Assembly (NCBI GenBank): GCA_000091165.1
Contig: FP565575.1
Coordinates: 870,001-902,000, forward strand
DNA from: Candidatus Methylomirabilis oxygeniifera
GTDB taxonomy: Bacteria > Methylomirabilota > Methylomirabilia > Methylomirabilales > Methylomirabilaceae
DNA length: 32,000 bases
Reading direction: 5' to 3'
Shown: positions 1 to 32,000 of the stretch, one piece after another
How positions within the stretch are numbered: the stretch's first letter is position 1
Layout: every line of letters begins with the position of its first letter
Made by a program: the position numbers and the translations under genes
The notes under the pieces: generated by a model
Told to the model about the DNA's origin: nothing
Seen by the model: only the letters and a program-made list of their open reading frames with translations
The model's database searches: none

Positions 1-455
1 TTGCGCACGCCGAAGAGGCGTTTCCCGAGGAGGCCTGTGGTATCGTGATAGGCAAACCGGGCGATCCGAATACGAACCTTGTTCGCAGATGCGGAAATCT
101 GGCGAATCAGTATCACCTGGACGATCCGACTCGGAATCCGAGAGATGCAAAGACCGCCTACATCATGGACCCGAAGGACCTGCTGCGGGTTCAAAGCGAA
201 GCGGATGCGAAGGGCTTCGAGTTCGTTGTGCTCTATCATTCACACCCGGATCATGAGGCCTACTTCTCCGAGACCGATCGAGAGTTGGCGCTGTTCGACG
301 GTGAACCAGTGTGGTCTCGGCTGCGCTATCTCGTGGTATCGGTGAAAAATGGAAAGGTCTCGTATTTCAGGGTATTCGGTTGGGACACCATCGAAAAGCA
401 GTTTACGGCGGAGCCGTCCGCTGTCTTTGAACGAAAAGACCAGCCTCTCGTGTAG
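1..455 (+). CDS. JAMM/MPN+ zinc metalloprotease (Mec+/CysO-hydrolase or HcyD-like), 5'-partial
   Basis: Frame 3 is open from the window edge (AHAEEAFPEEACGIVIG...), so the true start lies upstream. It has the catalytic Glu context EEACG and a complete JAMM motif, HSHPDHEAYFSETD (HxHx7Sx2D). Confidence 0.85.
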   Translation, partial: AHAEEAFPEEACGIVIGKPGDPNTNLVRRCGNLANQYHLDDPTRNPRDAKTAYIMDPKDLLRVQSEADAKGFEFVVLYHSHPDHEAYFSETDRELALFDGEPVWSRLRYLVVSVKNGKVSYFRVFGWDTIEKQFTAEPSAVFERKDQPLV

Positions 456-538
456 AGCTTCTTGAGGGAATGATACGTGATATGCGGGGCGTTCGAAACT
501 GAGCCGGATGGTCGCGAGATGAATAGGAAGCCAAGGGC

Positions 539-1480
539 ATGATGAATCTTGACGCCGGGCAGATTACGCTCATCGCGATCACGCTCTTTGCGGCTGCCGT
601 CAATGGGGCGCTGGGATACGGGTTTTCATCGCTGACCGTCCCGGTTGCTCTCATCTTTTATTCCAACCGGATCTTAAATCCCGCCCTGGTGTTGGTAGAG
701 GTGGCGCTCAACAGCTACGTACTGCTTGTCAATCGACGGAGCATCCCGAAGATCTGGAAGAGGGTGCTGCCGATCGTGTGCGGTCTCATTCCTGGCGTCA
801 TCGCGGGGAGCTATGCCCTCTCGATGGCAAGTCCGGAATGGCTGAAGCTGATCACGTATCTCATCGTGCTGCCGCTAATCCTGCTGCAGGCGGCAGGGGT
901 AAGACGGCCGATCCGGTCTGAGCGGCTCATTGGCGTGCCGTTTGGCGCCGGTGTCGGCGTACTCTATTCGACAACCACCATCTCTGGTCCTCCGTTGGCG
1001 CTCCTTTTTAACAATCAGGGCTTTGTCAAAGGCGAGTTTCGAGCCGCCCTTGGCATGATCAGAATGGTCGAATCGACCGTCACAGCGACTGCGTATTATT
1101 ACCTTGGAGTGTACACTGCGGGGAGCGTAGGACTCCTGTGGTCGATCGTGCCGAGCGTGGCGATAGGGATCCCGCTGGGGGCCTACGTCATCAGCCAGAT
1201 GAATGCTGAAACATTTCGCAGAATCTGTATGAGCTTTGACGCCTGGGTAGTGGGCTTCGGCTTATCCAAGGTGCTGATCGATCTGAAATTGACGACCAGC
1301 CCGAGTGGTTACATTGTCTGGCTGGCCGTTATCGTGACTGATCTGACGTTACTCTACGGCTTCTTTACGAGGCAGCCTGAGATCCCGGTGGCCGCCTTGG
1401 CGGTCGATGTCCCTGACGGTAGTCCCAGGCTCATACCGCAGAAAACTCCGGCTGTGACCCCGGATGATCTGGCTACGTAA
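539..1480 (+). CDS. TauE/SafE (DUF81) family sulfite/anion exporter-like membrane protein
   Basis: 313-aa polytopic hydrophobic protein with Gly-rich TM segments (AVNGALGYGFSSLTVPVAL, GVPFGAGVGVLYS) typical of DUF81. It sits directly upstream of sulfite reductase. Confidence 0.65.
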   Translation: MMNLDAGQITLIAITLFAAAVNGALGYGFSSLTVPVALIFYSNRILNPALVLVEVALNSYVLLVNRRSIPKIWKRVLPIVCGLIPGVIAGSYALSMASPEWLKLITYLIVLPLILLQAAGVRRPIRSERLIGVPFGAGVGVLYSTTTISGPPLALLFNNQGFVKGEFRAALGMIRMVESTVTATAYYYLGVYTAGSVGLLWSIVPSVAIGIPLGAYVISQMNAETFRRICMSFDAWVVGFGLSKVLIDLKLTTSPSGYIVWLAVIVTDLTLLYGFFTRQPEIPVAALAVDVPDGSPRLIPQKTPAVTPDDLAT

Positions 1481-1528
1481 GTCTATTTCTAGGCCGTTGG
1501 CGGGCGATGAATGATGGAGAGGGTAATC

Positions 1529-3358
1529 ATGAATAATGCGAGCGAACCGGTGGACGCTGAGCAGCCGGCAAACGTTTTAACTCCGACTAATGGACGGATC
1601 AATCAAGAAAAGGCGCAGTCCGCGAACGGGTCGTCCTGGGCCAGTGAGGAGGACATCGACACCTTCGATCAGTTTGTCCGGAGATTTTGGAAGGGGGAGA
1701 TCTCCCCGGACGAATTCAAGCGGTTCCGCCTGCAGAACGGGATCTATGGACAGCGGCAGGAAGGGGAGCAGATGTTTCGGATCAAGATCCCGTGGGGCGG
1801 CCTCAGTGCGGCTCAATTGGAGTTACTCGCCGAGTTGGCGGCGAAGGCTCCGAATGGGGTAGCCCACGTCACGACCCGCCAGAACATCCAGCTTCACTTC
1901 ATCAAGCTCGAGCAGGTAACAGGACTGATGAGGAGCCTGGCCTCGGTCGGCCTGACGACCAGAGAGGCCTGCGGCAACACCGTTCGCAACGTCACGGTCG
2001 GGCACTGCGCCGGGGTCTGTCCTCAGGAACTGTTTGACGTGACCCCGTATGCTGAGACGATTGCGCGATTTCTCCTGCGCAATCCGATGAACCAGAACCT
2101 GCCCAGGAAGTTTAAGATCTCATTCTCCGGTTGCCCCGACGACCTTGGCCTCAGTCCCATGCAGGACATCGGCGCCTGCGCCGCGCTGCGATCTGCGGAG
2201 GGTAAGGAGGAGCGCGGATTTCAGCTCTATGTCGGGGGCGGATTGGGTCCCATACCACGCATCGCGGAGTTGCTTGAGGAGTTTACGTCGGCGGATCGGC
2301 TCCTTCCGACAGTTGCTGCCGTCGTACGCGTATTCGACCGCCTCGGTAATCGCGACGATCGGCACAAGGCCAGGATGAAGTTTGTACTGAACAAGTTGGG
2401 GATCGAGACGTTTCGGGCGTTGGTGTTTCAGGAGCGGACCGGCCTCGAATCCACAATGGCCGGGCAGTTCCCTCCTATTGTCATGTGGGAGAAGGTCCCG
2501 CTTCATCAGGCGCCGTCCGGTTCGACGGGCGCCCCCGTAGAGCCTGACGATTCTGCCTACCGACGGTGGAGGACTACCAATGTTCTGCAACAGAAGCAGG
2601 CCGGGTATACCATGGTCTGTATTCGCCTTGAACTGGGTGACATCACCTCAGCGCAGCTCCGAACCCTCGCCTTTGCGGCGCGCGAGTTCGGCGATGGTGC
2701 CGTCCGCAGCACGAACCAGCAGAACTTCGCTCTCAGGTGGGTTCCGTCCGGGCGCCTGCCTGCGCTCTATCGGGTACTGAGCGCCGTCGGTCTGGCTGCT
2801 CCCGCGGCCGAACGGTTGGCTGATGTGACTGCCTGCCCAGGCGCCGATACCTGCCAACTCGGAATCACCTCCTCCCGCGGCCTGGGCGCCGCTCTGGGAG
2901 CGCTTTGCGATGATGAACTGAAGGGTCTGGCGGATGAGACGGGGATTCGGATCAAGATCTCCGCCTGTCCAAACTCTTGTGGTCAGCATCATCTTGCAGA
3001 CATCGGACTGTATGGCGGCGCCAAAAAGTTCAACGGTCAACAGGTGCCGACCTACGAGATGTTGCTGGGCGCGAGGTTGACGCCTGGCCAGGCGAGCTAT
3101 GCCAAACCGGTAGCGCGGATTCCGGCAAAGAATGTTCCGGGCGCGGTGGAGGCGGTCCTCCTGCACTATCAGAAAGAGCGACAGGATGGGGAGTCGTTCG
3201 GCAGCTTTTTGGATCGGCGTGGGTTGGAGTCCGCAAAGACGGTTCTGGCGCCGTTCACAGAGCTGCCGCCGGCCTCCGAGGCGCCGGATCAGTATCTTGA
3301 CTACAATGCTGAAGAGGCGTTTTCCATTCATGTTGGTCCCGGCGAGTGCGCCTCGTAG
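1529..3358 (+). CDS. sir: Ferredoxin-dependent sulfite reductase (nitrite/sulfite reductase family, siroheme/4Fe-4S)
   Basis: It carries the Cys-cluster motifs TACPGADTCQLG and ISACPNSCGQHH, characteristic of the siroheme-[4Fe-4S] site. The NIR_SIR repeat architecture is duplicated. It is in one operon with cysH and sat. I placed the start at ATG 1529, behind GGAGAGG; the ORF is open from 1511. Confidence 0.85.
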   Translation: MNNASEPVDAEQPANVLTPTNGRINQEKAQSANGSSWASEEDIDTFDQFVRRFWKGEISPDEFKRFRLQNGIYGQRQEGEQMFRIKIPWGGLSAAQLELLAELAAKAPNGVAHVTTRQNIQLHFIKLEQVTGLMRSLASVGLTTREACGNTVRNVTVGHCAGVCPQELFDVTPYAETIARFLLRNPMNQNLPRKFKISFSGCPDDLGLSPMQDIGACAALRSAEGKEERGFQLYVGGGLGPIPRIAELLEEFTSADRLLPTVAAVVRVFDRLGNRDDRHKARMKFVLNKLGIETFRALVFQERTGLESTMAGQFPPIVMWEKVPLHQAPSGSTGAPVEPDDSAYRRWRTTNVLQQKQAGYTMVCIRLELGDITSAQLRTLAFAAREFGDGAVRSTNQQNFALRWVPSGRLPALYRVLSAVGLAAPAAERLADVTACPGADTCQLGITSSRGLGAALGALCDDELKGLADETGIRIKISACPNSCGQHHLADIGLYGGAKKFNGQQVPTYEMLLGARLTPGQASYAKPVARIPAKNVPGAVEAVLLHYQKERQDGESFGSFLDRRGLESAKTVLAPFTELPPASEAPDQYLDYNAEEAFSIHVGPGECAS

Positions 3359-3421
3359 TGGTTGGATGAAGCTGAGCGCTGTTTGCTGAACGCTTTTTTC
3401 AAGAGCATAAGAGGAGAGAGC

Positions 3422-4402
3422 ATGCGAAGACAGATCGTCACGCCGGTCCTGTGGATAGTTGGACTGGCGTTAGCAGCAGGAGTCGCGTGGATTGACCAGG
3501 CGTGGGCGTACGAAGCCTGGGTCACGAATCAGGAAGATCATACCGTTATCGTGATCGATACCGAGACGAACAAGGTGATTGATACGATTACGCCAGGCGG
3601 TAAGAAGCCGCATAATGTTGCTTTCTCGCCGGATGGCGTCCATGCCTTTATCGCGAACGCCGCATCCAACGATGTGAGCATGGTCGACGTAAAGACGAGG
3701 AAGCTGGTTGCCACACTGCCTGCGGGAATCAGAGCCCATGGTCCGGCGGTCTCTCCGGATGGGCGGCAGCTCTGGGTGGCGAACCCGGGATCCAATGACG
3801 TGACGGTCATTGATCTGGAGGGGCGACACACGATCGATACGATCGCGGTAGGAAAGGCTCCCGCACTTATCGTCTTCGACCCGAAGGGCGTACGGGCCTA
3901 TGTCAGCAACGGGGGCTCTGGAGATCTGTCGGTGATCGACGTGAAGAGTCGAAAGATCGTCACGACGATCGAAGCCGGTCGAGGCGCCATGGGGACCGAC
4001 GTGACCTGGGACGGCAAACTCCTGTTGGTCACAGCAGGAGATGTAGATCAAATCGACGTCATTCATCTCGTGAATCATCAGGTTGCGGCACGGATTCCCC
4101 GCGATGGCGAGCCTCATGGCCTGGTGATCTCGCCTGACGGCAAGCGGGCGTATGTGGCCAATCGTAAGGCTAATGTCGTGTCGGTCATTGACTGCAAGGC
4201 GTTGAAGATCGTCAAAGATATTCCGGCAGGCAAGCGGATCGACATCGTGACGATCACGCCTGACGGCCGTCGGCTCTACGTGACCAGCCGTGACACAAAC
4301 AGTGTCATTGTCATCGATACATTGACGGATAAGATTGTCGCTGAGATCCCGACAGGAAAAGATCCGCATGGGATCGCCATACTCCCTGCGAGTCATCACT
4401 AA
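3422..4402 (+). CDS. Secreted YVTN-family beta-propeller repeat protein
   Basis: It has about seven repeats of roughly 40 aa, for example PHNVAFSPDGVHAFIANAASNDVSMVD, AHGPAVSPDGRQLWVANPGSNDVTVID, PHGLVISPDGKRAYVANRKANVVSVID and IDIVTITPDGRRLYVTSRDTNSVIVID. The N-terminus is signal-like (MRRQIVTPVLWIVGLALAAGVAWIDQAWA). An AGGAGAG RBS precedes ATG 3422. Confidence 0.8.
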   Translation: MRRQIVTPVLWIVGLALAAGVAWIDQAWAYEAWVTNQEDHTVIVIDTETNKVIDTITPGGKKPHNVAFSPDGVHAFIANAASNDVSMVDVKTRKLVATLPAGIRAHGPAVSPDGRQLWVANPGSNDVTVIDLEGRHTIDTIAVGKAPALIVFDPKGVRAYVSNGGSGDLSVIDVKSRKIVTTIEAGRGAMGTDVTWDGKLLLVTAGDVDQIDVIHLVNHQVAARIPRDGEPHGLVISPDGKRAYVANRKANVVSVIDCKALKIVKDIPAGKRIDIVTITPDGRRLYVTSRDTNSVIVIDTLTDKIVAEIPTGKDPHGIAILPASHH

Positions 4403-4481
4403 ACTATACGTGTATCAGTCGATTGCAACACCTTATGCAGTGATGGGCATGAAAGTCCGAGGGGGACTCCCGCGTCGCGTT

Positions 4482-4571
4482 GTCATTGCGAGCGACCAAC
4501 GGGAGCGCGGCAATCTTACCGTCGTAGTCCTAAAAGACTGTGGGATTGCTTCGGCTTCGCCTCGCAATGAC
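4482..4571. repeat. REP/MITE-like extragenic palindromic element
   Basis: Outer inverted repeat GTCATTGCGAG (4482-4492) / CTCGCAATGAC (4561-4571), with a nested GCAATC/GATTGC pairing. It lies in the intergenic gap between the YVTN gene and cysH. Translating across it gives the junk peptide (VIASDQRERGNL...ASPRNDM) typical of such repeats. Confidence 0.6.
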
Positions 4572-4663
4572 ATGGGAGACTTTCGAAGTAATGATATGGT
4601 CGTAATCGGGCGTAGAACTGCGTGAACCGTGTATGCATTCATGTGTTCCAACAAGGAGGAATG

Positions 4664-5449
4664 ATGGCAGGAGAATCGGGAGTGCAGAGTGTGAATCAAG
4701 GAAGTGGAACGTTGTCTGCGGAGGAGGTGGCTGAGCTGAATCGACGACTTCGCGGCGCCACGCCGGAGGCCGTGCTTCGATGGGCGATCGATACGTTCGC
4801 CCCGAAACTGGCGCTCGCCAGCAGTTTTGGGGCTGAAGATATGGTGTTGATCGATATGCTGTCGAAGCTTCAGCCACCGATTACGATCTTTACCCTGGAC
4901 ACCGGACGGCTGCATGAAGAGACGTACGACGTAATGGAGCGGACCCGGGAACGGTACAAGGTGACGATTGAGAGCTATTTTCCGGGGCGAGACGCCGTAG
5001 AGGCGTTGGAGCGAGAGCGCGGGTTTTATTCCTTCCGGCAGAGTGTCGAAGATCGAAAGTTCTGTTGTCGCGTTCGAAAGGTGGAGCCGCTGGGCCGGGC
5101 GTTGAAGAGTGTTGACGCATGGATCACTGGGCTTCGGCGGGAGCAGGCGGCGACCCGCACCGCGATCGACATCGTGGAAATCGATGCGAGCCATGGCTCA
5201 ATCCTCAAGATCAACCCTCTCGTCGAGTGGACCGAGCCGCAGGTCTGGGCATATATCCGCGAGCACGATGTGCCCTATAACGCCCTCCATGATCAGGGAT
5301 TCCCCAGCATCGGTTGCTCACCATGCACGCGGGCTATCAAGCCTGGTGAAGATGTGCGGGCGGGACGATGGTGGTGGGAAAACCCCGAGACCAAGGAGTG
5401 CGGGTTACATCTCGACAGCCGGCATGGCGATCACGGTAAAAGCAGCTAA
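4664..5449 (+). CDS. cysH: Adenosine 5'-phosphosulfate (APS) reductase, Fe-S type (CysH family)
   Basis: The Cys-Cys pair (KFCCRVRKVEPL) plus CxxC (GCSPCT) is the 4Fe-4S signature of APS-specific reductases. The C-terminal catalytic ECGLH motif is present. An AAGGAGGA RBS lies just upstream of ATG 4661/4664. Confidence 0.9.
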   Translation: MAGESGVQSVNQGSGTLSAEEVAELNRRLRGATPEAVLRWAIDTFAPKLALASSFGAEDMVLIDMLSKLQPPITIFTLDTGRLHEETYDVMERTRERYKVTIESYFPGRDAVEALERERGFYSFRQSVEDRKFCCRVRKVEPLGRALKSVDAWITGLRREQAATRTAIDIVEIDASHGSILKINPLVEWTEPQVWAYIREHDVPYNALHDQGFPSIGCSPCTRAIKPGEDVRAGRWWWENPETKECGLHLDSRHGDHGKSS

Positions 5450-5482
5450 GGCGAGGGGTCGATCTTAACGGGAGAGCAAATA

Positions 5483-6676
5483 ATGGCGGAATCGAAAGAA
5501 CTAACGGAGAATGAGGCGCTGACGCCGATCCTTCCGCATGGCGGGCGGCTCGTCTCGCGGGTACTGACAGGAGAGGCCAGGGCCGACGCGATCGGCAGAG
5601 CGCGAGATCTTCCGATGATCTCGTTGAACGCGAGGGCCATCTCGGACGTGGAATGCCTGGCCACCGGTGTGTTCAGTCCGCTCGAAGGGTTTATGAATCG
5701 AGCCGACTATGAGGGCGTAGTCCATGAAATGCGCCTGAAGAGCGGCATACTATGGACGTTGCCGATCACCTTGGCGGCGCCCAAGGATGATGTGGCTGGG
5801 CTCAAGCAGGGAGGCGAGGCGGCCTTACTCGGCTCGGACGGCGAACTGCTTGGTCTGCTTTCGGTGGAGGAGATTTTCCCTTATGATAAGCGAGCGGAGG
5901 CATGTCTGGTCTACAGCACCGAAGAGACGCGCCATCCGGGCGTCCAATACCTCTATCAGCGAGGCGATCTCCTGATAGGCGGTGCGGTCAGCCTGGTCCG
6001 GCCCCCGACGCTGCCTGGATTCGAAGACTATTACTACGTACCGACTGAGACGCGGCGGCAATTCAAGGAGCGCGGATGGCAGACCATCGTCGGGTTCCAG
6101 ACTCGCAACCCGATTCATCGATCGCACGAATACATTCAAAAGTGCGCGTTGGAGTTGATGGACGGTCTGCTGATCCACCCGCTGGTCGGTCGGACCAAAC
6201 TTGACGACATTCCATCGGAGATCCGCCTTCGTTGCTATCGCGCGCTTGAGGAACGTTACTTCCCGAAGGATCGCGTGATGCTGAGCGTGTTTCCCGGCGC
6301 GATGCGATATGCGGGCCCACGGGAGGCGGTCTTCCATGCTCTGGTCAGAAAGAATTACGGCTGCACCCACTTCATTGTTGGGCGGGATCCCGCTGGAGTC
6401 GGGGGCTACTACCATCCGTACGCAGCCCGTGACCTTTTCCTGCGGCTGAATCGCAATGAACTGGATATCACCCCGCTTTTCTTCGACGAGGCATTCTTCT
6501 GTCGTCGCTGCGATGGGATGGCGTCGGCCAAGACCTGCCCGCACGACGCTTCCGAGCGGGTTACGTTGAGCGGGACGCGCGTTCGCGAGCTCCTTCGGAG
6601 CGGCGAGCCGCTGCCGGAGGAGTTTACACGACCGGAGGTCTCGGAGATCCTGGCGGAATGGATGCAGGGAGTATAA
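5483..6676 (+). CDS. sat: Sulfate adenylyltransferase (ATP sulfurylase, homo-oligomeric type)
   Basis: It has the QTRNPIHRSHE (HxxH) and GRDPAGVG motifs diagnostic of ATP sulfurylase. Length is 397 aa. Confidence 0.9.
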   Translation: MAESKELTENEALTPILPHGGRLVSRVLTGEARADAIGRARDLPMISLNARAISDVECLATGVFSPLEGFMNRADYEGVVHEMRLKSGILWTLPITLAAPKDDVAGLKQGGEAALLGSDGELLGLLSVEEIFPYDKRAEACLVYSTEETRHPGVQYLYQRGDLLIGGAVSLVRPPTLPGFEDYYYVPTETRRQFKERGWQTIVGFQTRNPIHRSHEYIQKCALELMDGLLIHPLVGRTKLDDIPSEIRLRCYRALEERYFPKDRVMLSVFPGAMRYAGPREAVFHALVRKNYGCTHFIVGRDPAGVGGYYHPYAARDLFLRLNRNELDITPLFFDEAFFCRRCDGMASAKTCPHDASERVTLSGTRVRELLRSGEPLPEEFTRPEVSEILAEWMQGV

Positions 6677-7348
6677 TCAGAACTTCGGCAGCCGGGTGGT
6701 AGGGTAGTCGGCGTCGAACCAGTGGCCCATACCGCCCGGCACGTTGCCGACCCTCGGGAAGTGGTGATGCAGCAGGATACTGGCCGCCGTGCTGCTGCGC
6801 AAGCCCTCCGCACAGATCAGGACGGTCTCTCTGTGCGGATCGAGTGAGCCGGCGTGCTGCCAGATCTCTCCAAGCGGGATGAGCAGTGACTCTTGGATGT
6901 GGCCCCACTCCCACTCGAAGGGCTCACGCACGTCTATCAGCACCAGCTCTTCGGTGGCAGCGTGTAATCGTTGCCGGAGCGCGGCGGCGGATATCGGTGG
7001 CAGTGTAGCAAGCGGGAGCCCCTCGGCGCACCACGTAGCGATCCCAGTTGTGACGATACCCAGAAGAGGATTTCGGTGTATACCGTACAGGGCGTCCCTG
7101 GCGGCCTCGGCAACAGTTGCCTCGTCAGAGAAGAGTATGGTTGAGGGACCGGGCGGGATCGCAGTTGCGATACGCTCGGCAAGACTCTTACGACTGAAAG
7201 CAACATTGACACTTCGCGGAATATGGCCTGAGGCAAACGCGTCGTGCGGGCGCAGATCGATCAGCAACACGCCGGTCTCTAATGCGGCCTTCATCTGATG
7301 CGGCGTCAATATCGGTATCTCGGTCGGCATTGCGGTAGAATTCTCCAT
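6677..7348 (-). CDS. Tandem rhodanese-domain sulfurtransferase
   Basis: The protein has two rhodanese-like halves. The C-terminal half carries an active-site loop with Cys (LICAEGLRSS); the N-terminal half has no Cys. Its stop codon abuts the sat stop codon with a 0-nt gap, in convergent orientation. Confidence 0.75.
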   Translation of the reverse strand: MENSTAMPTEIPILTPHQMKAALETGVLLIDLRPHDAFASGHIPRSVNVAFSRKSLAERIATAIPPGPSTILFSDEATVAEAARDALYGIHRNPLLGIVTTGIATWCAEGLPLATLPPISAAALRQRLHAATEELVLIDVREPFEWEWGHIQESLLIPLGEIWQHAGSLDPHRETVLICAEGLRSSTAASILLHHHFPRVGNVPGGMGHWFDADYPTTRLPKF

Positions 7349-7460
7349 AAAAGCTATATCCGGGGTAGGGATTGGACTTTACTGTCTACCTGAGACAGTT
7401 TATACTCCACCGGATGAAAAGCTCAAGCGGAATCTACGCGGTCGATCTTCGAGAGAGGCG

Positions 7461-7700
7461 ATGACAAAAAAACGAGTGCACCTGACGTTCACCGGTAAGC
7501 TGACCGAGGAGCCGATCCTGTGGCAGTTGAGTCAGACATTCGATTTAGTGTTTAATATTCGTCAGGCTGATTTTACCGAAGGGATCGGGTGGATCATGGC
7601 TGAACTCGAGGGAGAGCCGCAGTCGCTTGAGAATGGGATCGAGTGGCTGGAGGCTCGCGGCGTCCATGTGGCGCCGATCGAGCAGGATATCGTCTCCTGA
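7461..7700 (+). CDS. Stand-alone NIL-domain protein (paralog 1)
   Basis: This 79-aa protein resembles the NIL domain found at the C-terminus of the methionine-transporter ATPase MetN. It is a clear paralog of the ORF at 7959-8195 (shared pattern ...EP[IV][IL][WY][QR]LS..F.L..N[IV]R.A..TE..G....EL.GE...L..GI.[WY]L...G[VI].V.P). A GAGAGAGG RBS is present. Confidence 0.55.
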   Translation: MTKKRVHLTFTGKLTEEPILWQLSQTFDLVFNIRQADFTEGIGWIMAELEGEPQSLENGIEWLEARGVHVAPIEQDIVS

Positions 7701-7716
7701 GTCGCGTGATTTGTGC

Positions 7717-7747
7717 TTGACAGGGGAAAGTCGTTTTGATTATATAA
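7717..7747 (+). promoter_or_regulatory. Sigma-70-type promoter for the riboswitch-controlled operon
   Basis: A perfect -35 TTGACA (7717-7722) is followed 17-18 nt later by TTATAT/TATATA (7740-7746). This puts the transcription start a few nt upstream of riboswitch helix P1. Confidence 0.6.
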
Positions 7748-7757
7748 CGAGCGTTGA

Positions 7758-7885
7758 CCTTTTCATCCAGAGTGGCTGAGGGACTGGCCCTGCGAAGCCA
7801 CGGCAACCGGTTTGCGGTTCACACCGGCAAACAGTGGTGCCAACTCCTACATCCCAGACACAGGGCGGGATGAGAGATGAGAAGG
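7758..7885 (+). promoter_or_regulatory. SAM-I (S-box) riboswitch aptamer
   Basis: P1 pairs CCTTTTCATC (7758-7767) with GATGAGAAGG (7876-7885). The conserved core is present: AGAGTGGCTGAGGGACTGGCCCTGCGAAGCCACGGCAACC ... GGTGCCAACTCC ... AGAGATGAGA. Confidence 0.9.
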
Positions 7886-7902
7886 AAGCCGTCGACTTCG
7901 AC

Positions 7903-7940
7903 AGCCCCTTCTCGCAGCCTTGAGAAGGGGCTTTTCATTT
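7903..7940 (+). terminator. Riboswitch expression-platform intrinsic terminator
   Basis: The stem pairs AGCCCCTTCTC (7903-7913) with GAGAAGGGGCT (7922-7932) and is followed by TTTTCATTT. The P1 3' strand GAGAAGG (7879-7885) is complementary to CCTTCTC (7907-7913). That gives a mutually exclusive antiterminator, so this is a transcriptional OFF switch. Confidence 0.8.
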
Positions 7941-7958
7941 CACAAAAGGGGTCATACC

Positions 7959-8195
7959 ATGCCGAAACGGATGATCACCCTCATCTATCCGCAGGCGCTC
8001 ATCAAAGAGCCGGTTATCTATCGTCTTTCGCGGGAATTCAAGCTTATTCCCAATGTCCGTCGGGCGCGGGTGACGGAGCAGACGGGCGAAGTACTGCTGG
8101 AGCTGGACGGCGAGGAGGGCGCGTTGAACAAGGGGATTGCCTACCTGGTCGGTCTGGGAATCAGGGTCGAGCCGACTCCAGAGAAGGGATGCTAA
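7959..8195 (+). CDS. Stand-alone NIL-domain protein (paralog 2), first gene of the riboswitch operon
   Basis: 78 aa (MPKRMITLIYPQALIKEPVIYRLSREFKLIPNVRRARVTEQTGEVLLELDGEEG...). It is a paralog of the ORF at 7461-7700. An AAAAGGGG RBS is present. Its stop lies 1 nt before the next ATG. The longer track ORF from 7920 would start inside the terminator, so I rejected it. Confidence 0.6.
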   Translation: MPKRMITLIYPQALIKEPVIYRLSREFKLIPNVRRARVTEQTGEVLLELDGEEGALNKGIAYLVGLGIRVEPTPEKGC

Positions 8196-8196
8196 G

Positions 8197-9450
8197 ATGG
8201 TGCTGGTGAAGGGACTCAAGTGCAGAGAGTGCGGTAGACCATATCCGGCTGATCCCCTGCATGTCTGTGAATATTGTTTCGGGCCTCTTGAGGTCGATTA
8301 TGATTACGACGCGATTCGAGGCAGATTGACGAGAAAGGCGATCGAGGCCGGACCGCCCAGCATCTGGCGATACAAGGCGCTGCTGCCGATCGAAGGGGAG
8401 CCCGTAGTCGGGAAACACTGCGGGATGACGCCCCTCGTGCGGGCCAATAACCTGGCGCGTGCGTTAGGTATGCGGGAGGTCTATGTCAAGAACGATACCG
8501 TCAGCCATCCTACGTTTTCATTTAAGGATCGGGTCGTGGCGGTGGCGGTGACGAAGGCCGTCGAGTTTGACTTTAAGGTGGTGGCCTGCGCGTCCACCGG
8601 CAATCTGGCAAATTCGGTGGCGGCCCATGCCGCCGAGGGAGGGCTTCCCAGCTTCGTATTTGTGCCGGCCGACCTGGAACAGGGCAAGGTGTTGGGCACC
8701 TTGATCTATAACCCGAAGCTGGTGGCTGTAGACGGTAACTACGATGAGGTGAATCGCCTGTGCAGCGAGATCGCCGATAAATATGGGTGGGCATTTGTGA
8801 ATATCAACATCCGACCCTACTACGCTGAGGGTTCGAAGACCTTCGGGTACGAGATTGCAGAGCAACTTGGCTGGCGCGTACCCCACCATATCGTTGTGCC
8901 GGCCGCGGGGGGTTCGCTGGTCACGAAGATCTTGAAGGGGCTGAAGGAGTTCGATCGGCTCGGTCTCCTGGATGGAGGCTGCCACACGCGGATGCATGTG
9001 GCTCAAGCCGAAGGATGCGGTCCGATTGTCACCGCTATCAAGGAGAACAGCGAGATCATCAGACCGGTGAAGCCGAAGACCATCGCCAAGTCGCTTGCCA
9101 TCGGGAACCCGGCGGACGGCTACTACGCCTACAAGGCGGTCAAAGGGAGCGGTGGTCATGGGGAGCACGCGACGGATGAGGAGATTGTAGACGCGATGAA
9201 GCTGTTGGCGCGCACCGAAGGGATCTTCGCGGAGACGGCAGGCGGGGTGACGGTAGCGGCGGCCAAGCGACTGATCGAGCAGGGCCGCATCCCTCGAGAT
9301 GAAAGTCTGGTGCTCTGCATTACCGGGAACGGGTTGAAGACTCAGGAGGCGGTCGCCGCATCATTGAAGGTTCGGTTCCACATCAAGCCGACCCTTCGAT
9401 CGTTCGACGAGGCGATGGCGTCTCACGACATTGACGTGACGTCAAGGTGA
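8197..9450 (+). CDS. Threonine-synthase-like PLP enzyme with N-terminal zinc ribbon (candidate O-phosphohomoserine-dependent homocysteine synthase)
   Basis: It has the PLP-lysine motif HPTFSFKDRVV and CASTGNLANS, as in the threonine synthase/Trp-synthase-beta fold. The N-terminus has a zinc ribbon, CRECG...CEYC. The start at ATG 8197 is translationally coupled to the NIL gene. The family call is solid; the physiological reaction is inferred. Confidence 0.8.
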   Translation: MVLVKGLKCRECGRPYPADPLHVCEYCFGPLEVDYDYDAIRGRLTRKAIEAGPPSIWRYKALLPIEGEPVVGKHCGMTPLVRANNLARALGMREVYVKNDTVSHPTFSFKDRVVAVAVTKAVEFDFKVVACASTGNLANSVAAHAAEGGLPSFVFVPADLEQGKVLGTLIYNPKLVAVDGNYDEVNRLCSEIADKYGWAFVNINIRPYYAEGSKTFGYEIAEQLGWRVPHHIVVPAAGGSLVTKILKGLKEFDRLGLLDGGCHTRMHVAQAEGCGPIVTAIKENSEIIRPVKPKTIAKSLAIGNPADGYYAYKAVKGSGGHGEHATDEEIVDAMKLLARTEGIFAETAGGVTVAAAKRLIEQGRIPRDESLVLCITGNGLKTQEAVAASLKVRFHIKPTLRSFDEAMASHDIDVTSR

Positions 9451-9531
9451 GCGCTCAGCCGTCGGCCTGAGAATACTGAATGGTTGGTTCAATCACACGA
9501 AGGCAAGACATCATTAAAAGGAGAGAAATCG

Positions 9532-9810
9532 ATGAGTGTGAAAGTGCGCATCCCAACCCCTTTACGTGGTCTGACCAGCGGGCAGGGAGAGGTGGAGGGG
9601 CAGGGCAACTCTATTAATGAGCTGATCGAGAATCTGGAACAGTCGTATGCCGGCTTGCGGGAACGAATCTATGATGAGGCTGGTAGCGTCCGCCGTTTCA
9701 TCAATATCTATGTGAATGAGGAGGATATCCGATTTCTGCAGGGCATCTCAACGCCGCTCAAGCCCGGCGATCTCGTCTCCATCGTCCCGGCCATCGCCGG
9801 CGGTTGCTGA
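9532..9810 (+). CDS. MoaD/ThiS/CysO-family ubiquitin-like sulfur-carrier protein, C-terminus Gly-Gly-Cys
   Basis: 92 aa, MSVKVRIPTPLR...FINIYVNEEDIRF...GDLVSIVPAIAGGC*. Size and pattern match the MoaD/CysO family. An AAAGGAGAG RBS lies upstream of ATG 9532. Confidence 0.75.
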   Translation: MSVKVRIPTPLRGLTSGQGEVEGQGNSINELIENLEQSYAGLRERIYDEAGSVRRFINIYVNEEDIRFLQGISTPLKPGDLVSIVPAIAGGC

Positions 9811-9841
9811 CCGCTGACGGTGCCGGTCTCCAGAGGAATCT

Positions 9842-10405
9842 TTACTTCGAGGTCCGATCGAATCGCTTGATAATCTCGGTACTGAGGTCGAGGGTTTTGT
9901 CAAAGTATAAGAGGCCAGGACGCTGCGCCTCCAGGACGATAAAATAACCTTTTTCGACGGCGTAGGCTTTCAGAATGCCTTCGAACCGGCCGGCAAGCTT
10001 CTGGATGCTCTCTGTCTCAGCATTTTTCAGCTCCTCTGTTTTATCGTTGAGGAGGCCTTGAAAGGTTGTTGCATCGCGTTCCAGTGTGGCGGTACGGTCC
10101 TCCCGTTCTGCAACAGAAAGCCGAGACATTGCCGCGTCAAGTTCCTTCTGGCGTGTGAGCAGCTTGTCCTCCTGGGTCTTCATCTCCTTTTTCAGCTTCT
10201 CGGCCAGTTTTTCCAACCGCGCCTTGGCGGCTTTGCCGGCCTTAGAGGCAAGGACGACCTGTCGAAAGTCTACGACGCCAATCTTTAACGATTCCGTGGC
10301 GAATGCCACCGGCGGCGCGGCGATGGTAAGGCCTGCGCTCAAGCAGGCGATGGTACACCCGGCGAAGAAACTCGCAACACCTGACCTCATTTTCATTGTC
10401 GGCAA
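9842..10405 (-). CDS. skp: OmpH/Skp-family periplasmic chaperone
   Basis: It has a signal peptide, then IGVVDFRQV..., a long Lys/Glu-rich coiled-coil core, and a C-terminal YFIVLE segment typical of Skp. Confidence 0.8.
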   Translation of the reverse strand: MPTMKMRSGVASFFAGCTIACLSAGLTIAAPPVAFATESLKIGVVDFRQVVLASKAGKAAKARLEKLAEKLKKEMKTQEDKLLTRQKELDAAMSRLSVAEREDRTATLERDATTFQGLLNDKTEELKNAETESIQKLAGRFEGILKAYAVEKGYFIVLEAQRPGLLYFDKTLDLSTEIIKRFDRTSK

Positions 10406-10420
10406 AGAGTCCCGATTCTG

Positions 10421-10870
10421 TTAGAGGGCTAAACGATCAGGTAGAGGCGGCGGCACCGGAGCCGACTGCGGCCTGGGAGTATCCGGAAGCCGACGGTCGG
10501 TTTGCTCGAAGATAATAGGCGGCCACCAGGTTGACCAAGTCCAGACACCCGATAAATCACTTCTCGTCAGGACTTCTACCTGCGATTGTTCGCCTCCGAT
10601 GTCCAGAACGGCGATATAGACGATTTCCCCAAGGCTCTGTTCGCGATATGCGGTGGAGAAGTACGCGAGGCGCGGATTTGAATGGCTCGGAACCAGATCG
10701 GTCGGAAAAAAGTTGAGGTCTCGAAGCGCCTGGTTTACGGCGATGACGGTTTCCTTGGCAGGATGCGGGTAGGATTTGACTGCGCGGCTTCCGCCGGGAA
10801 AGGTTGCGCAGCCTGCTATCGCCAGGAAGAGCAACACTCCTACAAATTGTCGACAGCCTGGACAGCGCAT
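10421..10870 (-). CDS. Lipoprotein, function unknown
   Basis: The N-terminus MRCPGCRQFVGVLLFLAIAGCATF contains a lipobox (LAIAGC). I recognised no other motif. Confidence 0.6.
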   Translation of the reverse strand: MRCPGCRQFVGVLLFLAIAGCATFPGGSRAVKSYPHPAKETVIAVNQALRDLNFFPTDLVPSHSNPRLAYFSTAYREQSLGEIVYIAVLDIGGEQSQVEVLTRSDLSGVWTWSTWWPPIIFEQTDRRLPDTPRPQSAPVPPPLPDRLAL

Positions 10871-10879
10871 GCTCCTCTT

Positions 10880-11002
10880 TTATCCTCCCCCTTCCCCATA
10901 GGCGTCGTCGCGTTTGGCCAACCACCAGACCAGCAGGACCGTCAACGCCATCAAGAGCGGCGTAATGCCGTAGGCGAGGGCGATAATCATGATCTGTCGC
11001 AT
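10880..11002 (-). CDS. Possible 40-aa single-pass membrane peptide
   Basis: Hand translation gives MRQIMIIALAYGITPLLMALTVLLVWWLAKRDDAYGEGGG*. It has one clean TM helix and a charged tail. It sits between ispH and the lipoprotein gene, and its 3' GGAGGA doubles as the RBS for that gene. It is below the ORF-track length cutoff. Confidence 0.3.
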   Translation of the reverse strand: MRQIMIIALAYGITPLLMALTVLLVWWLAKRDDAYGEGGG

Positions 11003-11033
11003 GTGTGTCTTTCCAGCAAGGGCGAACTGCCGA

Positions 11034-12026
11034 CTACACGGCGCCCGCTAACTGGTTCGCATGTGACGCCGATTCGGTCCCCAAGCTCGGTCGCTCTCGA
11101 ATGAGTTCCAGAGGCAGGCCGAAATTCACCTCCTCCTTGATCGATTCGATCTCCTCGATGTCGATGACGCCCAACGCCTTGAAATAGCCGACGACTCCCT
11201 GGACCAGGTGCTCGGGGGCTGAGGCACCCGCTGTGACCCCAATGACCCGTGTGCCCTCAAGCCATGCCGGGTTAATCTCGCTGACATCGTCAATGAGATA
11301 GGCCCGAACCCCTACCCCTTTGGCGACCTCGATCAACCGTTTGGAATTTGAGCTGTTCTGTGAGCCGAGAGCCAGGATCAGATCAACACGCGAGGCCAGC
11401 TCCTTCAGCGCGGTCTGACGGTTCTGAGTGGCGTAACAGATGTCTTCCTTGGATGGAAAAGCGAGCGCCGGAAACTTCCGCCTGAGAGCGTCGATGATCC
11501 CCGTCGTATCATCCAGACTGAGCGTGGTTTGCGTGATGACCGCCACCTTGGTGGGATCAGGGACGTTCAACTCCTCCAACTGTTCCGCTGATCCGATGAC
11601 AGTAATGGCGTCAGGCGCTTCTCCCGTTGTTCCGATCACCTCATCGTGTCCTTTGTGGCCGACCAGGATGATCGAGTGGCCTTCCCGGGCAAACTTGATC
11701 GCCTCGTTATGGACTTTCGTCACCAGGGGGCAGGTGGCATCGATGACCTTGAGCCGTTTGGAGGCGGCCTGTGCTCGTACCTCCGGAGAGACTCCGTGAG
11801 CGCTGTAAATAACGAGTGCGCCATCGGGCACCTCGTCCAGGTCATCGACGAAAATTGCGCCCTTCTTCCGGAGCTCATCCACCACGTGGCGGTTATGCAC
11901 GATCTCCTTCCGAACATACACCGGCTCGTCGTACAGATCCAGAGCGATCTTGACCACATCGATGGCGCGGTCCACTCCGGCACAGAATCCTCTCGGCGTC
12001 GCTAGAATCAGTTTTTCGACGGTCAC
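11034..12026 (-). CDS. ispH: 4-hydroxy-3-methylbut-2-enyl diphosphate reductase
   Basis: LATPRGFCAGVDRAI at the N-terminus and ATCPLVTKVH are LytB/IspH Fe-S Cys motifs. The likely start is GTG 12026, behind GAGG. The ORF is open to ATG 12086. Confidence 0.9.
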   Translation of the reverse strand: MTVEKLILATPRGFCAGVDRAIDVVKIALDLYDEPVYVRKEIVHNRHVVDELRKKGAIFVDDLDEVPDGALVIYSAHGVSPEVRAQAASKRLKVIDATCPLVTKVHNEAIKFAREGHSIILVGHKGHDEVIGTTGEAPDAITVIGSAEQLEELNVPDPTKVAVITQTTLSLDDTTGIIDALRRKFPALAFPSKEDICYATQNRQTALKELASRVDLILALGSQNSSNSKRLIEVAKGVGVRAYLIDDVSEINPAWLEGTRVIGVTAGASAPEHLVQGVVGYFKALGVIDIEEIESIKEEVNFGLPLELIRERPSLGTESASHANQLAGAV

Positions 12027-12221
12027 CAGTATGCCTCGCGAGTTATGGCTCCGTTCAGACCCAGTTGGCGTAGAGCACGGACACATTAAATATCATAGCA
12101 AGAGAGCATGGTACTGTCAAAAACCTCCAGAGATCGATCTCCTGATACATGCTCTCCATCAGAATTGCGATCGTCTCGCCGTTGAGCCTCCTTGAATCCT
12201 CCTTAGGCAACGCGTAGAGCG

Positions 12222-12635
12222 TTAGACGGCGCCGAGAACCTTTGTCGCGCGTCTGAGGTCCGGTGCTTTAACCCAGAGGACGGCGCCGTATCGATTCCCG
12301 CCGGCACAGACGGCCGTCACGGAGGTCACGTTGATCTTTGCATCTGCCAGCTTCGTCAGCAGGTCGGCGACGGCGCCGATACGGTCCTCGCCCTGGATCA
12401 GAAAGCCGCTCTTCTTCTTGCTGAGCGTACATCCGGCTTTCTTGGCGCATTTTACAAAGGCCGCGGAATCGGCCGGAATGAAATCCAATTGGGCTCGTCG
12501 ACCCTTGGGAAACCCTGAGAAGGCCAGCAGCTTGAGTCCGGATTCCTTGATCGCGTTGAGGGCGCGCGCCGCCTCTCCCGGCTTGTTGGGTGTCTCAATG
12601 TAAAAGTAATCCACGCGAGTGATCGTCTCAGCCAT
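12222..12635 (-). CDS. ACT-domain-like small regulatory protein
   Basis: 137 aa with two beta-alpha-beta-beta-alpha-beta-like halves (VDYFYIETPNKPGEAARALNAIKESGLKL; FLIQGEDRIGAVADLLTKLADAKINV). Confidence 0.45.
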   Translation of the reverse strand: MAETITRVDYFYIETPNKPGEAARALNAIKESGLKLLAFSGFPKGRRAQLDFIPADSAAFVKCAKKAGCTLSKKKSGFLIQGEDRIGAVADLLTKLADAKINVTSVTAVCAGGNRYGAVLWVKAPDLRRATKVLGAV

Positions 12636-12842
12636 GGTCGCCTCCTTGCGGTGTGTATTGCGTTAAACATCATCAGCTTACTGCCCAAACCACCAGCCAC
12701 TAACCTGCCGAAAAGTTTATGCGGCAAAGACCTTTAATCGGTTGCCACAATATTGTAAAATTCACTCTCTGTCAACTGCCACGGCAATGGAAGAGACGCG
12801 CGCGGCAGAAGTTGCTTCTGACCTCCTGGAGCCAAACCTGCC

Positions 12843-13628
12843 ATGATCTCGAAGCGGGTCGATCTGAATAGCGATGTTGGAGAGAGCTTTGGCGTCTGGA
12901 CGAGAGGGAACGATGAGGCGCTGATGCCCTCTCTTACCTCGGCGAGTATTGCCTGCGGATGGCACGGCGGGGATCCACAGGTGATGCGACGGACCGTCAG
13001 GCTTGCGAAGGCGCACGGCGTCAAGGTTGGAGCGCATCCGGGCTTCCCTGATCTGTTGGGCTTCGGTCGGCGACCGATGCAGCTCTCACCCGGGGAGGCG
13101 AAAGACTATCTTCTATACCAGATCGGGGCGCTCTGGGCCTTTATACAGGCTGAGGGGATGCGACTTCAACATGTCAAGCCTCATGGGGCGCTCTATCATA
13201 TGGCTGCCGGCGATCGGTTGCTATCCGAAGCCATTGCGGAAGCGATCGCCGAAGTCGACCGCACCCTAATCTTAGTTGGGCCGCCAGGATCTGCGCTTCT
13301 GTCGGCCGGGCAGGGGGCGGGACTGCGAACGGCGCAGGAAGGATTCGGCGATCGCGCCTACAATGAAGACGGAAGCCTGGTGCCCCGATCGGTGCGTGGC
13401 GCACTCCTGACCGATCCTGATACAGTGGCTGATCGGGTCCTGTTGATGCTTGAAGGGAAGGTACGGGCTATCACGGGTCGGATGATTCCCATTACAGTAG
13501 ATACTGTCTGCCTGCATGGCGATACCCCTGGCATGCCGGCTATTGCAACGCGGCTTCGCGAGCGACTGGCGCTGGCGGGCGTCGAGGTCGTACCATTGGA
13601 GGAACTCCTTGTCGGTCAGGTTTCGTGA
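12843..13628 (+). CDS. pxpA: 5-oxoprolinase subunit A (LamB/YcsF family)
   Basis: The N-terminal VDLNSDVGESFG motif and GAHPGFPD are characteristic of LamB/YcsF. Confidence 0.85.
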   Translation: MISKRVDLNSDVGESFGVWTRGNDEALMPSLTSASIACGWHGGDPQVMRRTVRLAKAHGVKVGAHPGFPDLLGFGRRPMQLSPGEAKDYLLYQIGALWAFIQAEGMRLQHVKPHGALYHMAAGDRLLSEAIAEAIAEVDRTLILVGPPGSALLSAGQGAGLRTAQEGFGDRAYNEDGSLVPRSVRGALLTDPDTVADRVLLMLEGKVRAITGRMIPITVDTVCLHGDTPGMPAIATRLRERLALAGVEVVPLEELLVGQVS

Positions 13629-14295
13629 CGGCGGAGAGAGCTGCCTGGTGGCGGAGCTGGGCGACGCCATTGATATTGCGTTGAACCGTCAAGTCCGGGC
13701 GCTGGACCAGGCGTTAGAGCAGGCACGGGTGGAAGGGGTGCTGGAAGCTGTACCCACCTATCGATCGCTCGCCATCTACTACGATCCGCTCGTTGTCGGC
13801 CGTGATATCTTACGGCAGCAGGTCAGCGCGCTATACGATTCATTAGGTGGCCAAGGCGACCGGACAGTCAAGGAGGTAGAGGTCCCGACTGTTTACGGTG
13901 GCGAATATGGTCCAGACCTCGAGTTCGTTGCCCGCCACAGCGGTCTGTCGCCGAATGAGGTGATTCGTCTCCATTCGGAGCCGGTTTATCATGTCTACAT
14001 GGTCGGTTTTATGGTCGGCTTTCCCTACCTTGGTGATCTTGTGGAACGGCTTGCCGTTCCACGGCTTTCGACGCCCCGCCTGAAGGTGCCGGCCGGCTCC
14101 GTAGGGATCGGTGGGAGGCAGACCGGCATTTATCCTGTTGAGAGTCCGGGGGGCTGGCGGATCATAGGGCGCACATCCCTTCGCCTCTTCGATCCTTCTT
14201 CTGAGACGCCGACCGCGATCCTTCCGGGCGACACGGTTCGATTTGTGCCAATCGCGCCGCGCGACCAGACGGGAGCGCAGTGTGGACGCCTTTGA
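13609..14295 (+). CDS. pxpB: 5-oxoprolinase subunit B (KipI / allophanate hydrolase subunit 1 family)
   Basis: It has AVPTYRSLAIYYDP, VYHVYMVGFMVGFPYLG and GIGGRQTGIYPVESPGGWRIIGRT. The start is uncertain. I chose TTG 13609, which overlaps the pxpA stop; the ORF is open from 13516. Confidence 0.75.
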   Translation: MSVRFRDGGESCLVAELGDAIDIALNRQVRALDQALEQARVEGVLEAVPTYRSLAIYYDPLVVGRDILRQQVSALYDSLGGQGDRTVKEVEVPTVYGGEYGPDLEFVARHSGLSPNEVIRLHSEPVYHVYMVGFMVGFPYLGDLVERLAVPRLSTPRLKVPAGSVGIGGRQTGIYPVESPGGWRIIGRTSLRLFDPSSETPTAILPGDTVRFVPIAPRDQTGAQCGRL

Positions 14296-15370
14296 GGTCG
14301 TCAAGCCCGGGTTCCTGACTACTGTCCAGGACCTTGGGCGGATCGGATATCAGAAATTCGGCGTGCCGACTTCCGGCGCGATGGATCGGACCGCATTGCG
14401 GGCCGCCAACCTTCTGCTTGATAATAAGGAAGGATTTGCCGGCTTAGAGGCGACGGCGGAGGGGCCGACGCTCCGCGCGCTCATTGACCTGGTTGTGGCG
14501 ATCGTTGGCGCGGACATGCAGCCGCTGGTAGACGGAAGGTCGGTTGACAGTGAGACGGCCGTTGAGATCCGGAGCGGTCAGACTCTTGAGCTCCAGCGTG
14601 CCAGGCGAGGGATTCGCGCCTACCTGGCGGTTGCCGGCGGGATTGATGTGCCTGTTCTGCTCGGGAGCCGTTCTACGTGCCTCCCAGCCGCTTTCGGTGG
14701 TGTTTGCGGGCGGGCCCTGTGTGAGAACGATCGTCTACCGATCGGCCCGGTCGATCGACAGCCTACGGCACTTATCGGGCGTCGACTGCCATCGGGGTGG
14801 TTGAAGCCGATAGGTGAGGTACTGACGGTTCGCGTGGTCCTTGGGTTGCAGGAAGATCAGTTTACCCCTGAAGGGATTCGTACATTCTTGAGTGAGTCGT
14901 ACCGTGTCACTCCACAGATGGATCGGGTGGGTGTCAGACTTTATGGACCGTCGATCGCGCATCGATCAGGCGCGGATATCATCTCTGATTCGACCCCGCT
15001 GGGGGCGGTACAAGTGGCGGCTGACGGTCAACCAATGATCTTATTGGCCGACCGTCAGGCGACCGGCGGCTACACAAAGATCGCGGTTGTCATACAAGAA
15101 GACATCTGGCGATTGGGACAGGCTAGGCCCGAGCAGGTTGTCCGGTTTCGCCCGATCTCCGTATCCGAGGCCTGCGCCGCCCTGCGGACCTACGAGGAAA
15201 GATTTGACGTATTACGGCGAACATGGCAAAGTCCACCAAATGAGCGTGGTAGCTACAGGCTACGCCTTGGGGGCGGATCGTATCGAGTCGGTGTGGAAGA
15301 GGCGCGCGGGTCCTATCGGGTGAGTCTTGAAGGTATAGAGCGAGAATTGGATGATACTGAAGAACCATAA
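14282..15370 (+). CDS. pxpC: 5-oxoprolinase subunit C (KipA / allophanate hydrolase subunit 2 family) with C-terminal extension
   Basis: KPGFLTTVQDLGRIGYQKFGVPTSGAMD and QATGGYTKIAVV match KipA. The GTG 14282 start overlaps the pxpB stop. Confidence 0.8.
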   Translation: MDAFEVVKPGFLTTVQDLGRIGYQKFGVPTSGAMDRTALRAANLLLDNKEGFAGLEATAEGPTLRALIDLVVAIVGADMQPLVDGRSVDSETAVEIRSGQTLELQRARRGIRAYLAVAGGIDVPVLLGSRSTCLPAAFGGVCGRALCENDRLPIGPVDRQPTALIGRRLPSGWLKPIGEVLTVRVVLGLQEDQFTPEGIRTFLSESYRVTPQMDRVGVRLYGPSIAHRSGADIISDSTPLGAVQVAADGQPMILLADRQATGGYTKIAVVIQEDIWRLGQARPEQVVRFRPISVSEACAALRTYEERFDVLRRTWQSPPNERGSYRLRLGGGSYRVGVEEARGSYRVSLEGIERELDDTEEP

Positions 15371-15812
15371 CAGACCGATAGGGTGGGGCGCGAGGATACT
15401 GAGGGTGCTGGTGGGTATTGCGGCCATCGCGCTTTCGGCCTGCGCCGTATGGCGGATTGAATCCACTCCGGCCGGACCCGGTGTGCCGATCATCTCGAAT
15501 CTCCGGGTGGAACCGGCCAAGGCGAGAGTTGGGGAATCGGTACAAGTGACTTTTGACTTTGAGGACACCGATGCCGACCTTATCGAGGCCCGCATCTTTC
15601 CCTCGGAGTTTCGGGAATGGGTGTACAGGCCGGCTTTCGCGCCGAAGGTCCTGAACCTGAGAGCTGAGAAACATGGTCTAGCCATCGGACAGGTCGAAAC
15701 ACGTCTCAAGTGGGAGAGCGAGGGGATCAGAATCGTCGAGGTGTTCGTGGTGGATGAAAAGAACCATACGAGCAACGGATTGCGAGCGCGCGTCGCGATC
15801 ATCCGCCGGTGA
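15351..15812 (+). CDS. Lipoprotein, function unknown (Ig-like/beta-rich)
   Basis: It has the lipobox IALSAC after a hydrophobic N-terminus. It overlaps the pxpC end by 20 nt. Confidence 0.5.
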   Translation: MILKNHNRPIGWGARILRVLVGIAAIALSACAVWRIESTPAGPGVPIISNLRVEPAKARVGESVQVTFDFEDTDADLIEARIFPSEFREWVYRPAFAPKVLNLRAEKHGLAIGQVETRLKWESEGIRIVEVFVVDEKNHTSNGLRARVAIIRR

Positions 15813-15867
15813 AACTCTGATTAGTCAGAACCCGCAGGCCCAACCCTCCGTGTGTGGCTCGTACCCA

Positions 15868-15896
15868 TTGACATTCCCAGGTTCGTGATTTACTGT
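15868..15896 (+). promoter_or_regulatory. Candidate sigma-70 promoter upstream of galT-like gene
   Basis: TTGACA (15868-15873), a 17-nt spacer, then TACTGT (15891-15896). Confidence 0.3.
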
Positions 15897-15952
15897 TATG
15901 GGGTTTTGACGCGAGGGCTCTCGGGATAGGGATAAAGGAGGAAAACAACCCG

Positions 15953-16951
15953 ATGCCGCAGCTCCGTAAGGATCCGATCACTTCGCGATGGGTGATTATT
16001 TCGACAGAGCGAGGGAAGCGCCCCCTGGACTTTCCCGCTGCGCCGCCGCCGAGGCAAGTAGGATTTTGCCCGTTCTGCCCGGGCAATGAGGACAAAACGC
16101 CTCCTGAGATCATGGCCTATCGGAACAACGGGAACGTGTCGGATCGCAAGGGATGGAGCCTTCGTGTTGTACCGAACAAGTTTCCCGCGCTCCAGATCGA
16201 GGGAGAACTGGATCGGGCGGGCGAAGGAATCTACGACAAGATGCACGGATTAGGGGCTCACGAGGTCATCATCGAGTCTCCTAACCACAATGACATCCTC
16301 TCCGCTATGCCGGAGGAACGGGTAGAGGCTGTGTTGTGGGCCTACCGGGATCGGATACTCGATCTGAAAAAAGACGACCGGTTCCAGTATATTTTGATCT
16401 TCAAGAACCACGGTGAGCAAGCGGGCGCCTCCTTGGAACACCCTCATTCTCAGCTCATTGCGACCCCTATCGTTCCGAAGCGGGCGAGAGAAGAGGTGGA
16501 TGGCGCCAAGGCCTACTTTGATTACAAGGATCGGTGCATCTTCTGCGATATGGTCCGCCAGGAACTGCAGCAAGAGTTGAGGGTTATCACGCAGAATGAT
16601 GAGTTTGTCGCGATCGCGCCCTTTGCGTCGCGCTTTCCGTTCGAAACCTGGATCCTTCCCAGGAGTCATGAACCGTTCTTCGAGGATGCGCAGAAGCACG
16701 ACATGGTAAGCTGCGCCAGGATCTTGAAGGAGGTTCTTGGTAGAATGAATCAGGTTCTCATCAACCCGGCCTACAATTACCTGATTCACAGTCTGCCGCT
16801 CCAGGATACTGAGGTCGGTCATTACCACTGGCATATTGAGATTATGCCGACCCTCGTTAGAGTGGCTGGCTTCGAGTGGGGGACCGGTTTTTACATTAAT
16901 CCTGTCCTGCCGGAGGATGCAGCAAAATATCTTCGGGAGGCACGGCTATAG
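15953..16951 (+). CDS. galT: Galactose-1-phosphate uridylyltransferase-like (HIT superfamily, GalT branch) nucleotidyltransferase
   Basis: It has the zinc motif CPFCPGNE and the active-site HPHSQLIA (His-x-His-x-Gln). An AAAGGAGGA RBS is present. Confidence 0.75.
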   Translation: MPQLRKDPITSRWVIISTERGKRPLDFPAAPPPRQVGFCPFCPGNEDKTPPEIMAYRNNGNVSDRKGWSLRVVPNKFPALQIEGELDRAGEGIYDKMHGLGAHEVIIESPNHNDILSAMPEERVEAVLWAYRDRILDLKKDDRFQYILIFKNHGEQAGASLEHPHSQLIATPIVPKRAREEVDGAKAYFDYKDRCIFCDMVRQELQQELRVITQNDEFVAIAPFASRFPFETWILPRSHEPFFEDAQKHDMVSCARILKEVLGRMNQVLINPAYNYLIHSLPLQDTEVGHYHWHIEIMPTLVRVAGFEWGTGFYINPVLPEDAAKYLREARL

Positions 16952-16962
16952 GTGCCTAATAA

Positions 16963-17559
<597 letters not shown>

Positions 17560-17644
17560 GGGGACGCGGTAACGGAAAAGTCTACGGTTTCATGAACGGT
17601 TCAACGGCGAATTGTTCGACCCAAGAAGGAGGAAAGGCAGTCCT

Positions 17645-19059
17645 ATGACACCGAAGGATGTCATCAAGCTGGCGAACGAGCAAGGCGCGAAGATCGTGGA
17701 CTTCAGGTTCATCGATCTGCCTGGTCTGTGGCAGCATTTTTCCATGTCCGGTCGAGAATTGACGGAAGGGTTGTTTGCGGACGGAATCGGATTTGACGGC
17801 TCTTCCATTCGAGGTTTCCAGCAGATTCACGAATCGGACATGCTCCTAATTCCTGATCCTGCGACGGCGATGATGGACCCTTCGCGGCCGTTCCTACGCT
17901 GGTCTTGATCTGTAATATCATGGATCCGGTGACACGGCAGCTCTACAGTCGAGACCCGCGGTATATTGCGCAGAAGGCTGAGGCGTATCTGATGTCAACC
18001 GCGCTTGCGGATACCGCCTACTTCGGGCCTGAGTTGGAGTTTTTCGTCTTCGACGACGTTCGGTTCGATCAGAGCTACCAGCACGGCTACTACTTCATCG
18101 ACTCGGAGGAAGGATTCTGGAACGCCGGGAAGGATGAAAAACCGAATCTGGCCTATAAGCCTCGCTATAAGCAGGGCTACTTCCCCGTACCGCCGATGGA
18201 CAAGCTCCAGGATCTCCGCTCGGAGATGATGCTGGCGCTGGAGTCCGTTGGCGTTGAGATCGAGGTTCACCATCACGAGGTTGCGACGGCCGGCCAGTGC
18301 GAGATCGACATGCGGTTCGATACGCTGACCAGGATGGCGGACAAGGTGCAGTGGTACAAGTACTGCGTGAAGAACACCGCTCGCAAGCACGGCAAGACCG
18401 TCACCTTCATGCCGAAGCCGATATTCCAGGACAACGGCTCAGGCATGCACGTTCACCAGAGCCTCTGGAGGGGCGGTAAGAATACCTTCTGGGAGCTGGG
18501 GGGGTACGGGGATCTGTCCGCGACGGCCCGCTACTACATCGGTGGGTTGCTGAAGCATGCGCCTGCGCTCTGCGCCTTCATCGCCCCAACCACGAATTCG
18601 TACCGACGGCTTGTGCCCGGCTATGAGGCGCCGATCAATCTTGTGTACAGCCAACGTAACCGATCCGCCGCCGCCCGGATTCCTCTCTATTCAAAGAGCG
18701 AAAAAGCCAAGCGGATTGAGTTCCGAACGCCCGACCCAAGTTGCAACGCCTATCTGGCCTTCGGCGCGCTACTGATGGCGGGGATTGACGGCATTCAGAA
18801 CAAGATCGACCCGGGTCAGCCGATCGACAAAGACCTGTATGAGCTCGAGCCGGAAGAGGCGATGGAGATCAAGCAGTTGCCCGGTAGTTTGGGCGAAGTC
18901 CTGGACGCCCTGGAAGCCGATCACGAGTTCCTTCTGAAGGGCGATGTCTTTACGCCTGACCTCATTGATACCTGGATCGACTACAAGCGGAAGAATGAGG
19001 TCGATCCGATCCGCCTTCGCCCCCACCCGTGGGAGTTCGCTCTCTACTTCGACATCTAA
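17645..19059 (+). pseudogene. glnA: Glutamine synthetase type I, interrupted by a single-nucleotide frameshift near 17879-17881
   Basis: The N-terminal piece (17645-17908) ends ...[13 protein letters not shown], then runs out of frame to a TGA. The other frame continues [30 protein letters not shown]... through 19059 with all GSI motifs. The total span of 1415 nt is 3n+2, which is consistent with one missing base. An AAGGAGGA RBS precedes ATG 17645. Confidence 0.85.
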
Positions 19060-19082
19060 TCTCTCTGTGGTTGTAGTTGTGC

Positions 19083-19122
19083 AAACGGTCCTGGATGGTT
19101 CATCCAGGACCGTTTTACTTTT
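19083..19122 (+). terminator. Intrinsic terminator after glnA
   Basis: The stem pairs AACGGTCCTGGATG with CATCCAGGACCGTT and is followed by TTTACTTTT. Confidence 0.7.
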
Positions 19123-19263
19123 CCCTGATCCAAGAACATGTCTGTGGTTTTTATCCCTGACCTTCTGACCCAACTTGTGGGGCCTGGACTCGTCATGATA
19201 CTATTCACTCGTTGGTAACATAGCCGGTATCGGTCGTGGAATGGAGACATGAGGAGGGACGCA

Positions 19264-19689
19264 ATGAAGCGTGTGGGTACGTGGGCAGTTCTCATCGCAT
19301 GGGGTGTTGCGGTCACGAGCTGTGCGACAACAGAGCAGCCCGGCTACTTCGCTTATCCGCAGCGCGGACAGACGCCGGAGCAGATCAGCCGCGATCAGCT
19401 TGAGTGCCAGGAATGGGCGAAGCAGCAGACCGGATATGTCTCCGGTGCGGGGGAGACCGCCAGGGGTGCCGGCGTCGGCGCGGCGATGGGCGCACTCGCC
19501 GGCGCGGCGATAGGGGTGGTTGGCGGGGCGGTGACGGGTAGCCCAGGTACGGGCGCGGCCGTTGGGGCGGCCACCGGTGCGGTTGGCGGCGCGTTGTCCG
19601 GTGGGGGTACTGCGTACGGGAAGAGCCAGGACGGATTCGATCGGGCCTACGCTGCTTGCATGAGCGCGCGCGGGTACGTGGTGAGATAG
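19264..19689 (+). CDS. Glycine-zipper lipoprotein
   Basis: It has the lipobox VAVTSC and a long Gly/Ala zipper (GAGVGAAMGALAGAAIGVVGGAVTGSPGTGAAVGAATGAVGGALSGGG). A GGAGG RBS is present. Confidence 0.7.
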   Translation: MKRVGTWAVLIAWGVAVTSCATTEQPGYFAYPQRGQTPEQISRDQLECQEWAKQQTGYVSGAGETARGAGVGAAMGALAGAAIGVVGGAVTGSPGTGAAVGAATGAVGGALSGGGTAYGKSQDGFDRAYAACMSARGYVVR

Positions 19690-19749
19690 TCCATAATATC
19701 GCAAAAGGGAGGCGTGACCTGATATGCCTTCCGGTCTTGGGTCGTATGC

Positions 19750-19788
19750 GAGCGGAGACGGTGCTGCCGTTTCCGCTCGTCGTTTTTT
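19750..19788 (+). terminator. Intrinsic terminator after lipoprotein gene
   Basis: A 12-bp stem pairs GAGCGGAGACGG with CCGTTTCCGCTC, with loop TGCTG. GTCG and then TTTTTT follow. Confidence 0.65.
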
Positions 19789-19815
19789 AGGCAGTCAGTC
19801 TGTGAGGGCCATGTC

Positions 19816-22800
19816 GTGAATATACCGTTTCCACCAGGCATAGAGGCGCTGGCCGCTGCCGGCTGTCGAGACCCCGAAAAAGCCAGGCAAAACCTGCAAC
19901 GCCTGGCCGGGTCTTCGCCCTCACACTTGACCTCTCTCCAATCGATCCTCCCACTGCTTTTGGATCGTCTGGTCAATCTCGCCGATCCCGACATGGCGCT
20001 CAATAACCTGGAGCGCTATGCTGATGCAGTAATCGACCGGGGGTTTCTCTTCCTGCTTTTCCGGGGCAGTCCGAAATCGCTCGATCTGTTGCTGACGTTG
20101 TTTGGAAGTTCGCAGTATCTCTCCGACGTCCTGATCCGTTACCCTCAGGACCTGCACTGGCTGCTGGAGCCCGGTATACTTCGGCGGGCGAGGTCCAAAG
20201 AGGAGCTGGTCGAAGAGTTGGACGGGCTGCTCTTTCGAGCAAGAAGTCAGCAGCGGGTATGGATGGCGCTGCGTCGATTCAAAATGCGGGAGACCTTACG
20301 GATCGGGCTTCAGGATCTGCTGAGCAACTTGGATCTGACGGGCGTGACGCAGCAACTCTCCCTGATAGCCGATGTCGCACTGCAGCGGGCGTATGAGATC
20401 TGCCGCGAGGAACTGGTGCGTCGGTACGGCGAGCCACGGTGCGTCGGACCTTCAGGCGACAAGACGTGCGGATTTACCATTATCGGGATGGGCAAGCTCG
20501 GCGGCGGGGAACTGAATTTCAGTTCGGACATCGATCTGCTGTTCGTCTACGAGGCGGAAGGGGACACGACAGGGCTGGCCGGCCCGTCTGGCGCCCTGAT
20601 AGGCAGAGTGAGCAATCACGAGTTCTTCACCAGCCTGGGGGAGAACGTGATCAAAGCGATCGGCGAATTGACATCGGAGGGGCGCGTATTCAGGGTTGAT
20701 ATGCGGCTTCGGCCTGAGGGGAAGGCGGGTCCGCTGGCCTATTCGCTTAGGGGATATGAGCTCTATTACGAATCATGGGGACAGACGTGGGAGCGCATGG
20801 CCCTGATCAAGGCAAGGCCGGTGGCCGGTGATCCGACACTGGGGGACGCATTCCTGAAACTGATTGCGCCGTTTGTCTATCGCCGGTCGCTCGACTACAG
20901 TGCCATCGGAGAGATCCGCGCCATGAAGGATCGGATCAATGCCAAGGTCGGGCGCGATCAGGAGACCTTCCGTCACGTGAAGCTGGGCTATGGAGGGATC
21001 CGCGAGGTTGAATTCATTGCGCAGACCTTCCAGCTCCTGTACGGTGCACGCGATCCGTGGATCCGCGAACCGAATACACTCCGCGCGCTACAGCGGCTGG
21101 CTGATCGCGGGCATGTCACCGCCGATGAGCACGCCACATTAGCGGCGGCCTATACGTTCCTGCGCACGGTGGAGCATCGCCTGCAGATCCTCCATTACTT
21201 GCAGACCCATACCATGCCGACGGACCAGGAGAGTCTCGTCAAACTGGCTCGGCGCCTCGGTTACTCCCCCGATCGGTCGCCCGACCCTGTGTTGGCCTTA
21301 CAGCAGGATTATCAAGCGCATATCCAGGGGGTCCGACAGGCCTACGACCACCTGCTGAGGGAGCCGCCTTCAGGAGAGGAAGAGATTCCATCCCACCCTC
21401 TCGCCGACTTTCTGGACGGGCGAGCAGATGAAAGGGTAGTGCGTGAGCCCTTGGCGGCAGCGGGCGTCCTGGATCTTGATGGCGCAGTCCGTACGTTGCT
21501 GGTATTACGCGACGGCCCCCCCTTCAGGCACACGACAGCCGGCACGCGGCGGATTCTCGCTGCCCTGGCCCCGACGCTGATGGAGGGTGTGATGCAGGCG
21601 CCGGATCCTGACCTGGCCCTCCTCCAATGCGAACGGTTTATCGAGGGGGTCGGTTCCAGTGCCGGCCTCTACGACCTTTTCAAGCAGGCGCCGATCACGC
21701 TGGTCCACCTGATGCGGCTGTTCGGCTCAAGCGAGTTTCTCTCACAGATACTGATTCGGCATCCCGCGCTTGTCGATCTGCTGCTCCTACCCGATCAGGT
21801 CGAACTCGGTCATTCCGGCAAGCTGGTTGAGGCATGTCTGAGCATGGTGGCCGCTGAACCGCCGGGGAGCCCCAGACTGGATGCGTTACGGCGGTTTAAA
21901 CAGGCCGAAGAGTTTCGAATAGGTGTGCTGGACTTGCTCGGTGAGGCCGGTCTGAGCGATGTGAGCAGCGCTTTGACACGTCTTGCGGAGGCTTGTGTCG
22001 AGACCGCCTGCTGGTTGGGTCGGGAAGACCTGAGATTGCAATATGGCCTGCCATCCTCAGGCGGGTTCGTGGTGTTGGGTCTGGGCAAATGCGGCGCCGA
22101 GGAGATGGGGTATGGATCCGACCTTGATCTCGCCTTTGCCTACGCGCAAGAAGGTGTAACGACAGGCGGGTCCCAGCACATAAGCTATGCCGACTATTTT
22201 GGGCACTTAGCCGATAGGATCTGCAGGATCATGACGACCATCACCAAGGAAGGAACGGCCTATCGGGTTGACATCCGGCTGCGACCCGGCGGATCGGCGG
22301 GCAGGGTGGCGCAGTCGTTCGCGGCTTTTGAGGCTCACTTCACCCGTACAGCGGAGCTGTGGGAGCGCCAATCCTACCTGAGGGCGCGTCCCATCGCGGG
22401 CGATCTCGACATCGCGAAGCCGTTTATCGCGTCATTATCCGAGATGATCTATCGACCCACATCCGTGGAGAACCTGGCGGCGTATATGACGGCGATGCGG
22501 CGCCGAATGGAATTGGAACTGACTAAGGAGAAAACCGGTGAGCGACACGTAAAGTTGGGAAGCGGTGGGATCGTGGACATCGAGTTCATCGCCCAGTTTT
22601 TTCAGCTCGGGTACGGATCCACGCTCTCCGTCCTTCGGGTGAACAACACGCTGAAGGCCTTGGAGGCGGCGAGTAGTGCGGGTCTGCTGGCCGACATGGA
22701 TGTCGCTCAGCTTTGTGATTCCTATCGATTCCTGCGGACCGTGCAAAATCGTCTTCGGGTCGTCGCCGATCGTGAGGTCTCCGCGTTGCCACAGGATTCA

Positions 22801-22962
22801 CACCGGCTCGATCGCCTGGCACGACGTCTTGGATATCATGCAGGTGATGGTGGAACTCCAGGGGAACGATTGTTGGCTGATTACCAGCGCCACACCGGGC
22901 GAGTACGAGGGATTTACGAGGCGACCTTCCGTCGCTATAATAGCAGTGAATCCGGAAGCTGA
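19816..22962 (+). CDS. glnE: Bifunctional glutamine synthetase adenylyltransferase/adenylyl-removing enzyme
   Basis: The 1048-aa protein has two duplicated NTase halves (GMGKLGGGELNFSSDIDLLFVY and GLGKCGAEEMGYGSDLDLAFAY), each followed by a GlnE-type domain (VDMRLRPEG / VDIRLRPGG). The start is GTG behind GAGGG. Confidence 0.9.
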   Translation: MNIPFPPGIEALAAAGCRDPEKARQNLQRLAGSSPSHLTSLQSILPLLLDRLVNLADPDMALNNLERYADAVIDRGFLFLLFRGSPKSLDLLLTLFGSSQYLSDVLIRYPQDLHWLLEPGILRRARSKEELVEELDGLLFRARSQQRVWMALRRFKMRETLRIGLQDLLSNLDLTGVTQQLSLIADVALQRAYEICREELVRRYGEPRCVGPSGDKTCGFTIIGMGKLGGGELNFSSDIDLLFVYEAEGDTTGLAGPSGALIGRVSNHEFFTSLGENVIKAIGELTSEGRVFRVDMRLRPEGKAGPLAYSLRGYELYYESWGQTWERMALIKARPVAGDPTLGDAFLKLIAPFVYRRSLDYSAIGEIRAMKDRINAKVGRDQETFRHVKLGYGGIREVEFIAQTFQLLYGARDPWIREPNTLRALQRLADRGHVTADEHATLAAAYTFLRTVEHRLQILHYLQTHTMPTDQESLVKLARRLGYSPDRSPDPVLALQQDYQAHIQGVRQAYDHLLREPPSGEEEIPSHPLADFLDGRADERVVREPLAAAGVLDLDGAVRTLLVLRDGPPFRHTTAGTRRILAALAPTLMEGVMQAPDPDLALLQCERFIEGVGSSAGLYDLFKQAPITLVHLMRLFGSSEFLSQILIRHPALVDLLLLPDQVELGHSGKLVEACLSMVAAEPPGSPRLDALRRFKQAEEFRIGVLDLLGEAGLSDVSSALTRLAEACVETACWLGREDLRLQYGLPSSGGFVVLGLGKCGAEEMGYGSDLDLAFAYAQEGVTTGGSQHISYADYFGHLADRICRIMTTITKEGTAYRVDIRLRPGGSAGRVAQSFAAFEAHFTRTAELWERQSYLRARPIAGDLDIAKPFIASLSEMIYRPTSVENLAAYMTAMRRRMELELTKEKTGERHVKLGSGGIVDIEFIAQFFQLGYGSTLSVLRVNNTLKALEAASSAGLLADMDVAQLCDSYRFLRTVQNRLRVVADREVSALPQDSHRLDRLARRLGYHAGDGGTPGERLLADYQRHTGRVRGIYEATFRRYNSSESGS

Positions 22963-23095
22963 TGCGAGGGCTGATAGTGCGCAGGAGGGATTTCCGGAAG
23001 GGGTCGCCGAAGCCATGGTCACGCCGGAAGGCCCAGAGAGTCACAGTGGAATAGAGGCAGCACATTTGAACGAACCGTCGGCATAGGGAGGGACG

Positions 23096-24001
23096 ATGAA
23101 GGTATTTGTGACTGGTGCAAATGGTTATATCGGCTTTCACGTAGCCTCGGCCTTTCGCCGTGCCGGCCATGAGGTGTGGGGATTGGTCCGCAGTGAGAAG
23201 AAGGCTCACACCATTGCTATGCACGAAATCCGCCCGGTGATCGGGAGCATGCAACATCCGGACAGTTATCGGCAGATTGCCGAGCAATGCGCTGCGCTGA
23301 TCCACGCGGCCGTAGATTACCAGGCCGATACCTTTTCACTGGACAGAAAAACCATGGAGGTGTTGCTGACCGTCGGCAAACGTGATTCCCAACCAAAGAC
23401 CGTCGTGTACACAAGTGGGACGTGGGTGTATGGCGATACTCGCGGCAAGATCGTCGATGAGGGTGTGTCCTTAAGGCCTGCGCCACTGGTGGCCGGCCGT
23501 CCTGACATCGAGCGGATAGTGCTGAGCGCGTCCGATGTGCGTGGGGTCGTTGTGCGGCCCGGTTGCGTCTATGGCCGGCAAGGGGGACTGACAGGGATGT
23601 GGTTCGATGGCCCGGACAAAGGTAAACCGATCCAGGTGATTGGCGACGGCAACAATCGCTGGGCGATGGTGCATATCGACGATCTGGCGGAGGGGTATCT
23701 GCGCGCGGCTGAGAGCGGACTTTCCGGCGAGGTTTTTAACCTCACCGATCACTCGAGCGCTACCCTGCGCGAAATGGCCGGGGCCGTCGCGCGGGCTACC
23801 GGATATACGGGGCAGACGCAATTCGTCCCGGATGACGAGGCCTCTTATACCCTTGACGGTTTTGCCGAGTGTTTGACCTTGGATCAACGTGTAGATTCCA
23901 GCAAGGCTACGCGCCTATTGGGATGGCAGCCCAAGCACCACGGCTTCATTGACGAGGTAGAGACCTATTTTCAGTCGTGGAAAGCCGCTCAGTACGCGTG
24001 A
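23096..24001 (+). CDS. NAD(P)-dependent epimerase/dehydratase family (extended/atypical SDR) protein
   Basis: It has the N-terminal Rossmann motif VTGANGYIGFHV. Length is 301 aa. A GGGAGGG RBS is present. Confidence 0.7.
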   Translation: MKVFVTGANGYIGFHVASAFRRAGHEVWGLVRSEKKAHTIAMHEIRPVIGSMQHPDSYRQIAEQCAALIHAAVDYQADTFSLDRKTMEVLLTVGKRDSQPKTVVYTSGTWVYGDTRGKIVDEGVSLRPAPLVAGRPDIERIVLSASDVRGVVVRPGCVYGRQGGLTGMWFDGPDKGKPIQVIGDGNNRWAMVHIDDLAEGYLRAAESGLSGEVFNLTDHSSATLREMAGAVARATGYTGQTQFVPDDEASYTLDGFAECLTLDQRVDSSKATRLLGWQPKHHGFIDEVETYFQSWKAAQYA

Positions 24002-24181
24002 TATTGTCTTGTTCTCCGCGCTGTCTGTTATTCGACACGGCGCGAAACACCGTTGGGCGGGTAACAGGTCCGGGTAACAGGTCAATGATTCCGGTTGGTT
24101 GACGACTTGGGGGGTATGTCTGCTCTTTCAACTGCACACGACAATTGCGGCGCATCTTTCTCAGGGATAAAGGAGGAAAAA

Positions 24182-24568
24182 TTGGTTGGGCGAATAATAG
24201 GCGCAGTGGCTGTTCTCGTATTTGTGGGAATCGTGCTTATCGCGTGGCTCGAAAACGAAAAGAGAAGGTTCGAAACGGCGATGCTGGACGCGGTCTTTAA
24301 GGTAGAGCAGGGGATACGCCAAGGACATGTTGCCGATGTCGACTTGCTGAAAGGGACTGAGAAGGTGTTCCAGGATGCCGCTCGGGCTCAGAAGCGAAAC
24401 GAGAGTTTTGATAAAGGGGCAATGTGGAGGCTTCGAGATTCGGTCTTGCGCGCGCTGGATGCGGCAGGCAACTCAGAAACGGCCATGGAAATCCGGCAGG
24501 CAATCCATAATGATCTCGCTAAGGCGAAGGCTGGACTCGACAATGTCAAACACACGAGTGCCCCGTAG
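24182..24568 (+). CDS. N-terminally membrane-anchored hypothetical protein
   Basis: The ORF is open from 24095. The best initiation context is AAAGGAGGAAAAA-TTG at 24182, giving LVGRIIGAVAVLVFVGIVLIAWLENEKRR... with a TM helix at the N-terminus. I recognised no family. Confidence 0.4.
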   Translation: MVGRIIGAVAVLVFVGIVLIAWLENEKRRFETAMLDAVFKVEQGIRQGHVADVDLLKGTEKVFQDAARAQKRNESFDKGAMWRLRDSVLRALDAAGNSETAMEIRQAIHNDLAKAKAGLDNVKHTSAP

Positions 24569-24837
24569 GCGCTGCTCGCCCCTGCGAACATCCGCGTGAT
24601 TGCCATCGTCCCAATCTCCTCGACATACATCCCAAAGGAAGGACTATAAATCGCGTCAGCGATTCTTCGTCCAAAGGACTTGTGACCTATACCTCATCCA
24701 CTCGCGAGGGTAGCGGGCGCACTGAACAATGCAGCGGCCACATGGATCCTGGACCCTCCAGTAGCGAGCATCGATCAGGCCGATTATCGCAAGAATCATC
24801 GTTGCAAATCGCGCCCATGTGGGGTACGTTGGTAGTA

Positions 24838-25281
24838 GCCGAAGTCGGTCGGATGGCCGCCGGTTCACCTCTGGTGAACGGGAGGAAAGTCCGGACTCCA
24901 CAGGGCGGGGTGCTGGGTAACGCCCAGGGAGGGTGACCTCACGGATAGTGCCACAGAAAAGATACCGCCCACGCTGCATCATCGGCCGCCAGGCTTCGCC
25001 GCAAGCGCAGCCGAGCGGCCCCGTGGGTAAGGGTGAAAAGGTGCGGTAAGAGCGCACCAGCGGCATGGCGACATGTCGGCTTGGCAAACCCCACTCGGAG
25101 CAAGGCCAAATAGGTCCCGCCGTATTATGCAGAGAGCGGCCCGCTCTCGTGCTCCTTTCGGGGCAGGCGGGACGGGTAGGCTGCTTGAGCCCGATGGTAA
25201 CGTCGGGCCTAGAGGAATGGCCATCCGGTTGGGCCGCAAGGTCCGGCCGCACAGGATCCGGCTTACAGACCGACTTCGGCC
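24838..25281 (+). ncRNA. rnpB: RNase P RNA, bacterial type A
   Basis: P1 pairs GCCGAAGTCGGTC with GACCGACTTCGGC. The universal core is present: GGGAGGAAAGTCCGGACTCCACAGGGC, GGTAACGCCCAGG, GTGCCACAGAAAA, GGTAAGGGTGAAAAGGTGCGGTAAGAGCGCACC, AGCAAGGCCAAATAGG, GGGTAGGCTGCTTGAGCC, CCTAGAGGAATGGCCATC and ACAGGATCCGGCTTACAG. Confidence 0.95.
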
Positions 25282-25377
25282 ATATTCATAGAATCACGTA
25301 GTGGTCACAGTTTTACAGGACGGTGAACGGGCGTAACAGAATCTTGGTCAGCAATCTCACACGACGAGGGCGCGGTG

Positions 25378-25485
25378 ATGTGGACACTTGATGCAGATGG
25401 TATTATTTGGGCGGTTGTGGTCGGCGTCTTAGTGATCGGATATGGCCTGTGGTGGATTGTTTTTCGAAAGATTGCTCGGAAGTAA
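25378..25485 (+). CDS. Possible 35-aa single-pass membrane peptide
   Basis: Hand translation gives MWTLDADGIIWAVVVGVLVIGYGLWWIVFRKIARK*. It has one TM helix and a basic tail, with GAGGG upstream. It is below the ORF-track cutoff. Confidence 0.3.
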   Translation: MWTLDADGIIWAVVVGVLVIGYGLWWIVFRKIARK

Positions 25486-25738
25486 GAGTCATTTTTATGG
25501 ATATCGATTGACGCTGTCGGCGCCACGGATGGTATGAGGGGCGGCCCCTCCCGTCAAAGCGGTATTAGCCTAGTTGGGCTGGAAAGCGAGAGGCGATTCG
25601 GCCCTACAGATCCGGTCTGGTAACTCTACAAGCTTGCCACGATCGGTCTGTGGCCTGGGAGACGGCGAGGAACCTTTTCATCGAAGGGGCAAGAACCTGA
25701 ATTGTGACGCTCTTCTATAAGCACTAAAGTCAGCACTA

Positions 25739-25960
25739 CTAGGGACGCCAGATCCATTTTCCATGAATCCGTTCCATTCGCCGCGCCATCATATATCCAG
25801 TCCATAGCAGTCCCCAGAAGACCCCAACACACCCCAAAAAGAAAAGCCAGTGGCCGACAAGAAACGCCGGGATCATTCCCAATACGAGGCTCACCACAGA
25901 CAGAATCGCGGCGAGTAGCCGGAAGTTTCGCTCCACGCTCAATTTTCGCTCTTCGTTCAT
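25739..25960 (-). CDS. Small (73-aa) two-TM membrane protein, unknown function
   Basis: MNEERKLSVERNFRLLAAILSVVSLVLGMIPAFLVGHWLFFLGCVGVFWGLLWTGYMMARRMERIHGKWIWRP. A strong GGGAGGTG RBS lies 9 nt before ATG 25960. The overlapping 117-aa alternative frame looks non-coding. Confidence 0.5.
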   Translation of the reverse strand: MNEERKLSVERNFRLLAAILSVVSLVLGMIPAFLVGHWLFFLGCVGVFWGLLWTGYMMARRMERIHGKWIWRP

Positions 25961-26092
25961 AACTGTAGTCACCTCCCAAAACAAACCGCGTTGACCACCA
26001 TGGCTAAGTTGGTTGTTGCAACGGAATCGGCACTCATTGGACACCGGAGGTATCTCTCAAGACGGGTAGACTTCGCAACCATTTGGAACCAT

Positions 26093-26169
26093 TGGCGTCC
26101 CCAACGGGATTCGAACCCGTGTTTCGGCCTTGAAAGGGCCGCGTCCTGGGCCGGCTAGACGATGGGGAC
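26093..26169 (-). tRNA. tRNA-Glu (anticodon UUC), CCA encoded
   Basis: The reverse complement folds as GTCCCCA TC GTCT AGCCGGCCCA GGAC G CGGCC CTTTCAA GGCCG AAAC ACGGG TTCGAAT CCCGT TGGGGAC G CCA. It closely resembles E. coli tRNA-Glu. Confidence 0.95.
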
Positions 26170-26227
26170 GCTGAGCGATAGATCGCGGCTCTTTATAGCA
26201 TAGTTCCGATTGCGTGGGAAGGGCTGG

Positions 26228-26608
26228 TCACAAGATTCTGTTGCGGTGGATAATGACCTCTACCCGGCCGCGGTCGTTAATGAGGAGATTCAAGAGACCG
26301 CTGATCAGACTTATCAGAATAGCCCCGAACACGGCGGACCAGAAGCCCTGCACCTCGAATCCTCGGATCATTAACGAGACGAGTTTCAGGAGAGCGGCGT
26401 TGAGCAGCGGGATAAACAGCCCCAGCGTTATAATTGTGAGTGGAAGCGTCAGAATCAGGATCACAGGTCGTACAACGGCGTTGACTATCCCGAGGAAAAA
26501 GGCTGCAGCCAGCGCGGGAAGGACGCCTCGCACCGCGATGCCGGGGATGACGGTCGATACGAGTAAGAGGGCCAGCGCATTAAGAACAAGGCGGATGAGA
26601 AATCCCAT
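26228..26608 (-). CDS. DUF360 / 'phage holin family IV'-like 4-TM membrane protein
   Basis: MGFLIRLVLNALALLLVSTVIPGIAV.G...A..LGIVNAVVRPVILILTLPLTIITLGLF matches the YvlD/DUF360 pattern as I remember it. A GAGGTG RBS lies 6 nt before ATG 26608. The gene starts 21 nt downstream of the FAAL stop. Confidence 0.6.
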   Translation of the reverse strand: MGFLIRLVLNALALLLVSTVIPGIAVRGVLPALAAAFFLGIVNAVVRPVILILTLPLTIITLGLFIPLLNAALLKLVSLMIRGFEVQGFWSAVFGAILISLISGLLNLLINDRGRVEVIIHRNRIL

Positions 26609-26629
26609 CAATCGCACCTCAGGGTTATG

Positions 26630-28528
26630 CTAACCGAACTCGCCCCGGAGAAACCGTTCTCTGGTGTCGAGCCGCATCCGTTTTCCGCTGGTGGTTTTGC
26701 TGAGGGTTCCTGGTGCGACCAGCAGCACATGGTCAAGTACCGTGCCGCCTGCCGGCCGATAGACGTCATCCACGCGGGAGCGGATCTCTCGCAGTAAGGC
26801 CTCATGGAGCGGTGCATGGCGGTGCGGATCGGCCAGCTCAACCACCGCCACCACCCGCTGAGTTCCGGATCTGGCGTCGGTGACGCCGAAGACGATGCTT
26901 CGACCCGGCCTGACCCCCTCAACGGTTTCTATGACCTCTTCGAGATGGGCCGGGGCATAGTTGCGGCCCCCCTTGATCACGATCTCCTTTAACCTCCCGG
27001 TGATGTATAGCTCTCCTGCCGAGTCGATCGTCCCCTCATCACCGGTGTGCAGCCACCGTCGTCCGTCTCGTTCTCGGATTACCTGCGCGGTGGCCTCCGG
27101 GTCTCCAAAATATCCGTCCATCAGGCTTGGTCCTGTCACGATTACCTCGCCAAGGCGCCCGATCGGGAGCTGGTTGCCTTCGGTGTCAATGATTCGAATG
27201 TCAAAATCCTGGAGCGGCCGTCCCACAGATACCCACTCCTCGCCCCGCTGTCTGCAGACCCGATAGGGTGCTGTGAGGTCCGGGAAGGAGACGGCGAGCG
27301 CCATCTCGGCCAGCCCATAGACCGGTGACAAGGCTTCCCGACGAAGTCCGAACTGCTCGAACTCGCGTTGGAACGCTTCCATCGCCTGCACAGTAACCGG
27401 TTCAGAGCCGTTCATCAGGATTCGAAGGCGGGAGAGGTCAAGACGGCTCCCCTGTCCATGGGCCGGCGAGTGCGCAAACCGTCTGGGCGCGATCCGACAC
27501 ATTCTGGCGAGCCGTCCGATAGCGGAGTTGTTGGCGACTGAGACTGTGGCCTTGAACTGATGGATCGCCCACATCCAGCGGATTGGATCGCGGGTAAAAT
27601 CAGTGGGCGACATCAGGCAGGCTTCCATGCCGAGGGCAAAGGATCCCAGCGTAATGCCGATGAGCCCCATGTCATGGTAGAGCGGTAACCAGGAGACTAC
27701 CTTGTCGTCCGGTCGCGGCTGTACCGCTTGCCCGAACGCCCGGATGTTGGCTAAGATCGCTCGGTGGCTGAGCACGACACCCTTCTGAATACCGGTTGAT
27801 CCGGAAGTAAATTGGATCAGAGCCGTGGCATTGCCATCAACGCTCGGCGACCGAAACTGAGCGGTTCCTCGCAGGAGGTCGGAGGCCGGCACAAAGGCAG
27901 GCGGCTCACGAAGGAGCCGGGCAGCAGCCTGACACACGGGACCGAACTCTCGCTCGGCGATTACCACGGTAGGTCGGGAGGTCTGGCAGACATGGACCTG
28001 CTGGTCCACGTACCGGCTGAGGCGCTGAAGCTGCTCCAGGAGAGTCATGAGAGGCCGTCCCGCGTTTCGCCCCTGTCGCCAGCGTTGAGCGAAAGGCTGT
28101 TGCACGAGGCGGTCGATCACCCATTTGGCGGGGGCGTACAGGCCGGTGGTGGTCGCTGCGGCCAGGGTGCGAAGCAGGCCTTTCGGGAGAAGCAGGGGCG
28201 GATACGTGGGAACCGCTACCGCACCCGCCAACCAGGTACCGAATAAGGCTTGAAGGATGGGCCGCCCGGTGGGAAGCATGATAAGGACCCGATCTCCCGG
28301 CCGGACCCCCAGTTCCTGAAGGAGCGCCGCCACCCGCTCGGCCTCCTGGCACAACATGCCGAACTGGATCGGCTCGTCGGTGTCAGGACCGCGGAGTAGC
28401 GAGCACCAGGGCCTCTCCATGCGATATTCCGCCTGGTAATGAACGATCTGGCCAATCGTATCCGAGGCTGTGAGAGCGGCTAGTGGAGAGGGGTCGAGAG
28501 ATTCACAATAAGTGGAGGAGATAGTCAC
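26630..28528 (-). CDS. Fatty acyl-AMP ligase (FAAL)-like adenylate-forming enzyme
   Basis: It has the AMP-binding core LIQFTSGSTGIQKGVVLSH. The FAAL-typical motifs SWLPLYHDMGLIG and ITGRLKEIVIKGGRNYAPAHLEEVIE are also present. Length is 632 aa. Confidence 0.8.
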   Translation of the reverse strand: MTISSTYCESLDPSPLAALTASDTIGQIVHYQAEYRMERPWCSLLRGPDTDEPIQFGMLCQEAERVAALLQELGVRPGDRVLIMLPTGRPILQALFGTWLAGAVAVPTYPPLLLPKGLLRTLAAATTTGLYAPAKWVIDRLVQQPFAQRWRQGRNAGRPLMTLLEQLQRLSRYVDQQVHVCQTSRPTVVIAEREFGPVCQAAARLLREPPAFVPASDLLRGTAQFRSPSVDGNATALIQFTSGSTGIQKGVVLSHRAILANIRAFGQAVQPRPDDKVVSWLPLYHDMGLIGITLGSFALGMEACLMSPTDFTRDPIRWMWAIHQFKATVSVANNSAIGRLARMCRIAPRRFAHSPAHGQGSRLDLSRLRILMNGSEPVTVQAMEAFQREFEQFGLRREALSPVYGLAEMALAVSFPDLTAPYRVCRQRGEEWVSVGRPLQDFDIRIIDTEGNQLPIGRLGEVIVTGPSLMDGYFGDPEATAQVIRERDGRRWLHTGDEGTIDSAGELYITGRLKEIVIKGGRNYAPAHLEEVIETVEGVRPGRSIVFGVTDARSGTQRVVAVVELADPHRHAPLHEALLREIRSRVDDVYRPAGGTVLDHVLLVAPGTLSKTTSGKRMRLDTRERFLRGEFG

Positions 28529-28538
28529 GATACTTCCT

Positions 28539-29630
28539 TTACGGGTGATGAGTAAGGTTCCTGACGCACCGTCGGCGTTTCGGGATAACGATCTTGTGGG
28601 GGTTGGCGTCGGCTAACGCAATCATCTCACTGATGGCCCAATCCCTCTGGGAGAGGCTTGCCTTCCGGGGATATGCTGTGCCTCCGAGGCGTTCAATACC
28701 TCGAATGATTCCGATAGGGATTGGTAGCGTTCCGTCGGTTGCGCAAACCTCGGCCAGCGAACCCGCTAGCGCCAGATAGGTCGAGAGGAATCGATGCGGC
28801 CAAGTGAATGAGCGGCTTCGTCTCATTTGGAAGACGGCGTACAGGAAGCCGCCCCAGCAAAAATGCGAAATACTGATTGTTTTGTGAACCCAATCGAGAA
28901 ATGCGAGGACCGTTTTGAGATGGACGCGTTCCCGTGGACTACTGGATCTGCCAAGGCCGACAAGAAGAGTCCACTCGATGAGCTCCCGCCACGGTTCCAG
29001 AAGTGTCCCGGTATGCCGGCAAAGACCGGTTAGGTTTCCTTGGAAGCTGTAAATATCTTGGTAGTGCCAGGATTCCCCTCCTTCGGTGGAACGATTCAGT
29101 AGCCAGGCTCGGAATCCCAACGTCATTGCTTTCTGCAGGAATCTTTGATCAACGTCGTTATGAGAGGCTCTGAGAAAAGCCTTATATGCTCGGCACAACA
29201 TCCGGTCACCGTGAGGCAGCCGAGATTGCTCTAGCGCGCGACTGATGACCTGGTCCCCAGCCAGCATGATGCCATTTACATGGGTTAGGCCTCGCAATAT
29301 GAACGGGCGCCAAATCACGACGATTTCCAAGTTGGTCAGGAACTCTAGTGATATAAGTGTCTGTACGGAGGTGTTTCGAGTGGTCAAAATCTTCGTGATA
29401 TCGCTAAATCTTGGTACGATAACGAACAGATCGTAGTCACTGGCCATTCGGAGGCCATCTTGTCCCAACTGCCCTTCGCCGTACGCGAGACTTCCGGAGA
29501 GGACGACTGACGCACGGGGTACAGTATCCAGCAGGATCTCGGTAATTGTTTCCAGCTCGATCCGAATCCGAGCGTGGGACTGCGGACTCTCATCAAGGCA
29601 AAATCGGTGACGATCGTCCAGAAGAAGCAT
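28539..29630 (-). CDS. Pol-beta-type nucleotidyltransferase-fold protein, otherwise uncharacterised
   Basis: The N-terminal motif VVLSGSLAYGEGQLGQDGLRMASDYDLFVIV fits hG[GS]-x(9-18)-DxD of minimal NTases. The remaining ~270 aa have no motif I recognise. The gene is tightly coupled to its neighbours, with gaps of 3 and 10 nt. Confidence 0.5.
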   Translation of the reverse strand: MLLLDDRHRFCLDESPQSHARIRIELETITEILLDTVPRASVVLSGSLAYGEGQLGQDGLRMASDYDLFVIVPRFSDITKILTTRNTSVQTLISLEFLTNLEIVVIWRPFILRGLTHVNGIMLAGDQVISRALEQSRLPHGDRMLCRAYKAFLRASHNDVDQRFLQKAMTLGFRAWLLNRSTEGGESWHYQDIYSFQGNLTGLCRHTGTLLEPWRELIEWTLLVGLGRSSSPRERVHLKTVLAFLDWVHKTISISHFCWGGFLYAVFQMRRSRSFTWPHRFLSTYLALAGSLAEVCATDGTLPIPIGIIRGIERLGGTAYPRKASLSQRDWAISEMIALADANPHKIVIPKRRRCVRNLTHHP

Positions 29631-29633
29631 TAT

Positions 29634-30737
29634 CTAGTTACCTGCCATTTTACTCGATTGAAACGATTGACTGCGTACGGTGTCGGCATGCCACGGACAT
29701 CGGCTCCGCTCCCACTCGGATGCAAATGCCCCAATAGTGGCGCAACGAACCGGGGCGACCGCGCTCACGGTATCAAGGAACCGTGCGAGTCGCTCCGTTC
29801 GAACGGATCCGCGATCATGCCCAAACGGACTCGGGAACCCTTCTACGAACTCCCACGGATGTACCAGCAAGACCAGGGTGATGGGGACGCTCGCAAGCGC
29901 GCTTACCGCAATGAGGTCTTGCAGGACTGACTGTGTTCGTGTTGTTTGTTGTATGAAACGATATGGGTGGTGTGATCGAAGGGATGGTCGAGGCTCTACA
30001 GAGACGGGTATCTCGATAAGTCGGTGTTGCGGAAGAGTGTCCCGTAGCCGAGTCAGAGGTCTGCCCGGATTACGGTGCGCCGGGGTTGATAGATACCCGA
30101 AAAGTTGATTCGGAAGCGAGGAGTCAACAAGAAATCCTGCATTTGTTACTGCTGCAGCACTCTGCGAATCAATGTGAAGGAAAGGAGCGCGGAAGGCGCG
30201 TATCGGGACGCCCACGAGGTCCTCAAGCATCTCTTTCGCCTTCCGAACCGTGTCCTCTTTCTCCGTCCTCCCATAAACGGTTGGAGGGCGAGGAATCGTG
30301 TCATCGATCCGGTAAGGGCCCCCATAACTCTCATGTGCCAGGCCGTGACACCCTATCTCATGCCCGCGTCGCGCCACCTCAAGCACCGTGTCGCCAGCCA
30401 AACGGGCCAGGATACCTTCGGTGAAGAAGGTCCCGCGGACTCCATGAGCGTCCAGGAGATTCAAGAGAGATGGGAGGCCCTCCTCAATGCCGCGGAGAGT
30501 TCGCGTATCCCAGGAACCTGCCTCCCAAGGAGGATCGAGTTCGAGATCGCAAGTGAAGATCAGTGAGATCGTCTCCTGACCGGACGGTTTCTTTGAAGTG
30601 TGCGTCCGAATGAAACAGCCTCTAAGGAGCTGCAGCCACCAGTGTGGATTCACATAGGCATTTCCATAAGGCTGCCAGATCGTTAGGGCGCGAAGATTCC
30701 GTTTGATCTCGCGTAGACGGACATTGAGAGATCTCAC
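29634..30737 (-). CDS. Polysaccharide deacetylase (NodB-homology / CE4-like) family protein
   Basis: The order of CE4-like motifs is FTCDLE (Asp motif), GHEIGCHGLAHE (His motif) and FRAPFL (RxP[YF]). It has a GTG start behind AAGGCG and an N-terminal extension of ~55 aa. Confidence 0.65.
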   Translation of the reverse strand: MRSLNVRLREIKRNLRALTIWQPYGNAYVNPHWWLQLLRGCFIRTHTSKKPSGQETISLIFTCDLELDPPWEAGSWDTRTLRGIEEGLPSLLNLLDAHGVRGTFFTEGILARLAGDTVLEVARRGHEIGCHGLAHESYGGPYRIDDTIPRPPTVYGRTEKEDTVRKAKEMLEDLVGVPIRAFRAPFLHIDSQSAAAVTNAGFLVDSSLPNQLFGYLSTPAHRNPGRPLTRLRDTLPQHRLIEIPVSVEPRPSLRSHHPYRFIQQTTRTQSVLQDLIAVSALASVPITLVLLVHPWEFVEGFPSPFGHDRGSVRTERLARFLDTVSAVAPVRCATIGAFASEWERSRCPWHADTVRSQSFQSSKMAGN

Positions 30738-30860
30738 ATTAATCGCCTTGAGTGCAGTATATAGTATCGCACTGGATTCTCAGGAGCAAGAACCTGAACG
30801 GGACCTAAAGATCACCGTGATCCTTTCTGCCATCGCCTGATCGAGGACTACAAGACTCTC

Positions 30861-32000
30861 TCAATGCGGCTGTGCGAGAACGGCCGGGTAAGGAGCTATA
30901 GGGAAGCACCCGTCATTAAGCAGCTCGGCGTATACCGCCTCTGCGCGATCTACCATCGTTTCGAACTTGAAGCACTCCAGGGACCGGTTTTGGCTCAGTC
31001 TGGCTCGGGCGGCAGCCGCTGTAGGATCCGACAGTACCGCAAGGATGCCGCCGGCGAGTGCGGCAGCGTCTCCCGGCGGGACCAGGACTGCGCCGTTCGC
31101 AACAATCTCAGGTATGCCGCCCACGGTGGTCGCTACGATCGGAGTCCCGGCTGCCGCTGCCTCCAGCACTACATACGAAAATACCTCGGATAAGGATGGG
31201 ATAACGATGACATCGGTTTCAGCGTACAATTTCGCCAGGTGAGACCGCGGTCGAAAGCCGATGAACCGAGTTATCCTCATTAGCCCCAGGGAGGTACACA
31301 ATTGCTCGAGTGCGGGCCGATAGGGACCATCGCCCGCTATCGTGATGATCAGGTCCGGGAACGCTCGACGAATCTGAGGGATCGCTTCGAGTAGATACTG
31401 CACACCCTTGCCCGCTACCAGTCGACCCACATACAGCAGATGAGGACCAGGTTGTCCAAACCGAGGTTCTCGTGGACGAAGAGCGAAGTTGTTTTGTGGA
31501 AGACCATGCGGGATAACTACGATTCGATCGGTGGGAAACCCGGACTCTCTCAGGCTCCGCGCGAGCGTGCTGCTGGGGGCGATAAACCGGGCAACCCCCT
31601 GGAGAAGATGCCGACGTGCTCTCCATGCTCTACGGAGAACGAGGTTCACAAACGGTACAGGAAGGCGAACCCCCATCTTGTCCCTGAGTCCTCGCGCCAG
31701 ACAAGGCGCACAGATCTCCGATGCGTAGCGTTGGCGACAACTCCCGTCCTCATTGTAACAGAGCTGTTGGCGGAGGCAGACCGGCCAATAGGTATGCAGC
31801 GTCGCGAGTACAGGGATCCGGAGGCGGTTCGCCGCGGCAATCGGTGCAAATGAAAGATTGAAAAAGGAGTGCAAATGGACGATATCAGGAGGCCAAGCGC
31901 GGAAAATGCGAAGGGTTGAAAGATATACGACTGGATCAAATTGGAAAAGTTTCGTCAGCAAAATCGGGAAGGCAGTCTTCGTTGAGAAGATTGCCTCGAC
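30861..32000 (-). CDS. GT4-family (GT-B, retaining) glycosyltransferase, 5'-partial
   Basis: The C-terminal domain carries an EX7E-type signature (PSLSEVFSYVVLEAAAAGTPIVATTVGGIPEIV). The reading frame stays open upstream of the track's TTG (…VEAIFSTKTAFPILLTKLF) to the window edge, so the N-terminus lies outside the window. Confidence 0.8.
   Translation of the reverse strand, partial: VEAIFSTKTAFPILLTKLFQFDPVVYLSTLRIFRAWPPDIVHLHSFFNLSFAPIAAANRLRIPVLATLHTYWPVCLRQQLCYNEDGSCRQRYASEICAPCLARGLRDKMGVRLPVPFVNLVLRRAWRARRHLLQGVARFIAPSSTLARSLRESGFPTDRIVVIPHGLPQNNFALRPREPRFGQPGPHLLYVGRLVAGKGVQYLLEAIPQIRRAFPDLIITIAGDGPYRPALEQLCTSLGLMRITRFIGFRPRSHLAKLYAETDVIVIPSLSEVFSYVVLEAAAAGTPIVATTVGGIPEIVANGAVLVPPGDAAALAGGILAVLSDPTAAAARARLSQNRSLECFKFETMVDRAEAVYAELLNDGCFPIAPYPAVLAQPH

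Follow-up and report, generated by a model that had tools for sequence, protein, structure and literature searches.

Layout of the locus

The window, i.e., the whole stretch of 32,000 nucleotides that was analysed, comes from a Ca. Methylomirabilis (NC10) bacterium, and includes a SAM-I riboswitch followed by three genes that encode a stand-alone NIL-domain protein (NIL2), a PLP enzyme that resembles threonine synthase (ThrC) and a sulfur carrier. A second NIL gene (NIL1), sulfur-supply genes and part of a JAMM metallopeptidase gene are located upstream. The features are as follows (coordinates in the window, strand, description).

1-455, +, Mec/HcyD-like metallopeptidase of Prok-JAB/JAMM type, 3' part of the gene, truncated at the edge of the window (Pfam Prok-JAB, 54.3 bits)
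539-6676, +, whole block of sulfur-supply genes (Pfam matches; gene order same in the relative L084)
539-1480, +, TauE-family sulfite exporter-like protein (Pfam)
1511-3358, +, sulfite reductase (Pfam)
3362-4402, +, beta-propeller protein (Pfam)
4622-5449, +, PAPS/APS reductase (Pfam)
5483-6676, +, ATP sulfurylase (Pfam)
6677-7348, -, tandem rhodanese sulfurtransferase (Pfam Rhodanese, 81.6 bits, two stretches)
7461-7700, +, NIL1, stand-alone NIL-domain protein of 79 aa (Pfam NIL, 60.5 bits)
7717-7746, +, possible promoter, TTGACA, spacer of 17-18 nt, TTATATA (read from the sequence; tentative)
7760-7883, +, SAM-I (S-box) riboswitch aptamer (Rfam RF00162, 85.6 bits, E 3.7e-19)
7879-7913, +, antiterminator helix GAGAAGG(7879-7885):CCUUCUC(7907-7913) (nascent-transcript folding)
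7903-7940, +, intrinsic terminator, 12-bp stem and T-rich tail (-26 kcal/mol)
7959-8195, +, NIL2, stand-alone NIL-domain protein of 78 aa (Pfam NIL, 48.5 bits)
8197-9450, +, ThrC-like PLP enzyme of 417 aa, MetM-like candidate (PALP, 235 bits; N-terminal Cys4 zinc ribbon)
9532-9810, +, MetO/CysO-like sulfur carrier of 92 aa (Pfam ThiS, 57.9 bits)

NIL2 is the first gene under riboswitch control, and its junction with the ThrC-like gene (TAA, one base, ATG) indicates translational coupling. The carrier gene follows after a gap of 81 nt, with AGGAG as a ribosome-binding site of its own. The first-pass annotation of this DNA had described a translationally coupled operon of three genes; the three genes are there, but coupling is limited to the NIL2/ThrC-like junction, and the enzyme, given then as 418 aa, has 417. 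NIL1 lies 5' of the riboswitch, outside its control, and is 38% identical to NIL2. The order NIL, SAM-I, NIL, enzyme, carrier is kept in L082/L083, in L084 and in 20 metagenome loci. In L084, a 94%-identical relative, the JAMM gene is complete (158 aa) at the same position, and the rhodanese gene, which is divergent from NIL1, is also kept; in the window the motif HSHPDHEAYFSETD can be read in the JAMM sequence. NIL1 (7461-7700), the JAMM gene (1-455) and the sulfate-assimilation genes between them were absent from the first-pass annotation.

The presence of a SAM-I riboswitch with a terminator/antiterminator platform, which had been read from the sequence alone, was confirmed. The match to RF00162 on the + strand at 7760-7883 is well above the gathering score of 44.4 bits, the same segment reaches 101.8 bits with a covariance model (R1) built in the present analysis, and in 13 homologous leaders compensatory changes were found in 12 of the 31 consensus pairs. 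The leader thus has what is expected from a member of this family, i.e., the score, a four-helix junction with covariation, and an expression platform. The stem of the terminator (7903-7932) includes seven G-C pairs among its 12 bp and is followed by TTTCATTT. The bases of the antiterminator are common to the 3' strand of P1 and to the 5' arm of the terminator; the minimum-energy fold of the nascent RNA 7760-7916 (-62.9 kcal/mol) includes the antiterminator, versus -55.8 kcal/mol with the canonical P1 enforced. From these motifs and computed energies we infer that the operon is controlled by a transcriptional OFF switch: at low SAM the antiterminator would form and NIL2, the metM-like and the metO-like genes would be transcribed, and at high SAM the closure of P1 would lead the terminator to halt transcription. 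Regarding the possible promoter, the hexamer TTGACA (7717-7722) matches the -35 consensus at every base; a consensus promoter scan reported no + strand promoter at 7717-7746. Beyond the window, 29 of 80 related loci, from at least seven phyla, have a SAM-I riboswitch upstream in the same orientation, and such a riboswitch also precedes the gene of a Micromonospora enzyme.

The ThrC-like enzyme and its carrier

The first-pass annotation had mentioned a MetM/MetO-type route from O-phosphohomoserine. This route does exist: Hasebe, Adachi, Maruyama and Hamano described it in Streptomyces albulus in 2024 (Appl Environ Microbiol 90:e01247-24), and both GapMind 2026 and PMC12172450 cite their work. 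According to these two accounts, MetO carries the sulfur, MetM is a ThrC-like MetO-thiocarboxylate-dependent homocysteine synthase, and Mec and MoeZ act as helpers; PMC12172450 also states that in S. albulus metM is preceded by a SAM riboswitch. As far as these accounts describe it, the S. albulus system resembles the window in its ThrC-homologous PLP enzyme and ThiS/MoaD-type carrier, in the SAM riboswitch that precedes the gene of the enzyme (85.6 bits against RF00162 in the window), in the requirement for a JAMM peptidase (Mec) and an E1 (MoeZ), which for the window is a proposal, in the annotation of the enzyme as threonine synthase, and in an identity of approx. 33-35% to orthodox ThrC. 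It differs in that the window belongs to another phylum (NC10), has two stand-alone NIL genes flanking the riboswitch, and has its module embedded in a sulfate-assimilation cluster.

Residues 8-32 of the window enzyme match a Cys4 zinc ribbon ('NinF'). Compared with four solved bacterial threonine synthases it scores 167-195 bits, less than half the 430-508 bits reached by a true orthologue, the short ThrC encoded in the operon of locus L010; because of this difference the enzyme is considered not to be an orthodox ThrC, and the placement agrees with the doubt expressed at first pass about its name. It is 65% identical to the zinc-ribbon enzyme of the L010 operon and 35% to the short ThrC of the same operon, as befits a distinct paralogue. 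Both types are encoded in one operon in L010, L011, L015, L049 and L163; in the first three of these the order is zinc-ribbon enzyme, carrier, NIL, ThrC, an adjacent HomK match, and aspartokinase. The L010 homoserine kinase HomK reaches 566.9 bits with TIGR02535, whose cutoff is 446.3, and the copies of L011 and L015 are phmmer matches obtained with it as the seed. The presence of HomK and aspartokinase in these operons ties the enzyme, by context, to O-phosphohomoserine. Likewise, the presumed active site departs from that of orthodox ThrC: 83 family members carry fixed substitutions with respect to the co-occurring short ThrCs, e.g., L137/T, N204/S, R206/N and Y209/R. In all 83, residues L137, N204 and Y209 align with T88, S155 and R160 of Thermus ThrC, which we take to be phosphate-binding residues.

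The relationship of the window enzyme to S. albulus MetM can be traced indirectly, through intermediates. The matches listed include no Streptomyces homologue, and the nearest proxy is the Micromonospora enzyme encoded behind a SAM-I riboswitch, with 53% identity; the cyanobacterial members are 57-63% identical to the window enzyme, and PMC12172450 gives an identity of 51.6% between S. albulus MetM and a Microcystis homologue. By way of these Micromonospora and cyanobacterial sequences, the window enzyme is a candidate orthologue of MetM.

The carrier ends in ...AIAGG-Cys, i.e., the precursor form of a ThiS/MoaD-type carrier with a C-terminal Gly-Gly, and its position beside the enzyme gene suggests that it is dedicated to it. 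A carrier gene is found within 3 kb and on the same strand as the enzyme in 72 of 81 loci, the window included. As to the helper enzymes, JAMM is in the window, and ThiF clusters with the system in L082 and many other loci. In L082, a 76%-identical relative, a ThiS~ThiF fusion and a Prok-JAB protein accompany NIL, NIL, enzyme and carrier, and among the neighbour ORFs (n=148) ThiF was detected in 23 and Prok-JAB in 13. No ThiF/MoeZ gene was found in the window, and the 10 kb that precede the enzyme gene in L084 have none either.

Two other carrier-dependent systems are informative. The carrier of the window is 47% identical to CysO of the CysM/CysO/Mec+/MoeZ system of Mycobacterium tuberculosis (PDB 3dwg, 3dwm), and the carrier domain of a modelled carrier~NIL fusion superposes on CysO (3dwg_C) with a TM of 0.92. 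By analogy the logic would also be shared, i.e., activation by an E1, attack of the thiocarboxylate on a PLP-bound intermediate derived from a phospho-amino acid, and hydrolysis by a JAMM peptidase; moreover, a CysK/M-like gene (TIGR01136, 347 bits) is located directly 5' of the JAMM gene in L084, at a position just upstream of the stretch covered by the window. Unlike CysM, an enzyme of CysK type that carries out beta-replacement on O-phosphoserine, the window enzyme has a ThrC-type fold and the proposed reaction is a gamma-replacement on O-phosphohomoserine; in addition, its expression is placed under a SAM riboswitch, with NIL proteins as partners. The second system is HcyS/HcyD/HcyF/MetY of Wolinella succinogenes, reportedly described by Krishnamoorthy and Begley as a thiocarboxylate-dependent synthesis of homocysteine. 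There, the carrier HcyS is said to have an extra C-terminal residue that is trimmed by a JAMM peptidase, and the genes, whose product is homocysteine, are reportedly clustered with those for sulfate or sulfite reduction; the window resembles it in the extra C-terminal residue of the carrier, the JAMM peptidase, the proposed product and the sulfate-assimilation context. Nevertheless, the Wolinella enzyme is said to be MetY, a fold type I O-acetylhomoserine sulfhydrylase that uses O-acetylhomoserine, whereas the window has a ThrC-fold enzyme and, as proposed, O-phosphohomoserine. To our knowledge, the Wolinella system has no NIL partner.

The NIL proteins

Both NIL proteins exceed the Pfam cutoff for NIL (PF09383) of 24 bits, with 48.5 bits for NIL2 and 60.5 bits for NIL1. 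The NIL profile matches the C2 domain of MetN (3dhx) with E 7.6e-10, and, in the model of a natural carrier~NIL fusion, the NIL part fits the structure of MetN with bound SeMet (3tuz) with an rmsd of 0.9 A over 73 columns, which indicates an ACT-like fold like that of MetN C2. The motif N-[IV]-R-[RQ]-A of the NIL proteins aligns with N295-I-I-S-A299 of MetN, where N295 hydrogen-bonds L-Met and A299 belongs to the strand at the dimer interface (PMC6233128). These ligand and interface positions are conserved: all of 28 NILs have the Ala and 23 have the Asn (the other five have Asp or Ser), and 50 carrier~NIL fusions keep both without exception. The NIL proteins share PF09383 and the beta-alpha-beta-beta-alpha-beta fold with MetN C2 and with the NIL-ferredoxin subunit of L-aspartate-semialdehyde sulfurtransferase (L-ASST; MA1822 / DUF39 pathway), where the domain is likewise linked to the metabolism of methionine or homocysteine; in the methanogen L-ASST enzyme it was described as methionine-binding and regulatory. 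Unlike these proteins, the NIL of the present system occurs as a free-standing protein of approx. 78 aa, as a tandem NIL-NIL protein, or as a C-terminal extension of the carrier, with no ABC ATPase or ferredoxin.

The suggestion that NIL is a third component of the system gained support from its distribution. Of 81 enzyme-centred loci, 37 also have a NIL, and in a NIL-centred scan of contigs of at least 6 kb the enzyme was present on 32 of 33. Fusions of carrier and NIL form at least 120 protein clusters, in which an internal GG is invariant and the linker has only 3-6 residues. On the other hand, 35 of the 81 loci, all the cyanobacterial ones among them, have a carrier and no nearby NIL; therefore, NIL is not essential for the chemistry. 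The description of the MetM/MetO pathway in GapMind 2026 makes no mention of NIL. While the core of the pathway is already known, a NIL protein that accompanies MetM/MetO and is often fused to the carrier is apparently a new part of it.

Proposed pathway and alternative explanations

We consider it probable, on comparative genomic grounds, that the operon is a MetM/MetO-type system that converts O-phosphohomoserine into homocysteine, and we read the region as the methionine-branch module of a sulfur-assimilation cluster. The first-pass proposal of a thiocarboxylate-dependent homocysteine synthase is in this way favoured by the distinct paralogue, the HomK operons, the links with carrier, ThiF and JAMM, and the SAM-I riboswitches in many phyla. 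In the proposed route, the JAMM protein (1-455) would remove the Cys from the ...GG-Cys end of the carrier and expose Gly-Gly, as in CysO/Mec, HcyS-Ala/HcyD and MetO/Mec, after which a ThiF/MoeZ-type E1 encoded outside the window would adenylate it. The sulfur of the thiocarboxylate would come from sulfide, the product of the neighbouring Sat, CysH and sulfite reductase genes, or from the rhodanese (6677-7348), a possible persulfide donor. By analogy with the published chemistry of MetM and CysM, the zinc-ribbon ThrC-like enzyme would eliminate phosphate from O-phosphohomoserine and add the carrier thiocarboxylate at C-gamma. Homocysteine would then be freed from the carrier, possibly with the help of JAMM, which by the same analogies is a candidate both for trimming the C-terminal Cys and for releasing the carrier-bound product. 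The least certain step concerns the NIL proteins, which could be dedicated accessory subunits, most likely dimeric ACT-like ligand sensors such as the L-methionine-binding C2 domain of MetN, that adjust the enzyme, the E1 or the maturation of the carrier by a rapid feedback at the protein level; such feedback, if true, would complement the slower control by the riboswitch.

The gene could encode instead a genuine, possibly bifunctional, threonine synthase, with the riboswitch balancing the threonine and methionine branches at O-phosphohomoserine. The enzyme passes the thrC equivalog TIGR00260 (286.8 bits, cutoff 167.1), scores just under the cutoff of NF006050 (292.8 versus 303), shares with ThrC the PLP lysine and the S-T-G-N loop, and all its named close homologues are annotated as threonine synthase; nevertheless, NCBIfam release 20 contains no MetM-specific model, and MetM is, according to GapMind 2026, commonly misannotated as ThrC. 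One cyanobacterial family member, whose Km for O-phosphohomoserine is 4.4 uM, was active in vitro both as threonine synthase and as threonine deaminase; however, threonine formation was very low (0.018 umol/mg/min), and the cyanobacteria that have this enzyme also keep a separate canonical ThrC (ThrC2). Together with the low score against solved ThrCs, the operons that hold both types, the substitutions fixed in 83 members, and the tight linkage of the enzyme gene to carrier, ThiF, JAMM and SAM-I riboswitches, these data make a threonine synthase very improbable. Only slightly less improbable is that carrier and JAMM serve mainly a cysteine synthesis of CysO/CysM type with the upstream CysK/M-like enzyme, the ThrC-like enzyme using free sulfide. 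The likeness of the carrier to CysO, its final Cys, which corresponds to the product state of CysM, the CysK/M-like gene of L084, and the CysM-like genes found near the system in many loci agree with such a use, but the carrier gene directly follows the ThrC-like gene in an operon under SAM control, the linkage of enzyme and carrier extends to many loci without a nearby CysM-like gene, e.g., the cyanobacterial ones, and MetM, in the GapMind 2026 account, uses MetO-thiocarboxylate. Both uses are not exclusive, and it is plausible that the carrier is common to the synthesis of cysteine and homocysteine.

For NIL, a role as a methionine-sensing regulatory partner is our tentative assignment, based on the sequence comparisons described above. 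Its association with JAMM and with extended carrier tails could indicate instead a role in the carrier cycle as a maturation or adaptor partner, in which case NIL would bind the end of the carrier, be it GG-Cys, GG-X or the methionine-like GG-homocysteine, and hand it to JAMM or the E1, and within a fusion would serve as a removable cap that cleavage at the GG sets free. This idea fits with the invariant GG and the short linker of the fusions, and is compatible with the amino-acid-binding ancestry of NIL. JAMM is encoded in seven of eight fusion loci and near NIL in 19 of 40 loci, versus one of 44 without NIL, while carrier tails are extended or fused in 23 of 35 NIL loci and in 8 of 30 non-NIL loci; however, these counts are uncorrected for phylogeny, and the set without NIL consists mostly of cyanobacteria with dispersed genes. 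The AF2 model of a fusion (pLDDT 89.9, pTM only 0.54) predicts two folded domains that share no fixed interface, a state that would suit a cleavable precursor, yet in 12 NIL loci the carrier already ends at GG. Moreover, MetN binds the free amino acid groups of its ligand, and the amine of a carrier-linked homocysteine would be acylated. The only documented function of a NIL domain is the allosteric sensing of methionine (L-ASST description; PMC6233128). An adaptor role appears somewhat unlikely, although little more so than that of a methionine sensor, the assignment that we tentatively keep.

The SAM-I-controlled operon, its leader RNA and its relatives

The operon is formed by NIL2, the gene of a ThrC-like PLP enzyme and a carrier gene, preceded by a SAM-I (S-box) leader; another stand-alone NIL-domain gene, NIL1, is located 5' of this leader.

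7461-7700: NIL1, 5' of the riboswitch (Pfam, 60.5 bits; 38% identical to NIL2)
7760-7883, + strand: SAM-I (S-box) aptamer (Rfam RF00162, 85.6 bits against a gathering score of 44.4)
7903-7932, + strand: intrinsic terminator, a G+C-rich 12-bp hairpin of -26 kcal/mol, then TTTCATTT
7959-8195: NIL2, 78 aa (Pfam NIL)
8197-9450: ThrC-like PLP enzyme, 417 aa, with a Cys4 zinc ribbon at residues 8-32
9532-9810: ThiS/MoaD-type carrier, 92 aa, with the C-terminus ...AIAGG-Cys

A translationally coupled three-gene operon had been proposed in the first-pass annotation. Coupling was confirmed for the junction between NIL2 and the enzyme gene, formed by TAA, one base and ATG, and this is the sole junction of its kind; it does not extend to the carrier gene, which is separated from the enzyme gene by 81 nt and preceded by an AGGAG site of its own. 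The carrier is 47% identical to CysO.

The aptamer followed by a terminator/antiterminator platform, also described at that stage, is borne out by the RF00162 score, the terminator hairpin and the fold of the nascent transcript. GAGAAGG (7879-7885) shares bases with the P1 3' strand and can pair with CCUUCUC (7907-7913) of the terminator 5' arm; in the nascent RNA up to 7916, lacking the terminator 3' arm, the antiterminator fold reaches -62.9 kcal/mol versus -55.8 kcal/mol for a fold constrained to the canonical P1. At minimum energy the full leader retains the terminator, and the antiterminator is seen only in the nascent-transcript fold; the argument is therefore kinetic and not thermodynamic, and the leader is predicted to be a kinetic transcriptional OFF switch. 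The leader also carries a tandem duplication of GAUGAGA (GGAUGAGAGAUGAGAA) at 7868-7883, either copy of which can be used for P1 pairing; when the nascent RNA is folded without ligand, the proximal copy forms an alternative P1 at the cost of P4, and the distal copy takes part in the antiterminator.

The MetM-like family to which the enzyme is assigned is widespread. One reference-genome scan, carried out with an alignment of diverse relatives, gave at least 600 matches, and the 80 loci compared here (57-71% identical) belong to Planctomycetota, Nitrospirota, Nitrospinota, Chloroflexota, Cyanobacteria, Verrucomicrobiota, Desulfobacterota, Actinomycetota, Aquificota and others. Neighbours within 3 kb on the same strand were counted in these loci plus the window (n=81), using a carrier HMM made from stand-alone sequences: a carrier only was present near the enzyme gene at 35 loci, a carrier and a separate NIL at 29, one carrier~NIL fusion gene at 8, and neither carrier nor NIL at 9, some of them on truncated contigs. 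Our own covariance model, obtained from 13 leaders (a four-helix consensus with compensatory changes at 12 of 31 pairs), detected a SAM-I aptamer directly upstream on the same strand at 29 of the 80 loci (one weak), as well as upstream of a 53%-identical enzyme from Micromonospora. At the Micromonospora coriariae locus (L081, 6855-8287) SAM-I is located immediately 5' of the MetM-like gene and no carrier gene adjoins it, so that the carrier must be elsewhere in this genome. The best 120 matches to a Micromonosporaceae homologue are all from Micromonosporaceae, with no Streptomyces among them.

The ThrC-like enzyme as a probable relative of MetM

In the MetM/MetO pathway (Hasebe et al. 2024, as cited in GapMind 2026), MetO is described as the carrier, Mec as a hydrolase, MoeZ as a ligase and MetM as a homocysteine synthase dependent on the MetO thiocarboxylate; O-phosphohomoserine is made by the HomK family of homoserine kinases (GapMind 2026). 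The metM gene of S. albulus is reported to have a SAM riboswitch upstream and homologues in cyanobacteria (PMC12172450). Its product is reported to be 33% identical to B. subtilis ThrC, a distance similar to the 35% identity between the window enzyme and the short ThrC encoded at L010, a Nitrospirota locus; with the zinc-ribbon enzyme of L010 the window enzyme shares 65% identity.

The suggestion that this 'threonine synthase' is really of the MetM type is strengthened by low scores against ThrC, by relatives that have a true ThrC and HomK in the same operon, and by residues fixed in the family. Against the solved ThrC proteins from Aquifex, Thermus, Bacillus and M. tuberculosis, the window enzyme reached 167-195 bits, over residues ~55-386 only, versus 430-508 bits for the short ThrC of L010. 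The operons of L010, L011 and L015 (Nitrospirota/Thermodesulfovibrio) have the order zinc-ribbon enzyme, carrier, NIL, short ThrC, kinase gene and aspartokinase; the kinase gene was recovered with the L010 homoserine kinase as phmmer seed, and the L010 copy is above the cutoff of TIGR02535, 'proposed homoserine kinase'. In comparison with the short ThrCs, 83 members of the zinc-ribbon family have fixed differences, among them FKDRVV for FKDRGM, STGNL for STGNT, and N-x-N-x-R-P-[YF]-Y for N-S-x-N-P-x-R. A homologue from Microcystis is known to form a lineage apart from canonical ThrC, with a Km for O-phosphohomoserine of 4.4 uM and very slow production of threonine, and cyanobacteria retain a canonical second copy of ThrC. 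At L010 (7986-13381), and likewise at L011 and L015, the O-phosphohomoserine producer and both of its consumers are found in one transcription unit.

The combination of a ThrC-like enzyme under a SAM riboswitch with a carrier, predicted here to yield homocysteine from O-phosphohomoserine, has been known as a type of system since 2024, and judged by its sequence the window locus is a putative MetM/MetO-type system from a phylum, NC10, that is new for it. The window enzyme passes the generic NCBIfam thrC model and a MetM model is absent from NCBIfam, which explains that every named homologue seen is a 'threonine synthase'; the carrier~NIL fusions, where named, appear as 'MoaD family protein' or 'molybdopterin synthase sulfur carrier subunit'. 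As a consequence of these misleading names, a gap in methionine synthesis will be wrongly shown in metabolic reconstructions, and the groups affected would be NC10, Nitrospirota, Planctomycetota, Chloroflexota, Verrucomicrobiota and cyanobacteria. The STGNL and N-x-N-x-R-P-[YF]-Y signature, together with a neighbouring carrier, provides a practical way to discriminate MetM-like proteins from ThrC.

NIL proteins and carrier~NIL fusions

NIL had been put forward in the first-pass annotation as a third component, and this idea gained weight from the 37 NIL-containing loci among the 81 (29 + 8), from metagenome contigs and from the abundance of fusions. According to Pfam, the same-strand neighbours at NIL-containing loci (n=148 ORFs) include ThiF (23), further PLP enzymes (20), Prok-JAB (13), DsrE (6) and TusA (3); at NIL-lacking loci ThiF accounts for 4 of 83 ORFs, and Prok-JAB is not among the families listed. 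A NIL-centred metagenome scan, made with a NIL2-type alignment and hence limited to a single NIL subtype, gave 80 loci: an enzyme or carrier was present at 67, ThiF at 41 and JAMM at 20, and of the 33 contigs with a length of 6 kb or more, 32 carried the zinc-ribbon enzyme. Two architectures recur, i.e., JAMM, CysM-like, enzyme, carrier, ThiF, NIL; and NIL, enzyme, carrier, mostly with a second NIL upstream. At 20 loci of the latter type SAM-I is just 5' of the enzyme-proximal NIL, and between both NILs where the second is present. The same arrangement is seen at L082 (a relative with 76% identity; contig of 5.6 Mb), with the order Rrf2, ThiS~ThiF fusion, Prok-JAB, unknown ORF, NIL, SAM-I, NIL, enzyme and carrier.

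The genes that precede NIL1 at L082 (6885-9190) include the ThiS~ThiF fusion, with its carrier-like domain N-terminal to the E1, and a 166-aa ORF without a Pfam match that recurs at L083. Another order (CysM-like, ThiF, MetM-like, carrier, NIL, second ThiF, JAMM) was observed at L028, L038, L040, L041, L044, L048 and L062, which are from Nitrospiraceae/Nitrospirales plus one Ca. Manganitrophaceae locus; these clusters have two E1 genes and no SAM-I riboswitch.

A protein-database search with one carrier~NIL fusion gave at least 120 clusters, and all those listed are fusions of ThiS with NIL, 167-189 aa long and with identities as low as 58%. In 50 aligned fusions PAIAGG is internal, with an invariant Gly-Gly, and the linker has 3-6 residues in most. 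The AlphaFold model of a natural fusion has a mean pLDDT of 89.9, a dip at the linker and a pTM of 0.54, as for two domains that are each well folded but not confidently oriented to one another. Its carrier half resembles CysO (3dwg_C, 52% identity, TM 0.92) and its NIL half matches the SeMet-bound C2 domain of MetN (3tuz, rmsd 0.9 A over 73 columns). PDB 1v8c, a 168-aa 'MoaD related protein' from Thermus thermophilus, was considered as a solved fusion and discarded, given that no NIL could be recognised in the sequence of its C-terminal domain; it is an analogous carrier with an extension, composed of an N-terminal domain resembling a carrier, PPVAGGG as internal motif and ~78 additional residues. 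Tandem NIL-NIL proteins occur at L026 (2139-2672, 177 aa) and L059 (12481-13032, 183 aa), and the first L026 repeat contains the MetN-like FNIISANV; such proteins would fit NIL acting as a dimer.

Regarding the function of NIL, a role as persulfide carrier or relay was rejected because NIL has no conserved cysteine. A single-sequence search of the PDB with NIL2 gave no match and a profile was needed; this NIL profile recovered E. coli MetN at its C2 domain (E 7.6e-10), and the NIL motif N-[IV]-R-[RQ]-A aligns with MetN N295-I-I-S-A299. The N295A change in MetN abolishes methionine binding, and A299 belongs to the strand that, by a shift in register, locks the C2 dimer (PMC6233128). Among 28 NILs encoded in operons the alanine is invariant and the asparagine is present in 23, and both are invariant in the 50 fusions. 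In the homocysteine-forming L-ASST enzyme of methanogens, the NIL domain has been described as methionine-binding and regulatory. The match to C2, the conservation of the residues equivalent to N295 and A299, and the L-ASST precedent favour the view that NIL would be a dimeric sensor of methionine (or homocysteine) exerting post-translational feedback, and NIL1 and NIL2 of the window may form a heterodimer. A rival view, compatible with the sensor, is that NIL is an adaptor or maturation partner tied to the JAMM peptidase: in counts that ignore phylogeny, JAMM is near NIL at 19 of 40 loci versus 1 of 44 without NIL, a JAMM gene is present at 7 of the 8 fusion loci, and extended or fused carrier tails occur at 23 of 35 NIL loci versus 8 of 30 non-NIL loci.

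Keeping the sensor as the favoured reading, we tentatively propose, while leaning slightly towards doubt, that stand-alone and fused NILs are an unrecognised dedicated component of thiocarboxylate-dependent homocysteine synthesis, as ACT-like methionine/homocysteine sensors that gate the carrier cycle. Such gating would be post-translational, through MetM, the E1, or JAMM-dependent maturation or release of the carrier, and the fusions would be precursors cleaved in the manner of ubiquitin, supplying carrier and regulator 1:1. If this is true, the Methylomirabilis locus would be under two-tier control, by SAM through the riboswitch and by methionine through a NIL1/NIL2 heterodimer.

NIL is absent from the pathway description in GapMind 2026, and may be mentioned in Hasebe et al. 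2024 itself; neither NIL nor threonine synthase is named in the survey that Iyer, Burroughs and Aravind published in 2006 on prokaryotic ubiquitin-like systems, and the ranked full-text results contained no paper joining 'NIL domain' with sulfur-carrier terms. On present evidence, the pathway has in NIL an undescribed and widespread accessory, and carrier~NIL fusions are abundant; the tight, reciprocal association of NIL suggests that a ubiquitin-like sulfur-carrier pathway has a further layer, of regulation or maturation, that is so far unstudied. NIL domains are now found in three unrelated methionine systems, i.e., MetN transport, DUF39/L-ASST and MetM/MetO. All parts of the system are small soluble proteins and hence open to direct assay.

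Surroundings of the operon

The best protein matches are 93-96% identical, one of them from Ca. Methylomirabilis (NC10). Other features of the window are the following:

1-455, + strand: Prok-JAB/JAMM peptidase gene, 3' part; the HSHPDHEAYFSETD motif is intact
3362-4402, + strand: YNCE-like 7-bladed beta-propeller gene
6677-7348, - strand: tandem rhodanese
12843-15370, + strand: a LamB/YcsF gene and two carboxyltransferase-domain genes, probably 5-oxoprolinase subunits
16972-22962, + strand: P-II, glutamine synthetase and GlnE adenylyltransferase cluster
24841-25281, + strand: bacterial class A RNase P RNA (298.8 bits)
26093-26169, - strand: tRNA-Glu(UUC)

Between the JAMM gene and NIL1, the + strand contains TauE-family, sulfite reductase, beta-propeller, PAPS/APS reductase and ATP sulfurylase genes; NIL1, the upstream JAMM and these sulfate-assimilation genes were not included in the first-pass annotation. 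A ThiF/MoeZ-type E1 was not found in the 32,000-nt window. At L084, a 94%-identical relative, the upstream order is YeeE-type transporter, TusA, TusA, CysK/M-like enzyme and JAMM, and just left of the position that corresponds to the window edge (L084 1032-2445) the CysK/CysM-like enzyme (TIGR01136, 347 bits) is immediately 5' of the JAMM gene. The single visible carrier, with its GG-Cys end, may be used jointly in cysteine and homocysteine synthesis. The beta-propeller gene, located between those for sulfite reductase and PAPS/APS reductase, is kept in L084 (5330-6310).

The genes at 12843-15370 and 16972-22962 belong to ordinary nitrogen metabolism and are unrelated to the operon; the P-II ORF (195 aa) has an N-terminal extension of ~80 aa, probably an over-called start. 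The RNase P RNA and the tRNA are ordinary housekeeping RNAs.

Follow-up and report, generated by a model that had tools for sequence, protein, structure and literature searches.

The last five genes of the window (the whole 32,000-nt stretch of Ca. Methylomirabilis oxyfera DNA that was analysed) appear to form a self-contained cassette, restricted to the methane-oxidising Methylomirabilis, that builds and tailors a glycoconjugate on the cytoplasmic face of the inner membrane. We hold this reading tentatively, at a probability of roughly 35%; the product would most likely be a lipidated aminosugar. Judged from the enzyme families encoded, a route of glycosylation, deacetylation and re-acylation is plausible, and the cassette would be a lineage-restricted form of a known biosynthetic logic. 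All five genes are on the minus strand, in the order GT4 glycosyltransferase, CE4 deacetylase, nucleotidyltransferase (NTase)-fold protein, adenylate-forming (ANL) enzyme and PF04020 membrane protein. The features are as follows.

30861-32000, minus strand: GT4 (GT-B, retaining) glycosyltransferase, 3' 1140 nt of a 1302-nt gene; first in the cassette
30761-30789, minus strand: sigma-70-like element (TTGCTC, 17 nt, TACTAT) in the GT4-CE4 spacer, read directly from the sequence
29634-30737, minus strand: CE4 (NodB-fold) deacetylase, 367 aa
28539-29630, minus strand: Pol-beta-type NTase-fold protein, 363 aa, with an N-terminal NTase domain and a helical C-terminal domain
29430-29501, minus strand: predicted NTase catalytic core, residues 44-67 (LSGSLAYGEG...SDYDL), from invariant or near-invariant alignment columns
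26630-28528, minus strand: ANL enzyme of the fatty acyl-AMP ligase (FAAL) clade, 632 aa
27959-28192, minus strand: lineage-specific extra N-terminal segment of the ANL enzyme, approximately residues 113-190, from the alignment to 7r7g
27224-27283, minus strand: site of the missing FAAL-specific insertion, residues ~416-435, between motifs A5 (YGLAE) and A6 (GEV)
26228-26608 (26617 with a GTG start), minus strand: four-TM protein, PF04020 (DUF360, 'holin 4_2'); last gene
26093-26169, minus strand: tRNA-Glu(UUC), by ARAGORN and Rfam; downstream boundary, outside the cassette

Layout and conservation of the cassette

The initial annotation described five packed minus-strand genes adjoining tRNA-Glu, with gaps of 123, 3, 10 and 21 nt, and these coordinates were confirmed by ORF calls (26228-26608/26617, 26630-28528, 28539-29630, 29634-30737 and 30861 to beyond 32000). 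The last gap, between the ANL and PF04020 genes, is 21 nt if PF04020 starts at the ATG, as public assemblies have it, and 12 nt if the upstream GTG start is used. The GT4 reading frame stays open as far as base 32000, and the full-length gene (433 aa) starts 162 nt past the window end (L001:6367-7668). The tRNA-Glu lies 58 nt downstream of the cassette end and is absent downstream of the cassette in the relative L005. Beyond GT4, past position 32000, the flank holds divergent housekeeping genes and not an EPS or exosortase locus. No ACP, PKS, NRPS, exosortase, flippase or polymerase gene is present in the window or within 10 kb on either side, and no Wzx/Wzy, ABC exporter, PEP-CTERM or export genes within 10 kb, so the description of the cassette as an orphan without an ACP, PKS or NRPS partner stands. 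A search for expression or product data on the cassette returned none.

The identical five-gene order is found in all Methylomirabilis-like contigs that are long enough (L004-L010 and L017-L019), and all related contigs recovered are Methylomirabilis-like. Its recurrence in independent contigs whose orthologues are 54-81% identical in protein sequence indicates that the arrangement is not due to chance, and this conserved synteny removes the objection that the five genes might be syntenic in no other genome. The cassette is old within the genus. In L004 and L007-L010 an ATP-grasp gene is located directly upstream of GT4, in L006 a GNAT gene is located upstream of the cassette, and the M. oxyfera cassette has no ATP-grasp gene. 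That the cassette of some relatives begins with an ATP-grasp ligase suggests that the decoration of the scaffold varies by species. This gene of the relatives lies outside what the window could show.

The five genes could also be two separate neighbouring units, one for a glycan (GT4, CE4 and NTase-fold) and one for a lipid (ANL and PF04020), whose linkage reflects genome history, which we consider quite improbable. The GC3 is 0.56-0.59 in the first three genes and 0.68-0.70 in the last two, the two groups differ in evolutionary rate (54-67% against 78-81% identity to orthologues), and remote homologues of the NTase-fold protein pair with glycosyltransferases, ANL, CE4 or PF04020 genes never being found in their neighbourhoods. 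However, the gap between the NTase and ANL genes is 10 nt, no terminator-like sites are present there or elsewhere inside the five-gene set, and this junction is kept in every relative, though both flanks vary between species. Both hexamer positions of the sigma-70-like element in the 123-nt GT4-CE4 spacer are kept in 6 orthologous spacers (TTGCTC...TACCAT/TACTAT), and a consensus promoter scan gave a weaker match overlapping it. This element may serve the last four genes as an internal promoter; together with the GC3 split it leaves room for two transcription units, a point against the preferred reading. The lower GC content noted earlier for the NTase and CE4 genes is true but modest (0.538 and 0.564, mean of the other genes 0.589). 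The accessory origin drawn from it is weak, since low GC3 is limited to NTase, CE4 and GT4 (0.585, 0.560 and 0.587, against 0.676 +/- 0.043), with ordinary values for ANL (0.700) and PF04020 (0.677), and since the cassette is old within the genus.

Glycosyltransferase, deacetylase and related pathways

The GT4 enzyme scores above the gathering cut-offs for PF00534 (129 bits) and PF13439 (72 bits), and its translation contains an E-x7-E motif (EVFSYVVLE) and a Cys-rich insert. None of the NCBIfam equivalogs reached its cut-off, the best models scoring 80-114 bits against cut-offs of 274-462: TIGR03088 of the XrtA system (114 bits, cut-off 409), MshA (85 bits, cut-off 462) and BshA (80 bits, cut-off 274). 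These matches are generic. The cassette as a whole points to no particular donor sugar, acceptor or acid, and nothing identifies GlcNAc, which had been proposed as the donor. The GT4 enzyme would glycosylate a lipid or small-molecule acceptor with a sugar bearing an N-acetyl (or O-acetyl) group.

The CE4 enzyme matches PF01522 at 52.5 bits, above the gathering cut-off, with the polysaccharide deacetylase 3rxz as best PDB match (E 9e-11), and its motifs TCDLE, HEIGCHGLAH, RAPF and LLVHPWEF are unchanged across six orthologues. The best NCBIfam match is TIGR03006 (64 bits, cut-off 276), and the NodB equivalog TIGR04243 scores 22 bits (cut-off 240). CE4 enzymes mostly act on polymers, outside the cytoplasm, which counts against the preferred glycoconjugate reading. 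The absence of a signal peptide or N-terminal TM segment suggests that this one is probably cytoplasmic; in hydropathy profiles, none of the four soluble cassette proteins has an N-terminal hydrophobic segment. Like NodB, it would strip the acetyl group from the sugar added by GT4; the family is clear from the profile, and the substrate is the presumed part.

In rhizobia, Nod factors are produced by the cytoplasmic glycosyltransferase NodC, the CE4 N-deacetylase NodB and fatty N-acylation by NodA. The core of this pathway follows the same logic, and the deacetylase family PF01522 is common to NodB and the cassette. The use of CE4 instead of LmbE/LpxC, presented in the initial annotation as a non-homologous replacement, is not new, since NodB of the Nod pathway cited there is itself a CE4 enzyme. 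In contrast to the Nod system, the cassette has a GT4 where NodC is a GT2, lacks NodA and a NodF-like ACP, has an ANL enzyme as acyl donor enzyme, and contains the NTase-fold and PF04020 genes as extras. In the pathways to lipid A (LpxA/C/D), teicoplanin, tunicamycin and the thiols (MshA/B/C and BshA/B/C), an N-acetyl aminosugar is likewise installed and deacetylated, and the amine is re-acylated or ligated. These steps are shared with the cassette, but the pathways use LpxC/LmbE-type deacetylases, acyl-ACP or acyl-CoA transferases and Cys ligases, which differ from the families of the cassette, and the cassette proteins reached the cut-off of none of the equivalog models.

A soluble, mycothiol- or bacillithiol-like aminosugar conjugate is a rather improbable product. 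GT4 would then make a GlcNAc-glycoside of a small acceptor, CE4 would deacetylate it, and a ligase (ANL, with ATP-grasp in relatives) would amidate the amine with a non-fatty acid, giving a redox buffer, compatible solute or chelator. The logic of GT4, deacetylase and ATP-dependent ligase agrees with this, as do the all-cytoplasmic enzymes, the weak MshA and BshA matches, and the ATP-grasp and GNAT genes of the relatives. However, the MshA and BshA scores stay below their cut-offs, the ATP-grasp gene is absent from M. oxyfera, and the ANL enzyme has a FAAL-type WLPxYHDMGL signature and nearest relatives in lipid contexts. In addition, the scheme leaves the PF04020 and NTase-fold proteins without a role.

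The three families of GT4, CE4 and ANL also occur together in XrtA (PEP-CTERM) EPS loci, as TIGR03088, TIGR03006 and TIGR03098. A stripped-down analogue of that set could tailor an envelope glycan (EPS, capsule) made elsewhere, through a side sugar, partial deacetylation and acylation via an unlinked ACP. The XrtA families are the top NCBIfam matches of GT4 and CE4 and are also matched by ANL, CE4 enzymes usually act on polysaccharides, and remote NTase homologues lie in glycan clusters. We nevertheless consider envelope tailoring somewhat unlikely: the three scores (114, 64 and 129 bits) are far under the curated cut-offs (409, 276 and 592), the exosortase, Wzx/Wzy, ABC exporter, polymerase and PEP-CTERM genes of such loci are missing within 10 kb, and signal peptides are absent from the cassette enzymes. 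In M. lanthanidiphila, the S-layer protein showed no glycans (PMC8671808).

ANL enzyme and membrane protein

The ANL enzyme (PF00501, 207.6 bits, above the gathering cut-off) has a complete set of adenylation motifs, including the A10 lysine (SGK), and is 78% identical to its orthologues. Its best PDB matches are FAALs (7r7g, 3kxw, 3pbk and FadD32). Among NCBIfam models, PRK07768 (315 bits) and the FAAL model PRK09192 (302 bits) score below their cut-offs, and the exosortase-associated ligase TIGR03098 gives 129 bits (cut-off 592). With FAALs it shares the WLPxYHDMGL region as well as residues W224, P226 and M231 and the FAAL-specific helix defined in PMC8460268, the helix being of equal length. 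It differs from E. coli FAAL 3PBK, FadD32 and the cyanobacterial FAAL domains 7R7G in lacking the FAAL-specific insertion (17-19 aa) and in having Ile in place of F279. At the insertion site, it is shorter by 18 residues than 7r7g, by 19 than E. coli FAAL 3pbk and by 17 than 7wua, and by 15-19 than its nearest non-NC10 relatives (P0078-P0084), which retain the insertion. The deletion is common to the ANL orthologues, and these alignments make it a derived loss confined to the cassette enzyme. The earlier label of FAAL thus holds for the clade, the pocket residues and the helix, but the loss of the classical defining insertion undercuts it as a plain label.

For typical bacterial FAALs, an ACP, PKS or NRPS neighbour is reported without exception, unlike for the cassette enzyme, and deletion of the insertion from studied FAALs led to only weak CoA reactivity (PMC8460268). 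With the insertion lost, the absence of an ACP is less odd. The enzyme also contains an extra N-terminal segment: its residues 112-221 correspond to residues 97-152 of 7r7g in the alignment, the stretch being ~54 aa longer in the cassette enzyme. This segment is conserved in L004 and L005, and a search with the N-terminal 235 aa returned NC10 proteins only. The nearest outgroup ANL genes are found in one case with LpxB, ACP, KS and an LpxD-like acyltransferase, and in another with a type III PKS; these lipid and polyketide contexts fit fatty-acid activation, and the neighbourhood of the cassette gene is not one of fatty-acid degradation.

In the preferred glycoconjugate pathway, the FAAL-derived enzyme, competent by its motifs, would adenylate a carboxylic acid, probably a fatty acid, and hand it to the product, perhaps straight to the freed amine or via an ACP encoded elsewhere. 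The missing FAAL-restraining insertion, together with the lack of a carrier protein in cis, may point to such direct or unlinked-ACP transfer. To our knowledge, direct amide formation is not established for FAAL-type enzymes of this clade.

The PF04020 protein (102.9 bits, above the gathering cut-off) consists of 126 aa, or 129 aa with the GTG start at 26617, and shows hydrophobic peaks along its entire length. The L005 orthologue shares 81% identity with it, and the PF04020 gene always follows the ANL gene. Speculatively, it could anchor or translocate the product.

NTase-fold protein

GT4, CE4, ANL and PF04020 all pass the Pfam cut-offs for the families first assigned to them, and the NTase-fold protein fails PF01909 (17.6 bits, cut-off 21), of which its predicted core region matches profile positions 2-46. 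Its label is upheld by other means. G46-S47...D65-x-D67 and E52 are invariant in an alignment of 26 diverse homologues, and the top Foldseek matches of the AlphaFold2 model (pLDDT 89.7) are all Pol-beta NTases, though weak (E >= 0.03). No match to the PDB was detectable by sequence. Only 12 close homologues were found among 5.8 billion clusters, and 52 clusters of remote homologues among 1.84 billion representatives; by these searches it is a rare, previously undescribed family. The best whole-chain structural match is ANT(9) spectinomycin adenylyltransferase (6XZ0; probability 0.98, TM 0.35 query / 0.47 target). Like ANT(9), Cid1 and HalB, none of which matches at E <= 1e-3, the protein begins with a Pol-beta NTase domain that carries G-S...D-x-D and continues into a helical C-terminal domain. 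Unlike in ANT(9) and other Pol-beta NTases, this second domain is much larger, and the family is set apart from ANT(9), Cid1 and HalB by its own P-H-K motif (the domain ends in a conserved N-P-H-K) and its glycosyltransferase association.

The Foldseek matches, which include Hailong HalB and CD-NTase folds, would also suit an anti-phage or conflict system, with a nucleotide signal produced by the NTase and the holin-like four-TM protein as effector. PF04020 is classed as a holin family, and GT4 matches PF20706, 'GT4 in conflict systems', at 36 bits. However, that match lies beneath much stronger generic GT4 matches, PADLOC matches none of the five proteins, the 632-aa ANL enzyme is encoded between the NTase and membrane genes, and such systems have no place for CE4 or ANL enzymes, which makes this most improbable.

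As part of a glycoconjugate cassette, the NTase-fold enzyme would, given its motif, transfer an NMP or phospho-group onto the glycoconjugate or a precursor, at a hydroxyl or phosphate. The protein was listed at first as an extra of unknown function, but the link between its family and glycosyltransferases makes it more telling than that. Eight of the ten long family members are fused to GT2, in either domain order, one stand-alone remote member sits between GT2 genes, and remote homologues are found in glycan clusters that also contain flippase, GT87 and PMT_2 genes.

Gene layout, flanks and conservation

The five genes of the cassette are all located on the minus strand, and their positions in the window are as follows.

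Cassette genes in the window, in order of coordinate
26228-26608, minus strand: PF04020 membrane protein, 126 aa (129 aa with a GTG start at 26617)
26630-28528, minus strand: ANL (adenylate-forming) enzyme, 632 aa
28539-29630, minus strand: NTase-fold protein, 363 aa
29634-30737, minus strand: CE4 deacetylase, 367 aa
30861 to window end, minus strand: GT4 glycosyltransferase, frame open up to base 32000

The GT4 gene is thus cut by the window. In Methylomirabilis_oxyfera_contig_583 it is the first cassette gene and encodes 433 aa at full length, and the ANL protein is identical at every residue in this contig and in two other assemblies. The ORF coordinates agree with the tight packing described in the initial annotation, with gaps of 123, 3, 10 and 21 nt, and the cassette indeed ends 58 nt short of a tRNA-Glu(UUC) gene of the same strand. 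No terminator-like sites were found inside the cassette, and Rfam returned no RNA element within it. The 123-nt spacer between GT4 and CE4 is conserved in length among relatives and carries a conserved element, TTGCTC-17-TACTAT/TACCAT, which may act as an additional promoter for the four genes from CE4 onward.

Upstream of GT4, on the opposite strand, a 148-aa hypothetical gene is followed by DUF218, bactofilin and ClpB genes. Downstream of the cassette are tRNA-Glu, a small membrane ORF, the RNase P RNA, an epimerase gene and glnE/glnA/glnB. The small ORF (25739-26044, minus strand, as the cassette; 101 aa, hydrophobic) is a called gene in public assemblies and gives weak UbiA-/DUF4191-like matches only, and the RNase P RNA (24841-25281, plus strand; bacterial class A, 298.8 bits) is overlapped by spurious long ORFs on both strands. 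It had been suggested that an exosortase/EPS or O-antigen locus beyond the window edge would remove the novelty of the cassette. No such locus is present there, and since the flanking genes are non-EPS genes, this objection does not apply. In addition, no export, polymerase or carrier genes are found near the cassette. XrtA-like tailoring of a surface polymer is a rather doubtful alternative: the XrtA models TIGR03088, TIGR03006 and TIGR03098 give 114, 64 and 129 bits, below their equivalog cut-offs of 409, 276 and 592, and the exosortase/EPS export context that marks an XrtA/PEP-CTERM EPS locus is absent. An S-layer glycosylation reading is weakened by PMC8671808.

The five-gene module is restricted to Methylomirabilis-like bacteria, so far as the searched databases show. 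In 5.8 billion protein clusters, the 363-aa protein has only 12 close homologues. When each GTDB species was represented by a single genome, a scan placed it in one further species, a Ca. Methylomirabilis MAG, and a metagenome scan with the close alignment of this protein added three more loci, all short. On all contigs that extend far enough, the order GT4-CE4-363-aa protein-ANL-PF04020 is unchanged, which answers the question of whether the five genes are syntenic in other genomes. Identities to the M. oxyfera orthologues are 63-67% for GT4, 67% for CE4, 54% for the 363-aa protein, 78% for ANL and 81% for the PF04020 protein. The tRNA downstream of the cassette is not conserved among relatives. 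The same gene order between differing flanks indicates that the module itself is conserved while its surroundings vary, and it is very unlikely that two separate modules were linked here by chance.

In the related contigs L004 and L007-L010, an ATP-grasp gene (PF02786, weak) lies immediately upstream of GT4.

ATP-grasp gene in related contigs
L004:2554-3765, L007:3243-4499, L008:207-1418 and L009:996-2252: 403-418 aa; PF02786 24.5 bits; 17-19 nt upstream of GT4

This gene also gives weak CPSase-like and RimK/LysX-like matches and forms a sixth cassette gene in several Methylomirabilis relatives. On contig L006, methyltransferase, GT2 and GNAT genes are present upstream, together with a 50-aa ATP-grasp C-terminal remnant at L006:3673-3819. 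Near the M. oxyfera cassette, both the ATP-grasp gene and upstream genes of the L006 type are absent. On L004, the CE4 gene lies in two frames (L004:5182-6271; tblastn pieces 5212-5754 and 5747-6271) with a called product of just 209 aa, which points to a frameshift in the assembly or to a pseudogene in that lineage.

The NTase and deacetylase genes had appeared less GC-rich by eye, and this is borne out by GC3, which is 0.56-0.59 in the GT4, CE4 and NTase genes compared with 0.676 +/- 0.043 in the other window genes, and ordinary (0.68-0.70) in the ANL and PF04020 genes. This split parallels the weaker sequence conservation of the first three cassette genes. The accessory origin proposed from composition follows less readily: the low GC3 is real, but the module has long been present in the genus, which makes this weak evidence for recent transfer.

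The adenylate-forming enzyme of the FAAL clade

FAALs are recognized by a FAAL-specific insertion (FSI) of ~20 aa, which lies between motifs A5 and A6 (PMC8460268, PMC12820801), and by a blocked canonical CoA pocket, with the bulky residues W224, M231 and F279 and the FAAL-specific helix in the numbering of the E. coli FAAL 3pbk (PMC8460268). All top PDB matches of the ANL enzyme are FAALs (7r7g, 3kxw, 3pbk, FadD32 and FadD23; E 1e-58 to 1e-42). In NCBIfam no model attains its cut-off on this enzyme; the top one is PRK07768, a CoA ligase by name (315 bits; cut-off 572), with the FAAL model PRK09192 second (302 bits; cut-off 600). The adenylation motifs are complete and conserved, including the A10 lysine. 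As judged from sequence alignment only, the WLPxYHDMGL region with W224, P226 and M231 is kept, the FAAL-specific helix is of equal length and similar sequence (SPTDFTRDP vs RTQDFAMRP), and the F279 position is occupied by Ile beside a 2-aa insertion. The FSI is missing: between A5 and A6 the enzyme is 18, 19 and 17 residues shorter than 7r7g, 3pbk and 7wua, respectively, and this absence is conserved in the orthologues. The label FAAL is supported by the clustering with FAALs but undercut by the missing FSI.

Homology was searched with the N-terminal and C-terminal halves. The N-terminal domain has a stretch that is ~54 aa longer than in the FAAL 7r7g, and the search with the N-terminal part returned NC10 proteins only. 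Over the C-terminal part, the nearest relatives outside NC10 are 40-47% identical. These relatives keep the FSI segment, in which the cassette enzyme is 15-19 residues shorter, indicating that the FSI loss is derived and specific to the cassette enzyme. Outgroup enzymes either adjoin type III PKS, methyltransferase and FAD enzyme genes or are located in an LpxB - DUF374 - ACP - KS - LpxD-like cluster (contig L021), which seems dedicated to supplying fatty acids for the acylation of lipid A. These contexts support fatty-acid activation for lipid/glycolipid synthesis as the ancestral job of the enzyme. The L021 cluster (L021:4498-10813), in which the LpxD-like protein is a hexapeptide acyltransferase and the nearest non-NC10 relative of the ANL enzyme is present as split ORFs, is next to genes for an MsbA-like ABC transporter and a PMT/ArnT-like protein.

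According to PMC8460268, typical bacterial FAALs invariably occur together with PKS, NRPS or ACP partners. In contrast, and as the window had already suggested, the cassette enzyme has no such partner within 10 kb: neither the called genes in the 10 kb to each side nor the window's larger ORFs include a PF00550, PKS or NRPS gene, which leaves room for an unlinked ACP elsewhere. The enzyme is a natural FAAL minus the FSI, with most of the other CoA-rejection features apparently kept at the sequence level and no adjacent ACP, and it thus offers a ready-made test of the role of the FSI and of FAAL-type acylation of non-carrier acceptors.

The NTase-fold protein and the remaining cassette proteins

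A profile search of 1.84 billion representatives yielded 52 relatives of the 363-aa protein. In an alignment of 26 relatives, ~20-60% identical to the window protein, four residues do not vary (G46, E52, D65 and D67), S47 and S64 hardly vary, position 102 is mostly E or D, and a C-terminal P-H-K is conserved. At the level of sequence motifs, G46-S47...D65-x-D67 is the hG[GS]...DxD signature of Pol-beta-type nucleotidyltransferases. With close homologues only, AlphaFold2 gave an unusable model (pLDDT 44); with remote homologues in the alignment, the model reached a pLDDT of 89.7 and a pTM of 0.88, and an N-terminal alpha/beta domain followed by a large helical domain is predicted. Foldseek of this model against the PDB gave no match at E <= 1e-3. 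The best matches are nonetheless all NTases (Cid1, Hailong HalB, ANT(9), a structural-genomics NTase and a CD-NTase), the best over the whole chain being the spectinomycin adenylyltransferase ANT(9) (probability 0.98; TM 0.35 and 0.47). PDB sequence searches with the protein and with its profile returned nothing meaningful, and Foldseek against viral structures returned nothing.

Four of the families proposed for the cassette score above their Pfam cut-offs, but PF01909 gives only 17.6 bits on the 363-aa protein (cut-off 21) and matches, weakly, only 4 of the 26 family members. The label NTase-fold is upheld by the motif and by the structural matches rather than by PF01909. From the motif and the predicted fold, we conclude that the protein is a member of the NTase superfamily with an intact catalytic motif that belongs to no described family. 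A PF14907 nucleotidyltransferase, encoded next to a remote homologue, was rejected as kin after a negative hhalign profile comparison. A defence system is an extremely improbable explanation of the cassette, and the anti-phage reading was rejected because none of the five cassette proteins matches PADLOC models.

Eight of the ten long family members tested are GT2 fusions, in both domain orders, and one long member is fused to a B12/radical-SAM domain. One of the NTase-GT2 fusions is followed by a further GT2 gene. A stand-alone member in a glycosyltransferase-rich cluster (contig L015) has overlapping GT2 genes on either side, and another remote homologue adjoins SPASM, SDR, GT87, flippase and PMT_2 genes; several others lie on contigs too short to reveal their neighbours. 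The fusions and neighbourhoods tie the family functionally to glycosyl transfer, and recurrent fusion to glycosyltransferases in so rare an NTase-fold family suggests an as yet uncharacterised activity that modifies glycans. Only in Methylomirabilis is the family paired with CE4, ANL and PF04020. The L015 cluster (L015:1-14314) also contains PqqD, the PF14907 nucleotidyltransferase, an HPr-kinase-like-GT2 fusion and radical SAM/SPASM genes, a set that recalls clusters for RiPP/lasso-type modified-peptide tailoring.

The CE4 protein is matched by PF01522 (52.5 bits; cut-off 23.1), and its motifs TCDLE, HGLAH (H-x3-H), RAPF and LVHP are invariant in six orthologues, with motif 1 being a D-x-E variant and not D-D. 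As in all four soluble proteins, an N-terminal hydrophobic segment is absent, so the deacetylase is probably cytoplasmic, like NodB. Most polysaccharide deacetylases, unlike NodB, are not cytoplasmic. GT4 is matched above cut-off by PF13439 (72 bits, N-terminal) and PF00534 (129 bits, C-terminal), and the full-length protein contains the E-x7-E motif EVFSYVVLE. Its N-terminal domain carries a Cys-rich insert, WPVC-x5-LC...GSC...IC-x2-C (window 31640-31730; residues ~125-155), of which four cysteines are conserved in the L007 orthologue; this may be a metal-binding insertion, which would be unusual for GT4. The PF04020 protein (DUF360 / 'holin 4_2'; 102.9 bits, cut-off 28.8) has hydrophobic peaks over its whole length and is a small multi-TM protein.

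Candidate pathway and genomic setting

Glycosylation, deacetylation and re-acylation are combined in the lipid A, teicoplanin, tunicamycin, mycothiol and bacillithiol pathways. No cassette protein reaches the cut-off of the equivalog models of these pathways. Over all the models that GT4 matches, those of the XrtA system included, its scores of 80-114 bits are far below the respective cut-offs. A soluble mycothiol-like conjugate is decidedly unlikely, with MshA at 85 bits against 462 and BshA at 80 bits against 274, a deacetylase that is CE4 and not LmbE, and no MshC or BshC. Among working pathways, the Nod-factor core NodC/NodB/NodA comes closest. The use of CE4 in place of LmbE/LpxC, which had been put forward as new, is only half new, because the Nod pathway already uses a cytoplasmic CE4, NodB. 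Compared with these analogues, the cassette differs in three respects: the acyl group is apparently supplied by an adenylating enzyme without a carrier, this FAAL-derived enzyme shows the derived FSI loss, and an undescribed NTase-fold family linked to glycosyltransferases is added. The cassette is a lineage-restricted variant of a known biosynthetic logic.

In the reading that we tentatively prefer, at a probability of about 35%, the module makes one tailored glycoconjugate at the cytoplasmic membrane face. GT4 would put an acetylated sugar on an acceptor, after which the acetyl group would be removed by CE4. The FAAL-derived enzyme would activate a carboxylic acid (probably a fatty acid) by adenylation, and the acyl group would be transferred to the freed amine, either directly, as an amide, or via an ACP encoded elsewhere. 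A nucleotidyl or phospho-linked group would then be added by the NTase-fold enzyme, and the product may be handled at the membrane by the 4-TM protein. The initial annotation had proposed a similar route to an N-acylated aminosugar conjugate, and this is partly supported: the family memberships, the intact catalytic motifs and the conserved synteny hold, whereas the substrates, the order of the steps, direct amide formation, the NTase chemistry and the role of the PF04020 protein are what we infer.

A bolder combination is unlikely, in which a carrier-independent FAAL-derived lipidating enzyme and a new glycan-modifying NTase family would together produce a Methylomirabilis-specific envelope glycolipid. 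The ANL enzyme, having shed FSI and carrier, would act as an amide (or ester) synthetase that lipidates the deacetylated aminosugar directly, and the 363-aa protein would found a GT-partnering NTase-fold family, with nucleotidylylation or transfer of a phospho-substituent as examples of its activity. Literature searches on Methylomirabilis glycolipids and on clusters of GT, deacetylase and FAAL returned nothing relevant.

Methylomirabilis bacteria (phylum NC10) oxidise methane in a nitrite-dependent manner and have an unusual envelope; we know of no pure cultures. If the cassette product is a lipid or glycoconjugate confined to the genus, it could serve as a biomarker and offer a clue about this envelope. 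Apart from the points on the ANL and NTase-fold proteins, the cassette is a further example of an orphan cluster made up of common enzyme families.

The other window genes are housekeeping genes, including those for sulfate assimilation, IspH, LamB/YcsF and carboxyltransferase-domain proteins and a PLP enzyme with a SAM riboswitch. The assimilatory sulfate reduction cluster (539-6676) encodes a TauE/SafE exporter-like protein, an NIR_SIR sulfite reductase, a beta-propeller protein, a PAPS/APS reductase and an ATP sulfurylase. The SAM-I riboswitch (7760-7883, plus strand; 85.6 bits) is located upstream of the PLP-dependent enzyme (PF00291; 8137-9450, plus strand), which has a short NinF-like match at its N-terminus.
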